This document shows, in pieces, positions 1 to 64,000 of a stretch of DNA of 64,000 bases. Location: NCBI RefSeq assembly GCF_003018255.1, contig NZ_CP027440.1, one strand, 5' to 3'. The notes beneath the pieces were generated by a model. The model saw nothing but the letters and a program-made list of their open reading frames with translations, was not told the DNA's origin and made no database searches. Both the position numbers and the translations under genes were made by a program. The stretch comes from Escherichia coli. Lineage in GTDB: Bacteria > Pseudomonadota > Gammaproteobacteria > Enterobacterales > Enterobacteriaceae. How positions within the stretch are numbered: the stretch's first letter is position 1; each line of letters begins with the position of its first letter.

Positions 1-508
1 GTAGGGTCATAAAGAACTGGCGAAACAGAAACGTGGCGGTCGCCGAGGCCATCAGCGGCAGCGTTAAACCTGCGTAGCTGTCGAGCATTTTCAGGTTGGC
101 GATGACTTCCACCGTCGGGAAGATACGCACTTCAACCGGCAGCATCAGGGTGATAAAAATCATCCAGAAGAAGAGGTTACGTAGTGGAAAACGAAACCAG
201 ACAATGGCAAAGGCCGAGAGCATCGAGACGGTAATTTTGCCGAGCGTAATGCTGAACGCCATCACAAAGCTGTTAAGCAACATCCGCCAGAACGGCGCGC
301 TATTCGTGCCTACCCCGTTCACCCAGATGTTGTGGATGTTTTCCAGCAGATGCGTGCCGGGGATTAGCGTCATCGGCGCGGCGTAGACGGCTTGTTTATC
401 CAGTGTCGCCGCGACAAACGCCACGTACAGCGGGAAGAGGATCACCGCGATCCCGAGGATCAGCATGGTATGGCTGAATATTGTCAGCCACGGACGGTTC
501 TCAATCAT
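1..508 (-). CDS. ugpE: sn-glycerol-3-phosphate ABC transporter permease UgpE, N-terminal part (3' end cut by window start)
   Basis: Reverse complement of 461-508 encodes [18 protein letters not shown]; ATG at 506-508 overlaps the ugpA stop (ATGA); position in ugpBAEC operon. Confidence 0.8.
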
Positions 509-1392
509 TGGTAACGCACCTTGCTTTCAACATAGCGGAACTGCACCACCGTCAGCACGATGACGAGGAACATCAACACCACCGACTGCGCGGCAGACGA
601 AGCCAGATCCAGTCCGGTAAAGCCTTCGCGGTAAATCTTATAAATCAGCGTCGTGGTGGCCTGAACCGGCCCGCCGGACGTGGCGGCGTCGATCACCGGG
701 AAGGTATCGAAGAAGGCGTACACCAGGTTCACCACCAGCAGGAAGAAACTCACCGGAGCGATAAGCGGCAGCGCAATCTTAAAGAAGCGGCGAATCGGGC
801 CTGCACCGTCGATGGCTGCGGCTTCGATCAACGAACGGGGAATGGATTGCAGCGCGGCATAGAAGAACAGAAAGTTGTAGCTGATTTGCTTCCACACCGA
901 GGCAAACACCACCAGAAACATCGCCTGACCGCTGTTTTGCGCGTGGTTCCAGTCGTAGCCGAACTCAGCGAGAAAATGGGTGATCAGCCCGCGACCGGGG
1001 TTAAACAGGAAGATCCACAATACGGCGGCAACGGCGGGAGCCACAGCGTAAGGCAGCAGCATTAAGGTTTGATAGAAACGGCTGCCGCGCACGATGTACT
1101 CCACCAGCGCCGCAAAGAACAGCGACACCAGCAAACCGCTGACGGTGACAAAGGTGCTGAATTTTATCGTCGTCCAGAAGGAGTCGAGATAGTAGCTGTC
1201 ATGAAACAGCGTGACGAAGTTATCCAGGCCGACAAACTGGCTGGAGAAACCAAACGGATCGACGCTTTGCAGCGAGTACCACAACGCTTCGCCCGCAGGC
1301 CAGATAAAAAAGATAACGGTGATGATGAGCTGCGGCGCGACCAGCAAATAGGGCAGCCAGCGCGAGCGGAACACCGGACGGGATGATGACAT
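505..1392 (-). CDS. ugpA: sn-glycerol-3-phosphate ABC transporter permease UgpA
   Basis: 295-aa ORF, multi-TM ABC permease, immediately downstream of ugpB. Confidence 0.9.
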
Positions 1393-1399
1393 AGTTAAA

Positions 1400-1565
1400 C
1401 TCTTCGTGTTGTGTTCCCCTCACCCCGGCCCTCTCCCCAGAGGGGCGAGAGAGAAAGGCGGTGCATACTTTCCCACCGAGCGAAGTTGCAAACCGACACG
1501 GCACCAGGATACCACGCCGATCGGTCCCCTCTCCCTTTGGGAGAGGGTTAGGGTGAGGGTAAGAG
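1400..1565. repeat. GC-rich imperfect palindromic intergenic repeat (box C-like)
   Basis: ccctcaccccggccctctcccc ... gggagagggttagggtgaggg inverted arms between ugpA and ugpB; a similar motif lies after zntA. Confidence 0.35.
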
Positions 1566-1567
1566 AA

Positions 1568-2884
1568 TTAAGACTTCGTAGACTGCTCAAAGCGGCGCAG
1601 TAACTGGTTCCCACGCTCAACGGCGGTATCCAGCGCCTGCTGCGGTGTCTTCTTACCGGTCCACACGCTCTCCAGCTCTTCATCCACAATCACGCGGATC
1701 TGCGGCATGTTGCCCAGACGCAGCCCTTTGGTGAACGGTAACGGCGGCTTATTCAGCATCTGACGCGTCGCGGTATCCGCCCCTGGGTTTTTCTCATAAA
1801 AGCCCTGCTCACGGGTCAGGTCATACGCCGCTTTGGTGATTGGCAGATAACCGGTTTTCTGATGCCACTCGGCAGCGTTTTCTGGCTTCGCGAGGAAGTC
1901 GAGGAACTTCGCCACGCCGGTATACGTTTCTTTATCTTTGCCCTGCATCACCCACAGGCTGGCCCCGCCGATAATGGCGTTTTGCGGTGCATCTTTCGCA
2001 TCGGCGTCGTAAGGCATCATGCCTACGCCGTAGTTAAATTTGGCGTACTCACGAATGTTGGCAAGCGAACCGGAAGAGGCGGTGGTCATCGCGCAATCAC
2101 CGTTATAGAACTTCTCAGTGGATTCATCCTTACGCCCGACGTAGCTGAAATCGCCCTTCTTGTTCATCTCTTCGAGCATAGCGATGTGTTTCACCTGCTC
2201 CGGCTTGTTGAACTCCAGCACCGCGTCTGTGCCGTCAAAGCCGTTGTTTTTGCTGGCAAACGGCAGACCGTTCCAGGCGCTAAAGTTTTCCAGTTGGATC
2301 CAGCCCTGCCAGCCGCTGGCGTAGCCGCACTTCATACCGGAGGCTTTCAGTTTCGCGGCATAGTCCGCCAGATCCTGCCAGGTTTTCGGCGGCTGTTCCG
2401 GGTCTAAACCGGCTTTCTTGAAGGCGTCTTTGTTGTAATAGAGAACAGGAGTCGAGCTATTGAACGGCTGGGAGAGTAAGTGGCCGGTTTTGCTGTCGGA
2501 GTAGTAGCCTGAAACCGTCGGCACAAACTGCGACTCATCGAACTGAATCCCCGCCTCTTTAAACACGTCATATACCGGTTTAATGGCTTTCGACGCCATC
2601 ATGGTGGCGGTGCCAACTTCATAAACCTGCAAAATAGCCGGCGCGTTGCCGGTACGAAATGCGGCAATCCCCGCGCTTAAATTCTGTTCGTAGTTGCCTT
2701 TATAGGTCGGTACAATTTTGTAATCCGGGTTTTCGGCGTTAAAACGTTGGGCCAGAGAATCCACCTCTTTACCCAGTTCCCCTTCCATAGAATGCCAGAA
2801 CGGAATGGTCGTCACTGCCTGTGCATTCCCCATTAACGCCAGTCCGAGCGCCAGTGCTGAAGCTGTATAATGTAACGGTTTCAT
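1568..2884 (-). CDS. ugpB: sn-glycerol-3-phosphate periplasmic binding protein UgpB
   Basis: 438-aa ORF with signal peptide ([23 protein letters not shown]), solute-binding protein fold features. Confidence 0.92.
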
Positions 2885-2889
2885 CGTTT

Positions 2890-3010
2890 ATCTCTCTTGT
2901 TGTACCGGATGCGCGAATTCACGCTTTTTATGCTCGCGGGGTAACATGACATGCTCGAATTACAGAAAAATAACTTTTTTGTTACATTTGTAAGATAGTA
3001 AGGTGTCAGA
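2890..3010 (-). promoter_or_regulatory. ugpB promoter region with Pho-box-like TGTCA repeats
   Basis: Reverse complement contains CTGACACC, TGTAACA and CATGTCATGTTACC motifs upstream of the ugpB start; the ugp operon is Pho-regulated. Confidence 0.4.
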
Positions 3011-3092
3011 AAGATGACAAGGCGGTGACGGCGTGGGTGAGGGAAAATGGGAGATGGGGCACGGATAAAAAGCAGAATGGCTAAGAACCTTG

Positions 3093-3470
3093 TCAGGTAC
3101 CGCGTTGACGCAAGCGGGTAACGATATCTTCTAACGATACTTTTCCCGCCGCCACATCAACCGTCAATTCTACAAACTCTGGGTTTGCAGCAAGTATGAT
3201 GCCGTTACGTTTAAGGAATAATAGCGTGATAAACAGTGCGGTGCGCTTATTACCATCATTAAAGATATGACCGCGCGAGATTGCCAATAGATGCATCGCC
3301 GCCAGCAGCCAAAGATCAGAAACGCCTTCATACTCATACTTATTCAGTACCCGGTACAAAAGCGCTTCTGCTCGCCCTGGATCGGACATTCCTGTTACAC
3401 CTGGTGTAACGCTAAGCAATTTATCGTGGAAATAAATTATCTCCTCCGCTGAGATAAACTGAATGGTCAT
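3093..3470 (-). CDS. doc: Doc (death-on-curing) Fic-family toxin
   Basis: 125 aa; GMSDPGRAEA and HIFNDGNKRTAL (Fic/Doc motif) closely resemble phage P1 Doc; overlaps the upstream antitoxin by 4 bp. Confidence 0.85.
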   Translation of the reverse strand: MTIQFISAEEIIYFHDKLLSVTPGVTGMSDPGRAEALLYRVLNKYEYEGVSDLWLLAAMHLLAISRGHIFNDGNKRTALFITLLFLKRNGIILAANPEFVELTVDVAAGKVSLEDIVTRLRQRGT

Positions 3471-3688
3471 TTATCCGCTAACTCCTTAATTTCGCTGCCA
3501 TGAATAGCCATGATGGCGTCAAATTCTGCGTCCAGTTTAGCCTTCTGGTAACGTTCAAACTCTTCTGCGCTGATAATCACAGCTGCCTTATGACCACGCC
3601 TCGTGATCGTTACCGGAGTACCTGTCGCCGCTGTTTCCAGAACTAATGCAAGGTTCTGCCGCGCTTCGCTGTAGTTCATGGTATGCAT
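3467..3688 (-). CDS. phd: Phd/YefM-family antitoxin
   Basis: MNYSEARQNL ... AAVIISAEEFERYQKAKLDAEF resembles P1 Phd; GGAGGA Shine-Dalgarno upstream; start chosen at MHTMNYSE (an alternative start is at 3680). Confidence 0.8.
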   Translation of the reverse strand: MHTMNYSEARQNLALVLETAATGTPVTITRRGHKAAVIISAEEFERYQKAKLDAEFDAIMAIHGSEIKELADK

Positions 3689-3699
3689 GATATCCTCCA

Positions 3700-3740
3700 T
3701 ATTAAGTACAATTAAATTGTACAACTAACAAGTACAAAAA
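3700..3740 (-). promoter_or_regulatory. Palindromic putative operator in the phd-doc promoter
   Basis: Perfect 17-bp palindrome GTACAATTAAATTGTAC (3706-3722) plus an extra GTACAA half-site directly upstream of phd. Confidence 0.45.
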
Positions 3741-3765
3741 AGGAGTCATTCGACTCCTTTTTACT
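3735..3765 (-). terminator. Rho-independent terminator after livF (bidirectional hairpin)
   Basis: AGGAGTC-ATTC-GACTCCT stem-loop flanked by an A-run and a T-run, just downstream of the livF stop. Confidence 0.65.
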
Positions 3766-3775
3766 CAAAATATTA

Positions 3776-4489
3776 TTACCCGCCTAAATACGCACTTCTC
3801 ACCGCTTCGTTCGCCAGCAGCGCATCGCCAGTATCGGAGAGCACCACATGACCGTTTTCCAGCACGTAGCCGCGATCAGCGAGCTTCAGCGCCTGGTTGG
3901 CGTTCTGCTCGACGAGGAAGATGGTCATCCCCTGCTCGCGCAGTTGCTCGATGGTGTCGAAAATTTGCTGGATGATAATCGGTGCCAGTCCGAGCGAGGG
4001 TTCATCAAGCAATAACAAACGTGGGTTACTCATCAAAGCGCGACCAATCGCCAGCATCTGCTGTTCACCGCCGGACATGGTGCCTGCCCGCTGAACACGG
4101 CGTTCATGCAGACGTGGAAACAGTTCATACACCCACTTTATGCGCTCCTGGAACTGGTCGCGTTCAGCAAAAAAGCCGCCCATCGCCAGATTCTCTTCCA
4201 CCGTCATGCGTGAGAAGACGCGACGTCCTTCCGGGACAATCGCCACCGCTTCGCGCATGATTTTCGCCGTCTGCCAGTCGGTAATGTCTTTATCATCAAA
4301 CACAATTCGCCCGCTGGTGGCGCGTGGGTCGCCGCATAACGTGCCGAGCAAGGTGGTTTTCCCCGCCCCGTTCGCGCCAATCAGCGTGACAATTTCGCCC
4401 TGATTGATATGCAGGCTCACCTCATGCAGCGCCTGGATTTTGCCGTAGTGGGCGCTAACTTTGTCAAAGGACAACATGACTTTTTCCAT
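3776..4489 (-). CDS. livF: Branched-chain amino acid ABC transporter ATPase LivF
   Basis: Walker A GANGAGKTT; start at MEKVMLSFDKV gives 237 aa. Confidence 0.92.
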   Translation of the reverse strand: MEKVMLSFDKVSAHYGKIQALHEVSLHINQGEIVTLIGANGAGKTTLLGTLCGDPRATSGRIVFDDKDITDWQTAKIMREAVAIVPEGRRVFSRMTVEENLAMGGFFAERDQFQERIKWVYELFPRLHERRVQRAGTMSGGEQQMLAIGRALMSNPRLLLLDEPSLGLAPIIIQQIFDTIEQLREQGMTIFLVEQNANQALKLADRGYVLENGHVVLSDTGDALLANEAVRSAYLGG

Positions 4490-4490
4490 C

Positions 4491-5258
4491 TTATGCCTCA
4501 CCTAAATAGGCACGGATCACGTCCGGGTTATTACGGATCTGCTCCGGCGTACCGTTTGCCAGCGGCGTCCCCTGATTGACCACGTAAATTCTGTCTGAAA
4601 TCCCCATCACCAGCTTCATATCGTGTTCAATCAACAAGATAGTGGTGTTGTGATGGTTACGCAGTTCGGCAATCAGCTCATCCAGCTCTTTCGTCTCTTT
4701 CGGGTTAAGACCTGCTGCCGGTTCGTCGAGCATTAAAATCTCCGGCTGCGTTACCATGCAGCGGGCGATCTCCAGACGGCGCTGGTCACCGTAGGCCAGG
4801 TTACTCGCCTGACGGTTAGCGTGTTCGAGCAAACCAATGCGCTCAAGCCAGGTTGCGGCACGGTCGAGCGCTTCGCTCTGGGCGCGGCGGAAAGAAGGCG
4901 TTTTCAACAGGCCGGAGAACAGCCCGGTTTTCAGTTGCTGATGCTGCGCCACCAGCAAGTTTTCAATCACCGTCATTTCACGAAACAGACGCACATGCTG
5001 GAAGGTGCGCACCACGCCCATGCGGGCGATTTGCTGGCCGGGCAAACCTTCCAGATGCTGATCGCGCAGTAAAATAGTGCCACCGGTGGGTTTGTAGAAA
5101 CCGGTCAGGCAGTTAAAAACCGTGGTTTTTCCGGCACCGTTAGGGCCGATTAACGAGACGATCTCCTGCGGGTACAGTTCAAGATTGACGTTATTCACCG
5201 CCAGCAGGCCGCCGAAGCGCATCATCAGGCCGTTAACAGATAATAATGGCTGACTCAT
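4491..5258 (-). CDS. livG: Branched-chain amino acid ABC transporter ATPase LivG
   Basis: 255 aa, Walker [10 protein letters not shown], adjacent to livF and livM. Confidence 0.92.
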
Positions 5259-6532
5259 GCCTGCTCTCCTTTCGCTGCGCCGTTTTTCAGCTTGAGTTGC
5301 GGGCGCGTCATGGGCAGCAAGCCCTGCGGACGCCAGATCATCATCAGCACCATCAAACCACCGAGCATTAACATGCTGTATTCGTTGAAATCACGCATCA
5401 ACTCTCGCGACACCACCAGCAAAATTGCCGCCAGAATCACCGCAAATTGCGAACCCATACCACCGAGCACCACTATCGCCAGCACAAACGCCGATTCGGC
5501 AAAAGTGAAGGATTCCGGGCTGACAAAGCCCTGACGCGCAGCAAACAGCGTTCCGGCAAAACCAGCAAACGCGGCGCTGATGGTAAAGGCAGTCAGCTTG
5601 ATACGACGCGGGCTTAAGCCCAGCGAACGGCAGGCGATCTCGTCTTCACGCAACGCTTCCCACGCACGGCCCAGCGGCATCCGCAGCAGGCGGTTAATGA
5701 CAAACAGGCTTAACACCACCAGCAGCAACGCCACCAGGTAGAGGAAGATGACGCGATCGGAGGGATCGTATTTCAGGCCAAAGAAATTACTGAACGTGTC
5801 CCAGCCGCCTTCGCGGGCGGTACGGCTGAACTCGAGTCCGAAGAGCGTCGGTTTCGGAATCTGACTGATACCGTTCGGTCCGCCGGTAATTTCGGTGTTA
5901 TTGAGCAGCAATATGCGCACAATTTCGCCGAACCCGAGGGTAACGATCGCCAGATAGTCACCGCGCAGACGCAGCACCGGAAAACCGAGCAGGAAGCCCG
6001 CCGCCGCCGCCATCAACCCGGCAATCGGCAGACAGGTCCAGAAGCCCAGACTGTAATAGTGATTGAGCAGCGCAAAAGTGTAAGCGCCGATGGCGTAAAA
6101 GCCGCCGTATCCCAGCACCAGCAGACCAGAAAGACCAACAACCACGTTCAGCCCGAGACCGAGAATAATGTAGATCATGGTCAGAGTGGCGATATCCACC
6201 GTCCCACGCGACACCATAAACGGCCACGCCACTGCAAGCACCAGCAGCGCCACGAGGAACAGTTTCTGCTTCACCGTGGAGCCATCAATCGCGGGCAGAA
6301 TAAACTTCGGCCCGGAAACGCTTTTTAGCCCTTTCTGGAAAGCAGGCCGCACAAGCTGGAAGAAAAAGACCACCGCCGTGCCGATAAACACCCACTGCCA
6401 ACGGATCTCTGAAGCCGTGTCGACCACCAGTTTGGTGCCATCCAGCTCCAGTTGCACGCCCATAAAGACGCCCGCCAGCACAAAGAACATAGCGGCAGAG
6501 AGCAGCGCCATTGCAATATGCATCGGTTTCAT
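5255..6532 (-). CDS. livM: Branched-chain amino acid ABC transporter permease LivM
   Basis: 425-aa multi-TM ORF in the liv operon. Confidence 0.9.
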
Positions 6533-7455
6533 ACTTTCTCTACCTCCGGGCGACCCAGAATACCGGTCGGCATCACCAGCAGCACCAGGATCAGCAGGGC
6601 GAATGAGACCACATCTTTATATTCCGTACTCAGATAGGCAGAAGAGAGCGCCTCCGCAATCCCCAGGATCAGCCCGCCAATCATCGCCCCCGGAATGCTG
6701 CCAATCCCACCGAGCACCGCAGCGGTAAAGGCTTTCATCCCGGCCATAAAGCCGATGTAAGGGTTAATTACGCCGTAGAACTGACCGAGCAGCACGCCCG
6801 CCACTGCCGCCATCGCCGCGCCAATCACAAAGGTCAGCGCAATCACCCGGTCGGTGTTGATGCCAAGCAGGCTCGCCATTTTCAGATCTTCCGCGCAGGC
6901 ACGGCAGGCGCGCCCCATACGGGAATAGCGAATGAAAATCGTCAGCGCCAGCATGGCGAGGAAAGTAACAATCCATATCACCGCCTGCATGGTGGTAATA
7001 GAGGCAGAGAAGTTTTCGCTATGGCCCACCACCCACTGACCGTTAAACAGGCTGGGCAGCGCCACGTCGCGCGAACCTTCGGTCAGGCTGACGTAGTTTT
7101 GCAGGAAGATAGACATGCCGATTGCGGAAATAAGCGCAATCAGGCGCTTAGAGTTACGCACCGGACGATAGGCTACCCGTTCGATACTCCAGCCGTAGGC
7201 GCTGGCAATGACGATTGCGCCGACGAATCCCGCCGCCACCAGCAGCCAGCCGGTATCAATGCCCATCATCATCAGTGCGGCGATGATCATAAAGGAGACA
7301 TAGCTACCAATCATATAAACCTCGCCGTGGGCGAAGTTGATCATGCCGATAATGCCGTAAACCATGGTGTAGCCGATGGCTATCAGCGCGTAGGTACTGC
7401 CCAGCGTGACGCCGTTAAACATCTGCTGCAAGAAATACAAAAACTGCTCAGACAT
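6529..7455 (-). CDS. livH: Branched-chain amino acid ABC transporter permease LivH
   Basis: 308-aa multi-TM ORF, 4-bp overlap with livM. Confidence 0.9.
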
Positions 7456-7502
7456 AAGGTAACCTTTCTAAAACCGCCCGCATTTCACGGGCGGTGGGAT
7501 GA

Positions 7503-8612
7503 TCACTTGGCTGCCGTCGATGAACCGTCGGCGTGCCACTGGAAGACACCAAAATCAAATCCCTTAAGATCGCCTTTTTCATCCCAGTTCAGCGGCCCAA
7601 TCACGGTGTTTGCACCGTTAGCTTTTAAATCTTTCACCAGCGCCAGCGGCTCATCGCTGCCGGTACGCTCAAGGGCAGTCGCCAGAGATTGCACCGCCGC
7701 GTAGGTGATCCAGACATAAGGTCCGGACGGATCTTTCTTGTCTGCTTTCAGCGCATCAACGATGCCTTTGTTTGCCGGGTCCTGGTCATAGCGTTTTGGC
7801 ATAGTGACCAACATACCTTCGGCGGCATCACCAGCAATGTTCGACAGCGACGCATTACCCACCCCTTCCGGCCCCATAAACTGAGTTTTCAGGCCAACGG
7901 AACGGGCCTGGCGCAGCATCTGCCCCATTTCCGGGTAGTAACCGCCGTAGTAAACGAAGTCGATGTTTTCTTTTTTCAGGCGGGCGATCAGCGCGGAGAA
8001 ATCTTTCTCACCAGCGGTAATGCCGTCGAAGAAGACGACGTTGGCATTGGCTGCTTTCAATCCGTCCTGCACCGAACGCGCCAGCCCTTCGCCATACTGT
8101 TGTTTGTCGTGAATGATGGCGATGCGCTGGGGCTTCACCGTCTCAAGAATGTATTTTGCCGCCGTTGGCCCCTGGGAAGAGTCCAGACCGGCAGTACGCA
8201 TGATGTATTGATAACCGCGTTGGGTCAGCTCCGGATTGGTCGCTCCCGGCGAAATCATCAGAATACCTTCGTCTTCGTAGATATCTGATGCAGGTTGGGT
8301 AGAGGAGGAACACAGGTGCCCAATAACGTATTTAATGCCGTCGTTAACGATTTTGTTGGCGACCGCAACGGCTTGTTTCGGGTCGCAGGCGTCGTCATAT
8401 TCCACGCCAACCAGCTTATCGCCTTTAATTCCCCCTTTGGCATTAATGTCTTTAATCGCCTGACGCGCGCCGTTAAATTCCATATCGCCCCACTGGGCAA
8501 TCGGGCCGGACATCGCGCCGACAACGGCGACTTTAATATCGTCAGCCATAGCGGTGTGTGAAATTGCCAGTGCAATCATCCCTGCGATGATAGTTTTCGC
8601 ATTCCGTTTCAT
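7503..8612 (-). CDS. livK: Leucine-specific periplasmic binding protein LivK
   Basis: Start at [23 protein letters not shown] (signal peptide), 369 aa; paralogous to the livJ product. Confidence 0.9.
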
Positions 8613-9035
8613 AGTCAAAAATCCCCATTCGTGATGTTGTGTTGCTTTGTTCTTATGTGTTAACAAATCAGACTGTTCTTTTTTTATACTGCACTGTTTT
8701 TGCCTGTCTGATTAAGGGTTTAGCACAGTATTTTGTGATGATAGCGATTAAAATCCCTATTTTTCAGTCGATTAAGAACAGATAATATTCTGAATTTATT
8801 GATAGATAAACAGAAAAAAGCGCCGTTGTCAGCATAAAATAACGGTACAAAGGGCGGAATAATTCACTACCATTCAGGGGATTATGCTGGGTATTTTTCA
8901 TTCTCTAATGTTTTAACTTTGTAATTATTGCTGTTAAAAAATTAATCACCTGCCAAAAGAATTAAAAAAGAGAAAGCCTCCGATTAAATTATTTCGCTAC
9001 ACTGGTTCCACTTTTGTGATTTACACGGGTTCCCC

Positions 9036-9419
9036 ATGAAGCTGACCATCATTCGATTAGAAAACTTTAGCGACCAGGACCGGATTGACCTGCAAAAGAT
9101 CTGGCCGGAGTATTCCCCTTCCTCTTTACAGGTTGACGATAACCACCGTATCTACGCCGCGCGTTTTAACGAGCGCCTTCTCGCGGCCGTGCGGGTAACC
9201 TTAAGCGGCACCGAGGGGGCACTGGATTCCCTGCGTGTGAGGGAAGTCACCCGCCGTCGCGGTGTGGGGCAATATCTGCTGGAAGAGGTTTTGCGTAACA
9301 ATCCTGGCGTTTCATGCTGGTGGATGGCGGATGCAGGCGTGGAAGATCGCGGCGTGATGACAGCGTTTATGCAGGCACTGGGATTTACGGCACAACAGGG
9401 CGGCTGGGAGAAGCGTTAA
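9036..9419 (+). CDS. panM: PanD maturation factor PanM (YhhK), GNAT-like
   Basis: 127-aa ORF divergent from livK, matches YhhK/PanM. Confidence 0.8.
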   Translation: MKLTIIRLENFSDQDRIDLQKIWPEYSPSSLQVDDNHRIYAARFNERLLAAVRVTLSGTEGALDSLRVREVTRRRGVGQYLLEEVLRNNPGVSCWWMADAGVEDRGVMTAFMQALGFTAQQGGWEKR

Positions 9420-9439
9420 TCGTCAAGTTTGATTTCACA

Positions 9440-9560
<121 letters not shown>

Positions 9561-9606
9561 CTCGATATTAGCAATTTGGCGGCAACCCAAAGTTGCCGAT
9601 TAATGA

Positions 9607-10710
9607 TTACTTCGCATCAGTCGCCGTGCCGTTGGCGTGCCAGTCAAATACGCCGAACTCAAAGCCTTTCAGATCACCTTTCTCATCCCAGGTCAGCGGC
9701 CCCATCACCGTATCCACGGAGTTCGCTTTCAGGTATTTGGCTATTTCAGCCGGATCGTCAGACTGATTCAGGCCCACCTGCAAAGATTGCAGCGCGGCGT
9801 AGGTGGTCCAGACGAACGCGCCGCTTGGGTCCTGTTTCTTCGCTTTGATCGCGTCAACAATGGGTTTGTTCGCCGGAACCTGATCGTAGTTCTTCGGCTT
9901 GGTCACCAGCAGTCCTTCCGCTGATTCACCCGCAATGTTAGACAGCGAGACGTTAGCCACGCCTTCCGGCCCCATAAACTGAGTTTTCAGCCCTGCCGCG
10001 CGTGCCTGACGCAGGATTTGCCCCATTTCCGGGTGATAACCGCCGTAGTAAACGAAGTCGATATTCTCTTTCTTCAGACGCGCCACCAGCGTTGAGAAAT
10101 CTTTTTCCCCGGCGGTGATACCATCAAAGAACACCACGTTAGCATTGCCTTTCTTCAGGCCGTCCTGCACCGCTCGCGCCAGACCTTCGCCGTATTGCTG
10201 TTTGTCGTGAACGATAGCAATACGCTGCGGTTTCACTTTCTCAAGAATATATTTCGCCGCCGTCGGCCCCTGGTCGGAGTCCAGGCCGGTGGTGCGCAGG
10301 ATCAGCTGATAGCCACGGGCGGTCAGCTCTGGTGCGGTTGCCGCTGGGGTGATCATTAAAATGCCTTCGTCTTCGTAGATGTCAGACGCTGGCTGCGTTG
10401 ATGAAGAGCAGAGGTGACCAATCACGTATTTAATGCCGTCGTTAACGACTTTGTTCGCCACCGCAACCGCCTGTTTCGGGTCACAGGCATCGTCATATTT
10501 TACGATTTGCAGTTTGTTGCCTTTGATACCACCTTTAGCATTGATATCCGCAACCGCCTGCTCTGCGCCAGTAAACTCCTGGTCACCGTACTGCGCCACC
10601 GGACCGGACATTGCGCCTACGACGGCGACTTTAATATCTTCTGCCAGAGCCATATTGCTGAATGCCAGCGCGATACATCCTGCCAGTAACGCTTTACCCT
10701 TTATGTTCAT
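9607..10710 (-). CDS. livJ: Leu/Ile/Val periplasmic binding protein LivJ
   Basis: Start at [23 protein letters not shown], 367 aa. Confidence 0.9.
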
Positions 10711-10981
10711 CCTGAGAATCCCCATTCTTCTGGTTATTACGTGTGTTGTGATGTTGTTGTTCAGCACTTTATTTCGTTTTATGCATGACTACCCGTGCTT
10801 TAGCAGCATACTCTGCTAAAACATACCCGATTTTTATGATATTGGAATAGCTATTTTGACAGTTTATTAACAATCTGCGTGGGGATTGGCGTTTTGCCGG
10901 AGGGGGAAACTGATTATTGCAGAGGCCCAAAAAACAAAAACCCCGGATTCTCATCCAGGGTTCTCTGCTGAGTAGCGGAAA

Positions 10982-11836
10982 TTACGCTTCAATGGCAGCG
11001 CGAAGTTTTTTCATCGCATTCTTTTCCAGCTGGCGCACACGCTCAGCGGAAACACCGTAACGGTCAGCCAGTTCCTGCAACGTGGACTTGTTGTCTTCAT
11101 CCAGCCAGCGCGCGCGGATGATATCCTGGCTACGCTCGTCCAGACCTTGCATCGCGTCGGTCAGACGGTTTGCCGCTTGCTCTTCCCAATTATCGTCTTC
11201 AATGCCGTCGGCAAAGTTAGATGATTTATCCTGCAGATAGAGCACCGGAGCCATCGGCTGGCTGTCGGAATCGTCATCGGAAGACAGGTCAAAGGTCATG
11301 TCCTGTGCCGCCATACGCGACTCCATCTCACGTACGTCTTTGCTGGTTACGCCCAGTTCACGGGCCACCATTTCAACTTCATCCTGATTAAACCAGCCCA
11401 GACGCTGCTTGGTTTTACGCAGGTTGAAGAACAGTTTGCGCTGCGCTTTGGTGGTCGCAACTTTGACGATACGCCAGTTACGCAGAACGTATTCGTGGAT
11501 CTCTGCTTTGATCCAGTGGACGGCGAAGGAGACCAGGCGCACACCCACTTCCGGGTTAAAACGGCGCACTGCTTTCATCAGGCCGATGTTACCTTCCTGA
11601 ATCAAATCCGCCTGTGGCAGGCCATAGCCCGCATAATTACGAGCAATATGAACAACAAACCGCAGGTGAGACAGGATCAGCGTTTTAGCTGCTTCCAGAT
11701 CGCCATGGTAATGCAGCTTTTCAGCCAGCGCCCGCTCCTCGTCAGCCGACAACATCGGCCACGCGTTAGCTGCCCGGATGTAGGAATCCAGGTTGCCAAC
11801 TGGGGCTAAAGCTAAACTTTGCATTTTGTCAGTCAT
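10982..11836 (-). CDS. rpoH: RNA polymerase sigma-32 factor RpoH
   Basis: 284 aa, [24 protein letters not shown] ..., sigma-70 family regions. Confidence 0.95.
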
Positions 11837-11924
11837 TCAAATCCTCTCAATCGATATCTTCTGGCGCTTCAGTGGTAGCAACAACTGTGCCAGAGCTTAA
11901 GAGCAACGAGGTTATCATTCACTG

Positions 11925-11958
11925 TTTTATCAGACCGTGATTTTATCCACAAGTTCAA
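11925..11958 (-). promoter_or_regulatory. rpoH P3 promoter (sigma-E type)
   Basis: Minus-strand GAACTT (-35, 11950-11955), 16-17 bp spacer, TCTGA (-10, 11928-11932): tgaacttgtggataaaatcacggtctgataaaa. Confidence 0.6.
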
Positions 11959-12080
11959 TGCAAGCTTGTGAATAAATTACGCACAAAATGTGACATAGAG
12001 ATGAAATACCGGGAAGAGACAACGGGGTCTCTTTCCCTGCTACGGAACCCATTGCAGGGAAAGAGTATAACACGCTTTTA

Positions 12081-13139
12081 TTATTCCGGCGTAAAGTGGC
12101 GTAAATGTTGTACCGTGGCAAGCCACGCTGCCACCCAGCCAATCATCGAGCATACCAGCAGCAACAGCAGGCATTCATCGAACGATAAGCCATTGATATC
12201 AAACTTTGTTCCGAAAACCTGTGCCACTTCCGCAACCGCCGATGACAAACGCAGTACCAGAATTTCTGACAAAATTAATGACAGCAATGCGCCAGAAAAT
12301 CCCAGCAATGCGCCTCCGTACAGGAACGGGCGCAGGATGAAACCATCCGTCGCACCAATCAGTTTCTGCACGTTAATGGAGTCACGGCGAGCAAAGATGC
12401 TCAGACGCACACTGTTGCCGATGACGAGGAACACTGCTGCCACCATCAACACGCCGATCATCGCGGAAACGCGCCCGACCAGCCCGGTTAACGCCGCCAG
12501 ACGGGCAAACCAGCTGTCATCCATCCGCACTTCGTCAATGCCGTTGATCTGGGTGATACGATCACGCAGCGTATTCAGTGATTCCGTCCCCTGAAAATCG
12601 AGTTTCGGGATCACCACCGCCACTGCCGGAAGCGGGTTTTCTTCCAGCATATCCAGCGCACCACCAAAACCAGACCAGTTACGGAACTCGCCCAGTGCGT
12701 CTTCACGAGAAAGATAATTCACTTTCTCTACGCCTTGCTCGGCCTGTAACTGTGCCACCACACCCGCAGCGGCGTCATCGTCCAGCGTTTTTTGCAGATA
12801 AACAGTGATTTGCGGTGACGGATAATATTGCGTCGCCGCCTGGTTAACGTTTTTGTACACCATATAACAGACGCTGGGCAGCGTCAGGGAGATGGCGATA
12901 ACCATCACCGTTAAAAACGTGGCGAACGGTTTGCTTTTCAGATCCTGCAATGCGCCGTGGAAGGCATAGCGCACCTGTTCGTTGAAAACGTTGGTTTTGC
13001 GATTTACCGGTTTTGGCGAGGATTTCGCGCGTTTCGGTGCGTTACGACCGCCGTCGCCTGAGCCGCCGACCGATTTACGGAAGCGATCCAGACGCCCGCC
13101 AAACTGCCGAATATGATTGATTGCATCGCGCTTATTCAT
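12081..13139 (-). CDS. ftsX: Cell division permease-like protein FtsX
   Basis: Start at [15 protein letters not shown] gives 352 aa; overlaps ftsE. Confidence 0.9.
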
Positions 13140-13800
13140 GGCCCACGCCTCCATGCAAGTGACCATCGCTCAGGGTGAGCATGCGATAGGAACGCCGCGA
13201 AATCAGGTTGATGTCGTGCGTTGCCATCAATACGGTTACCCCAACGCGGTTAAACTCTTCAAACAGACGTAAAATGCCTTCCGACAACGCGTCGTCCAGG
13301 TTACCAGTCGGTTCGTCCGCCAGCAGTACCGCGGGCTTATTCACCACCGCGCGGGCAATGCCAACACGCTGTTGTTCACCGCCGGAAAGCTGAATAGGAA
13401 AGTTCTTCGCTTTGTCCAGTAGCCCGACTTTATCCAGTGCCGCCGACACCCGGCGACGAATATCGTCACCGCTGGCACCGGCGATAATCAGCGGGATCGC
13501 CACGTTATCGTAGACAGTACGGTCCATCAGTAGATGGTGATCCTGGAAAATCATACCAATCTGGCGGCGCAGAAACGGAACTTCACGGTTTTTCAGACGC
13601 GTGATGTCATGGCCGCTAAACCAGATTTTCCCGGCGCTGGGCCGCTCAATCCCACAGATCAGCTTCAGGAGGGTACTTTTCCCTGCGCCGGAATGACCGG
13701 TCAGAAACGCCATCTCACCCGGCTGCATATGGAACGTAACGCCCTGCAGCGCCTGTCTCCCACCGAGATAAGCCTTGCTGACATGTTCAAAGCGAATCAT
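13132..13800 (-). CDS. ftsE: Cell division ATP-binding protein FtsE
   Basis: 222 aa, Walker [10 protein letters not shown]. Confidence 0.93.
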
Positions 13801-13802
13801 TG

Positions 13803-15299
13803 TTAATCCTCTCGGGCAAAAAGTGCCTCTATAAAGTCGTCCGCCTTAAACGGACGCAAATCCTCAATACGTTCGCCGACACCAATGTAGCGGATAGGGA
13901 TACCAAACTGGTCAGCCACCGAGAAAATTACTCCGCCTTTCGCCGTGCCGTCCAGTTTCGTTAGCGTGATGCCGGTTAAGCCAACGGCTTCATGGAACAG
14001 TTTGGCCTGGCTTACCGCGTTCTGCCCGGTGCTGGCATCAATAGTCAGCATAACTTCATGCGGCGCTTCAACGTCGAGTTTCTTCATCACGCGGACGATT
14101 TTCTTCAACTCTTCCATCAGGTGCGATTTGTTCTGCAGGCGTCCGGCGGTATCGGCAATCAGGACGTCGATATTACGCGCTTTAGCTGCCTGAATGGCGT
14201 CGAAGATAACAGAGGCGGAATCCGCCCCGGTATGCTGGGCAATCACCGGAATATTGTTGCGCTGACCCCAGACCTGAAGCTGTTCAACCGCTGCCGCACG
14301 GAAAGTATCGCCCGCCGCCAGCATCACCGATTTACCCTGCTGCTCAAACTGACGTGCCAGCTTACCAATCGTCGTGGTTTTACCCACACCGTTGACGCCC
14401 ACCATCAGGATCACGAACGGCGTTTTACCTTCAACATTCAGCGGCTCATCGACTTTCGCCAGAATCTCGCCCATCTCTTCTTTCAGCAGGCCATAAAGCG
14501 CCTCGGCATCACGAAGCTGCTTGCGGGATGCGCCTTCCGTCAGATTGGTGATTATTTTACGTGTGGTTTCCACGCCCACATCGGCGATCAACAGCTGTTC
14601 TTCCAGCTCTTCAAACAGATCATCGTCGATTTTTTTACCGCGGAACAGGCTGATAAATCCGGAACCGAGATTTTCTTTAGTTTTTAACAGGCTGCGTTTC
14701 AGGCGCGCGAAGAAACCTTCTTTGGTCGGTTTTTCCTGCTCCTGAGCGATTTCTTCTACCGGCTGCTCTTCTTCTGCCGGAGGAACCACCATCACCGCCT
14801 CTTCTGCTGCTTCGGCAGCCAGCGCCTGTGCTTCCAGCTCTTCGTCGGTGATTTCTTCTTTAGCCGCTTCTTCTTCCGCCGCTTCGACAATCTCTACGGT
14901 TTCCGCTTCGGCCTGCCACTCTTCTGGCGAAACCTCTTCGGCGTTGACGTCTTCCGGCAACGGCAGCTCTTCACGCTCGATAGCCACTGGCTCCGGCGTT
15001 TCTTCTACGACCAGTTCCGGCTGTGCAACAACTTCCGCTTCAGGTTGCGCTTTTTCACTTTCAACAACCTGTTCAGTGACTTCCACAACGTCGGCAGCAA
15101 AAGTTTCCGCTTCGGCCTCAGTATGCGCCTGCGGCTGCTCTTCAACGGCTTGTTCCGAAGCCTTCGCAGGCTCTTGCGCCTGAACGATTTCTTCTACAAC
15201 CGGTTGTTCATTCTGAACTTCTGTCTCTTTTTCCGGGGTCTGCTCTTTTTGACCAAAGCCCAGCCAGGAAAAAAAGCCACGTTTTTTTTCTTTCGCCAT
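13803..15299 (-). CDS. ftsY: Signal recognition particle receptor FtsY
   Basis: 498 aa, acidic N-terminal domain plus NG GTPase domain (GVNGVGKTT, DTAGR). Confidence 0.93.
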   Translation of the reverse strand: MAKEKKRGFFSWLGFGQKEQTPEKETEVQNEQPVVEEIVQAQEPAKASEQAVEEQPQAHTEAEAETFAADVVEVTEQVVESEKAQPEAEVVAQPELVVEETPEPVAIEREELPLPEDVNAEEVSPEEWQAEAETVEIVEAAEEEAAKEEITDEELEAQALAAEAAEEAVMVVPPAEEEQPVEEIAQEQEKPTKEGFFARLKRSLLKTKENLGSGFISLFRGKKIDDDLFEELEEQLLIADVGVETTRKIITNLTEGASRKQLRDAEALYGLLKEEMGEILAKVDEPLNVEGKTPFVILMVGVNGVGKTTTIGKLARQFEQQGKSVMLAAGDTFRAAAVEQLQVWGQRNNIPVIAQHTGADSASVIFDAIQAAKARNIDVLIADTAGRLQNKSHLMEELKKIVRVMKKLDVEAPHEVMLTIDASTGQNAVSQAKLFHEAVGLTGITLTKLDGTAKGGVIFSVADQFGIPIRYIGVGERIEDLRPFKADDFIEALFARED

Positions 15300-15448
15300 T
15301 TGCGACTACACTCCTCGCTGTTGCTTCATGGCACAGCGTTAACGCTATGTACATAGCAGCTAAAAAAATGATGAAATAGTCTATCACTTAACTTAATTCA
15401 CATCACCGCCTGCAAGTATGTGTTATCTGGCGGATTGAGCAATTTATC

Positions 15449-16045
15449 ATGAAAAAACCGAATCATTCCGGCAGCGGCCAAATCCGCATTATTGGCGGGC
15501 AGTGGCGAGGCCGTAAACTCCCGGTTCCTGATAGCCCAGGTCTGCGCCCCACCACCGACCGCGTACGCGAAACGTTGTTTAACTGGCTGGCTCCGGTCAT
15601 TGTTGACGCCCAATGTCTGGATTGCTTCGCCGGGAGCGGCGCGCTGGGGCTGGAAGCGTTGTCGCGCTATGCTGCGGGGGCCACGTTGATTGAGATGGAT
15701 CGCGCGGTTTCTCAGCAGTTAATTAAGAATCTGGCGACACTAAAAGCAGGCAATGCACGCGTGGTGAACAGCAACGCAATGTCATTCCTGGCGCAAAAAG
15801 GCACACCGCATAATATCGTGTTTGTCGATCCACCGTTCCGCCGTGGCTTGTTAGAAGAGACGATAAATTTACTGGAAGATAACGGCTGGCTGGCTGACGA
15901 AGCCCTGATTTATGTCGAAAGCGAAGTCGAAAACGGTCTGCCCACTGTTCCGGCAAACTGGTCATTACATCGGGAAAAAGTGGCGGGTCAGGTGGCTTAT
16001 CGGCTGTATCAACGCGAAGCACAAGGAGAAAGTGATGCTGATTAA
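15449..16045 (+). CDS. rsmD: 16S rRNA m2G966 methyltransferase RsmD
   Basis: 198 aa, DCFAGSGALGLEA SAM-binding motif and DPPF motif. Confidence 0.88.
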   Translation: MKKPNHSGSGQIRIIGGQWRGRKLPVPDSPGLRPTTDRVRETLFNWLAPVIVDAQCLDCFAGSGALGLEALSRYAAGATLIEMDRAVSQQLIKNLATLKAGNARVVNSNAMSFLAQKGTPHNIVFVDPPFRRGLLEETINLLEDNGWLADEALIYVESEVENGLPTVPANWSLHREKVAGQVAYRLYQREAQGESDAD

Positions 16046-16304
16046 TATTGGTCGTTTGTTAATGCTCTGCGTTTGGGGATTTTTAATCCTCAATCTGGTG
16101 CATCCCTTCCCGCGCCCGCTGAATATTTTCGTTAACGTGGCGCTGATTTTTACCGTGCTGATGCATGGTATGCAGCTGGCGCTATTGAAATCCACTTTAC
16201 CTAAAGATGGCCCGCAGATGACCACCGCCGAAAAGGTGCGGATTTTCCTTTTCGGCGTGTTTGAACTGCTGGTCTGGCAGAAGAAATTTAAAGTTAAAAA
16301 ATAA
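16035..16304 (+). CDS. yhhL: Small inner-membrane protein YhhL (DUF1145)
   Basis: ATG at 16035 overlaps the rsmD 3' end; 89-aa hydrophobic product. Confidence 0.7.
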   Translation: MLINIGRLLMLCVWGFLILNLVHPFPRPLNIFVNVALIFTVLMHGMQLALLKSTLPKDGPQMTTAEKVRIFLFGVFELLVWQKKFKVKK

Positions 16305-16306
16305 CC

Positions 16307-16666
16307 TTATTGTTCGCCTACAAAGCTAACAAAGCGCGTTCCTTTATAGCTCAGCGTACCTATATCGCCCACTGTCAGGGCATGGTACTGCTGAGCGTCG
16401 AGGCGAAACGTCTGCTCCATTCCTCCGCTTTGCGGTTTGAAGCTTGCCTCGTAGCGCATACTGGTGCCTGCCGGAGTCACTTCCTGCTGGCGCGAACGGC
16501 GATCGTTAATCGGTTTTTCCCGCTTGTTGCTCACCACCACCAGCTTTTGCTGGAGCGGAGCCATATCATTATCAGCTTTTTCCCGTCGCTGTTGCATAAA
16601 ACGAAACGATGCGGCGACGACAATTAAGCCAATGATAACAATAAAGAAAAGAGGTGGTTTGCTCAT
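16307..16666 (-). CDS. yhhM: YhhM (DUF2500) membrane-anchored protein
   Basis: 119-aa ORF with N-terminal TM segment. Confidence 0.75.
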   Translation of the reverse strand: MSKPPLFFIVIIGLIVVAASFRFMQQRREKADNDMAPLQQKLVVVSNKREKPINDRRSRQQEVTPAGTSMRYEASFKPQSGGMEQTFRLDAQQYHALTVGDIGTLSYKGTRFVSFVGEQ

Positions 16667-16806
16667 CTTTATCCCTCATCGGAAAATGCGGAAATAAGCA
16701 TACCCTGCCAGTTATGGTGTTGTCATCCGTCCACCCTCGCCACTAAACTGGAAGCAAGACCGTAGGCATTCCGCTTACGAAAAAATAACGAATTCAAGGA
16801 ACTAAG

Positions 16807-17433
16807 ATGCTTTGGTCGTTTATCGCTGTCTGTCTTTCCGCATGGCTATCTGTGGATGCATCGTATCGTGGGCCAACCTGGCAACGCTGGGTGTTTAAAC
16901 CGTTAACCCTTCTTCTCCTGCTGTTACTGGCCTGGCAAGCGCCGATGTTCGACGCCATTAGCTATCTGGTGCTGGCAGGGCTGTGCGCCTCACTGCTGGG
17001 CGATGCGCTAACCCTGTTGCCACGTCAACGTCTGATGTACGCCATCGGCGCGTTTTTCCTCTCGCACCTGCTGTACACCATCTATTTTGCCAGTCAGATG
17101 ACGCTCTCTTTCTTCTGGCCTCTGCCACTGGTGTTGCTGGTTCTGGGTGCGCTGTTACTGGCGATTATCTGGACGCGTCTGGAAGAGTATCGTTGGCCTA
17201 TCTGCACGTTTATCGGCATGACGCTGGTGATGGTGTGGCTGGCAGGTGAACTGTGGTTCTTCCGTCCGACAGCTCCGGCGCTCTCTGCGTTTGTCGGCGC
17301 TTCGTTGCTGTTTATCAGTAACTTTGTCTGGCTGGGTAGCCACTATCGCCGCCGCTTCCGGGCAGATAACGCGATTGCTGCGGCCTGCTACTTTGCCGGT
17401 CATTTCCTCATCGTCCGCTCGCTGTATCTCTGA
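16807..17433 (+). CDS. yhhN: YhhN-family lysoplasmalogenase-like membrane protein
   Basis: 208-aa multi-TM ORF. Confidence 0.75.
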
Positions 17434-17439
17434 TAAAAC

Positions 17440-17471
17440 TTGACTCTGGAGTCGACTCCAGAGTGTATCCT
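17440..17471 (+). promoter_or_regulatory. zntA promoter with ZntR (MerR-type) operator
   Basis: TTGACT (-35), 20-bp spacer containing the perfect palindrome ACTCTGGAGTCGACTCCAGAGT, then TATCCT (-10). Confidence 0.8.
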
Positions 17472-17506
17472 TCGGTTAATGAGAAAAAACTTAACCGGAG
17501 GATGCC

Positions 17507-19705
17507 ATGTCGACTCCTGACAATCACGGCAAGAAAGCCCCTCAATTTGCTGCGTTCAAACCGCTAACCACGGTACAGAACGCCAACGACTGTTGCTGCG
17601 ACGGCGCATGTTCCAGCACGCCAACTCTCTCTGAAAACGTCTCCGGCACCCGCTATAGCTGGAAAGTCAGCGGCATGGACTGCGCCGCCTGTGCGCGCAA
17701 GGTAGAAAATGCCGTGCGCCAGCTTGCAGGCGTGAATCAGGTGCAGGTGTTGTTCGCCACCGAAAAACTGGTGGTCGATGCCGACAATGACATCCGTGCC
17801 CAGGTTGAATCTGCGGTGCAAAAAGCAGGCTATTCCCTGCGCGATGAACAGTCCGCCGACGAACCACAAGCATCACGCCTGAAAGAGAATCTGCCGCTGA
17901 TTACGCTAATCGTGATGATGGCAATCAGCTGGGGTCTGGAGCAGTTCAATCATCCGTTCGGGCAACTGGCGTTTATCGCGACCACGCTGGTTGGGCTGTA
18001 CCCGATTGCTCGTCAGGCATTACGGCTGATCAAATCCGGCAGCTACTTCGCCATTGAAACGTTAATGAGCGTAGCCGCTATTGGTGCGCTGTTTATTGGC
18101 GCAACGGCTGAAGCTGCGATGGTGTTGCTGCTGTTTTTGATTGGCGAACGACTGGAGGGCTGGGCCGCCAGTCGCGCGCGTCAAGGGGTCAGCGCGTTAA
18201 TGGCGCTGAAGCCAGAAACCGCCACGCGTCTGCGTAACGGTGAGCGTGAAGAGGTGGCAATAAACAGCCTGCGGCCTGGCGATGTGATTGAAGTTGCGGC
18301 AGGTGGGCGTTTGCCTGCCGACGGTAAACTGCTCTCACCGTTTGCCAGTTTTGATGAAAGCGCCCTGACCGGAGAATCCATTCCTGTGGAGCGCGCGACG
18401 GGCGATAAAGTTCCTGCAGGCGCCACCAGCGTAGACCGTCTGGTAATGCTGGAAGTGCTGTCAGAACCGGGTGCCAGCGCCATTGACCGGATTCTGAAAC
18501 TGATCGAAGAAGCCGAAGAGCGTCGCGCTCCCATTGAGCGGTTTATCGACCGTTTCAGCCGTATTTACACGCCAGCGATTATGGCCGTCGCTCTGCTGGT
18601 AACGCTGGTGCCACCACTGCTGTTTGCCGCCAGCTGGCAAGAGTGGATTTATAAAGGGCTGACGCTGCTGCTGATTGGCTGCCCGTGTGCGTTAGTTATC
18701 TCAACGCCTGCGGCGATTACCTCCGGGCTGGCAGCAGCAGCGCGTCGTGGGGCGTTAATTAAAGGCGGAGCGGCGCTGGAACAACTGGGTCGTGTTACCC
18801 AGGTGGCGTTTGATAAAACCGGTACGCTGACCGTCGGTAAACCGCGCGTTACCGCGATTCATCCGGCAACGGGTATTAGTGAATCCGAACTGCTGACACT
18901 GGCAGCGGCGGTCGAGCAAGGCGCGACGCATCCACTGGCGCAAGCCATCGTGCGAGAAGCACAGGTTGCTGAACTCGCCATTCCCGCCGCCCAATCACAG
19001 CGGGCGCTGGTTGGGTCTGGCATTGAAGCGCAGGTTAACGGTGAGCGCGTGTTGATATGCGCTGCCGGGAAACATCCCGCTGATGCATTTGCTGGTTTAA
19101 TTAACGAACTGGAAAGCGCCGGGCAAACGGTAGTGCTGGTAGTACGTAACGATGACGTGCTTGGTGTCATTGCGTTACAGGATACCCTGCGCGCCGATGC
19201 TGCAACTGCCATCAGTGAACTGAACGCGCTGGGCGTCAAAGGGGTGATCCTCACCGGCGATAATCCACGCGCAGCGGCGGCAATCGCCGGGGAACTGGGG
19301 CTAGAGTTTAAAGCGGGCCTGTTGCCGGAAGATAAAGTCAAAGCGGTGACCGAGCTGAATCAACATGCGCCGCTGGCGATGGTCGGTGACGGTATTAACG
19401 ACGCGCCAGCGATGAAAGCCGCCGCCATCGGGATTGCAATGGGCAGTGGCACAGACGTGGCGCTGGAAACCGCCGATGCAGCATTAACCCATAACCACCT
19501 GCGCGGCCTGGTGCAAATGATTGAACTGGCACGCGCCACTCACGCCAATATCCGCCAGAACATCACTATTGCGCTGGGGCTGAAAGGGATCTTCCTCGTC
19601 ACCACACTGTTAGGAATGACCGGGCTATGGCTGGCGGTGCTGGCAGATACGGGTGCGACGGTGCTGGTGACAGCGAATGCGTTAAGATTGTTGCGCAGGA
19701 GATAA
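17507..19705 (+). CDS. zntA: Zn/Cd/Pb-exporting P1B-type ATPase ZntA
   Basis: 732 aa, N-terminal GMDCAAC metal-binding motif, CPC motif, DKTGT phosphorylation site. Confidence 0.95.
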   Translation: MSTPDNHGKKAPQFAAFKPLTTVQNANDCCCDGACSSTPTLSENVSGTRYSWKVSGMDCAACARKVENAVRQLAGVNQVQVLFATEKLVVDADNDIRAQVESAVQKAGYSLRDEQSADEPQASRLKENLPLITLIVMMAISWGLEQFNHPFGQLAFIATTLVGLYPIARQALRLIKSGSYFAIETLMSVAAIGALFIGATAEAAMVLLLFLIGERLEGWAASRARQGVSALMALKPETATRLRNGEREEVAINSLRPGDVIEVAAGGRLPADGKLLSPFASFDESALTGESIPVERATGDKVPAGATSVDRLVMLEVLSEPGASAIDRILKLIEEAEERRAPIERFIDRFSRIYTPAIMAVALLVTLVPPLLFAASWQEWIYKGLTLLLIGCPCALVISTPAAITSGLAAAARRGALIKGGAALEQLGRVTQVAFDKTGTLTVGKPRVTAIHPATGISESELLTLAAAVEQGATHPLAQAIVREAQVAELAIPAAQSQRALVGSGIEAQVNGERVLICAAGKHPADAFAGLINELESAGQTVVLVVRNDDVLGVIALQDTLRADAATAISELNALGVKGVILTGDNPRAAAAIAGELGLEFKAGLLPEDKVKAVTELNQHAPLAMVGDGINDAPAMKAAAIGIAMGSGTDVALETADAALTHNHLRGLVQMIELARATHANIRQNITIALGLKGIFLVTTLLGMTGLWLAVLADTGATVLVTANALRLLRRR

Positions 19706-19724
19706 GGCAAACCGATCGCAACAT

Positions 19725-19790
19725 TGAGTGCGATCGGTCCCCTCGCCTCTCTGGGGAGAGGGTAAGGGAAAGGCAGTATCGAAGCCCATC
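19725..19790. repeat. GC-rich box C-like repeat
   Basis: gatcggtcccctcgcctctctggggagagggtaagggaaagg, related to the motif at 1400-1565. Confidence 0.35.
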
Positions 19791-19798
19791 TTCCCCCA

Positions 19799-20044
19799 TC
19801 AACCGCCTTTACGAATCAAATAACGATAAGGCAGTCCATCCGTCTCTTTAGCAACCAGTTCGTGTTCCATAAAGGTACAAAACCCAGGAATATCGCGGGT
19901 CGTCGCCGGATCGTCAGCAATAATCAGCAACGTTTCGCCTGGTTGCATATTGCGCACCGTTTTACGCACCATCATCACCGGTTCCGGGCAGCGCAAGCCA
20001 AGCGCGTCGAGTGTATGGTCAGGACTGGAAAAGAGATCGGTCAT
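19799..20044 (-). CDS. tusA: Sulfur carrier protein TusA
   Basis: 81 aa, conserved LRCPEPVMM Cys motif. Confidence 0.9.
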
Positions 20045-20265
20045 TTTCTTCTCATCACATAAAAAAACGGCGCTAGTTTACGCCCTGTGAGTCCGTAAGC
20101 AAACCAGGTTAACGATTGCGTGAAAATTAACCATTGCATTGTCAACGTAAAGCAGTATCATGCGGCGGCTCGAAAAAAGGGTCAGCACGTTATTATGTTA
20201 AGGTAGCAGACGTGTCGTACGTATTGGGTTCCCTCACCCCAATGGTTAATCAAAAAAGGTACAAT

Positions 20266-20931
20266 ATGAACGTTTTCTCGCAAACGCAACGCTATAAGGC
20301 GTTGTTCTGGTTATCGTTATTTCATCTGCTGGTGATCACCTCCAGTAACTATCTGGTTCAGCTTCCGGTCTCCATTTTTGGTTTTCATACCACCTGGGGC
20401 GCGTTTAGCTTTCCGTTTATCTTTCTCGCTACTGACCTGACCGTGCGTATTTTTGGCGCGCCGCTGGCTCGTCGCATCATCTTTGCGGTGATGATCCCGG
20501 CGTTACTGATCTCCTACGTCATCTCGTCGCTGTTCTATATGGGTTCCTGGCAGGGATTCGGCGCGCTCGCCCACTTCAACCTGTTTGTCGCCCGTATCGC
20601 CACCGCCAGTTTCATGGCCTACGCGCTGGGGCAAATCCTCGACGTGCACGTTTTTAACCGCCTGCGTCAGAGTCGTCGCTGGTGGCTGGCACCGACGGCT
20701 TCCACCCTGTTTGGTAACGTCAGCGACACGCTGGCCTTCTTCTTCATTGCCTTCTGGCGTAGCCCGGATGCCTTTATGGCTGAACACTGGATGGAAATCG
20801 CGCTGGTCGATTACTGTTTCAAAGTGTTAATCAGTATCGTTTTCTTCCTGCCAATGTATGGCGTATTACTCAATATGCTGTTGAAAAGACTGGCAGATAA
20901 ATCCGAAATCAACGCTTTGCAGGCGAGTTAA
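20266..20931 (+). CDS. yhhQ: Queuosine precursor transporter YhhQ
   Basis: Start at MNVFSQTQRYKALF gives 221 aa, multi-TM. Confidence 0.8.
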   Translation: MNVFSQTQRYKALFWLSLFHLLVITSSNYLVQLPVSIFGFHTTWGAFSFPFIFLATDLTVRIFGAPLARRIIFAVMIPALLISYVISSLFYMGSWQGFGALAHFNLFVARIATASFMAYALGQILDVHVFNRLRQSRRWWLAPTASTLFGNVSDTLAFFFIAFWRSPDAFMAEHWMEIALVDYCFKVLISIVFFLPMYGVLLNMLLKRLADKSEINALQAS

Positions 20932-21003
20932 AGGTTCGTTATCAGAGTTGTGATAAGATGGATGAATGAGCCGTTATGGCCGTTTATCGAAAGGAAGAAG
21001 TCA

Positions 21004-21561
21004 ATGCGCAATCTGGTTAAATATGTCGGAATTGGCCTGCTGGTTATGGGGCTTGCGGCCTGTGATGATAAAGACACTAACGCTACGGCGCAGGGTTCGG
21101 TCGCAGAAAGTAACGCGACCGGGAATCCCGTCAACCTGCTTGATGGCAAGTTAAGTTTCTCGCTGCCAGCGGATATGACCGACCAGAGCGGTAAGCTGGG
21201 AACGCAGGCCAATAACATGCATGTCTGGTCCGACGCCACCGGGCAGAAAGCAGTCATCGTCATCATGGGCGATGATCCGAAAGAAGATCTGGCGGTGCTG
21301 GCGAAGCGTCTGGAAGATCAGCAACGTAGCCGCGATCCGCAGCTGCAAGTGGTAACCAATAAAGCCATTGAGCTGAAAGGTCACAAAATGCAGCAGTTAG
21401 ACAGCATTATCTCCGCGAAAGGCCAGACGGCGTACTCTTCCGTTATTCTGGGTAACGTGGGTAATCAACTGCTAACCATGCAAATTACGCTGCCCGCTGA
21501 CAATCAGCAAAAAGCACAGACCACCGCAGAAAACATCATTAATACGCTGGTTATTCAGTAA
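21004..21561 (+). CDS. dcrB: Periplasmic lipoprotein DcrB
   Basis: Start at [20 protein letters not shown] (lipobox), 185 aa. Confidence 0.85.
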
Positions 21562-21564
21562 GTT

Positions 21565-22782
21565 TTAAGATGATGAGGCGGCCTCAGGTATTTCCACCGG
21601 GGGCCGTTTTTTTAATCGCCACGTCAGTAATAACGCGATTGCGACCAGTCCCGCCGCCGCCAGATAAATCACCGGAACGCCCGCCCAACTCATCACCAGC
21701 CCAGCCAGTGGTCCCGTCACGCCAAGCGATAAATCCATAAATACGGTGTAAGTTGCCAGCGCCGCCCCCTGATTTTGCTGCGGAACCGCTTTTACCGCCA
21801 CTACGCCCAATGCAGGGAACACCAGCGAAAACCCCGCCCCCGCCAGTAAGACGCCGATTTTCGCCATCCACGGCATAGTCGCCACGCCAACCAGTAGCAG
21901 GCCGATTATCTCAACGCTAAAGCAAATCATCGCCACGTTTAAGCCGCCGATACGGTTAATGCCGTTAGGGAATAACAAACGCGTACCGACAAACGCACAG
22001 CTAAACAGCGTCAGCGCGAAAGCCGCACCGTCCCAACCTTTAGCGTCATAAAACAGCGTGATAAAGGTGGCGATAACGCCAAATCCGGCGGAAGCCAGTG
22101 CCAGCGCCATACCGTACAGCCAGACGCGCCCAAGCACCGCACGAAACGGCAGCGGTTTGCCTTTACTGGCTTTTACCGTCGGACGCGGGATCGCCAACAA
22201 AATGGCCACCAGCGCCACGCCCATAATGATTAACGCTAACGCCTGCAAGCCGCCCCAGTGATAAAACACGACACCTAACGGCGCACCCATCGCCATCGCC
22301 CCGTAAGTGACAATGCCGTTCCACGAAATCACCCGCCCGATATGCAGCGAGCCAACCACGCCAACACCCCACAGGGTCGATCCCGTTCCGGCAAAACTTT
22401 GCCCAATCCCAAGGATGACGCGCCCCAAGCACAGTAATAACAGGCTGATGACGGGCAGACTGGCGGTTAATCCTGCCGTCAGATATCCCAGACCGCTCAA
22501 AAAGCAGCCGCATAAACCGAAGACGACAATCTTTTTGGGTCCCAGCAAATCGGCGTAACGTCCGGCATGAGGGCGGCTCAGCAAGGTGGCGAAATATTGC
22601 AGGCTGATAACCAATCCTGCCCAAAAAGCGCTAAAGCCCATCACATCATGGACATAGCCCGGTAATACAGCGAGCGGCAACCCGATGGTGAGGTAGCTGG
22701 CGAAGTTAAACATGACAATGGAGACAATGCGCAAATTCAGGCGCAATCCGTTTAGCGCGGGTTCGGCTACGGGTTCGGGCAT
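21565..22782 (-). CDS. yhhS: MFS transporter YhhS
   Basis: Start at MPEPVAEPALNGLRLNL gives 405 aa, 12-TM MFS-like. Confidence 0.8.
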   Translation of the reverse strand: MPEPVAEPALNGLRLNLRIVSIVMFNFASYLTIGLPLAVLPGYVHDVMGFSAFWAGLVISLQYFATLLSRPHAGRYADLLGPKKIVVFGLCGCFLSGLGYLTAGLTASLPVISLLLLCLGRVILGIGQSFAGTGSTLWGVGVVGSLHIGRVISWNGIVTYGAMAMGAPLGVVFYHWGGLQALALIIMGVALVAILLAIPRPTVKASKGKPLPFRAVLGRVWLYGMALALASAGFGVIATFITLFYDAKGWDGAAFALTLFSCAFVGTRLLFPNGINRIGGLNVAMICFSVEIIGLLLVGVATMPWMAKIGVLLAGAGFSLVFPALGVVAVKAVPQQNQGAALATYTVFMDLSLGVTGPLAGLVMSWAGVPVIYLAAAGLVAIALLLTWRLKKRPPVEIPEAASSS

Positions 22783-22913
22783 GAGGATCACCACATTTTT
22801 ACAACAGTGTTTCATTTTTACCACGTGCTGACGTGAAAATCAGCAGTAAGAATCAGAATATTGCTGGCGTGACTCCCGCTACACTTAATACAAAAAGTCA
22901 CAAGGAAGCCCCA

Positions 22914-23963
22914 ATGGAAACCCCTCAACCCGATAAAACGGGCATGCACATTCTGCTCAAGCTGGCCTCGCTGGTAGTGATCCTCGCGGGCATTCACGCA
23001 GCGGCAGATATCATTGTGCAGCTGTTACTGGCGCTGTTTTTTGCCATCGTCCTCAACCCGCTCGTCACCTGGTTTATTCGTCGGGGAGTACAACGCCCCG
23101 TTGCCATTACGATTGTGGTGGTGGTGATGCTGATCGCACTAACTGCGCTGGTCGGCGTACTGGCGGCATCGTTTAACGAATTTATCTCTATGCTGCCGAA
23201 GTTTAATAAGGAGCTGACGCGCAAACTTTTTAAATTGCAGGAGATGTTGCCTTTTCTTAATTTGCATATGTCACCGGAGCGAATGCTGCAGCGGATGGAC
23301 TCGGAAAAAGTGGTTACCTTCACCACAGCGCTAATGACCGGGCTTTCCGGGGCAATGGCGAGCGTGCTTTTGCTGGTGATGACCGTAGTTTTTATGCTGT
23401 TTGAAGTGCGCCACGTCCCTTACAAAATGCGTTTCGCGTTGAATAATCCACAAATTCACATCGCCGGACTACACCGCGCACTTAAAGGCGTTTCGCATTA
23501 TCTGGCATTGAAAACACTGCTAAGTTTATGGACAGGCGTTATCGTCTGGCTGGGGCTGGAACTTATGGGCGTACAGTTTGCGCTGATGTGGGCGGTACTG
23601 GCGTTTTTGCTCAACTACGTGCCCAATATCGGTGCGGTAATTTCCGCCGTACCGCCAATGATTCAGGTGCTGCTGTTTAATGGTATTTACGAATGTATTC
23701 TGGTCGGCGCATTGTTTTTAGTGGTCCATATGGTCATCGGCAATATTTTAGAACCACGGATGATGGGCCATCGTCTGGGGATGTCCACCATGGTGGTATT
23801 TCTTTCATTGTTAATTTGGGGATGGCTGCTCGGCCCGGTAGGGATGCTACTTTCGGTGCCATTAACCAGCGTGTGTAAAATCTGGATGGAAACCACCAAA
23901 GGCGGTAGCAAACTGGCGATTTTACTGGGGCCAGGCAGACCGAAAAGTCGGTTACCGGGATGA
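22914..23963 (+). CDS. yhhT: AI-2E/PerM-family membrane transporter YhhT
   Basis: Start at METPQPDKTGMHILLK gives 349 aa. Confidence 0.78.
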   Translation: METPQPDKTGMHILLKLASLVVILAGIHAAADIIVQLLLALFFAIVLNPLVTWFIRRGVQRPVAITIVVVVMLIALTALVGVLAASFNEFISMLPKFNKELTRKLFKLQEMLPFLNLHMSPERMLQRMDSEKVVTFTTALMTGLSGAMASVLLLVMTVVFMLFEVRHVPYKMRFALNNPQIHIAGLHRALKGVSHYLALKTLLSLWTGVIVWLGLELMGVQFALMWAVLAFLLNYVPNIGAVISAVPPMIQVLLFNGIYECILVGALFLVVHMVIGNILEPRMMGHRLGMSTMVVFLSLLIWGWLLGPVGMLLSVPLTSVCKIWMETTKGGSKLAILLGPGRPKSRLPG

Positions 23964-24017
23964 GGCGACAAGTGTTACGATACGCACTTTCATTTTCCAT
24001 TAAACGTTGGCCCTGAT

Positions 24018-24605
24018 ATGTATCGGATAGTTCTGGGGAAAGTTTCGACCTTAAGCGCAGCTCCACTGCCACCGGCTTTACGCGAGCAAGCACCGCAAGG
24101 TCCACGACGCGAACGCTGGCTGGCGGGGCGTGCATTGCTTTCGCACACGCTTTCCCCGCTACCGGAGATCATCTATGGCGAACAAGGCAAACCGGCATTC
24201 GCGCCGGAAACGCCGCTATGGTTCAACTTAAGCCATAGCGGTGACGATATCGCCCTGCTGTTGAGCGATGAAGGCGAAGTTGGCTGCGATATCGAAGTGA
24301 TTCGCCCGCGCGCCAACTGGCGCTGGCTGGCGAACGCCGTATTCAGCCTTGGGGAACATGCCGAGATGGACGCCGTGCATCCTGATCAGCAACTGGAAAT
24401 GTTCTGGCGCATCTGGACGCGCAAAGAAGCCATCGTTAAACAGCGTGGCGGCAGCGCCTGGCAAATCGTCAGCGTAGACAGCACCTATCACTCATCACTG
24501 TCAGTCAGCCATTGTCAGCTAGACAATTTAAGCCTGGCGATCTGCACCCCTACCCCCTTTACGCTCACCGCCGACAGTGTGCAATGGATCGATTCAGTTA
24601 ACTGA
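24018..24605 (+). CDS. acpT: 4'-phosphopantetheinyl transferase AcpT
   Basis: 195-aa ORF, PPTase-like, adjacent to nik. Confidence 0.8.
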   Translation: MYRIVLGKVSTLSAAPLPPALREQAPQGPRRERWLAGRALLSHTLSPLPEIIYGEQGKPAFAPETPLWFNLSHSGDDIALLLSDEGEVGCDIEVIRPRANWRWLANAVFSLGEHAEMDAVHPDQQLEMFWRIWTRKEAIVKQRGGSAWQIVSVDSTYHSSLSVSHCQLDNLSLAICTPTPFTLTADSVQWIDSVN

Positions 24606-24650
24606 TCCGCCCACCCGACTGCCCATCTATTGATCCAGAACAGGTAATCA

Positions 24651-24678
24651 GTATGACGAATACTTAAAATCGTCATAC
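24651..24678 (+). promoter_or_regulatory. NikR operator in the nikA promoter
   Basis: GTATGA-N16-TCATAC dyad (gtatgacgaatacttaaaatcgtcatac) upstream of nikA. Confidence 0.8.
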
Positions 24679-24715
24679 TTATTTCCGCCATCTATTTTAA
24701 TCCATTGGGGTTACC

Positions 24716-26290
24716 ATGCTCTCCACACTCCGCCGCACTCTATTTGCGCTGCTGGCTTGTGCGTCTTTTATCGTCCATGCCGCTGCACCAGATGAAATCA
24801 CCACCGCCTGGCCGGTGAATGTCGGGCCACTAAACCCGCACCTTTACACGCCTAACCAGATGTTCGCCCAGAGCATGGTTTATGAACCATTGGTGAAATA
24901 TCAGGCAGACGGTTCGGTGATCCCGTGGCTGGCAAAAAGCTGGACTCATTCAGAAGATGGTAAAACCTGGACCTTCACCCTGCGTGATGACGTGAAATTC
25001 TCCAACGGCGAACCGTTTGATGCAGAGGCGGCGGCAGAAAACTTCCGCGCAGTGCTCGATAACCGTCAACGTCACGCCTGGCTGGAGCTGGCAAACCAGA
25101 TTGTTGATGTCAAAGCACTCAGTAAAAACGAGCTGCAAATCACCCTGAAAAGCGCCTACTATCCTTTCCTGCAAGAACTGGCCCTGCCCCGTCCTTTCCG
25201 TTTTATCGCACCCTCGCAGTTTAAAAACCACGAAACCATGAACGGAATTAAAGCGCCGATTGGCACCGGGCCGTGGGTTTTACAGGAATCGAAACTGAAT
25301 CAGTACGATGTCTTCGTCCGTAACGAAAACTACTGGGGCGAAAAGCCAGCGATTAAAAAGATCACCTTTAACGTGATCCCGGACCCGACTACCCGTGCGG
25401 TGGCGTTTGAAACTGGCGATATCGACCTGCTGTACGGAAACGAAGGGTTATTACCGCTCGATACCTTCGCCCGCTTTAGCCAGAACCCGGCTTACCACAC
25501 TCAACTGTCACAGCCGATCGAAACCGTGATGCTGGCGCTCAATACCGCCAAAGCCCCCACCAACGAGCTGGCAGTACGTGAAGCTCTTAATTACGCGGTG
25601 AACAAAAAATCGCTGATTGATAACGCGTTGTATGGTACCCAGCAGGTCGCCGACACCCTGTTTGCCCCTTCTGTGCCCTACGCCAACCTCGGCCTGAAAC
25701 CGCGCCAGTACGATCCGCAGAAAGCGAAAGCGTTGCTGGAAAAAGCCGGTTGGACGCTGCCTGCAGGCAAAGACATCCGCGAGAAAAATGGTCAGCCGCT
25801 GCGCATTGAACTGTCGTTCATCGGCACCGATGCGTTAAGCAAATCGATGGCGGAAATCATTCAGGCTGATATGCGCCAGATTGGCGCAGATGTCTCGCTG
25901 ATTGGCGAAGAAGAGAGCAGTATCTATGCTCGTCAGCGCGACGGTCGTTTTGGCATGATTTTCCACCGCACCTGGGGCGCGCCATACGATCCACACGCCT
26001 TCCTGAGTTCAATGCGCGTACCGTCGCACGCTGACTTCCAGGCACAGCAAGGTTTAGCCGACAAGCCGCTGATTGATAAAGAGATCGGCGAAGTGCTGGC
26101 GACCCATGACGAAACGCAACGTCAGGCGCTGTATCGCGACATTCTGACCCGTCTGCATGACGAGGCGGTTTATCTGCCTATCAGTTACATCTCAATGATG
26201 GTGGTATCAAAACCGGAGCTGGGTAACATCCCCTACGCGCCGATCGCCACCGAAATTCCGTTCGAACAGATTAAACCGGTGAAACCTTAA
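24716..26290 (+). CDS. nikA: Nickel-binding periplasmic protein NikA
   Basis: 524 aa, signal peptide, family 5 solute-binding protein. Confidence 0.93.
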
Positions 26291-27230
26291 TGTTGCGTTA
26301 CGTATTACGCCGCTTTCTGCTGCTGATCCCGATGGTGCTCGCCGCCTCGGTGATCATTTTTCTGATGCTGCGCCTCGGTACCGGCGACCCGGCGCTCGAT
26401 TATCTGCGTTTATCTAACCTGCCGCCGACGCCGGAGATGCTGGCCTCTACCCGCACCATGCTGGGGCTGGATCAGCCGCTGTACGTCCAGTACGGTACCT
26501 GGTTGTGGAAGGCGCTGCATCTTGACTTTGGTATCTCATTCGCCAGCCAACGCCCGGTGCTGGACGATATGCTGAACTTCCTGCCCGCCACGCTGGAACT
26601 TGCAGGTGCCGCGCTGGTGTTAATTCTGCTCACTTCCGTACCGCTCGGTATCTGGGCGGCGCGCCATCGCGATCGTCTGCCGGATTTCGCCGTACGTTTC
26701 ATCGCGTTTCTCGGCGTGTCGATGCCCAACTTCTGGCTGGCGTTTTTGCTGGTGATGGCGTTTTCGGTATATCTGCAATGGCTACCCGCGATGGGCTACG
26801 GCGGCTGGCAGCACATCATTTTGCCTGCGGTTTCCATTGCCTTTATGTCGCTGGCGATTAACGCGCGGCTGCTGCGCGCCAGTATGCTGGACGTCGCCGG
26901 TCAGCGTCACGTCACCTGGGCTCGGCTACGCGGCCTGAACGACAAACAGACCGAACGCCGCCATATTCTGCGCAATGCCTCGCTGCCGATGATCACCGCC
27001 GTGGGGATGCACATTGGCGAACTGATTGGCGGGACGATGATTATCGAAAACATCTTTGCCTGGCCGGGCGTCGGGCGCTATGCGGTGTCGGCGATTTTTA
27101 ACCGTGACTATCCGGTGATCCAGTGCGTTACGCTGATGATGGTGGTGGTTTTTGTGGTCTGTAATTTGATTGTTGATTTACTCAACGCCGCGCTGGACCC
27201 GCGCATTCGTCGTCATGAAGGAGCGCACGC

Positions 27231-27234
<4 letters not shown>
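26290..27234 (+). CDS. nikB: Nickel ABC transporter permease NikB
   Basis: 314 aa, multi-TM permease. Confidence 0.92.
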
Positions 27235-30038
<2,804 letters not shown>

Positions 30039-30240
30039 GCCTATTATTGGGTCCTTTGGTGAACGATCAACAAAGGGCCACTAGCACACCTGATTCCTCT
30101 CTAAATACCCTATCCGAACCTTCTCTTTTGTAACGTTCTAAATATATTCCTAAAAATCTTCAATTCATTGTGACCACAAGTTTTTCTTCGCTTTTTCGTA
30201 TGAAGATACTGTCATTAAAATAATAGAAAAGGATTTTACG

Positions 30241-33200
30241 ATGAGCGGAAAACCGGCGGCGCGTCAGGGCGACATGACGCAGTATGGCGGTAGCATTGTC
30301 CAGGGTTCTGCCGGGGTACGTATTGGTGCCCCCACCGGTGTGGCCTGTTCGGTGTGCCCCGGCGGGGTGACGTCCGGTCATCCGGTCAATCCGCTGCTCG
30401 GTGCGAAGGTCCTTCCCGGCGAAACCGACCTTGCCCTGCCCGGCCCGCTGCCGTTCATTCTCTCCCGCACCTACAGCAGTTACCGGACAAAAACGCCCGC
30501 GCCGGTGGGGAGCCTCGGCCCCGGCTGGAAAATGCCTGCGGATATCCGCTTACAGCTGCGCGATAACACACTGATACTCAGTGATAACGGCGGCAGAAGC
30601 CTGTATTTTGAGCACCTGTTTCCCGGTGAGGACGGTTACAGCCGCAGCGAGTCACTCTGGCTGGTGCGCGGCGGCGTGGCGAAACTGGATGAAGGTCACC
30701 GGCTGGCCGCACTCTGGCAGGCGCTGCCGGAAGAGCTTCGCCTGAGTCCGCATCGTTATCTGGCGACGAACAGTCCGCAGGGGCCGTGGTGGGTATTCGG
30801 CTGGTGTGAGCGGGTGCCGGAGGCGGATGAGGTGCTGCCTGCGCCGCTGCCGCCGTACCGGATACTGACCGGGCTGGTGGACCGCTTCGGGCGCACACAG
30901 ACGTTTCACCGTGAGGCTGGCGGCGAATTCAGCGGCGAAATCACCGGCGTGACCGACGGCGCAGGCCGTCACTTCCGGCTGGTACTGACCACGCAGGCGC
31001 TGCGGGCAGAAGAGGCCCGGCAGAAGGCCACTTCCGGCGGGACGGAACCGTCCGCTTTTCCTGATACCCAGCCGGACTACACGGAATATGGCCGGGACAA
31101 CGGTATCCGTCTGTCTGCCGTGTGGCTGACGCACGACCCGGAATACCCGGAGAATTTACCTGCCGCGCCGCTGGTACGCTATGGCTGGACGCCGCGCGGC
31201 GAACTGGCGGCGGTGTATGACCGCAGCAATACACAGGTGCGCAGCTTTACTTACGATGATAAATACCGGGGCCGGATGGTGGCGCACCGTCACACGGGCC
31301 GGCCGGAAATCCGTTACCGTTACGACAGTGACGGGCGGGTGACAGAACAGCTAAACCCGGCAGGCTTAAGCTACACGTATCAGTATGAGAAAGACCACAT
31401 CACCATCACCGACAGCCTGGACCGCCGTGAAGTGCTGCACACGCAGGGCGAAGGCGGGCTGAAGCGGGTGGTGAAAAAGGAACACGCGGACGGCAGCGTC
31501 ACGCAGAGTCAGTTTGACGCGGTGGGCAGGCTTAAGGCACAGACGGATGCCGCAGGCCGGACGACTGAGTACAGCCCGGATGTGGTGACCGGACTCATCA
31601 CGCGCATCACCACGCCGGATGGCAGGGCATCGGCGTTTTACTATAACCACCACAGCCAGTTAACGTCAGCCACCGGGACTGACGGGCTGGAGTTGCGCAG
31701 GGAATATGATGAATCCAGCCGTCTGATTCAGGAAACTGCCCCTGACGGCGATATCACCCGCTACCGTTATGATAATCCACACAGTGACTTACCCTGCGCA
31801 ACGGACGATGCCACCGGCAGCCGGAAAACCATGACATGGAGCCGTTACGGTCAGTTGCTGACCGTCACTGACTGTTCCGGTTATGTAACCCGTTATGACC
31901 ATGACCGTTTTGGTCAGATGACGGCGGCGCACCGCGAGGAAGGGCTGAGTCAGTATCGCGCATACGACAGCCGTGGACAGTTAATTGCGGTGAAAGACAT
32001 GCAGGGCCATGAAACGCGGTATGAATACAACGCCGCCGGTGACCTGACCGCCGTCATTGCCCCGGACGGCAGCAGAAACGGGACACAGTACGATACGTGG
32101 GGAAAGGCCATCCGTACCACGCAGGGTGGTCTGACGCGCAGTATGGAATACGATGCTGCCGGACGGGTCATCCGCCTGACCAGTGAAAACGGCAGCCACA
32201 CCACCTTCCGTTACGATGTACTCGACCGGCTGATACAGGAAACCGGTTTTGACGGCCGCACACAGCGTTATCATCACGACCTGACCGGTAAACTTATCCG
32301 CAGCGAGGATGAGGGGCTGGTCACCCACTGGCACTATGACGAAGCAGACCGCATCACGCACCGCACCGTGAAGGGTGAAACCGCAGAACAGTGGCGGTAC
32401 GACGAACGCGGCTGGCTGACAGGCATCAGCCATCTCAGCGAAGGGCACCGGGTGACGGTGCATTACAGGTATGATGAGAAAGGCCGCCTGACCGGTGAGC
32501 GCCAGACGGTGCATCACCCGCAGACGGAAGCACTGCTCTGGCAGCATGAGACCAGACATGCGTACAACGCGCAGGGGCTGGCGAACCGCTGTATACCGGA
32601 CAGCCTGCCCGCCGTGGAATGGCTGACTTACGGCAGCGGCTGGCTGGCAGGCATGAAACTCGGCGACACACCGCTGGTGGATTTCACCCGTGACCGCCTG
32701 CACCGGGAAACGCTGCGCAGCTTCGGCCGTTATGAACTCACCACCGCTTATACCTCTGCCGGGCAGTTACAGAGCCAGCACCTGAACAGCCTGCAGTATG
32801 ACCGCGATTACACCTGGAACGACAACGGCGAACTCATCCGCATCAGCAGCCCGCGACAGACCCGGAGTTACAGCTACAGCGACTCCGGCAGGCTGACCGG
32901 CGTCCACACCACCACCTCAAATCTGGATATCCGCATCCCGTATGCCACGGACCCGGCAGGTAACCGCCTGCCCGACCCGGAGCTGCACCCGGACAGCACC
33001 CTCAGCATGTGGCCGGATAACCGTATCGCCCGTGACGCGCACTATCTTTACCGGTATGACCGTCACGGCAGGCTGACAGAGAAAACCGACCTCATCCCGG
33101 AAGGGGTTATCCGCACGGATGATGAGCGGACTCACCGGTACCATTACGACAGCCGGCACCGGCTGGTGCACTACACGCGGACACAATATGCAGAGCCGCT

Positions 33201-34158
33201 GGTCGAAAGTCGCTATCTTTACGACCCGCTGGGCCGCAGGGTGGCAAAACGGGTATGGCGGCGTGAACGGGACCTGACGGGCTGGATGTCGCTGTCACGG
33301 AAACCGGAAGTGACCTGGTACGGCTGGGACGGCGACCGGCTGACCACGATACAGAACGACAGAACCCGCATCCAGACGGTTTATCAGCCGGGGAGCTTCA
33401 CGCCACTCATCAGGGTCGAAACCGCCACCGGAGAGCTGGCGAAAACGCAGCGCCGCAGCCTGGCGGATGCCCTTCAGCAGTCCGGCGGCGAAGACGGTGG
33501 CAGTGTGGTGTTCCCGCCGGTGCTGGTGCAGATGCTCGACCGGCTGGAAAGTGAAATCCTGGCTGACCGGGTGAGTGAGGAAAGCCGCCGCTGGCTGGCA
33601 TCGTGCGGCCTGACGGTGGAGCAGATACAAAACCAGATGGACCCGGTGTACACGCCGGCGCGAAAAATCCACCTGTACCACTGCGACCATCGCGGCCTGC
33701 CGCTGGCGCTTGTCAGCACGGAAGGGGCAACAGAATGGTGCGCAGAATACGATGAATGGGGCAACCTGCTGAATGAAGAGAACCCGCACCAGCTGCAGCA
33801 GCTCATCCGCCTGCCGGGTCAGCAGTATGATGAGGAGTCCGGCCTCTATTACAACCGCCACCGCTATTATGACCCGCTGCAGGGGCGGTATATCACTCAG
33901 GATCCGATTGGGCTTAAGGGGGGATGGAATTTTTATCAGTATCCGTTGAATCCGATCACTAATATAGATCCTTTAGGATTAGAAACACTAAAATGCATTA
34001 AGCCACTGCATTCAATGGGCGGAACTGGTGAAAGAAGCGGTCCAGATATATGGGGGAATCCGTTCTATCATCAATATCTTTGTGTCCCAGATGGTAAAGG
34101 GGACTATACTTGTGGTGGCCAAGACCAACGGGGAGAATCAAAAGGAGATGGTCTATAG
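30241..34158 (+). CDS. rhsB: Rhs family protein (RhsB-locus): N-terminal region, YD-repeat core ending at PxxxxDPxGL, C-terminal toxin domain truncated by an in-frame TAG
   Basis: 1305 codons; many YD repeats (RYRYD, RYDH, YEYN, TFRYD ...); core-end motif [11 protein letters not shown] near 33945-33977; GC-rich core and AT-rich C-terminus; located between nikR and yhhJ. Confidence 0.88.
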
Positions 34159-34434
34159 GGGCCAGGTAAAGCAAGTAATGATACAAAAGAAGCTGCTGGC
34201 CGTTGTGACCTCGTTGAAACCGATAATAGTTGTGTGGAGAACTGTTTAAAAGGGAAGTTTAAAGAGGTAAGGCCGCGTTATTCTGTATTGCCTGATATAT
34301 TCACACCTATAAATTTAGGGCTATTTAAAAACTGCCAAGACTGGTCTAATGATTCTTTAGAAACATGTAAGATGAAGTGCTCCGGAAATAACATTGGACG
34401 TTTTATTAGATTTGTATTTACCGGAGTGATGTAA
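34159..34434 (+). other. Same-frame continuation of the Rhs C-terminal domain after the TAG (Cys-rich, uncharacterised)
   Basis: No stop in the rhs frame from 34159 to TAA at 34432-34434; encodes GPGKASNDTKEAAGRCDLVETDNSCVENCLKGKF ...; no Shine-Dalgarno before the internal GTG. Confidence 0.55.
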
Positions 34435-34760
34435 TGAAATGTATTATTTTTTTATTCAGAGCTATATGGCTGGCTTTATCGCTTTTAATACTATTCTTTT
34501 CCATGCATAGACTTTCACTATTAGACTCCACTCGTGATGTGAGCGAGTTAATTAGTCTCATGTCTTATGGAATGATGGTAATATGTTTTCCAACAGGCAT
34601 AGTATTCTTTATTGCTCTAATATTTATAGGGACTGTTTCAGACATTATTGGCGTAAGGATTGATAGTAAGTATATTATGGCGATAATAATATGGCTTTAT
34701 TTTCTGTCAGGAGGGTATATTCAATGGTTTGTATTAAGTAAGCGCATTATAAACAAATAA
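34434..34760 (+). CDS. Putative Rhs immunity protein (small 3-TM membrane protein)
   Basis: 108 aa; ATG overlaps the upstream TAA (TAATG); GGAG Shine-Dalgarno 7 nt upstream; three hydrophobic helices; AT-rich. Confidence 0.6.
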   Translation: MKCIIFLFRAIWLALSLLILFFSMHRLSLLDSTRDVSELISLMSYGMMVICFPTGIVFFIALIFIGTVSDIIGVRIDSKYIMAIIIWLYFLSGGYIQWFVLSKRIINK

Positions 34761-34794
34761 ATTAAGTTAATTGCTCTTGTTATTATATGTAACC

Positions 34795-35275
34795 TGGGCA
34801 TTGATATCCCGTATGCCACAGACCCGGCAGGCAACCGCCTGCCCGACCCGGAGCTGCACCCGGACAGCACCCTCAGCATGTGGCCGGATAACCGTATCGC
34901 CCGTGACGCGCACTATCTTTACCGGTATGACCGTCACGGCAGGCTGACAGAGAAAACCGACCTCATCCCGGAAGGGGTTATCCGCACGGATGATGAGCGG
35001 ACTCACCGGTACCATTACGACAGCCGGCACCGGCTGGTGCACTACACGCGGACACAATATGCAGAGCCGCTGGTCGAAAGCCGCTATCTTTACGACCCGC
35101 TGGGCCGCAGGGTGGCAAAACGGGTGTGGCGGCGTGAACGGGACCTGACGGGCTGGATGTCGCTGTCACGGAAACCGGAAGTGACCTGGTACGGCTGGGA
35201 CGGCGACCGGCTGACCACGATACAGAACGACAGAACCCGCATCCAGACGGTTTATCAGCCGGGGAGCTTCACGCC
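34795..35275 (+). pseudogene. Displaced rhs core fragment (near-identical copy of 32930-33407)
   Basis: ORF 34878-35312 encodes [26 protein letters not shown] ... QPGSFTP, matching the internal rhsB segment; the copy ends abruptly at the H-repeat junction. Confidence 0.8.
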
Positions 35276-36570
35276 CAGGGAAAGATCATCAGAAGTACAC
35301 TTTTTGTACTAAGTAATTCGCATTTTATGTTTAAAAATCGAGATATTCCTCATTACCTGAAGCTGTTTTTTATTGCGTATACATGATCAAATACTCCTTA
35401 CATAATTAAGGAGAACAAAATGGAACTTAAAAAATTGATGGAACATATTTCTATTATCCCCGATTACAGACAAGCCTGGAAAGTGGAACATAAATTGTCG
35501 GATATTCTACTGTTGACTATTTGTGCCGTTATTTCTGGTGCAGAAGGCTGGGAAGATATAGAGGATTTTGGGGAAACACATCTCGATTTTTTAAAACAAT
35601 ATGGTGATTTTGAAAATGGTATTCCTGTTCACGATACCATCGCCAGAGTTGTATCCTGTATCAGTCCTTCAAAATTTCACGAGTGCTTTATTAACTGGAT
35701 GCGAGATTGCCATACTTCAGATGATAAAGACGTCATCGCAATTGATGGAAAAACACTCCGGCATTCTTATGGCAAGAGTCGCCGCAGGGGAGCGATTCAT
35801 GTCATTAGTGCGTTCTCAACAATGCACAGTCTGGTCATCGGACAGATCAGGACGGATGAGAAATCCAATGAGATTACAGCTATCCCTGAACTTCTTAACA
35901 TGCTGGATATTAAAGGAAAAATAATCACAACTGATGCAATGGGTTGCCAGAAAGATATTGCAGAGAAGATACAAAAACAGGGCGGTGATTATTTATTCGC
36001 TGTAAAAGGAAATCAGGGGCGGCTAAATAAAGCCTTTGAGGAAAAATTCCCACTGAAAGAATTAAATAATCCAGAGCATGACAGTTACGCAATTAGTGAA
36101 AAGAGTCACGGCAGAGAAGAAATCCGTCTTCACATTGTTTGCGATGTCCCTGATGAACTTATTGATTTCACGTTTGAATGGAAAGGTCTGAAGAAATTAT
36201 GCGTGGCAGTCTCCTTTCGGTCAATAATAGCAGAACAAAAGAAAGAGCCAGAAATGACGGTCAGATATTATATCAGTTCTGCTGATTTAACCGCAGAGAA
36301 GTTCGCCATAGCAATCCGAAACCACTGGCACGTGGAGAATAAGCTGCACTGGCGTCTGGACGTGGTAATGAATGAAGACGACTGCAAAATAAGAAGAGGA
36401 AATGCAGCAGAATTATTTTCAGGGATACGGCACATTGCTATTAATATTTTGACGAATGATAAGGTATTCAAGGCAGGGTTAAGACGTAAGATGCGAAAAG
36501 CAGCCATGGACAGAAACTATCTCGCGTCAGTCCTTGCGGGGAGCGGGCTTTCGTAATCTTGCCCTGATCA
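35268..36570 (+). mobile_element. H-repeat (H-rpt) element, ISAs1 family
   Basis: Contains the 378-aa transposase ORF; both flanks are repeated in the second copy downstream. Confidence 0.75.
35420..36556 (+). CDS. yhhI: H-repeat-associated ISAs1-family transposase (YhhI-like)
   Basis: 378 aa, [32 protein letters not shown] ..., DDE transposase-like. Confidence 0.85.
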
Positions 36571-36611
36571 GACCACCGTTGATCACCATATCCATGAGTT
36601 TATGAATAAAG

Positions 36612-37192
36612 GGCAGGGAAAGATCACGCAACGCTGCTTTTTTGTACTAAATAATTCGCACTAAATATTCAATAATTGAGATATTCCTTATTACCTAAAG
36701 CTGTTTTCCATTGCTTATACATGATCAAATACTCCTTACATAATTAAGGAGAACAAAATGGAACTTAAAAAATTGATGGAACATATTTCTATTATCCCCG
36801 ATTACAGACAAGCCTGGAAAGTGGAGCATAAATTGTCAGATATTCTACTGTTGACTATTTGTGCCGTTATTTCTGGTGCAGAAGGTTGGGAAGATATAGA
36901 GGATTTTGGGGAAACTCATCTCGATTTTTTGAAGCAATATGGTGATTTTGAAAATGGTATTCCTGTTCACGATACCATTGCCAGAGTTGTATCCTGTATC
37001 AGTCCTGAAAAATTTCACGAGTGCTTTATTAACTGGATGCGTGACTGCCATTCTTCAGATGATAAAGACGTCATTGTAATTGATGGAAAAACGCTCCGGC
37101 ACTCTTATGACAAGAGTCGCCGCAGGGGAGCGATTCATGTCATTTCTCGCGTCAGTCCTTGCGGGGAGCGGGCTTTCGTAATCTTGCCCTGA
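36612..37192 (+). mobile_element. Second, internally deleted H-repeat copy
   Basis: Same 5' flank and first ~130 codons as the first copy (36758-37141), then joined directly to the element's 3' terminus ([11 protein letters not shown] coding end). Confidence 0.75.
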
Positions 37193-37209
37193 ATACCGGA
37201 CTGAGTATA

Positions 37210-37244
<35 letters not shown>

Positions 37245-37345
37245 TGGTCAGTTCATAAACGCCTTATCCGGCCTAAAAAAAACTAAAATTCAATAAATTG
37301 CACCAATGCGTAGACCCTATAAGCTTACGCATCGGGCAACTGTAA

Positions 37346-38473
37346 TTACGCCATTGTCCCAATTGTCTTCCTGAATCTCAACAGTGCGATGGTGAAAAAC
37401 GCGCCGCCAATTGCCATCAGTGTCAGGAACTGCGGCCAGACGATTTCGAATCCGGCACCACGGTAGAGAATGGCCTGCGCGAGGCTAACAAAGTGTGTCG
37501 TCGGCATGGTCAGCATAATGTCCTGCACCATCTGCGGCATACTTTCGCGCGGCGTGGAACCACCGGAAAGCATTTGCAGCGGCAGCAGCACCAGAATCAC
37601 CAGCAGCCCCAGTTGCGGCATTGAACGCGCTATCGTCCCCATAAAAATACCGATTGACGTGGTGGCAAACAGACTGAGCGCCACGCCCAGCATAAACAGC
37701 GGGATCGAGCCTTCTATCGGTACGCCCAGCACGCCTTTTACCATCAGCACCAGCGATAATCCCGACACCACCAGCACCACCAGCCCCATCGACCAGACCT
37801 TTGCCATCATGATCTCAAACGGCGTTATCGGCATCACCAGTAAGTGTTCCACCGTGCCGTGTTCACGCTCGCGGATCAGCGCCGATCCGGTCAATACAAT
37901 CGCCAGCATGGTAATGTTGTTGATGATCGCCATCACCCCGCCAAACCACGCGGGATCAAGGTTCGGGTTAAAGCGCATCCGTGTTTCCAGCGATACCAAC
38001 GGTTCGCTGTTATCACGGTAGCGCGCGACAAAGCTGTTCACTTCACCGTTGATAATATTCTGGATATACCCATTGCCGGTAAATGCCTGGCTCATGCGCG
38101 TGGCATCGACGTTCACCTGAATATCCGGCTGGCGTCCGGCGAGGACATCACGCTGAAAATTAGGCGGAATATTTATCGCGAAGGTATAACGTCCGGCGTC
38201 CAGCCCGGCATCCATCTCATCGGCGGTGATCATCTCCGGTGGCAAAAACCACGGGCGATAGAAGCTGTTAACGATCCGGTTCGATAACTGCGATTGATCC
38301 ATATCGGCAATGGCGATCGGCGCGAGGTTCAACGATCCTGGCGTAACGGTCGCTGACGAATACACCGACACCGTAAACGAGAAGACAATCAGCGTCAGCA
38401 TCGCTTTATCACCGAGCAGACTGCGCAACTCTTTGATACCCAGATTAAAAATATTACGTAAATGGCGCATCAT
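37346..38473 (-). CDS. yhhJ: ABC-2 type transporter permease YhhJ
   Basis: Start at MMRHLRNIF; ATG overlaps the rbbA stop (ATGA); multi-TM, 375 aa. Confidence 0.85.
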
Positions 38474-41205
38474 CCCTCCTGTTTTTTCAGCAGCAGGATG
38501 CTTAAGCCCATCACCAGCGGTATGGCTATCAGCAACGGGATAAAAAGTTGCCACAAATCAGTCAGATCCAGCGCTTTCGAGAACGTTCCGCGGGCGATAG
38601 TCAGAAAATGACTGGTCGGGTAAACCTCGCCGATCCAACGTCCTGGACCTTCCAGCGAAGCTACCGGATCGATCATCCCGGAAAACTGTGTCGCCGGGAT
38701 CAACGTGATAATTGCCGTACCAAAAATGGCGGCAATCTGGCTTTTCATAAAGGTGGAGATCAGCAGCCCCATTCCGGTGGCGATGATGATATACAGCAGC
38801 GCCGCCAGGGTGAGAGTCAGGAAACTGCCTTTATGCGGTACGCCAAATACAAATACCGACAGGGCGCAGAGCAGGAAAAAGTTCAGCATCCCCAGCGCGA
38901 TGTATGGCAGCTGTTTGCCAAGCAAAAATTCGCTACGGGTGGTGGGGGTCACGTAAAGGTTGATAATCGACCCTAGCTCTTTTTCCCGCACCACGCTAAG
39001 GGCGCTTAGCATTGACGGGATCATCATCAGCAGAAGCGGGATCACCGCCGGAACAATCGCCGGCAGGCTTTTTACGTCCGGGTTATAGCGATAGCGCGTC
39101 TCAATATTCATCAGCCCGCTTTGGCTGGCGGGTGTGGACTGTCGGCTCGCCACATCCTGTAGCCAGCTCTGGTGCATGGCCTGCACGTAGCCTTTTACCG
39201 TTTCGGCGCGGCTCGGCATCGCACCGTCGATCCAGACACCGAGTTCCACGGGCGTACCACGCGCGATATCGCGCCCGAAATTAGGAGGGATCTCAATTGC
39301 CACCGTGATATCGCCCGCACGCATCCGACGATCAAGCTCGTCATAACTGGTGAGCGGCGGCTGTTCGATAAAGTAACGGGAACCGGAGAGATTGAGCGTC
39401 CACGCCTGGCTACTGACGGTTTGATCGCGGTCAAGCACCGCAAAGCGCAGGTTTTCCACATCCATACTGATGCCGTAACCCATTATCAGCATCAGGATCA
39501 CCGTTCCCATCAGCGCCAGCGTCGAACGTACCGGATCGCGTCGCAGTTCCAGCGCTTCGCGGCGGCTGTAGCTAAACAGACGGCGCAGGCTAAATCCCTG
39601 ACGCGCCGCGTGGGTGGTGTCGTGTATCACGGGCGGCGCTTCGGCTTCGTTGCTCTGCCCTGCCGCTTCCTGCAAACAGGCGATAAATGCCTCTTCCAGA
39701 CTTGCGGCTCCGCGTTTCTCAACCAGTTCCTGCGGTGTCCCGCTGGCGAGCACTTTTCCGGCGTGCATCAGTGAGATACGGTCGCAACGTTCCGCTTCGT
39801 TCATAAAGTGGGTGGAGATGAAGATAGTCACTTTGTCCTGGCGCGAGAGATCGACCATCAACTGCCAGAACATATCCCTCGCCACCGGATCGACGCCAGA
39901 AGTAGGCTCATCGAGGATTAACATCTCCGGGCGATGAATCACCGCCACCGCCAGCGAAAGCCGCTGGCGAATGCCGAGCGGCAATGACTCCGGCAGAACA
40001 TCTTCAACGTCGTTGAGCTTAAAACGCTCGCTCATTTCAGCCACTCGCGCGGGAATTTCCGCTTCCGGGATGTGAAACAAACGGGCATGTAACTCAAGGT
40101 TTTGCCGCACGGTGAGTTCGTTATAGAGCGAAAACGCCTGCGACATATAGCCTACCCGACGGCGGGTATCGATATCTTTTGGATCAACCGGTTGCCCAAA
40201 CAGCCACGCCTCACCTTCGCTGGCGGGCAGCAGTCCGGTGAGCATTTTCATGGTGGTGGATTTACCGCAGCCGTTCGAACCGAGGAATCCAAAAATCTCC
40301 CCGCGTGGAATGCGGAAATTGACGTGATCAACGGCAACGAAGGAACCAAAACGCATGGTCAGATCGCGCGCTTCGATGGCAATCTCTGCGTTTTCAGGGT
40401 GATACGGTGGGATCACTACCGCCTGATGCGCCTGGCGTTGCGCTTGCGGTAACAGATTTATAAATGCTTCTTCCAGCGTGGCGCTTTGCGTTTGCTGCCG
40501 CAGCTCTTCGGCGCTGCCGGTTGCCAGCACTTCTCCGGCATTCATCGCTACCAGCCAGTCGAAGCGTTCGGCCTCTTCCATGTAGGCGGTGGCGACCAGC
40601 ACGCTCATATTGCTCTGCCGCTGGCGAATGCTGTCGATCAAATCCCAGAACTGGGCGCGGGAGAGCGGGTCAACCCCCGTTGTTGGCTCATCAAGAATCA
40701 ACAGTTCCGGGTCGTGGATTAACGCACAGCACAGCCCAAGTTTTTGCTTCATCCCGCCGGAGAGTTTCCCTGCCGGACGATCACGAAACGGTGCTAACCC
40801 GGTGCTGGTCAGCAGCTCATTGATTCGCACTTCCCGCTCCGCTTTGTCGTGACCGAACAGGCGAGCGAAAAAATCGACGTTTTCATACACCGACAAGGTG
40901 TGGTAGAGGTTTTTGCCCAGCCCCTGCGGCATCCAGGCGATGCGCGGGCAAACGTCGCGGCGATGCTTCGGGTCGCGCATATCGCCGCCCAGCACCATCA
41001 CGCTGCCCTGCTCAATGACGCGGGCACCGGAAATCAACGACAACAAGCTCGATTTACCGACACCATCCGGTCCAATCAGCCCGACCATGCAACGGGCCGG
41101 AATATCGAGTGTGATATTGTTCAGCGCAACGGTTTTTCCATAATGCTGGCTCACGCCCGCCAGTTGCGCGACAGGCGGGACGGGAACCAGTTCCAGATGC
41201 GTCAT
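38470..41205 (-). CDS. rbbA: Ribosome-associated ATPase RbbA (fused tandem ABC ATPase plus permease domain)
   Basis: 911 aa; two Walker A motifs ([18 protein letters not shown]) and a C-terminal membrane domain. Confidence 0.9.
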
Positions 41206-42269
41206 TGCGGCAACCTCACCACCAGGTCGTCAGGCCACGGAAGTTCTTCATTCACCCGCACCCACGCTACGCCCGGCAATCCGGTTTTGACATATTCCAG
41301 ATGCTGCTGGAGTAATTCCGGTGGGATACGCGCTTTGACACGGAACATCAATTTCAGCCGCTCATCGCTGGTTTCGACGGTTTTTGGCGTGAACTGGGCG
41401 ACGCTGGCGACAAAACTGATGGTCGCGGGAATACGCAGATCTGGTGCAGCATCAAGAATCAAACGTGCTTCACCGCCCAGTTTCAGCGTGCCCGCCTGTT
41501 CGGTTGGCAGAAAGAAGGTCATATAGACGTCGCTGAGATCGACCATATTCAGCACCCGACCGCCTGCCGCCAGCACTTCGCCTGGCTCGGCAACCCGATA
41601 CTGCACGCGTCCGTCACGCGGGGCTTTCAGTTCGCTGTCATCGATATCTGCGGCAATGCGCCGTTCAGTGGCTTGTGCCGCTTCGACGCGAGTTTGCGCC
41701 TGAATGATATTGGTGCGTGCCGCCTCTATAGCGGCTTTAGAAGCAGAAACCTGAGCTTTTGCCGATTCCAGCGCAGCTCGGGCGCTCTCAGCGGCGGCGC
41801 GGTCGTCATCCAACTGTTGCGCAGAAATTGCCCCCCGTTGTGCCAGTGAGCGGGAACGCGTATGACGTTTTGCTACGGAGTCCAGTTCTGCCTGGCGTTG
41901 ATTAACCAGCGACTGTGCGGCACGAGTTTCGCTTTGGCGTTGCTCCAGCAAAGCCTGCGCGGCGGCAACGGCACTTTGTGCTTCTTTGATTTGCGCGATG
42001 GCTTCCAGTCGCTGTTCCTGCAACACGCGAGTATCCATCTTCGCCAGCACTTCACCTTCTCGAACAAACTGGCCTTCTTTCACCAGAATGGTGTCGATAC
42101 GCCCGGCAATTTTGCTGGCGATATCCACTTCCGTCGCTTCAATGCGCCCATTGCTGACAGCAAAGCCTTCCGGCACACCCGCCGGGCGCAACAGCCACCA
42201 CGCCACGACGGCAGCCACCGCCAGTGCCCCGACAACCCACCACGCCAGATGGCGCTTACTCTTATCCAT
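41202..42269 (-). CDS. yhiI: HlyD-family membrane fusion protein YhiI
   Basis: 355 aa, N-terminal TM segment, coiled-coil region, 4-bp overlap with rbbA. Confidence 0.85.
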
Positions 42270-43002
42270 AATCGATCCGCCATAATCCCTGTAAGCAATC
42301 GACGCGTGTTACAACTGCCACCGAACGATGTTCAGCGGATTCTTCCATCCGGGATAAGAAGGAAATGGCAAATACGACCAGCGCACAGAGCATTGAGCGC
42401 CAATGGGGAAGGCTTAGTGAAAACGGGTAGTAATGTTGTCATCATCAGCATTCCTGGCCGTAAATGAAACACGCATACTCATAAGTGAAATCAATTAAAT
42501 ACTAACAGTTATATTCATGTTGTCTATTTGATTGCCATCAACTTGTGATACATCGCGATGTTCTTCCGTTCGCTGGTGTTTTTTCCAAAAATATTCTGTA
42601 CAGGTTCACAGATTCTGTTGCACAGGTTTCCGTAACAGGGAAACCTGATGACTATCACATAGCGTTATTATCGCCTGATGTGCGAATAAATACCGAATAT
42701 AAAATAATTTATTCTGAAAAGATGATAGATGATAAAGGCTCGTGGGTTTAATAAAATATTCCCTAAAAGACTCATTTAAAACAACAAAATAAGATAAAGA
42801 TATTAATTCAGAGTTTATCTTAGGATAAATATTTATTTAATAGCATTAACTCACAGCTAAAAGTTGATCCCCATAACGCTAAATCCGATTATAGTGAAGT
42901 TACTTTTTTTAATTGATGGCATCTTATAGACATATTTAACTAACTGAAAAGACGAATCATATGTTTTTCGAAGTGTAGCAGAAAATATATATGGGGTTTA
43001 AA

Positions 43003-44055
43003 ATGAATATATATATCGGATGGTTGTTTAAATTAATTCCTTTACTGATGGGTATAATATGCATCGCATTAGGTGAGTTTGTATTAACCGGTTCTGGGCA
43101 AAGTGAATATTTCGTTGCAGGGCATGTTCTGATTTCTCTTTCTGCGATATGTCTGGCATTGTTCACTACCGCATTTATTATTATATCTCAGTTAACTCAC
43201 GGCATGAATAAATTCTACAACAGGTTATTTCCCGTTATTGGTTATGCCGGTTCTGCTACAACTATGATTTGGGGATGGTCACTGTTGGCAAGCAATAATG
43301 TGATGGCAGATGAATTTGTCGCCGGTCATGTTATTTTCGGCGTTGGCATGATTGCCGCTTGTGTATCAACCGTAGCGGCATCTTCCGGACATTTTCTGTT
43401 GATCCCCAAAAACGCCTCGGGCAGTAAGAGTGACGGTACGCCATTGCAGGCCTATTCTTCAACAATCGGTAATTGCTTAATTGCCGTTCCCGTTCTGCTT
43501 ACTCTCTTTGGTTTCATTTGGTCAGTCATACTGTTACGTAGTGCAGATATCACACCACATTATGTTGCAGGTCACGTACTAATGGGGTTAACGGCAATTT
43601 GCGCTTGTCTTATTGGCCTTGTCGCCACTATTGTCCATCAAACGCGGAATACGTTCTCAGTGAAAGAACATTGGCTGTGGTGCTATTGGGTTATTTTGCT
43701 TGGCTCACTTACCATTATTTTTGGTATCTACGTATTAATCAGTTCAGATGCAAGCGCCCGCCTGGCCCCCGGCATTATTCTCATTTGCCTGGGGATGATC
43801 TGCTACAGTATTTTCTCCAAAGTGTGGTTGTTAGCGCTGGTATGGCGACGCACCTGTTCGTTAGCCAACAGAATACCCATGATTCCGGTATTTACCTGTC
43901 TGTTTTGTCTGTTCCTTGCTGCGTTCCTGGCTGAAATTGCGCAAACCGATATGGCTTACTTTATTCCTTCGCGAGTTCTGGTTGGCTTAGGTGCAGTTTG
44001 TTTTACACTGTTTTCCATCGTTTCTATATTAGAAGCGGGTTCAGCGAAAAAATAA
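43003..44055 (+). CDS. yhiM: Inner membrane protein YhiM
   Basis: Start at MNIYIGWLFKLIPLLMG, about 350 aa, multi-TM (an alternative start is at 42991). Confidence 0.75.
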   Translation: MNIYIGWLFKLIPLLMGIICIALGEFVLTGSGQSEYFVAGHVLISLSAICLALFTTAFIIISQLTHGMNKFYNRLFPVIGYAGSATTMIWGWSLLASNNVMADEFVAGHVIFGVGMIAACVSTVAASSGHFLLIPKNASGSKSDGTPLQAYSSTIGNCLIAVPVLLTLFGFIWSVILLRSADITPHYVAGHVLMGLTAICACLIGLVATIVHQTRNTFSVKEHWLWCYWVILLGSLTIIFGIYVLISSDASARLAPGIILICLGMICYSIFSKVWLLALVWRRTCSLANRIPMIPVFTCLFCLFLAAFLAEIAQTDMAYFIPSRVLVGLGAVCFTLFSIVSILEAGSAKK

Positions 44056-44065
44056 TAAAAAAGGC

Positions 44066-44097
44066 TTCAGATAAGGCGTTGGACGCCTTATCTGGTT
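44066..44097. terminator. Palindromic hairpin between convergent yhiM and yhiN (REP-like, bidirectional terminator)
   Basis: cagataaggcgttggacgccttatctgg perfect inverted repeat. Confidence 0.5.
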
Positions 44098-44141
44098 TTA
44101 TTCAGGTTAATCCCTCTGGTATCGAGAGCACATTTTGCTTC

Positions 44142-45335
44142 TTATTCTGCCACCAAATCCTGCGCACAAGCCCATGCACTCGACCACGCCCACTGGAAGT
44201 TATAGCCCCCCAGCCAGCCGGTGACGTCCATCACTTCGCCGATGAAGTACAGCCCAGGCACTTTGCGCGCTTCCATCGTCCGTGAAGAGAGTTCGTTGGT
44301 GTCCACGCCGCCGAGCGTCACTTCGGCAGTGCGATAGCCTTCAGTGCCGTTGGGTTGTACGCGCCAGTCGGTCAATGTGCTAATCAGTGCCTGTTGGTCA
44401 CGCACGTTGAGCTGTTTTAGCGAAACATCCGGGATTTGCCCGAGTTGTTGTAAACGTTCAACCAACCGCTTCGGTAGATGAACCGCCAGTGTGTTTTTCA
44501 GGCTCTGATTCGGATGTGCATTACGCTGCTCATTCAGGAAGGTTTCGAGGTCCACATCCGGTAGCAGATTGATACTGACAAATTCACCCGGTTGCCAGTA
44601 GCTGGAAATTTGCAACACCGCCGGTCCAGATAAGCCGCGGTGGGTGAAGAGTAAGTTCTCACGGAAAACGATGCCGTTTTCAGCGGTAATCACGGAAGGC
44701 ACCGCCACGCCCGCCAGCACCTGTAACTCTTCGAGCAACGGTTTATGCAGAGTGAATGGCACCAGGCCCGCGCGGGTCGGCAGCACGTTGAGGCCAAATT
44801 GTTCGGCAATCTTATAACCAAACGGCGACGCGCCCAGCCCTGGCATTGACAGTCCACCGGTCGCGATGACCAGCTTTTCGCAACCGGCAGTCATGCCGTT
44901 CAGTTCAAGCGTGAAGCCTGTTTCATCCTTCGCCACACTCAGCACTTCGCTACGCAATCTGAAGGTCACATTGCCCTTCTCGCACTCATCCACCAGCATG
45001 TCGACAATCTGCTGCGCGGAGTCATCGCAGAAGAGTTGCCCTAACGTTTTCTCGTGCCAGGTGATGCCGTGTTTATTGACCAGATCAATGAAATCCCACT
45101 GGGTAAAACGCGCGAGTGCAGACTTACAAAAATGCGGATTCTGGCTCAGATAAGCGCCCGGTTCGACATAAAGGTTGGTAAAGTTGCAGCGCCCACCGCC
45201 AGACATGAGGATTTTGCGCCCTGGTTTTTTACCATTATCGATCAGCAGAACCCGGCGTCCTGCCTGACCTGCCAGCGCAGAACAGAACATACCCGCCGCA
45301 CCAGCGCCTATAATAATGGCATCAAACCTTTCCAC
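44142..45335 (-). CDS. yhiN: FAD-dependent flavoprotein YhiN
   Basis: 397 aa; N-terminal GAGAAG dinucleotide-binding motif. Confidence 0.85.
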   Translation of the reverse strand: MERFDAIIIGAGAAGMFCSALAGQAGRRVLLIDNGKKPGRKILMSGGGRCNFTNLYVEPGAYLSQNPHFCKSALARFTQWDFIDLVNKHGITWHEKTLGQLFCDDSAQQIVDMLVDECEKGNVTFRLRSEVLSVAKDETGFTLELNGMTAGCEKLVIATGGLSMPGLGASPFGYKIAEQFGLNVLPTRAGLVPFTLHKPLLEELQVLAGVAVPSVITAENGIVFRENLLFTHRGLSGPAVLQISSYWQPGEFVSINLLPDVDLETFLNEQRNAHPNQSLKNTLAVHLPKRLVERLQQLGQIPDVSLKQLNVRDQQALISTLTDWRVQPNGTEGYRTAEVTLGGVDTNELSSRTMEARKVPGLYFIGEVMDVTGWLGGYNFQWAWSSAWACAQDLVAE

Positions 45336-45566
45336 GTTGCGCTCCTCTAAGAAAAAACGGGCGTGAATTGTAAAGATTCCTCAGTGGTCGCACCAGCATC
45401 AATATTACTAAAAGGAAGTATTTACCTGAATTATATAAGATAATTATTTTTTGAGTGAAATCCATACAGGAGGCAAATCAAAAAAAGTCTATATTTCACT
45501 TTGCCCGCGCCGCGAAAGTCACTGATAATGCGCCGCGTTCATGTCCTCAAAATGGCGTAACGTCCT

Positions 45567-47066
45567 ATGCTACATTTGTTTGCTGGCCTGGATTTGCATA
45601 CCGGGCTGTTATTATTGCTTGCACTGGCTTTTGTGCTGTTCTACGAAGCCATCAATGGTTTCCATGACACAGCCAACGCCGTGGCAACCGTTATCTATAC
45701 CCGCGCGATGCGTTCTCAGCTCGCCGTGGTTATGGCGGCGGTGTTCAACTTTTTGGGTGTTTTGCTGGGTGGTCTGAGTGTTGCCTATGCCATTGTGCAT
45801 ATGCTGCCGACGGATCTGCTGCTTAATATGGGATCGTCTCATGGCCTTGCCATGGTGTTCTCTATGTTGCTGGCGGCGATTATCTGGAACCTGGGTACCT
45901 GGTACTTTGGTTTACCTGCATCCAGCTCTCATACGCTGATTGGCGCGATCATCGGGATTGGTTTAACCAATGCGTTGATGACCGGGACGTCAGTGGTGGA
46001 TGCACTCAATATCCCGAAAGTATTAAGTATTTTCGGTTCTCTGATCGTTTCCCCTATTGTCGGCCTGGTGTTTGCTGGCGGTCTGATTTTCTTGCTGCGT
46101 CGCTACTGGAGCGGCACCAAGAAACGCGCCCGTATCCACCTGACCCCAGCGGAGCGTGAAAAGAAAGACGGCAAGAAAAAGCCGCCGTTCTGGACGCGTA
46201 TTGCGCTGATCCTTTCCGCTATCGGCGTGGCGTTTTCGCATGGCGCGAACGATGGTCAGAAAGGCATTGGTCTGGTTATGTTGGTATTGATTGGTGTCGC
46301 ACCAGCAGGCTTCGTGGTGAACATGAATGCCACTGGCTACGAAATCACCCGTACCCGTGATGCCATCAACAACGTCGAAGCTTACTTTGAGCAGCATCCT
46401 GCGCTGCTGAAACAAGCGACCGGTGCTGATCAGTTAGTACCGGCTCCGGAAGCTGGCGCAACGCAACCTGCGGAGTTCCATTGCCATCCGTCGAATACCA
46501 TTAACGCGCTCAACCGCCTGAAAGGCATGTTGACTACCGATGTGGAAAGCTACGATAAGCTGTCGCTTGATCAACGTAGCCAGATGCGCCGCATTATGCT
46601 GTGCGTTTCTGACACTATCGACAAAGTGGTGAAGATGCCTGGCGTGAGTGCTGACGATCAGCGCCTGTTGAAGAAACTGAAGTCTGACATGCTTAGCACC
46701 ATCGAGTATGCACCGGTGTGGATCATCATGGCGGTCGCGCTGGCGTTAGGTATCGGTACGATGATTGGCTGGCGTCGTGTGGCAACGACTATCGGTGAGA
46801 AAATCGGTAAGAAAGGCATGACCTACGCTCAGGGAATGTCTGCCCAGATGACGGCGGCAGTGTCTATCGGCCTGGCAAGTTATACCGGGATGCCGGTTTC
46901 CACTACTCACGTACTCTCCTCTTCTGTCGCGGGGACGATGGTGGTAGATGGCGGCGGCTTACAGCGTAAAACCGTAACCAGTATTCTGATGGCCTGGGTG
47001 TTTACCCTTCCGGCTGCGGTACTGCTTTCCGGCGGGCTGTACTGGCTCTCCTTGCAGTTCCTGTAA
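45567..47066 (+). CDS. pitA: Low-affinity inorganic phosphate transporter PitA
   Basis: 499 aa, multi-[10 protein letters not shown] motif. Confidence 0.93.
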
Positions 47067-47081
47067 TTGTACGCACCAAAA

Positions 47082-47114
47082 CGAGCGGGTCAGTTTACTG
47101 GCCCGCTTTTTTTA
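47082..47114 (+). terminator. Rho-independent terminator after pitA
   Basis: agcgggtcagtttactggcccgct hairpin followed by a T7 run. Confidence 0.75.
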
Positions 47115-47136
47115 TGCGTCATTATTGCTGAAGTGC

Positions 47137-47472
47137 TTAATGCCAAATCATCAATGCAATCAGGCTGACCACCACCAGACCACACAATGCGCTGGTCAGA
47201 ATAAACTGCCGACGCACCCGCTCACAGCGGCGAATAAACTCATCATCGTGATGATCGCGATAACGTTGGGCATAGATATACCAAACGAGACGCACCTGTT
47301 TGTTGGGTTGGCCATGTGAGGTAAAAAAGCCCCCTCCATCAACATATTGATAGAGCAATGGATCGCAGTTACGCAGTACCACTAACAACGCGCGTAGTGA
47401 TGAGAAATAGCGCGCCATGTTAACAATGCAAACGACACATAAAGCCCAAAATAATGCGACGGTGCTTATCAT
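47137..47472 (-). CDS. uspB: Universal stress protein B
   Basis: 111 aa, two TM helices. Confidence 0.9.
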
Positions 47473-47862
47473 ACCTCCTCCCCGGCGACCTGCCCGCGGA
47501 GTTCCACCCCGGGGCTACCGCTCCCGATACGCTGCCAATCAGTTAACACCAGGTCCTGGAGAAACCGCTTTTGTGGTGACCAACATCCGAGCGGCTCTAT
47601 AGATAGTGTAGGAGATCAGGTTGTTTTTTTTCCAGAAGGTTAACCACTATCAATATATTCATGTCGAAAATTTGTTTATCTAACGAGTAAGCAAGGCGGA
47701 TTGACGGATCATCCGGGTCGCTATAAGGTAAGGATGGTCTTAACACTGAATCTTTACGGCTGGGTTAGCCCCGCGCACGTAGTTCGCAGGACGCGGGTGA
47801 CGTAACGGCACAAGAAACGCTAGCTGGCCAGTCATCGACAACTTTATGGAAGGAGTAACACT

Positions 47863-48297
47863 ATGGCTTATAAACACATTCTCATCGCGGTCGACCTCTC
47901 CCCGGAAAGCAAAGTTCTGGTAGAGAAAGCAGTCTCTATGGCTCGCCCCTATAATGCGAAAGTTTCTCTGATCCACGTAGATGTAAACTACTCTGACCTA
48001 TACACCGGGCTTATTGATGTGAATCTGGGTGATATGCAGAAACGCATCTCTGAAGAGACACATCATGCGCTGACCGAGCTTTCCACTAATGCAGGCTACC
48101 CAATCACTGAAACCCTGAGCGGCAGCGGCGACCTGGGCCAGGTTCTGGTCGATGCAATCAAGAAATACGATATGGATTTGGTGGTTTGTGGTCACCACCA
48201 GGACTTCTGGAGCAAACTGATGTCTTCCGCACGTCAGCTGATCAACACCGTTCACGTTGATATGCTGATTGTTCCGCTGCGCGACGAAGAAGAATAA
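47863..48297 (+). CDS. uspA: Universal stress protein A
   Basis: 144 aa, [39 protein letters not shown]. Confidence 0.95.
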
Positions 48298-48321
48298 TCT
48301 TCCCTCTACGACGTGTTCCTG

Positions 48322-48352
48322 AACGCCCGCATATGCGGGCGTTTTGCTTTTT
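48322..48352 (+). terminator. Rho-independent terminator after uspA
   Basis: cgcccgcatatgcgggcg hairpin followed by ttttgcttttt. Confidence 0.8.
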
Positions 48353-48612
48353 GGCGCGCCTTGTTACCTTGCAGCGTAAACACCTTATCTGGCCTACGGT
48401 CTGCGTACGCAATCAAAATCCCCTGCCAATACAACATTTAACACCATCATATTTTCCATCATTAGTGTGATCAGCTGGTTATTTTCTGTTGTAATAGTGT
48501 ATCAATCTATTCACCGCATCAATATTAAGAATCTCTGACAGATGTAAACTTTTTCGCGCGTTATCCCTTACGCGTTCATACTTTTCAGGATGGTATTGGA
48601 AGGTTAATAAAT

Positions 48613-50082
48613 ATGAATACAACAACACCCATGGGGATGCTGCAGCAACCTCGCCCATTTTTCATGATCTTTTTTGTCGAGTTATGGGAGCGATTCGGCT
48701 ACTACGGCGTGCAGGGCGTACTGGCGGTTTTCTTCGTTAAGCAGCTTGGATTCTCGCAAGAACAGGCTTTTGTCACTTTTGGTGCTTTTGCTGCGCTGGT
48801 CTATGGCCTCATTTCCATTGGCGGCTATGTCGGCGACCACCTGCTGGGGACCAAACGCACCATTGTTCTCGGAGCACTTGTGCTGGCGATTGGCTACTTC
48901 ATGACCGGCCTGTCGCTACTTAAGCCTGACCTGATTTTCATCGCCCTGGGGACTATCGCTGTCGGTAACGGCCTGTTTAAAGCTAACCCAGCCAGCTTGC
49001 TTTCGAAGTGCTATCCGCCGAAAGATCCGCGGCTTGATGGCGCATTTACCCTGTTCTATATGTCGATCAACATCGGCTCGTTGATAGCGTTATCGCTGGC
49101 CCCTGTGATCGCTGATAGATTCGGCTATTCAGTCACCTACAACCTGTGCGGTGCGGGATTAATTATCGCGCTATTGGTTTACATCGCCTGTCGCGGAATG
49201 GTGAAAGACATTGGTTCTGAACCCGACTTCCGGCCGATGAGCTTCAGCAAACTGTTGTACGTGTTACTTGGCAGCGTGGTGATGATCTTCGTCTGTGCAT
49301 GGCTGATGCACAACGTAGAAGTCGCCAATCTGGTGCTGATTGTTCTCTCCATCGTCGTCACCATCATTTTCTTTCGTCAGGCATTCAAGCTGGATAAAAC
49401 CGGGCGCAATAAAATGTTTGTCGCCTTTGTCCTGATGCTCGAAGCGGTGGTGTTTTACATTCTCTACGCCCAGATGCCAACGTCGCTGAACTTCTTTGCT
49501 ATCAACAACGTGCATCATGAAATTCTCGGTTTTTCCATCAACCCAGTCAGCTTCCAGGCGCTTAACCCGTTCTGGGTGGTACTCGCCAGCCCAATACTGG
49601 CAGGCATTTACACGCATCTGGGTAACAAAGGCAAAGACCTCTCGATGCCGATGAAATTTACTCTCGGCATGTTTATGTGCTCGCTGGGCTTTCTTACAGC
49701 CGCCGCTGCGGGAATGTGGTTTGCGGATGCACAAGGACTGACATCGCCGTGGTTTATCGTGCTGGTTTACTTGTTCCAGAGCCTGGGTGAATTGTTTATT
49801 AGCGCCCTGGGTCTGGCGATGATTGCTGCCCTGGTGCCGCAGCATTTGATGGGCTTTATTCTCGGGATGTGGTTCCTGACGCAGGCTGCCGCGTTCTTGC
49901 TGGGCGGCTATGTGGCAACATTTACCGCAGTACCAGACAACATTACCGATCCGCTTGAGACGTTGCCCGTCTATACCAACGTGTTTGGTAAGATTGGCCT
50001 GGTTACGCTGGGCGTTGCGGTGGTGATGCTGCTGATGGTGCCGTGGCTGAAACGCATGATTGCGACGCCCGAAAGCCATTAA
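48613..50082 (+). CDS. dtpB: Proton-dependent di/tripeptide transporter DtpB (POT family)
   Basis: 489 aa, multi-TM, ERFGYYG POT motif. Confidence 0.9.
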
Positions 50083-50092
50083 TTATTCTTGC

Positions 50093-50121
50093 AGAAAGCA
50101 GGGTAGCGATAACGCTACCCT
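50093..50121. terminator. Hairpin between convergent dtpB and rsmJ (bidirectional terminator)
   Basis: aagcagggtagcgataacgctaccctgcttt inverted repeat. Confidence 0.6.
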
Positions 50122-50130
50122 GCTTTACTT

Positions 50131-50883
50131 TTACACCGGCGTTCCGGCATAAATATCAAAGCGATGCCCTTTGGTCACTACCGCGTTTGGCGTGGCGACA
50201 TTCGCCAGCGGCGGCGCGTAGTCCGGGCGCTTTACCACCACGCGTTTGGTCGCCAGCAAGCGTGCAGGCTCCAGCAATCCATCGGCATCAAGATCCGGCC
50301 CCACCAGCGACTGAAAGACACGCATCTCTTTTTTCACCAACGCGCTTTTCTGCTTATGCGGGAACATCGGATCGAGATAGACAACCTGCGGGCGCGGAGT
50401 AATATCGGTCAGCGCCGTCAGGCTGGAAGCGTGAATTAACTGCAACCGCTCCTGCAACCAGCCGCCGATTTCCGCATCCGCATAACCACGCGCCAGGCCG
50501 TCGTCGAGCAATGCAGCAACCACCGGATTACGCTCCAGCATCCGCACGCGGCAGCCGACCGAAGCCAGCACAAAGGCATCGCGCCCCAGCCCTGCGGTGG
50601 CGTCCACCACATCCGGCAAATAATCGCCTTTAATGCCCACCGCTTTCGCCACCGCCTCTCCGCGACCACCGCCGAATTTGCGTCGGTGCGCCATCGCCCC
50701 GCCAACAAAATCAACAAAGATGCCGCCCAGCTTCGGCTCATCACGCTTGCGCAGTTCCAGGTGCTCCGGTGTTAACACCAGCGCCATCAGGTTGTCTTCA
50801 TCGTGCTCCAGCCCCCAGCGGGCCGCCAGAACAGATAAGGCGCCGTCTCCGGCGCCTGTTTCATCAATTAAGCAGATTTTCAC
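50131..50883 (-). CDS. rsmJ: 16S rRNA m2G1516 methyltransferase RsmJ
   Basis: GTG start giving (M)[13 protein letters not shown], 250 aa. Confidence 0.85.
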
Positions 50884-50890
50884 TGAATGT

Positions 50891-52933
50891 TCAGCCCTTA
50901 ATGCCGTAATGCTCCAGCATCGCATCCAGCTGTGGTTCACGACCACGGAAGCGTTTGAACAGCTCCATCGGCTCTTCTGAACCGCCACGGATCAGAATGT
51001 TGTCGAGGAACGACTGCCCAGTTTCACGGTTGAAAATGCCCTCTTCCTCAAAACGCGAGAAGGCATCTGCCGCCAGCACGTCGGCCCACAGGTAGCTGTA
51101 GTAACCTGCGGCATAACCACCGGCGAAAATATGGCTGAAAGCGTGCGGGAAACGGCCCCAGGATGGAGACGGTACTACGGCAACCAGTTTCTTGATTTCT
51201 GCCAGAGTTTCGAGGATTTTCGCTCCCTGATCCGGGCGGAACTCGGCATGGAGGCGGAAATCAAACAGGCCGAACTCCAGTTGGCGCAGAATAAACAGCG
51301 CCGCCTGGTAGTTCTTAGCCGCCAGCATTTTATCCAGCAGCTCCTTCGGCAGCGGTTCGCCGGTTTCATAGTGACCGGAGATAAACGCCAGCGCCTCCGG
51401 CTCCCAGCACCAGTTTTCCATAAACTGACTCGGCAGTTCGACCGCATCCCACGGCACCCCGCTGATACCAGATACACCAGCAGTTTCAATGCGGGTCAGC
51501 ATATGGTGCAGGCCGTGACCGAATTCATGGAACAGGGTGATCACTTCGTCATGGGTAAACAGTGCCGGTTTACCATTTACCGGGCGGTTGAAGTTACAGG
51601 TCAGATACGCGACCGGTTTTTGCAGCGAACCGTCGGCTTTACGCATCTGGCCTACGCAGTCATCCATCCACGCCCCGCCGCGCTTGTTTTCACGGGCATA
51701 CAGGTCGAGGTAGAAGCTGCCGCGCAGTTCGTTGTTCTCGTCATACAGTTCGAAGAAACGTACATCCGGATGCCAGACATCAACATCTTTACGCTCTTTA
51801 GCGGTGATGCCGTAAATACGTTTCACCACTTCAAACAAGCCGTTAACCGCTTTGTTTTCCGGGAAGTACGGACGCAGCTGTTCGTCACTGATGCTGTAGA
51901 GATGCTGTTTTTGTTTTTCGCTGTAGTAAGCGATATCCCACGGCTGCAACTCATCGACGCCAAATTCGGCTTTAGCGAAGGCACGCAGTTGCGCCAGCTC
52001 TTTTTCACCTTGCGGACGCGCGCGTTTTGCCAGATCGGTTAAGAAATCAAGCACCTGCTGCGGATTTTCTGCCATTTTAGTGGCAAGGGATTTAAAGGCG
52101 TAGTTTTCAAAACCCAGCAGTTGCGCCAGTTCGTGACGCAGCGCGAGGATCTCTTCCATCACCTTGCTGTTGTCCCACTTACCGGCGTTCGGGCCTTGAT
52201 CGGAAGCGCGGGTGCTGTAAGCACGATACATCTCTTCACGCAAGGCCTGGTTGTCGCAGTAAGTCATTACCGGCAAGTAGCTTGGGATATCCAGCGTCAG
52301 CAAATAACCTTCCAGCTCTTTCGCTTCAGCCTGGGCTTTTGCCGCAGCCAGTGCGCTTTCTGGCATTCCTGCCAGTTCCGCTTCGTCGGTAACGAGTTTG
52401 GTCCAGCCCATTGTCGCATCGAGGACGTTGTTGCTGTACTGGTTGCCCAGCTCGGAAAGACGGGTGGCAATCTCACCGTAGCGTTGTTGTTTCTCTTTTG
52501 GCAGACCGATGCCAGAGAGTTCGAAGTCGCGCAGTGCGTTATCAACCGCTTTTTTCTGCGCCGTGTTCAGCGTGGCGTAATGATCGCCATCGCGCAGGTC
52601 GCGATACGCTTTATACAGCCCTTCATGTTGCCCTACCCAGGTGCTGTATTCTGACAGCAGCGGCAGGGTTTGTTCGTACGCTTCACGCAGTTCCGGGCTA
52701 TTTTTCACCGAGTTCAGGTGGCTGACCGGGGAGAAGATACGCCCCAGCACATCGTCTACTTCTGCCAACGGCTGGCAGAGATTTTCCCAGGTGTACGGTG
52801 CCCCTTGCGCTACTACGCGCTCCACGTTTTCGCGGCAGTCATTCAGCGCCTTAGTCACGGCTGGAACGACATGTTCCGGGAGAATTTTAGAAAACGGAGG
52901 CAATTCAAAGGGAGTCAGTAACGGATTCGTCAT
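50891..52933 (-). CDS. prlC: Oligopeptidase A (M3 family zinc metallopeptidase)
   Basis: Start at [17 protein letters not shown], 680 aa, HEFGH zinc-binding motif. Confidence 0.93.
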
Positions 52934-53135
52934 TAGCGCAGTCCTGGTTAAAGAGGTTAAGGAAGCGCTCAACAGGCGCTTTACATAATGTGTGTAGCAT
53001 GGGGTTAAGTGTAGTGAATTTCAATGAGAAACGTTACGCTTTCGCGGCGGCGGCCTCTTTTCGGTATACTGTCCTGATAGGCTTTTGTGCGCCCCGAATA
53101 CGGGCCGATTTTTACTTACCGGAACACCTTTACCC

Positions 53136-53978
53136 ATGCTCAGTTATCGCCACAGCTTTCACGCTGGCAACCACGCCGACGTCCTTAAACATACCGTTCA
53201 GAGCCTGATCATCGAGTCGCTGAAAGAGAAAGATAAACCGTTTCTCTATCTCGACACCCACGCAGGGGCCGGGCGTTATCAGTTAAGCAGCGAACATGCC
53301 GAGCGTACCGGCGAATATCTCGAAGGTATCGCCCGTATCTGGCAGCAGGACGATTTGCCTGCGGAGCTGGAGGCGTACATCAATGTGGTAAAACACTTCA
53401 ACCGTAGCGGGCAGTTGCGTTATTACCCCGGTTCGCCGTTGATTGCTCGCCAGCTACTGCGTGAACAGGACAGCCTGCAACTGACCGAGCTGCACCCGAG
53501 CGATTACCCGTTGCTGCGTTCTGAATTTCAGAAAGACAGCCGTGCGCGCGTCGAAAAAGCCGACGGTTTCCAGCAGCTTAAGGCCAAGCTGCCGCCGGTT
53601 TCCCGCCGTGGTTTAATCCTTATCGACCCGCCGTATGAAATGAAAACCGACTATCAGGCGGTGGTCAGCGGGATAGCAGAAGGTTACAAACGTTTCGCCA
53701 CTGGCACTTACGCATTGTGGTATCCAGTGGTGCTGCGCCAGCAAATTAAGCGCATGATCCACGACCTGGAAGCGACCGGCATTCGCAAAATTCTGCAAAT
53801 TGAACTGGCGGTGCTGCCAGACAGCGATCGCCGTGGCATGACCGCTTCCGGCATGATTGTGATTAATCCGCCGTGGAAGCTGGAACAGCAGATGAATAAC
53901 GTGCTGCCGTGGCTGCACAGCAAACTGGTTCCAGCTGGCACTGGGCACGCCACCGTAAGCTGGATCGTGCCGGAGTAA
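53136..53978 (+). CDS. rlmJ: 23S rRNA m6A2030 methyltransferase RlmJ
   Basis: Start at MLSYRHSFHAGNHADVLKH, 280 aa, DPPY motif. Confidence 0.88.
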   Translation: MLSYRHSFHAGNHADVLKHTVQSLIIESLKEKDKPFLYLDTHAGAGRYQLSSEHAERTGEYLEGIARIWQQDDLPAELEAYINVVKHFNRSGQLRYYPGSPLIARQLLREQDSLQLTELHPSDYPLLRSEFQKDSRARVEKADGFQQLKAKLPPVSRRGLILIDPPYEMKTDYQAVVSGIAEGYKRFATGTYALWYPVVLRQQIKRMIHDLEATGIRKILQIELAVLPDSDRRGMTASGMIVINPPWKLEQQMNNVLPWLHSKLVPAGTGHATVSWIVPE

Positions 53979-54049
53979 TTGCAGCCATCGCTGGCACCTA
54001 TTACGTCTCGCGCTACAATCGCGGTAATCAACGATAAGGACAATATGTC

Positions 54050-55402
54050 ATGACTAAACACTATGATTACATCGCCATCGGCGGCGGCAGCGGCGGTATC
54101 GCCTCCATCAACCGCGCGGCTATGTACGGTCAGAAATGCGCGCTGATTGAAGCCAAAGAACTGGGCGGCACCTGCGTGAACGTCGGCTGCGTGCCGAAAA
54201 AAGTGATGTGGCACGCGGCGCAAATCCGTGAAGCGATCCACATGTACGGTCCGGATTATGGTTTCGATACCACTATCAATAAATTCAACTGGGAAACGTT
54301 GATCGCCAGCCGTACCGCCTATATCGACCGTATTCATACTTCCTATGAAAACGTGCTCGGTAAAAATAACGTTGATGTAATCAAAGGCTTTGCCCGCTTC
54401 GTTGATGCCAAAACGCTGGAGGTAAACGGCGAAACCATCACGGCCGATCATATTCTGATCGCCACCGGCGGTCGTCCGAGCCACCCGGATATTCCAGGCG
54501 TGGAATACGGTATTGATTCTGATGGCTTCTTCGCCCTTCCTGCTTTGCCAGAGCGCGTGGCGGTTGTTGGCGCAGGTTACATCGCCGTGGAACTGGCGGG
54601 CGTGATTAACGGCCTCGGCGCGAAAACGCATCTGTTTGTGCGTAAACATGCGCCGCTGCGCAGCTTCGACCCGATGATCTCTGAAACGCTGGTCGAAGTG
54701 ATGAACGCCGAAGGCCCGCAGTTGCATACCAACGCCATCCCGAAAGCAGTAGTGAAAAATGCTGATGGTAGCCTGACGCTGGAGCTGGAAGATGGGCGCA
54801 GTGAAACGGTGGATTGCCTGATTTGGGCGATTGGTCGCGAGCCTGCCAATGACAACATCAACCTGGAAGCCGCTGGCGTTAAAACTAACGAAAAAGGCTA
54901 TATCGTCGTCGATAAATATCAAAATACCAACGTTGAAGGTATTTACGCGGTGGGCGATAACACGGGTGCAGTGGAACTGACACCGGTGGCAGTTGCAGCG
55001 GGTCGCCGTCTCTCTGAACGCCTGTTTAATAACAAGCCGGATGAGCATCTGGATTACAGCAACATTCCGACCGTGGTCTTCAGCCATCCGCCGATTGGGA
55101 CTGTTGGTTTAACGGAACCGCAGGCGCGCGAGCAGTACGGCGACGATCAGGTGAAAGTGTATAAATCCTCTTTCACCGCGATGTATACCGCCGTCACCAC
55201 TCACCGCCAGCCGTGCCGCATGAAACTGGTATGCGTTGGACCGGAAGAGAAGATTGTCGGAATTCACGGCATTGGTTTTGGTATGGATGAAATGTTGCAG
55301 GGCTTCGCGGTGGCGCTGAAGATGGGCGCAACCAAAAAAGACTTCGACAACACGGTTGCCATTCACCCGACAGCGGCAGAAGAGTTCGTGACAATGCGTT
55401 AA
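54050..55402 (+). CDS. gor: Glutathione reductase
   Basis: 450 aa, GGGSGG FAD-binding motif and CVNVGC redox-active disulfide. Confidence 0.95.
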
Positions 55403-55408
55403 ATGTTA

Positions 55409-55440
55409 AAGGGCTAAGAGTAGTGTGCTCTTAGCCCTTA
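55409..55440. terminator. Hairpin between convergent gor and dinQ
   Basis: aagggctaagag-tagtgtg-ctcttagccctt perfect stem-loop. Confidence 0.55.
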
Positions 55441-55455
55441 GCTACGTTTCCGCTA

Positions 55456-55539
55456 TCAGTTCAGAAGCTGAAGCAGAAAGCGGATCAGTTCCAGCAGCGC
55501 AATTAACGCCCCAAGAACGATGATTGCTTTATCAATCAC
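55456..55539 (-). CDS. dinQ: DinQ small membrane toxic peptide (type I toxin, SOS-regulated)
   Basis: Minus-strand GTG-initiated 27-codon ORF encoding VIDKAIIVLGALIALLELIRFLLQLLN; LexA box upstream; agr repeats nearby. Confidence 0.7.
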   Translation of the reverse strand: MIDKAIIVLGALIALLELIRFLLQLLN

Positions 55540-55732
55540 CCGTTTTCTCCATGCGATGGAGTGAGAATGCATCCGCTTACTCATCCACTGCCTGTCACGG
55601 CGCATGCCCCATTGTTAGATGTGGGCATTCTCACTCCGGCCAGAGCATCAGTTAACGGCACCACCCGTACTTCTGACCAGGACTTTGAAAGCGTTTATGC
55701 GCATTGCCAGAGTGAAAATGTCTCAGAGCTAA

Positions 55733-55748
55733 CTGGATAATCATACAG
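55733..55748 (-). promoter_or_regulatory. LexA box in the dinQ promoter
   Basis: Minus-strand CTGTATGATTATCCAG (CTGT-N8-CCAG, one mismatch to the CTGT-N8-ACAG consensus). Confidence 0.6.
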
Positions 55749-55809
55749 TACTTGCGGGTTATAAAACCAGCATGTCCTTGCAATAGTTTCAGTATGGTAT
55801 TAGCATTGA

Positions 55810-55895
55810 TGCGTTAGATGATGGCTATCTCACTCCAGTCAGAGCCACCAACTCAGGGCTGGAAAGTAAAAAACCGACGCAAAGTCGGTTTTTTA
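55810..55895 (+). ncRNA. agrA: agrA small RNA (dinQ antisense-type regulator), approximate bounds
   Basis: Repeat copy complementary to the dinQ 5' UTR segment (gtgggcattctcactccggccagagc) ending in the terminator ccgacgcaaagtcgg plus T-run. Confidence 0.5.
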
Positions 55896-56042
55896 CATCC
55901 GGATTCGGACAAGGCCTGGTACGGCAGCGACCCGATGAAAGTATATAAATCCTCTTTCACCAACATGTATAGCAAACTGTCCCTCCGCCAGCTGAAGAAA
56001 TCGCTAACGCTTGCAATGTTAGCCACTGGCTAATAGTATTGA

Positions 56043-56128
56043 ACCGTTAGATGTGGGCATTCTCACTCCAGCCAGAGCCACCAACTCAGGGCTGGAAAGT
56101 AAAAAACCGACGCAAAGTCGGTTTTTTT
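56043..56128 (+). ncRNA. agrB: agrB small RNA (DinQ translation antitoxin RNA), approximate bounds
   Basis: Second repeat copy ttagatgtgggcattctcactccagccagagccaccaactcagggctggaaag plus identical terminator hairpin and T7 run. Confidence 0.5.
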
Positions 56129-56280
56129 ACGTCCTGATTCAGACCTCCTTTCAAATGAATACCCAACTCAAAATTCACACCTATTACCTTCCTCTGCACT
56201 TACACATTCGTTAAACCATATGTGTTTTTGACTTATCCGCTTCGAAGAGAGACACTACCTGCAACAATCAGGAGCGCAAT

Positions 56281-56634
56281 ATGTCATTTCTGTTACCCAT
56301 TCAACTGTTCAAAATTCTTGCTGATGAGACCCGTCTGGGCATCGTTTTACTGCTTAGCGAACTGGGAGAGTTATGCGTCTGCGATCTCTGCACTGCCCTC
56401 GATCAGTCGCAGCCCAAGATATCCCGCCATCTGTCATTGCTGCGTGAAAGTGGGCTATTGCTGGATCGCAAGCAAGGTAAGTGGGTTCATTACCGCTTAT
56501 CACCGCATATTCCAGCATGGGCGGCGAAAATTATTGATGAGGCCTGGCGATGTGAACAGGAAAAGGTTCAGGTGATTGTCCGCAACCTGGCTCGACAAAA
56601 TTGTTCCGCAGACAGTAAGAACATTTGCAGTTAA
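56281..56634 (+). CDS. arsR: Arsenical resistance operon repressor ArsR
   Basis: 117 aa, ELCVCDL As(III)-binding motif in the HTH region. Confidence 0.93.
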   Translation: MSFLLPIQLFKILADETRLGIVLLLSELGELCVCDLCTALDQSQPKISRHLSLLRESGLLLDRKQGKWVHYRLSPHIPAWAAKIIDEAWRCEQEKVQVIVRNLARQNCSADSKNICS

Positions 56635-56688
56635 AAAATTTAGCTAAACACATATGTATTTTCGCATGTGTTTTATCCGGGAGGCATT

Positions 56689-57978
56689 ATGTTACTGGCA
56701 GGCGCTATCTTTGTCCTGACCATTGTATTGGTTATCTGGCAGCCGAAAGGTTTAGGCATCGGCTGGAGTGCAACGCTCGGCGCAGTACTGGCGTTAGTTA
56801 CGGGCGTGGTCCATCCGGGTGATATTCCGGTGGTGTGGAATATCGTCTGGAACGCGACGGCGGCGTTTATTGCCGTCATTATCATCAGCCTGCTGCTGGA
56901 TGAGTCCGGCTTTTTTGAATGGGCGGCGCTGCACGTCTCACGCTGGGGCAATGGACGCGGTCGCTTGCTGTTCACCTGGATTGTCCTGCTCGGTGCTGCC
57001 GTTGCAGCTCTGTTTGCCAATGATGGCGCGGCGCTTATTTTGACACCGATTGTCATCGCCATGTTGCTGGCTTTAGGGTTCAGTAAAGGCACTACGCTGG
57101 CGTTCGTGATGGCGGCCGGATTCATTGCCGATACCGCCAGCCTGCCGCTTATTGTCTCCAACCTGGTGAATATCGTTTCCGCAGATTTCTTTGGCCTCGG
57201 CTTTCGCGAATACGCATCGGTGATGGTGCCGGTGGATATCGCCGCAATTGTTGCCACGCTGGTGATTTTGCATCTCTATTTCCGCAAAGATATTCCGCAG
57301 AACTACGATATGGCGCTGCTGAAATCTCCCGCAGAAGCGATTAAAGATCCTGCCACCTTCAAAACTGGCTGGGTTGTTTTACTGTTTCTGCTGGTGGGAT
57401 TTTTCGTCCTGGAACCGCTCGGCATTCCGGTCAGCGCCATTGCGGCAGTGGGCGCGTTGATATTATTTGTCGTCGCTAAACGCGGTCATGCGATTAATAC
57501 GAGTAAGGTGCTACGCGGTGCGCCCTGGCAGATTGTCATCTTCTCGCTCGGCATGTATCTGGTGGTTTATGGCCTGCGCAATGCCGGACTAACGGAATAT
57601 CTTTCTGGCGTACTCAACGTGCTGGCGGATAATGGCCTGTGGGCCGCGACGCTCGGCACCGGATTCCTCACCGCCTTCCTCTCTTCTATTATGAACAATA
57701 TGCCGACGGTACTGGTTGGCGCGTTGTCCATTGATGGCAGCACGGCATCTGGCGTTATCAAAGAAGCGATGGTTTATGCCAACGTAATTGGCTGCGATTT
57801 GGGGCCGAAAATTACCCCGATTGGTAGCCTGGCGACGCTGCTCTGGCTGCACGTACTTTCGCAGAAGAATATGACTATCAGCTGGGGATATTACTTCCGT
57901 ACAGGGATTATCATGACCCTGCCTGTGCTGTTTGTGACGCTGACTGCGCTGGCGCTACGTCTCTCTTTCACTTTGTAA
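56689..57978 (+). CDS. arsB: Arsenite efflux pump ArsB
   Basis: Start at [22 protein letters not shown], 429 aa, multi-TM. Confidence 0.92.
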
Positions 57979-57990
57979 TGAGATATTGAT

Positions 57991-58416
57991 ATGAGCAACA
58001 TTACCATTTATCACAACCCGGCCTGCGGCACGTCGCGTAACACGCTGGAGATGATCCGCAACAGCGGCACAGAACCGACCATTGTCTATTATCTGGAAAC
58101 CCCACCGACGCGTGATGAACTGGTCAAACTCATTGCCGATATGGGGATTTCCGTACGCGCGCTGCTGCGTAAAAACGTCGAGCCGTATGAGGAACTGGGC
58201 CTTGCAGAAGATAAATTTACTGACGATCGGTTAATCGACTTTATGCTTCAGCACCCGATTCTGATTAATCGCCCGATTGTGGTGACGCCGTTGGGAACTC
58301 GCCTGTGCCGCCCTTCAGAAGTCGTGCTGGAAATTCTGCCAGATGCGCAACAAGGCGCGTTCACCAAGGAAGATGGCGAGAAAGTGGTTGATGAAGCGGG
58401 TAAACGCTTGAAATAA
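57991..58416 (+). CDS. arsC: Arsenate reductase ArsC (glutaredoxin-coupled)
   Basis: 141 aa, MSNITIYHNPACGTSRN catalytic Cys motif. Confidence 0.93.
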   Translation: MSNITIYHNPACGTSRNTLEMIRNSGTEPTIVYYLETPPTRDELVKLIADMGISVRALLRKNVEPYEELGLAEDKFTDDRLIDFMLQHPILINRPIVVTPLGTRLCRPSEVVLEILPDAQQGAFTKEDGEKVVDEAGKRLK

Positions 58417-58454
58417 AGCGGCGATATCCACTGCCCATAGTTGGTAAAGTGCGC

Positions 58455-58505
58455 TTTGTTTATGTCGGATGCGACGCTAACGCGTCTTATCCGACCTACA
58501 AAACC
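58455..58505. repeat. REP element
   Basis: tgtcggatgcgacgctaacgcgtcttatccgacctaca. Confidence 0.7.
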
Positions 58506-58538
58506 GTGCATGGCATGAAATCTGTAGCGCGTAGCGCA

Positions 58539-58835
58539 TCAGGCAATTTTGCTATTTACGCAGCACTCCTCGCGTAAGAATTCAATTATCGCTTCCAGCA
58601 TTGCGTATTGCGAAACACACATCAGCGTTCGACTCTCACGGTTTTGTTTGACCAGCCCTACCGATACCAGTGCTGAAATATGGTGACTGAGTGTAGAGCC
58701 GGGTATCCCAAGCTGCTTTTGCAACTCACCGACCGGCAACCCTTGTTCCCCGGCTTTGACAAGATGTTTAAATATGAACAAACGGGTCGGGTGACCTAGC
58801 TCTTTCAGCGCTTTAGCGACTTCTTCCAACTGCAT
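58539..58835 (-). CDS. ArsR/SmtB-family transcriptional regulator with a C-terminal Cys cluster
   Basis: 98 aa from MQLEEVAKALKELGHPTRLFIFKHL (winged HTH); lacks the CVC motif but has C-terminal MCVS ... REECC cysteines; strong Shine-Dalgarno; divergent from the permease. Confidence 0.7.
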   Translation of the reverse strand: MQLEEVAKALKELGHPTRLFIFKHLVKAGEQGLPVGELQKQLGIPGSTLSHHISALVSVGLVKQNRESRTLMCVSQYAMLEAIIEFLREECCVNSKIA

Positions 58836-58941
58836 ATGATCCCCCTCTGTCTGGTTGATATTTCGATAATACCAGAAATATCTTGATCTGAATTTCATTT
58901 CGATTATTCTGGAAATATAGATTTATTCAATGAGGTTATGT

Positions 58942-59943
58942 ATGAGTAGTTGGCTTGCGATGCTGCAAGATGCCACAGAGATGTTTGTGTTTCTCGCCGT
59001 CGAGCTTTCTTTGCTGTTTATAGTGATTAGTGCCGGTGTGAGCCTGATAAGACAAAAGGTGCCAGACCATAAAATCCAGCAGATGATGGGGGCAAGAAAA
59101 GGGAAAGGCTATCTCCTGGCTGCTCTGTTGGGAGCCGTCACCCCGTTCTGTAGTTGCTCGACAATCCCTATGTTACGTGGATTGTTATCAGCGAAAGCCG
59201 GGTTTGGTCCGACCCTCACTTTTTTATTTGTTTCCCCATTACTTAATCCCATTATCGTCGGGTTAATGTGGGTGACCTTTGGCTGGAAAGTTACCTTGTT
59301 GTATGCGATTATCGCCGCCGGCGTCTCCGTACTTGCCAGTATTATCCTCGATTCTCTGGGATTTGAACGTCATATCATTGCCAGTAAAAGCTCATCAGCA
59401 AATTGTTGTGCTCCAGCCAAAACTTCGCCGGGGACGACATATACGCCAATAAAAGTGAGTTGCTGTAGTCCAGCGGCTAAAGCCATTGAGAAACCTGTAG
59501 TAAACTGTTGCAGTACCAAAGCTGTGGTAAGTATTAATCCCATAAAACTAGCCACCAAAGATGCGTTGCAACAGTTTAAAGATGTACTGCCATATCTTTT
59601 GTTAGGGGTATTAATAGGCTCTTTTATTTATGGCTTTATTCCCTCAGAGTGGATTGCCGCTCATGCAGGGGCAGATAATCCCTTCGCCATCCCATTGAGC
59701 GCCGTTGTCGGTATTCCGCTATATATCCGGGCAGAGGCGGTTATCCCTCTGGCATCTGTTCTGATGACAAAAGGAATGGGTCTGGGAGCATTAATGGCAT
59801 TAATCATCGGCAGTGCCGGCGCAAGCCTGACGGAAGTGATATTACTTAAATCAATGTTCAGAATACCGATGATAGTTGCATTCCTGACGGTTATATTAGG
59901 TATGGCTATCTTGATGGGCTATTTGACTCAAATGCTATTTTAA
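58942..59943 (+). CDS. ArsP-like permease (COG0701/DUF318) with TPFCSCS motif and Cys-rich loop
   Basis: About 333 aa, multi-TM; VTPFCSCSTIPMLRG motif typical of ArsP-type organoarsenical permeases; central loop CCAPAKTSP ... VSCCSPAAK ... VNCCSTK. Confidence 0.6.
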   Translation: MSSWLAMLQDATEMFVFLAVELSLLFIVISAGVSLIRQKVPDHKIQQMMGARKGKGYLLAALLGAVTPFCSCSTIPMLRGLLSAKAGFGPTLTFLFVSPLLNPIIVGLMWVTFGWKVTLLYAIIAAGVSVLASIILDSLGFERHIIASKSSSANCCAPAKTSPGTTYTPIKVSCCSPAAKAIEKPVVNCCSTKAVVSINPIKLATKDALQQFKDVLPYLLLGVLIGSFIYGFIPSEWIAAHAGADNPFAIPLSAVVGIPLYIRAEAVIPLASVLMTKGMGLGALMALIIGSAGASLTEVILLKSMFRIPMIVAFLTVILGMAILMGYLTQMLF

Positions 59944-60523
59944 ATAGATGCCAGCAGTAAACTATAAGGAGCATTGTGAGTGCCTTATCCTTCTGAGTAG
60001 AAAATCATAGATAGGATAATCCTTAAAAATCACAAATAACTTAACTAATGCTTTGAGAATGATGACGGATCCGTCAGTAAGTTATCAATCGACAATCACC
60101 ACGCAATCATGCTTCTCTGACATTTTATCGGAGAAGCAATGTCTCTTTGTTTCAGTGCTATCCCCCCTTTTAAAGGGCAGATTTCAGTCGCCAATACAAC
60201 ACATTTTTAAATACACTTTAACCTGGTTCATTATTACACATCTAAAACATCACAAAAATATCACTTCACACACTATCGGTGAACATCATAACTTTTTAAA
60301 ATGAGCGCTTTTTGATAGTTGTTAACGTTTTCCTTTACGATACTATCACTGCCCTTTTTTTATACACAAATATTACCGGGTGGAAATGAAAGGGAAGTTA
60401 AAGGTAATTATATCAGGAAGATATGACGCATTGTGTTTATTTCCGCGTAGAAGAAAATCCATTCCTGCTCTAATTCTCCGATTTACAAAAATTTAGCGAA
60501 ATAGATGAACAATAAGGAATGTT

Positions 60524-61747
60524 ATGTCAATTGACTTTACCCCATGTATGATAAATACATATCACGGCGATATTTATAACCGCACAACAGATACCGACAA
60601 TGTTAAAACACCAGACACACCGAAGTGGCCTTGCGATAATTGGGAAGAACAACAACCCATTAATTCCACATTCTCTGGAGAAGGATATACCTCTGATCAA
60701 TATGATTTAGCGCAATACCAACTTCAACAAATTAATGCGTGCCACACGAACACTACATATACAAATGCAGACTACTCAAAAGTTGTGGCTCAACTTGTAA
60801 GTCTTATTACTAACATTGAAACGATAAGTTCGACACAACTTACGCAACAGACACAATCAATACTTAATCAGATTAATAACATTAGATACGAAAAAAACAA
60901 AAGTGCTGAATATCGAATCATTGTTGTCGCTAATCCTAAACCCGACAAGGCAATCATAACTAAAATTAGCGTAGAAGAGGGAATACCAGTAAGATTCAGT
61001 GTCCAAACCATGTTTTCAGATACTAATTTTATTACTGAACAACGAGCTGACTTACCGACTAATATAAAAGATATTCAAAGCCTGTATCAAAAAATGACGA
61101 AGTTATATATTGAACACAGTGAAAATAAAAACAGGATGAAAGTCTTTGCTGGAACCAACTTTATTGATTTCAATGTGACAGGACAGGACCTTTCCGGGTT
61201 CGTTCTAACCTTGTCAAGGTTTTATTTCGAAGATCTACTTAATATAAATTTCACTGACGCAAATTTAGGTGACACTATTTTTTCACATAAAGAACACCCT
61301 ACCCCAAAATTATATAAAGACGAACAATATCTTGACAAACAAATCGAAGGTTTATTTTCAACATTATTAACCATTAATGACAACTTTTTACGAGCAAAAG
61401 CGGAAATTGCTTCGACAATAATTAAATTCTTAGAGGCCAGGATAACCAATATTTCATACAATGACATATTAAAATATCAGCAAGAATTCAAAAAACAATG
61501 TTATAAGCAAGTTAAAGCCTTTACGACACTCTCCCGATACAATAAAATTCAAACATGGGCAGAAATGTCTGAATATCAATTCGAAGTATTTCAATACGAG
61601 ACGCTTAACCCAAAAAAAATGTCATACGCACCTTATTTAAAGAGATCGCTACCTGATGAAAAAACTATAAATTATGGGGTGGAAATAGAAACACCAACTG
61701 GCAAAAGAATTCGCTTATTAAATCATTACCAGAATATAATCCCATAA
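60524..61747 (+). CDS. yhiS: YhiS-like protein, apparently intact (uncharacterised, AT-rich, pentapeptide-repeat-like segment)
   Basis: 407-aa uninterrupted ORF between ars and slp; low GC; periodic segment [35 protein letters not shown]. Confidence 0.6.
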
Positions 61748-61992
61748 TATTGAACATTAGCACTTTATAATCATTGAATAAAAATAGATTTTATGTACCT
61801 TTAAAAAAAGGCTATTTTATGGGGCGATGGATACTCATGTCACGCCCCAAAATTAACAGAATTAAACTAAACAGAAGGGATATAAACATCAGACAGGTTT
61901 ACGTTACTATCAGGCATATCGCCTCAGAATCAGATGAAAACTATAAAGAAATATCTATTATGGTTTTAATATTTGTTGATAAGGATAGTAAC

Positions 61993-62559
61993 ATGAACAT
62001 GACAAAAGGTGCACTCATCCTCAGCCTTTCATTTTTGCTTGCCGCATGTAGTTCAATTCCGCAAAATATCAAAGGCAATAACCAACCTGATATTCAAAAA
62101 AGTTTTGTTGCTGTTCATAACCAGCCGGGGTTATATGTTGGTCAACAAGCGCGCTTTGGCGGGAAGGTTATCAACGTTATCAATGGCAAAACGGATACGT
62201 TGTTAGAAATCGCTGTATTACCGTTGGATAGCTATGCGAAGCCTGATATTGAAGCCAACTATCAGGGCCGACTGCTCGCCAGACAAAGCGGCTTCCTTGA
62301 TCCAGTGAACTATCGTAATCACTTTGTTACCATCCTCGGTACCATTCAGGGTGAACAACCTGGCTTTATCAATAAAGTCCCGTATAACTTCCTGGAAGTG
62401 AATATGCAGGGCATCCAGGTGTGGCATTTGAGAGAAGTGGTTAATACCACCTATAACCTGTGGGATTACGGCTATGGTGCATTCTGGCCGGAACCGGGCT
62501 GGGGCGCGCCTTACTACACCAATGCGGTGAGTCAAGTAACACCTGAGCTGGTCAAATAA
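61993..62559 (+). CDS. slp: Starvation-inducible outer membrane lipoprotein Slp
   Basis: Start at MNMTKGALILSLSFLLAAC (lipobox), 188 aa. Confidence 0.9.
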   Translation: MNMTKGALILSLSFLLAACSSIPQNIKGNNQPDIQKSFVAVHNQPGLYVGQQARFGGKVINVINGKTDTLLEIAVLPLDSYAKPDIEANYQGRLLARQSGFLDPVNYRNHFVTILGTIQGEQPGFINKVPYNFLEVNMQGIQVWHLREVVNTTYNLWDYGYGAFWPEPGWGAPYYTNAVSQVTPELVK

Positions 62560-62711
62560 CACCACCGAGAGATGCAGATGCTTTCTCAGCATCTGCATCA
62601 TGCATTACATCAAATTAATACACAGCCAGCTAACTATTATTATAAGCCCTGTCCTGTTAATTACCTTTGGCAAACTGATTATAAAGTTAATGTCCGCACC
62701 AGGAGTCGGTT

Positions 62712-63242
62712 ATGTTTCTTATAATTACCAGGGATACGATGTTCTTCACTGCGATGAAAAACATTCTGAGTAAAGGTAATGTCGTTCATATACAGAACGA
62801 AGAAGAGATCGACGTAATGTTGCATCAGCATGCCTTCGTCATTATTGATACATTAATGAATAATGTATTTCATTCTAATTTGCTCACTCAGATTGAACGA
62901 TTAAAACCTGTCCATGTGATTATTTTCTCTCCCTTTAATATTAAACGCTGCCTGGGGAAAGTACCGGTGACCTTTGTTCCGCGAACTATCACCATCATCG
63001 ACTTTGTCGCACTCATCAATGGCAGTTACTGCTCTGTGCCTGAAGCGGATGTGTCCCTTTCGCGCAAGCAGCATCAGGTTCTGAGCTGCATTGCGAATCA
63101 AATGACAACGGAAGATATTCTGGAGAAACTGAAAATATCGCTAAAAACGTTCTACTGCCATAAACACAATATCATGATGATCCTCAATCTTAAGCGGATC
63201 AATGAGTTGGTACGCCATCAGCATATTGATTATCTGGTGTGA
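62712..63242 (+). CDS. dctR: LuxR-family regulator DctR (YhiF)
   Basis: 176 aa with C-terminal LuxR-type HTH; position after slp. Confidence 0.8.
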   Translation: MFLIITRDTMFFTAMKNILSKGNVVHIQNEEEIDVMLHQHAFVIIDTLMNNVFHSNLLTQIERLKPVHVIIFSPFNIKRCLGKVPVTFVPRTITIIDFVALINGSYCSVPEADVSLSRKQHQVLSCIANQMTTEDILEKLKISLKTFYCHKHNIMMILNLKRINELVRHQHIDYLV

Positions 63243-63302
63243 ACGATTGATCAATATAAAGAGGCCCAGCAATAAATAGCCAGACCTCCCGTTAATTATA
63301 CG

Positions 63303-64000
63303 TTATGCAGTAACGACTTCCGGTATCAGCGAAGCAATTTGCTTACGCCATTGCGCTTGCTCCTGTTCGCCTTCTGTACGTTGACCATAAAGTTGCGCTA
63401 TCTGCGTACCATCATGGGCAAACAATTCCAGACTGGTTACGTAGCCATCGCTGGTCGGTTTACGGGTAACCCAGGCTTCAGCAATGCTCTCTTCTAATAG
63501 ATGAAGAGTAAACGTCGGGTTGAAAATATTCAGCCAACCTTTCATTGGCACCACTTTTTCTACCACACCAGTGAAAATCTGTACGCAGCCACGGTTGCCA
63601 ACAAACACCATGATTTCATTGCCATCCTGCTGTGCAGATTCAAGAATTTGCGCCAACGCACTGTTGGATACTTTGCAGGCCAAATCATCTGCCACCAGAT
63701 TGAACGCCTGTTGGCGCGTCAGGTTGTGGCGCTTGAGCAACGTAAAAAACTGATGAACGTCGGTCATCGCCCGCCACTCTTGCTCGACCACACTGGCATC
63801 GGCTCGCGTTTGAACAACTGGCGCATCAACGGCTTTTAACTCAAGCGGCATATTCTCATCGGCGATAAACCGTGCCAGAAGCTCACTCCATGCCGCCATA
63901 TCGGTATTGTCGGTGGCATAAACTTTTAGTAATGCATCGCCCTGATGATCAAAGAACTGAATACTCTGGCGTTCGCCACGAGTCGTATTTTCTTTAATGT
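63303..64000 (-). CDS. chuS: Haem-degrading/utilisation protein ChuS (HemS family), C-terminal part; 5' end beyond window
   Basis: Frame is open to the window edge; product FFDHQGDALLKVYATDNTDMAAWSELLARF ... resembles ChuS/HemS/ShuS; position after dctR as in chu-positive E. coli. Confidence 0.6.
   Translation of the reverse strand, partial: IKENTTRGERQSIQFFDHQGDALLKVYATDNTDMAAWSELLARFIADENMPLELKAVDAPVVQTRADASVVEQEWRAMTDVHQFFTLLKRHNLTRQQAFNLVADDLACKVSNSALAQILESAQQDGNEIMVFVGNRGCVQIFTGVVEKVVPMKGWLNIFNPTFTLHLLEESIAEAWVTRKPTSDGYVTSLELFAHDGTQIAQLYGQRTEGEQEQAQWRKQIASLIPEVVTA

Follow-up and report, generated by a model that had tools for sequence, protein, structure and literature searches.

A divergent ArsR/SmtB repressor and ArsP_1-family permease beside arsRBC in Escherichia coli as a predicted methylarsenite-responsive export cassette

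The 64,000-nucleotide stretch of Escherichia coli DNA analysed here (contig NZ_CP027440.1, referred to as the window) contains a pair of genes next to a canonical arsenic operon and raises the question of what such a pair contributes beside arsRBC. The arsR-arsB-arsC operon (56281-58416, plus strand) was recognised by RefSeq and by a PRK10141 score of 229.8 bits for ArsR and is a neighbour outside the cassette described here. Directly 3' of it, in a 100% identical E. coli chromosome annotated by RefSeq (NZ_CM128590), are two divergent genes labelled 'ArsR/SmtB family transcription factor' (WP_001175589, 98 aa plus stop, 58539-58835, minus strand) and 'permease' (WP_001562250, 333 aa plus stop, 58942-59943, plus strand), confirming the divergent ArsR-like regulator and permease that the initial annotation had placed right after arsC. 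The regulator ATG at 58835 has the ribosome-binding site GGGGGA upstream and the permease ATG at 58942 is preceded by GAGG; an earlier permease start at 58930, four codons further 5', was replaced by the latter. A 119-aa regulator frame starting at 58898 was rejected as it crosses both operators described below and conflicts with RefSeq and the orthologue alignment. A consensus scan placed a terminator-like stem-loop 3' of the permease gene (60110-60138, plus strand). No description of the E. coli chromosomal pair was found in a literature search. We put the probability that the module is an autoregulated sensor and export unit for trivalent organoarsenicals at roughly two in three, and gene structure, family membership, orthology to a characterised sensor, operator conservation, genomic contexts and purifying selection were all observed directly in this analysis.

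The regulator matched Pfam HTH_20 (2.4e-14) and HTH_5, which places it in the ArsR/SmtB winged-helix fold, and scored 61.9 bits against the NCBIfam HTH_metalloreg model (cut-off 55). It was 58% identical (53/92, E 3e-41) to SpArsR of Shewanella putrefaciens 200, the sequence of which was taken, with that of the arsP promoter, from the biosensor construct in the supplement of PMC12124457 after two base drop-outs had been repaired by reference to the reading frame and the ANA-3 orthologue. As the initial annotation had observed, the CVC site is lacking and the cysteines lie towards the C-terminus, being Cys73 in MCVS (codon 58617-58619, minus strand) and Cys91-Cys92 in EECC (codons 58560-58565, minus strand). 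These correspond in the alignment to SpArsR Cys83 and Cys101/102, respectively; Cys73 was invariant in 60 of 60 orthologues and the vicinal pair in 60 of 60 family members. A PDB sequence search gave AfArsR (6J05, E 4.7e-10) as the closest solved relative, and the regulator CC pair, located at the end of alpha5, aligned exactly with AfArsR Cys95/Cys96. The tail CCVNSKIA has no further cysteine after the pair and no equivalent of AfArsR Cys102.

Published work describes SpArsR as specific for methylarsenite, MAs(III), and attributes this to the presence of Cys101/102 without a third cysteine (PMC13236881, PMC11868830), and control of the arsP promoter by SpArsR is MAs(III)-selective (PMC12124457). 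In an independent E. coli reporter carrying SpArsR and the arsP promoter, derepression was 73% with 1 uM MMAs(III) and 9% with 50 uM As(III), while DMAs(III), MMAs(V) and DMAs(V) gave no response (PMC12124457). The likeness to a C-terminal cysteine triad drawn earlier was not upheld, the site being a cysteine pair as in SpArsR, predicted to be a two-coordinate MAs(III) site; MAs(III) rather than As(III) is therefore the ligand predicted from orthology for the E. coli regulator, which the initial annotation had left open. Fold, vicinal cysteine pair, lack of a third C-terminal cysteine, close identity and operator all agree with the SpArsR-type repressors, and an identity of 58% allows a shift of ligand relative to SpArsR.

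Two operator sites were located between the genes. Site 1 (58857-58882, core TTTCGATAATACCAGAAA at 58861-58878) is the inverted repeat GATATTTC/GAAATATC and overlaps a promoter-like site for the permease, and site 2 (58897-58918, core TTTCGATTATTCTGGAAA at 58898-58915), which overlaps a promoter-like site for the regulator, is a direct repeat of site 1 with 82% identity and a distance of 37 nt from start to start. The pattern TTTC-N10-GAAA was present in 48 of 54 orthologous intergenic regions versus approximately one expected from shuffles, and many orthologous loci carry two sites. A 25-nt stretch of site 1 was identical at 24 of 25 positions (96%) to the S. putrefaciens arsP promoter. The sigma-70-like promoter candidates, TTGATA and TATCTT with an 18-nt spacer for the permease (58855-58884, plus strand) and TTGAAT and AATAAT with a 16-nt spacer for the regulator (58903-58930, minus strand), came from a consensus scan that returned six sites in the region versus 5.3 expected, which is no better than chance, and the candidates are weak when taken alone.

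The permease matched Pfam ArsP_1 (PF03773; TC 2.A.119) at 1.9e-52 over residues 13-334 (model positions 3-293/294) and was 51% identical to the Shewanella sp. ANA-3 orthologue of S. putrefaciens arsP and 31-35% identical to ArsP-like proteins of Helicobacter and non-jejuni Campylobacter (ten representative clusters looked up), while a sequence search of the PDB returned no relative. The profile searches proposed at the outset assigned the permease to ArsP_1 and the regulator to HTH_20/HTH_5. The TPFCSCS motif, which had been taken as characteristic of organoarsenical efflux, is present (Cys70-Ser71-Cys72 codons, 59149-59157, plus strand), is invariant in alignments A1 and A2 and is predicted to provide an in-membrane thiol site, but it is not specific to organoarsenicals. 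It or its CSC core is a signature of the whole PF03773 family, is carried by the epsilonproteobacterial homologues retrieved and, in SaoE and the SO_0444 Cu/Zn exporters too, is better conserved than any other motif; as a family-wide motif, Cu/Zn exporters included, it does not reveal the substrate. A full-text literature search for 'TPFCSCS' gave no match.

An AlphaFold2 model of the permease (pLDDT 86.6) shows helices interrupted at TPFC and YIR; TPFCSCS adjoins the break that separates helix 55-66 from helix 71-83, and Cys70 lies inside this break. Residues 143-199 (59368-59538, plus strand) form a variable Cys-rich central loop, probably cytoplasmic, which includes the three CC pairs noticed earlier (residues 155-156, 174-175 and 189-190), is predicted to be disordered (pLDDT <50 for residues 161-187) and has nine K+R versus two D+E. 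Among relatives this loop is 31-105 aa long and contains as many as 10 cysteines and 0-4 CC pairs. A plain 4+4 all-transmembrane topology was rejected, as the two most positive loops would fall on opposite sides of the membrane. The model together with matches to DASS/ArsB transporters suggests re-entrant hairpins at residues 55-83 and 249-276, an arrangement in which the charge conflict would be resolved and the Cys loop would be cytoplasmic.

The cassette was found in 2223 of 5426 complete E. coli genomes (~41%) and in about 1000 enterobacterial plasmid records, with orthologues of both genes across the Gammaproteobacteria. Among 80 species-level permease loci the regulator orthologue was the only widely conserved neighbour, being adjacent in 55 and divergent and upstream in 47. 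The co-occurrence with ars that had been proposed for comparative genomics did not hold generally, with recognisable ars neighbours in only six of the 80 loci and the cassette occurring by itself on plasmids and in the majority of genomes. The pair is within an arr/ars arsenic island in ANA-3, between arsJ-gapdh-arsC-arsR and arrBA-arsDA, and is also flanked by ars genes in Aeromonas tecta, Buttiauxella and two Endozoicomonas loci. The plasmid copies examined had no ars neighbours; plasmid copies adjoin IS26 and are accompanied by tet, bla and further resistance genes. The gene pair is a self-contained cassette and its location beside ars genes is exceptional. Surveillance papers refer to plasmid copies as 'arsR/arsP', apparently from annotation alone and without a functional test.

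The earlier impression that the pair was unfamiliar from K-12 proved correct as K-12 MG1655 lacks it and has arsC followed by yhiS. A blastn comparison of the K-12 arsC-yhiS spacer with the window identified the absent segment as 58609-60214, which takes in the complete permease gene, the operators and the larger part of the regulator gene, and the decayed regulator remnant left in K-12 translates to ...YTMLDAIIGISRREYCVNSKIA*. K-12 lost the pair by deletion.

The organoarsenical function that the initial annotation had added to arsRBC is supported at the level of sequence by SpArsR orthology, the shared operator and the Shewanella arsenic island. In the proposed mechanism, a dimeric SpArsR-type repressor would bind the two TTTC-N10-GAAA operators, which overlap the divergent promoters, and would silence both genes. 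MAs(III), which needs two thiol ligands only, would bind Cys91-Cys92 at the end of alpha5 and release the repressor, and other trivalent organoarsenicals such as reduced roxarsone would probably act likewise at this pair. Without a third C-terminal cysteine, the repressor should respond poorly to inorganic As(III), which needs three thiols. For the permease we infer the substrate and direction of transport, the sidedness and role of the loop and the energy coupling as follows: the induced PF03773 protein would export the arsenical bound at the invariant Cys70-x-Cys72, which lies at and just past the break between two half-helices of the first repeat, by way of an elevator-like fold with inverted repeats and hairpins, for which the proton-motive force is the presumed energy source, and the variable Cys-pair loop may catch substrate on the cytoplasmic side. 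With arsRBC adjoining, the locus would handle both inorganic and methylated or aromatic arsenic.

An unlikely alternative is that the pair is a second inorganic As(III)/Sb(III) system, in which Cys91, Cys92 and Cys73 (possibly of the other subunit) make up an S3 site and the permease exports As(III), perhaps acting in other species as a partner of ArsA. The invariance of Cys73 means that it could be a third ligand and permit a response to As(III), and an extra, AfArsR-like cysteine lies 3-7 residues (mostly 5-6) past the CC pair in 20 of the 60 family members, so that selectivity would differ within the regulator clade. In addition, arsD-arsA adjoin the permease in 5 of 80 loci and a review mentions a proposed coupling of ArsP to ArsA. 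However, SpArsR, with its identical set of three cysteines, gives only a very weak As(III) response (PMC12124457, PMC13236881, PMC11868830), an ArsR and an ArsB for As(III) are already present in the E. coli locus, and C. jejuni ArsP did not carry As(III) according to a review.

Export of a soft metal (Cu, Zn, Cd, Hg or Ag) by a member of the SO_0444 / Shew_3410 branch of PF03773 under a thiolate-sensing ArsR/SmtB regulator is a still less probable explanation. The top NCBIfam match of the permease was indeed the SO_0444 Cu/Zn efflux family (NF033936), with which it has the CSC motif in common, Cys-rich loops would suit soft metals, and a DUF318 gene has been described as important under zinc stress in Shewanella loihica. 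Yet the permease reached only 109.3 bits against a cut-off of 300, ten more members of the clade failed likewise (clade relatives, 102-134 bits), and the Shewanella gene linked to zinc has ZntR as its partner rather than this type of ArsR. No metal-resistance neighbour recurred in the 80 species-level loci, and the characterised orthologue of the regulator, SpArsR, senses MAs(III).

A BigR/YgaV-type regulator that senses thiol redox state or reactive sulfur and controls export of a sulfur compound or electrophile is, in our view, very improbable. YgaV (3CUO) and BigR (3PQJ) were the second and third PDB matches and the C-terminal cysteine of YgaV aligns with the CC pair, but AfArsR and SpArsR are closer to the regulator, and the 38.5 bits obtained with the NCBIfam BigR model (NF040642) are far below its cut-off of 155. 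Cysteines of BigR-type sensors have an alpha2/alpha5 arrangement, unlike the vicinal pair seen here, and genes for rhodanese, SQR or persulfide dioxygenase were not recurrent neighbours in the 80 species-level loci. That the E. coli pair has lost its function and is decaying, as its absence from 59% of complete genomes and the decayed K-12 copy might imply, is most improbable in view of two intact frames, a permease dN/dS of 0.08 between two E. coli lineages that indicates purifying selection, no nonsynonymous versus six synonymous changes in the regulator between these two lineages, conserved operators and retention of the cassette on about 1000 plasmid records.

A wider joint reading, possible but doubtful as a whole, would make the Cys-rich loop a built-in ArsD-like metallochaperone, the fold a miniature ArsB/DASS-like elevator rather than one of TOG type, and the IS26-flanked plasmid cassettes elements that spread under arsenical feed additives. 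Published bioinformatics has assigned ArsP to the TOG superfamily. Within this joint reading the loop may take up trivalent organoarsenicals and hand them over by thiol exchange to Cys70-x-Cys72, and IS26-flanked copies may have spread in livestock Enterobacteriaceae through selection by the feed additives. Such a spread in livestock, if true, would tie organoarsenical use to the co-selection of multidrug-resistance plasmids.

Under the preferred reading of an organoarsenical sensor and export unit, orthology to a methylarsenite sensor gives a specific and testable function to genes annotated merely as 'permease' and 'ArsR/SmtB family transcription factor'. K-12 is the usual host for arsenic studies and, being deleted at this locus, cannot stand for the species in the way it deals with organoarsenicals. 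If the function is as predicted, organoarsenicals would become candidate co-selecting agents for resistance plasmids, with methylated arsenic from gut or soil microbes and roxarsone-type feed additives as candidate sources. The conserved operator and the two-Cys and three-Cys regulator variants also offer a natural series for the engineering of MAs(III)- or As(III)-selective biosensors.

Among known transporters, ArsB and the DASS/IT-superfamily elevators (for instance PDB 10tp, 6wu1 and 8r33) have 6-11% identity and no detectable sequence similarity to the permease, which is smaller at 333 aa versus 430-540 aa. The SO_0444 exporters and SaoE (NF040736) share PF03773 and the CSC motif with it but differ in regulators and contexts, and the SaoE model gave 85.6 bits against a cut-off of 325. 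C. jejuni ArsP (TC 2.A.119.1.1), an efflux permease for MAs(III) and Rox(III), belongs to the same Pfam and TCDB family, is of similar size and has the cysteine pair conserved. It is, to our knowledge, the sole ArsP with known transport data, and Chen et al. are said to have found in 2015 that it does not transport without both of its conserved cysteines. The partner regulators of the epsilonproteobacterial homologues are of other ArsR types, one having CVC in H. pullorum and one with a different cysteine pattern in C. showae. On the regulator side, AfArsR of Acidithiobacillus ferrooxidans has a type 2 As(III) site with Cys102 as third ligand and is As(III)-responsive (PMC13236881, PMC11868830), whereas the regulator in the window ends six residues past the CC pair with no further cysteine.

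The closest resemblance is to Shewanella. The genes for SpArsR (Sput200_1227) and ArsP (Sput200_1226) of S. putrefaciens 200 are adjacent, as in E. coli, and the system shares the three cysteines and the operator motif with the E. coli pair. In the ANA-3 counterpart, the regulator of which is 95% identical to SpArsR, the pair is divergent as in E. coli and the permease likewise has TPFCSCS and a CC-rich central loop. The E. coli regulator differs from SpArsR in lacking a 10-residue N-terminal extension and in its C-terminal tail, the intergenic region is ~106 bp as opposed to ~222 bp in the Shewanella counterpart, and the E. coli pair, unlike that of Shewanella, lies outside any arr/ars island, either beside arsRBC or alone on plasmids. 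Judged by sequence, the E. coli pair is the counterpart of the Shewanella MAs(III) sensor and efflux permease and belongs to a known kind of system.

The regulator-permease pair lies in the gene order gor, dinQ, arsR, arsB, arsC, regulator, permease, yhiS, slp, dctR and chuS, and window positions 58400-60520 are 100% identical to the Mali strain NZ_CM128590. The regulator gene (58539-58835, minus strand, 98 aa) and permease gene (58942-59943, plus strand, 333 aa) are annotated in RefSeq as 'ArsR/SmtB family transcription factor' and 'permease', respectively. The coordinates of the initial annotation agreed with RefSeq except for the permease start, as the ATG preceded by a GAGG ribosome-binding site is located four codons further downstream. 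A REP-like palindromic element is located between arsC and the regulator gene (58463-58499), and the 38 bp at 58463-58500 had 100% matches elsewhere in E. coli chromosomes. The yhiS reading frame is intact (60524-61747, 407 aa) and its product matched no NCBIfam profile; yhiS is an IS5-split pseudogene in K-12 and is marked frameshifted in some RefSeq records. After dctR is chuS (63303-63899 and beyond), with chuA also present in the matching strain, indicating a heme-uptake locus that is missing from K-12 at that position.

Profile searches supported the family assignments previously made by eye, as the regulator proved to be an ordinary winged-helix protein of the ArsR/SmtB type and the permease matched Pfam ArsP_1 (PF03773) end to end (1.9e-52). 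The regulator indeed lacks a CVC site and has Cys73 (MCVS) and Cys91-Cys92 (EECC). Its top match among solved structures was AfArsR of Acidithiobacillus ferrooxidans (6J05), where ...YLTENCCHGT aligned to ...FLREECCVNS of the regulator, making the CC pair equivalent to AfArsR Cys95 and Cys96, which bind As(III) together with Cys102 (PMC13236881; PMC11868830). The supplement of a 2025 biosensor paper contains the coding sequence of SpArsR (Sput200_1227), the methylarsenite-selective repressor of Shewanella putrefaciens 200, and the 222-bp promoter of its target permease gene arsP (Sput200_1226) (PMC12124457). After repair of two base drop-outs arising from PDF extraction, the reconstructed SpArsR was 105 aa long with Cys83, Cys101 and Cys102 in exact agreement with the published numbering. 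The regulator was 58% identical to SpArsR over 92 gap-free residues (E 3e-41), with Cys73, Cys91 and Cys92 paired to these three cysteines. Judged by sequence, the regulator is an orthologue of this characterised methylarsenite sensor. In an E. coli reporter, SpArsR reached 73% of full derepression at 1 uM MMAs(III) and 9% at 50 uM As(III), and was silent toward DMAs(III), MMAs(V) and DMAs(V) (PMC12124457).

The regulator family has two forms, one with the CC pair alone (SpArsR, E. coli) versus one with a further cysteine (CCxxxxC, AfArsR). Among the orthologues in loci L012-L085 the second form accounted for approximately 20 of 60, mostly Vibrio and some Shewanella (for example L034 5441-5734, L039, L050 and L062), with the extra cysteine 3-7 residues past the CC pair, mostly 5-6. 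This split looks like a natural MAs(III)/As(III) selectivity switch.

The 106-bp intergenic region carries an imperfect palindrome twice, with copies 37 nt apart, at 58861-58878 (site 1 core TTTCGATAATACCAGAAA) and 58898-58915 (site 2 core TTTCGATTATTCTGGAAA). Of 54 intergenic regions between regulator and permease genes, 48 contained the pattern TTTC-N10-GAAA, often in two copies, against an expectation of about one region from composition-preserving shuffles. It also occurs in the S. putrefaciens arsP promoter, a 25-nt stretch of which matches operator site 1 at 24 of 25 bases (96% identity). The two operators in the window each overlap one sigma-70-like site, and the two sites face in opposite directions, although these calls were not above chance for the region and are treated as tentative.

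Permease relatives from one genome per species gave 80 loci at roughly 50-74% identity, including Aeromonas, Shewanella, Vibrio, Photobacterium, Pseudoalteromonas and Ruegeria. An adjoining regulator orthologue was found in 55 of these loci, divergent and upstream in 47, and was the sole neighbour kept across lineages. Flanking ars genes occurred in only six loci, so the cassette is autonomous and sometimes recruited into ars islands rather than obligately linked; co-occurrence with ars was seen beside arsRBC in the window and in those six loci, and elsewhere the pair stands alone. In Shewanella sp. ANA-3, whose regulator is 95% identical to SpArsR, and in S. hafniensis the pair is embedded in an arsenic island with arsJ, gapdh, a phosphatase-like gene, a second PF03773 paralogue, arsC, a CVC-type arsR and a second arsC on one side, and a glutathione-synthetase-like gene, arrB, arrA, arsD and arsA on the other. 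The pair is flanked by arsJ-gapdh-arsA-arsD in Aeromonas tecta, by arsRBC in Buttiauxella (in an arrangement unlike that of E. coli) and by arsD-arsA in two Endozoicomonas loci.

Other neighbours included a gene resembling, by eye, a eukaryotic-type glutathione synthetase near the permease in five loci (L043 7087-8649, L033 7120-8553, L029, L062 and L067), directly downstream of it in both Shewanella islands. In ten loci, mostly Vibrio (L034 4894-5484 and nine others), a gene just past the regulator gene codes for a sigma-70/ECF-like protein whose C-terminal tail is rich in cysteines (...ECCSFSFDKQGRMTDCNQNGSSCDKC). The second Shewanella paralogue is distant (29% identity; L043 2922-3959, L033 2646-3892) and adjoins a phosphatase-like gene and a small thioredoxin-like one; ICEpMERPH likewise has a phosphatase, thioredoxin-like, arsP run (PMC6947025).

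The permease contains TPFCSCS (Cys70 and Cys72) and the three CC pairs noted initially (residues 155-156, 174-175 and 189-190). TPFCSCS was invariant within the clade, partly by construction as the genome scan searched with this peptide, and was found independently in Helicobacter and Campylobacter homologues. Its proposed role as an organoarsenical signature did not hold, since CSC is also better conserved than any other motif between the Cu/Zn exporters of the SO_0444 family and SaoE (Haft preprint), and the motif therefore marks the family and not the substrate. Membership of SO_0444 or SaoE was rejected, with the permease and ten clade relatives far under the curated NCBIfam cut-offs. The central loop (59368-59538; compared in L002-L004 and P0041-P0050) is hypervariable, ranging from 31 to 105 residues. 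In every locus where its limits could be set it contains cysteines, at most ten, and between 0 and 4 CC pairs. The length differences correspond to entire segments that contain cysteines, so that the proteins range from 333 to 377 aa, and they occur even among E. coli and Salmonella plasmid alleles that are closely related and nearly invariant in the transmembrane core.

An AlphaFold2 model (51 sequences; pLDDT 86.6, pTM 0.81) was confident except in the loop and predicted an ArsB/DASS-like fold of two repeats. In each repeat a pair of half-length helices is interrupted at a conserved motif, either TPFC (67-70) or YIR (261-263), and the helices also break at 101-102 (SPLLNP) and 294-295 (AGAS). 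Taking 55-83 and 249-276 to be re-entrant hairpins also solves a topology problem and places the K/R-rich first loop, second loop, central loop and KSMFR loop on one side, the cytoplasm. We infer that the CSC pair would sit at the mid-membrane hairpin tip and that the Cys-rich loop would be cytoplasmic.

The pair was present in 2223 of 5426 complete E. coli genomes (80% or more of a 2.1-kb query) and is absent from K-12 MG1655. The K-12 arsC-yhiS spacer retains the final 22 codons of the regulator gene in decayed form (...YTMLDAIIGISRREYCVNSKIA, then the stop; L092, the MG1655 locus, 3300-3376, equivalent to window 58539-58608), indicating loss by a deletion of approximately 1.6 kb (window 58609-60214) rather than original absence. 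Against a lineage about 4% divergent, permease dN/dS was 0.08, the regulator had six synonymous and zero nonsynonymous changes, and both operators were identical. PLSDB held 1001 records with homologues (466 Escherichia, 198 Salmonella; 639 conjugative). All four plasmids inspected, with IncF, IncN, IncX1 and IncC replicons, had an identical divergent two-gene layout adjoining IS26, IS1 or ISL3, one close to tet(M), with no ars genes near the cassette. Surveillance papers call the plasmid genes 'arsR' and 'arsP', apparently from annotation alone, and a literature search found no paper on the chromosomal pair.

The best-supported reading, at a probability of roughly two in three, is that an SpArsR-type MAs(III)-responsive repressor controls an exporter of trivalent organoarsenicals. 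Orthology, matching cysteines and the shared operator argue for the repressor, and family membership, the pairing with that regulator in many genera and the name arsP that the Rosen laboratory gave to the Shewanella orthologue point to the exporter. The main rival, an As(III)/Sb(III) system with Cys73 as third ligand, is consistent with the invariance of Cys73 in the regulator family and with the AfArsR-like extra cysteine in 20 of 60 members, yet SpArsR shares the Cys73 equivalent and hardly responds to As(III), leaving this rival unlikely. Soft-metal export by the module appears more doubtful still, thiol-redox sensing is quite improbable, and a non-functional module is very hard to credit.

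A repressor and exporter of this kind are already known from SpArsR with arsP and from C. jejuni ArsP. New here are the members on the E. coli chromosome and on plasmids, so far annotated only generically, with modest added interest in the K-12 deletion, the plasmid spread, the two- and three-Cys regulator series, the variable Cys loop and the predicted ArsB/DASS-like fold.

Follow-up and report, generated by a model that had tools for sequence, protein, structure and literature searches.

Intact yhiS of Escherichia coli: a hypervariable, AT-rich gene kept open by selection and predicted to encode a single pentapeptide-repeat module

The window analysed here, a 64,000-nt stretch of Escherichia coli chromosomal DNA (contig NZ_CP027440.1), contains an uninterrupted copy of yhiS, a gene that is broken in K-12. 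The yhiS reading frame is maintained by selection, while constraint on the protein is relaxed. With moderate confidence, yhiS is considered to be the intact form of a protein-coding gene under weak purifying selection, so far seen in E. coli and Shigella only, whose product would carry a mini beta-helix as a scaffold within a dispensable accessory factor.

The ORF (60524-61747, plus strand) begins with ATG and runs through 407 codons and a stop without interruption, and it is preceded by a good Shine-Dalgarno sequence. This agrees with an earlier, sequence-only reading of the window. The ORF is 100% identical to the copy in E. coli strain JNE23-011. Its neighbours are arsC (together with an ArsR-family regulator and a permease) on one side and slp-dctR-chuS on the other. 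Both its position between arsC and slp-dctR and its nucleotide identity place it in the yhiS orthologue group (b3504, a pseudogene in K-12), and the order arsC-yhiS-slp is common to the window and eight other strains. The K-12 MG1655 copy matches at 97.1% identity over ORF nt 1-746 only, after which come an IS5 transposase and, beyond it, the remainder of the gene; the statement in the same reading that K-12 yhiS is split by an insertion sequence was correct. The features of the locus are listed in Table 1.

The PGAP annotation calls the identical JNE23-011 copy (NZ_AP045067.1, L001 9001-10117, equivalent to window 60524-61640) a 'frameshifted' pseudogene. Because the window protein and the dominant 407-aa alleles are colinear across all 407 residues, this label is probably an annotation artefact of comparison with a truncated 371-aa reference.

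Table 1. Features of yhiS and its upstream region (window coordinates)
Feature	Coordinates	Strand	Basis and remarks
AT-rich spacer 5' of yhiS	59944..60523	+	GC about 34-38%; composition and sequence
Shine-Dalgarno AAGGA	60514-60518	+	5 nt before ATG; read directly from sequence
yhiS coding sequence, 407 codons plus stop, intact	60524..61747	+	ORF, alignments, frame maintenance, dN/dS
N-terminal tail, residues 1-56, polar (T/N/D/P-rich)	60524..60691	+	Sequence; AF2 pLDDT 23-35 for most
N-domain, residues 57-200	60692..61123	+	Predicted helices, 5-stranded beta-sheet, helix
Pentapeptide-repeat segment, residues 206-255, 10 pentads	61139..61288	+	Periodicity, homology searches, conservation; about 2.5 predicted turns of four-sided beta-helix
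Site equivalent to K-12 IS5 insertion	61269..61270		After ORF nt 746; TTAG at 61265-61268; inside repeat segment
Module linker, residues 256-278	61289..61357	+	Aligns with 'QLYSTKSYQDKDLxG' linker of PEP-CTERM-type pentapeptide proteins; within hhalign alignment
C-terminal region, residues 279-407, predicted helical	61358..61744	+	AF2 (low confidence), conservation
A8 homopolymer inside coding sequence	61612..61619	+	1-nt length change in C/A tract gives 371-aa truncated alleles

The sequence-only reading had pointed to a five-residue periodicity in YhiS, quoting the pentads at residues 219-253. The periodicity is real and longer than claimed, with hydrophobic residues in register over 10 pentads (F208, F213, V218, L223, L228, F233, L238, F243, L248 and F253); at least eight tandem in-register A(D/N)LXX-type pentads with an L/F centre had been taken as the minimum. 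For no other period from 2 to 8 does YhiS contain a run longer than 6. Shuffling produced a run of at least 10 pentads in 7 of 20,000 cases. When the A(D/N)LXX-type features are scored together (a hydrophobic residue at the centre, D/N at i-1 and a small one at i-2), YhiS obtains 20, compared with 12.9 +/- 1.2 in shuffles, and none of 5,000 shuffles attained its score. The centre is hydrophobic in 10/10 pentads and i-1 is D or N in 6/10. Position i-2 is small (A/C/S/T/V) in only 4/10; the remaining six residues (K, F, Q, F, E and I) are atypical for pentapeptide-repeat proteins (PRPs), which counts against the preferred reading. The ten centre positions are hydrophobic in 96/96 distinct full-length sequences (the window protein and 95 database cluster representatives), the last five being invariant. 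Conservation along YhiS peaks within the repeat, in the 15-mers that begin at residues 233-234, and the repeat core is markedly better conserved than the remainder of YhiS.

In a phmmer search of 1.84 billion cluster representatives, the single full-length cluster was that of E. coli itself (plus fragments of that cluster), and the only remote matches were four long repeat proteins aligned to residues ~205-285 (E-values: 1.5e-5 to 1.5e-4). Pfam PF00805 is present in each of the four, and a weak PEP-CTERM match in three. By hhalign, YhiS residues 206-278 align with the ~70-residue modules of PRPs over 73 columns (96.6% probability, E-value: 5.6e-10), and the alignment runs on through a non-repeat linker motif, conserved in the form LY..Y.DK..G. 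In these comparisons the YhiS segments and the modules were aligned independently, and 30 column-shuffled controls gave at most 3.2% probability (E-value: 0.014). A profile of the alleles found only PRPs among PDB sequences (Rfr32, E-value: 0.0065; TL15; QnrB1), all at residues 203-256, and a single-sequence PDB search found Rfr32 (2f3l; E-value: 0.013) at residues 205-254. The QnrB model of NCBIfam gives a weak signal on the repeat segment (E-value: 0.12).

Because of the hhalign match to PRP modules and because the sole remote matches are true PRPs, YhiS is judged from sequence comparison to hold one genuine but sub-Pfam pentapeptide-repeat module, consisting of ~2.5 predicted beta-helix turns and a conserved linker. 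Pfam finds no pentapeptide domain in any allele tested: families PF00805, PF13599 and PF13576 do not match the window protein even at E<=10 and match none of 14 yhiS alleles at E<=0.1, a further point against the preferred reading. The pentapeptide-repeat likeness proposed from the sequence alone holds as significant similarity to true PRPs (phmmer, hhalign) but fails at the level of Pfam. Single-module repeats are missed at the thresholds of domain libraries.

It is highly improbable that the periodicity arose by chance or from the composition of an AT-rich ORF, with no pentapeptide-repeat fold behind it. Such an explanation would fit the missing Pfam match, the atypical i-2 positions and the outcome of unseeded AF2 modelling, which produced no beta-helix. 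It is opposed by the rarity of both the run and the motif score in shuffled sequences, by library-wide significant matches to PRPs only, by an hhalign score far above its controls in an alignment extending through a non-repeat linker, and by the retention of the hydrophobic centres in every distinct full-length sequence.

The closest known relatives of the module are found in PEP-CTERM-type modular PRPs of environmental bacteria (P0152, P0156, P0158 and P0159; PF00805/PF13599). Their unit of ~70 residues comprises about 8-10 pentads followed by the linker 'QLYSTKSYQDKDLxG', and YhiS residues 203-278 align to this unit, linker included, with small indels only and a constant pentad register. The modular proteins have 4-15 tandem modules, 54% GC, an ordinary chromosomal context and, in three cases, a weak PEP-CTERM sorting signal, whereas the single module of YhiS lies between unrelated domains, and YhiS, at 34% GC, shows neither a sorting signal nor a match at the level of Pfam. 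Residues 203-256 find their best sequence and structure matches in Rfr-fold PRPs (Rfr32, 2f3l/2g0y; TL15, 3n90; Np275; alr1298), which share with YhiS the A(D/N)LXX-like register and L/F centre. These proteins are essentially all repeat (4-8 turns), whereas the repeat makes up about 12% of YhiS and has atypical i-2 residues.

The resemblance to pentapeptide-repeat proteins had led the sequence-only reading to mention DNA mimics. Qnr, MfpA and AlbG have the same repeat type and match YhiS weakly. Qnr and MfpA consist almost entirely of repeat (8-10 turns) and as dimers reach the length of a DNA segment, and the PRP beta-helix rises 4.8 Å per turn. The 10 pentads of YhiS would give about 2.5 turns, or roughly 12 Å of helix; about 50 of its 407 residues are repeat. 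With the QnrB model NF000420 the score is 12.3 bits, where the cutoff is 460, and the PRPs that match best (Rfr32, TL15 and the PEP-CTERM modular proteins) do not belong to the Qnr group. Because the helix is too short and the QnrB score so far below its cutoff, a Qnr/MfpA/AlbG-like mimic protecting topoisomerases is very unlikely, to the point of being barely credible.

Outside the repeat module, YhiS matches nothing known in the databases searched. Pfam, NCBIfam, PADLOC and PHROGs return no significant family: 0 families of the PADLOC-DB anti-phage defence models match, and the sole PHROGs match, to a tape-measure protein, is not significant (E-value: 0.048). The C-terminal region has no family match in Pfam or NCBIfam and no match in the PDB sequence search, and it holds the most variable stretch of the protein (about residues 347-365). 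No signal peptide or hydrophobic/membrane segment is apparent by eye. With an alleles-only alignment, AF2 models the full-length protein at a mean pLDDT of 46, unusable outside residues ~80-200, and Foldseek with this model finds nothing in the PDB better than E=0.05, with TM below 0.16. When no PRP sequences are present in the alignment, AF2 makes the repeat segment a low-confidence helix (pLDDT about 28), which also tells against the preferred reading. The beta-helix model of YhiS depends on an alignment that includes true PRPs as seeds, which biases it towards this fold.

The layout predicted from these models is an N-terminal alpha/beta domain, a single PRP module with its linker and a C-terminal helical region. 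The 10 pentads would fold into a right-handed four-sided beta-helix of ~2.5 turns, at the 20 residues per turn of the Rfr fold. By analogy with other PRPs, this mini beta-helix may hold the domains on either side of it, as a rigid scaffold or a surface for protein binding.

The Salmonella SPI-2 effectors PipB and PipB2 and the NleL/SopA beta-helix domains show an order of parts resembling the predicted one, with an alpha/beta domain at the N terminus and a pentapeptide beta-helix after it. YhiS might by this analogy be a diverged relative or analogue of PipB, PipB2 or EspX/NleL-class effectors, secreted by a T3SS (ETT2 or LEE) and binding a host protein through its beta-helix, but this is rated as distinctly unlikely. 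The structural matches are weak. YhiS differs from these proteins in having no LFNEF motif, no HECT-like domain, a much shorter helix and an extra C-terminal region of ~130 residues. The exhaustive phmmer search lists no PipB, PipB2 or EspX protein at E<=1e-3, no effector family in NCBIfam matches YhiS at E<=1, and PDB entries 2lez, 3sqv and 2qyu are not listed at E<=10.

The coding status of yhiS is indicated by several measures. The chance of 407 open codons at yhiS composition is ~6e-14. Among the alleles of seven strains at the same locus, Nei-Gojobori dN/dS is 0.25-0.58 in 21/21 pairs, with dS ranging from 0.008 to 0.68. When the observed substitutions were redistributed at random with the substitution spectrum kept, the frame stayed open in 3/20,000 trials for the window and L005 (175 differences) and in 0/20,000 for the window and L007 (285 differences). 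Because random substitutions at equal density so rarely leave the ORF open, the frame must have been kept open by selection. A dN/dS below 1 in every pair, the retained frame and the conserved repeat core together argue for purifying selection over most of the history of the gene.

All named YhiS homologues are from E. coli or Shigella, and no relatives were found on phages or genuine plasmids. A plasmid source was considered and rejected, as the three 'plasmid' matches (PLSDB NZ_CP134663.1, NZ_CP141089.1 and NZ_OL790696.1) are records of 4.8-4.9 Mb with the chromosomal yhiS locus, evidently chromosomes filed as plasmids. A scan of species-representative genomes with YhiS peptide patterns gave no match; such scans are uninformative for E. 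coli itself, which was probably represented by the deletion remnant of ATCC 11775 (taken here as the GTDB representative of the species) without the probed region. Two matches to a conserved 21-mer DNA pattern, in Bacillus and in an alphaproteobacterial MAG, were dismissed as chance by tblastn (E>0.6).

A megablast match to yhiS is present in 4,364 of 5,426 complete genomes (coverage of at least 80% in 3,993), and the gene is absent or reduced to a remnant in about 20%. Identity to the window copy is at least 99% in only 6 genomes, 95-99% in 2,598, 90-95% in 1,335 and 80-90% in 425; a further allele class with 61% protein identity occupies the same locus in 2 genomes. The alleles span 61-95% protein identity, whereas adjacent slp is 99-100% identical. 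A chimeric permease/slp probe for 'empty' loci found no joined places; it supplied the slp conservation figures, according to which slp is present in 5,419 genomes and at least 99% identical in 5,024 of them. Taken feature by feature, divergence between strains is confined to yhiS and its upstream spacer. Between the window and L007, yhiS is 76.8% and the spacer 77% identical, compared with 100% for slp and 99.6% for dctR. Across loci L003-L009, window positions 59944-61747 are 77-95% identical between strains, and slp/dctR (61993-63242) 97-100%. The dS of 0.6-0.7 reached by yhiS is judged to lie far above typical values for E. coli core genes, and the alleles are visibly mosaic.

At least four routes to the inactivation of yhiS are seen, in different lineages: insertion of IS5 in K-12, insertion of IS1 in strain SCU-172, a 1-nt change in a C/A tract that leads to 371-aa proteins in O157:H7 and S. 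dysenteriae, and an internal deletion of ~900 bp in the type strain ATCC 11775. The C/A tract reads C3A8 in the window and C4A6 in O157:H7. The 371-aa truncated alleles occur on several allele backgrounds (P0049, P0053, P0055 and P0058), and the tract could be a slippage hotspot. Because of the deep allelic divergence, the mosaic alleles and the repeated inactivation, YhiS is likely to be a dispensable accessory factor.

The same observations bear on the possibility that yhiS is a relic, that is, an old xenogeneic, H-NS-silenced gene without current function which is drifting to loss and whose ORF persists through slow decay. A dN/dS of ~0.4 combined with frequent inactivation also fits a gene losing function, and the independent kinds of inactivation, the loss from about one-fifth of complete genomes, the reported binding of H-NS/StpA and the reported lack of response to YdeO (see below) are all in keeping with it. 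This explanation is possible though unlikely. It must account for a 407-codon frame that is open between alleles at dS 0.3-0.6, when randomised substitutions almost never allowed this, for a dN/dS below 1 in all pairs and for a repeat core whose conservation is markedly above that of other parts of YhiS. Weak purifying selection on an intact gene is preferred.

The base composition of yhiS (GC 33.7%, GC3 29.9%) is the lowest on both measures among the 38 window ORFs of at least 200 codons, for which the median is 54.3% for GC (sd 5.5) and 62.8% for GC3 (sd 9.4). The sequence-only reading was right that GC is low relative to the backbone. For the horizontal origin that it suggested on this ground there is no identifiable donor; such an origin, if real, would be ancient. 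The upstream spacer is as divergent between alleles as yhiS itself (77-92% identity). Promoter-like sites in the upstream region do not exceed chance (13 versus 10.4 +/- 3.0 expected), and a scan for promoters and terminators around yhiS gave no more sites than expected from shuffling. The spacer contains a terminator-like hairpin (60110-60138; stem of 11 bp) ~170 nt past the permease stop; it is the sole such site in 59900-62100, a count not above shuffled expectation.

The AT-rich DNA that harbours yhiS borders the acid fitness island. In K-12, arsC/yhiS is listed among the H-NS-bound 'promoter islands' (PMC3661553), binding of yhiS DNA by H-NS/StpA has been reported in the literature, and yhiS is reported not to respond to YdeO, the neighbouring acid-resistance regulator. 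By extension from K-12, the AT-rich DNA around yhiS would be bound and probably silenced by H-NS/StpA in this strain as well. The literature search found no functional study of yhiS and no link of yhiS or yhaC to pentapeptide repeats.

YhaC (K-12 b3121, L013 19130-20317; NF007262) resembles YhiS in its length of about 400 aa, its restriction to E. coli and Shigella among named matches and its variable alleles (65-99% identical), and is encoded at a different locus. It contains a short degenerate pentapeptide-like stretch in mid-protein (residues ~151-207; Alr5209 model E-value: 0.12). Homology between the two proteins, suggested by Foldseek, was rejected (BLASTP E-value: 1.5; hhalign 0.4%), and the NF007262 model does not match YhiS at E<=1. 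One speculation, held to be a slender chance, is that YhiS and the unrelated YhaC belong to one class of hypervariable, H-NS-silenced proteins specific to E. coli, each with an N-domain and a mini pentapeptide beta-helix. These might be ancient PipB-like proteins of effector or antagonistic interactions, their old alleles (dS up to about 0.7 beside 100%-identical slp) being preserved through selection of a balancing or diversifying kind and reshuffled in recombination instead of drifting as junk.

yhiS is an unexplained 'y-gene' that has escaped study largely because the K-12 copy is broken. The putative PRP module provides a first structural handle on its product, and the tempting Qnr-like reading is strongly disfavoured. 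The difference between yhiS and slp makes this border of the acid fitness island a local hotspot of old polymorphism, and the locus is a tractable case in which to ask whether H-NS-silenced orphan genes are maintained by selection or decaying. Unless a function is found for YhiS, current understanding is unchanged; further study might be worthwhile only for its local hypervariability and its weak likeness to PipB.

Some other parts of the window can be described briefly. Between arsC and yhiS (58539-59943) lie a regulator of the ArsR/SmtB family (minus strand) and an SO_0444-like/ArsP-type permease. This pair is present in the window, L004-L006 and L009 and absent in K-12, O157:H7 and L007; ATCC 11775 (L012) lacks arsR and arsB. 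arsC itself (57991-58416) is unusually divergent between strains (92.7-96% nucleotide identity), and the zone of variation may also take in part of the ars region upstream. A separate 354-aa ORF of low GC (43%) at 42991-44055 has no NCBIfam match. At 30241-36556, an ISAs1-family (H-repeat) transposase (378 aa, 41% GC) comes after an RHS core protein (1305 aa, 61% GC).

Follow-up and report, generated by a model that had tools for sequence, protein, structure and literature searches.

The 64,000-nucleotide stretch of Escherichia coli DNA analysed here (hereafter, the window) ends inside a reading frame that lies just beyond dctR. Two questions are raised by this locus: (i) which gene is cut by the edge of the window, and to what larger locus it belongs; and (ii) in what lineage of E. 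coli it is found. The answer given here, to which a probability of about 0.97 is assigned, is that the window ends in chuS, at the left edge of the approximately 9-kb chu (shu) haem-utilisation locus located between dctR and yhiD, in a chu-positive E. coli. The rest of the locus (chuA and chuTWXYU-hmuV) would lie past the window edge in the source genome, to judge from its relatives, since the window stops inside chuS (at codon 112). This is the textbook position of chu; it is already known, and no new biology is involved. The features of this region are collected in Table 1.

Table 1. Features at the right end of the window (positions are counted from its first base).
Feature	Position	Strand	Basis and remarks
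slp, outer-membrane lipoprotein gene	61993..62559	plus	Pfam Slp (E=8.9e-42); annotated in JNE23-011 and K-12
dctR (yhiF), LuxR/GerE-type regulator, acid fitness island	62712..63242	plus	ORF list; Pfam GerE (E=2.8e-9); annotated as dctR in JNE23-011 and K-12
dctR/chuS spacer (60 bp), left end of the chu-specific DNA	63243..63302		Comparison with K-12
Predicted stem-loop directly 3' of chuS	63259..63290	minus	12 pairs (including 4 G-U), 8-nt loop, then UUUAUAUU (U-rich run)
chuS, 3' part	63303..64000	minus	Codons 112-342 plus the TAA stop codon (63305-63303); translation, Pfam, PDB, ChuS of JNE23-011

The chuS fragment and its product

The 3' two-thirds of chuS take up the final 698 bases of the window. 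According to the ORF list and the translation, a minus-strand reading frame of 231 codons is open from the window edge to its TAA stop codon; the gene runs past the end of the window, and its N-terminal 111 codons fall outside it. The first-pass annotation had described this last gene as ChuS/HemS-like, a name that was to stand or fall with the match to HemS-family profiles, and both the name and the match were borne out. In the profile search, Pfam HemS (PF05171) matches the fragment in two stretches with 180.8 bits (cut-off 24; E=1.3e-53), and the ChuS structures of E. coli O157:H7 in the PDB (4CDP and 1U9T) match it at E~1e-148 and about 97% identity, well outside what chance would give. 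The Pfam ChuX_HutX profile also matches the fragment (E=2e-38); for its part, NCBIfam is without a ChuS-specific HMM, and its HutX match is sub-threshold (35.6 bits vs a cut-off of 110).

In E. coli JNE23-011, ChuS is annotated with 342 residues; the fragment coincides with its C-terminal part without any difference, which places it at residues 112-342 of the protein. Of the tandem HemS domains, the C-terminal one lies entirely within the window, and the N-terminal one is represented by its last part only; in JNE23-011, whose allele is identical, the protein has its full length of 342 residues. The fragment retains His193 (fragment position 82), which is the axial haem ligand of ChuS, in a sequence context identical to that of 4CDP, together with Phe127, Tyr138, Phe304 and Tyr315, whose roles are taken from the same source (PMC6018153). 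Another residue pair, Arg29/Arg209, taken from a review, was set aside: it disagrees with the numbering of the fragment and of the identical stretch of 4CDP.

As regards the function of the product, the published literature suggests that ChuS, through its tandem HemS domains and with His193 as ligand, would degrade haem aerobically and in this way release its iron. Haem binding and degradation have been reported for the 97%-identical ChuS of O157:H7 (PMC6018153). The breakdown is coupled to H2O2 and its products are hematinic acid, a tripyrrole and Fe(III); under anaerobic conditions, haem is handled by ChuW and ChuY (PMC6018153, PMC9002310). The in vivo role of ChuS is debated, and the following roles have been considered: (i) oxygenase; (ii) haem chaperone; and (iii) protection against oxidative stress (PMC6018153). 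Among the alternatives to the explanation given here, the one that survives best is related to this debate: ChuS could be, like PhuS, mainly a cytoplasmic haem shuttle or a haem/peroxide protectant, and not an iron-freeing enzyme. PhuS is a member of the same family and a shuttle; besides, haem cleavage by ChuS is driven by H2O2, and in vivo genetic proof of it is missing (PMC6018153). Nevertheless, ChuS degrades haem in vitro with multiple turnovers, using either ascorbate or CPR/NADPH, to hematinic acid, tripyrrole and Fe3+, and its haem pocket is tighter than that of PhuS or HemS (PMC6018153). A main role as shuttle or protectant is considered rather improbable, and ChuS as the enzyme that would free iron from haem is the preferred reading; the sequence itself is neutral in this matter.

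The dctR/chuS junction and the chu locus in related genomes

In this region, the site of chu insertion is flanked on the left by dctR, which is conserved, and slp, which precedes dctR, is the gene with which the acid fitness island begins by definition (PMC9144400). Since dctR is located on the plus strand, and chuS on the minus strand with its end at 63303, both genes are convergent: their stop codons are 60 bp apart and chuS points towards dctR, so that the initial description of chuS as transcribed away from dctR was wrong. Homology to K-12 (95-97% identity) ends at 63242/63243, directly after the TGA of dctR. In an alignment of the window, IAI39, APEC O78:H4 and K-12, this left breakpoint is the same in all three chu-positive sequences.

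The stem-loop predicted in the spacer folds, as minus-strand RNA, with -20.5 kcal/mol (z=-3.05 vs shuffles), while the plus-strand fold is weak (z=-1.2). According to this prediction, it is likely to be the intrinsic terminator of the chuAS transcript. A consensus promoter/terminator scan of the dctR/chuS spacer flagged nothing, the stem-loop included.

The gene order of K-12 MG1655 is slp, dctR, yhiD, hdeB, hdeA and hdeD, with yhiD 41 bp after dctR, which agrees with the first-pass annotation, where yhiD/hdeBAD directly follow dctR in K-12. In JNE23-011, the following blocks are found instead: (i) slp and dctR; (ii) chuS and chuA, both pointing towards dctR; (iii) chuT, chuW (hutW), chuX (hutX), chuY, chuU and hmuV, on the same strand as dctR; and (iv) yhiD, hdeB and hdeA, again on the opposite strand. 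Both IAI39 (phylogroup F) and APEC O78:H4 E14033 share this order. The proposal to look for a chuA divergent from chuS had, then, misdescribed the locus: chuA is co-directional with chuS and upstream of it (chuAS is bicistronic; PMC9002310), and it is the chuT operon that diverges from chuA.

Given that homology to K-12 is lost after the TGA of dctR and comes back near the stop codon of yhiD (in JNE23-011, it resumes at CAGATTAGCTAA, five bases before that stop codon), a 9,060-bp chuS-chuA / chuTWXYU-hmuV segment stands in JNE23-011 in place of the 37-bp spacer of K-12. The left junction lies within the window; for the right junction, at yhiD, the relatives are the only source. In the literature, an acid fitness island of about 22 kb is described for EDL933-like strains, where it includes chuSA and chuTWXYU, and one of about 13 kb for MG1655 (PMC9144400). 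Regarding island ends and mobility signatures, no integrase, IS element or tRNA is annotated in the 9-kb segment, whose GC content (50.3%) falls between that of the AT-rich flanks of the acid island (about 43%) and the mean of the window (52%). The sole repeat-like feature near both ends of the segment, as read by eye, is AATAAATA, which is likely a product of chance.

The 37-bp spacer of K-12 (L002 9215-9251) presents, in reverse complement, a 15/17 gapped match to positions 63277-63292 of the window, within the stem of the predicted terminator. A p value of about 0.0025 was obtained with shuffles for that one of four comparisons. When the spacer is compared with the island, two 9-mer matches appear, about two being expected, and one of them is the inverted match itself. 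This match may have arisen by chance or may be a scar from a deletion of chu; as a reading of the sequence, it is quite unlikely that the dctR/yhiD spacer of K-12 is an inverted scar of the spacer on the chu side. If it were, the sequence would offer direct evidence that phylogroups A, B1 and C lost an ancestral chu locus, their empty site being a product of deletion and not the state before insertion.

With the complete gene set of these relatives, the locus would provide, as described in the published literature, a route from external haem to cytoplasmic iron: (i) ChuA, a TonB-dependent outer-membrane receptor, would import haem (Plug and beta-barrel domains are found in the ChuA protein of JNE23-011); (ii) ChuT and ChuU/HmuV would carry it across the periplasm and the inner membrane to the cytoplasm; and (iii) ChuW, ChuX and ChuY would be the anaerobic counterpart for the task of ChuS. 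In this scheme, chuS would be the promoter-distal gene of a chuA-chuS operon repressed by Fur. Two Fur-box-like sites are present in the chuA-chuT spacer of JNE23-011, at L001 19153-19171 (2 mismatches) and 19505-19523 (3 mismatches), where 0 are expected by chance. In this proxy genome, one such site is located 290 nt upstream of the ATG of chuA, a position that fits the published chuA 5'UTR of 291 nt (PMC9002310).

The population distribution of the locus was determined in a collection of 5,426 complete genomes, all of them labelled as E. coli. With a minimum of 80% present, the slp-dctR-chuS segment, which contains the dctR-chuS junction, is found in 2,232 genomes (about 41%), and the whole 9.15-kb locus, flanks included, in 2,234. 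In the remaining genomes, just two flanks of about 45 bp match, some 128 bp apart, as in the empty site of the K-12 type. The similarity between the junction and full-locus counts indicates that partial loci are rare: in practice, the site is either occupied by the full locus or empty, and the whole locus can be expected wherever the chuS end is found.

These counts bear on a second alternative, according to which the chuS fragment is a remnant, and chu is partial past the edge or disrupted there, whether by deletion, by an IS element or through a pseudogene, the strain not being functionally chu-positive. It is true that the window ends before the rest of the locus, and that inactivating changes occur elsewhere, such as a TGG>TAG change vs JNE23-011 in an Rhs ORF of the window and the frameshift of yhiS in JNE23-011. 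But the 231 visible codons are intact and identical to ChuS of JNE23-011, the nearest genomes carry complete loci and, in the 5,426 genomes, the two counts given above for the junction and the locus (2,232 and 2,234) are almost equal. A remnant is, for these reasons, very improbable, and a chu locus that would continue complete past the edge is the reading retained here.

Lineage of the source genome and accessory features of the window

The complete genome nearest to the window is that of JNE23-011, with 100% identity over positions 61500-64000, 99.9% over 39001-64000 and 99.75% over the first 50 kb; JNE112863 is also 99.9% identical over 25 kb, and the next-closest genomes are those of avian and human E. 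coli. Over positions 44000-64000, identity amounts to 99.92% for JNE23-011, 98.89% for APEC O78:H4 (phylogroup G), 97.09% for IAI39 (F) and 95.41% for K-12 (A). JNE23-011 is not the source genome itself, as 126 differences separate it from the window within the first 50 kb. Of these differences, 81 are clustered at about 18000-22000 (zntA-tusA-yhhQ), in what resembles a short recombination tract; this cluster at 18-22 kb indicates that local recombination occurs in the lineage.

The gene chuA is a classical phylotyping marker associated with virulence. Phylogroup typing, which had been recommended as a check, was carried out in silico on JNE23-011 as a proxy, by applying the Clermont scheme with the EzClermont primers (PMC7656184) for the markers chuA, arpA, yjaA and ybgD. 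The following results were obtained for this genome: (i) chuA gives a 288-bp product (the window itself shows chuS only); (ii) arpA is absent, as the primer site in aceK is present with no ArpA1_r site, and aceK and iclR are 16 bp apart; (iii) yjaA is absent, with no yjaA primer sites and with rrf and yjaB 125 bp apart; and (iv) the G-specific marker ybgD is present, with exact primer matches at L007 23708 and 23865-23884 that result in a 177-bp product. The profile of JNE23-011 (chuA+, arpA-, yjaA-, ybgD+) is that of phylogroup G. By way of this nearest complete genome, the source genome probably belongs to phylogroup G as well. The first-pass annotation had argued for a chu-positive, non-K-12 lineage of E. 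coli, and the chuS fragment, the junction and the relatives with the full locus support it: the background is chu-positive and most likely of phylogroup G, with O78:H4 avian-pathogenic strains among its nearest neighbours.

IS-rich decay is typical of Shigella genomes, and this part of the window shows no sign of it. A third alternative, that the window comes from Shigella dysenteriae or another Shigella with the homologous shu locus and not from E. coli proper, may look suggestive because shu is homologous to chu (PMC9002310), PGAP names such as shuT and shuU are used for some chu genes of JNE23-011, and the comparison collection was limited to genomes labelled as E. coli, but it is hardly credible in view of the 99.9% identity over 25 kb to the E. 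coli genomes JNE23-011 and JNE112863, followed by those of avian and human E. coli.

Given the lineage of the window, chu-positive and most likely of phylogroup G, K-12 is a poor reference for accessory calls in it. In this respect, chu, a pair of genes of the ArsR-family/ArsP-like type and an intact yhiS, all of them absent from K-12, are common to the reference strains of phylogroups F and G, and are to be regarded as lineage background and not as recent acquisitions. The said pair is divergent, lies between arsC and yhiS at 58539-59943 (in an insert of about 58609-60204) and replaces about 96 bp of K-12. One of its genes encodes an ArsR/SmtB-family regulator (minus strand) and the other a permease of the ArsP_1 family (PF03773, E=1.6e-52) in which a Cys-rich loop is present. 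The pair also occurs in IAI39 (F) and APEC O78:H4, and for this reason counts as lineage background; next to arsRBC, it may serve as an additional module for the efflux of metalloids or organoarsenicals. The yhiS homologue (60524-61747, plus strand) is an intact 407-codon ORF, while the K-12 copy is split by IS5 and that of JNE23-011 is annotated as frameshifted; this homologue has no Pfam or NCBIfam match.

Other features were observed in the window. The main Rhs ORF (30241-34158, plus strand) carries its TGG>TAG change at 34157 with respect to rhsC of JNE23-011, so that it ends at codon 1306 of 1397 and the C-terminal tip is lost; it is followed by transposase genes of the ISEc1/ISAs1 family, at about 35.4-37.2 kb. 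Two tandem antisense sRNAs of the AgrB family (Rfam RF02891, 101 and 108 bits) are found at 55814-55897 and 56047-56130 (plus strand), where they adjoin the dinQ toxin gene, like agrA/agrB in K-12. Finally, a pair formed by a Phd/YefM antitoxin and a Doc toxin is located at about 3093-3688 (minus strand), between ugpB and livF, according to the annotation of JNE23-011; this pair is probably accessory relative to K-12.

Comparison with known haem-utilisation systems

The closest known system is the chu locus of E. coli O157:H7 EDL933 (chuAS, chuTWXY and chuUV), which occupies the same position, right after dctR, in an enlarged acid fitness island, and whose architecture matches that of the nearest relatives of the window. 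The gene is the same: identity between the fragment and the ChuS structures of O157:H7 is about 97%, with five or six amino-acid differences in the visible part, the C-terminal tail included. When the whole locus of JNE23-011 is considered, O157-like chu loci present an allelic difference only (about 97.3% identity), and just 13 records are at least 99% identical to it. The shu locus of Shigella dysenteriae (shuA, shuS, shuT, shuW, shuX, shuY, shuU and shuV) is homologous and has the same gene set (PMC9002310), in a different host lineage.

At a greater distance, two proteins share the tandem-HemS fold family with ChuS: (i) HemS of Yersinia enterocolitica, whose structures 2J0P and 2J0R match the fragment at E~1e-97; and (ii) PhuS of Pseudomonas aeruginosa, whose structures 4MF9 and 4IMH match it at E~2e-50. 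Both are homologues from other genera, and not the same gene as chuS. The axial histidine is conserved in ChuS, HemS and PhuS, but PhuS differs in the geometry of its pocket and in that it acts as a shuttle which delivers haem to a separate oxygenase (PMC6018153).
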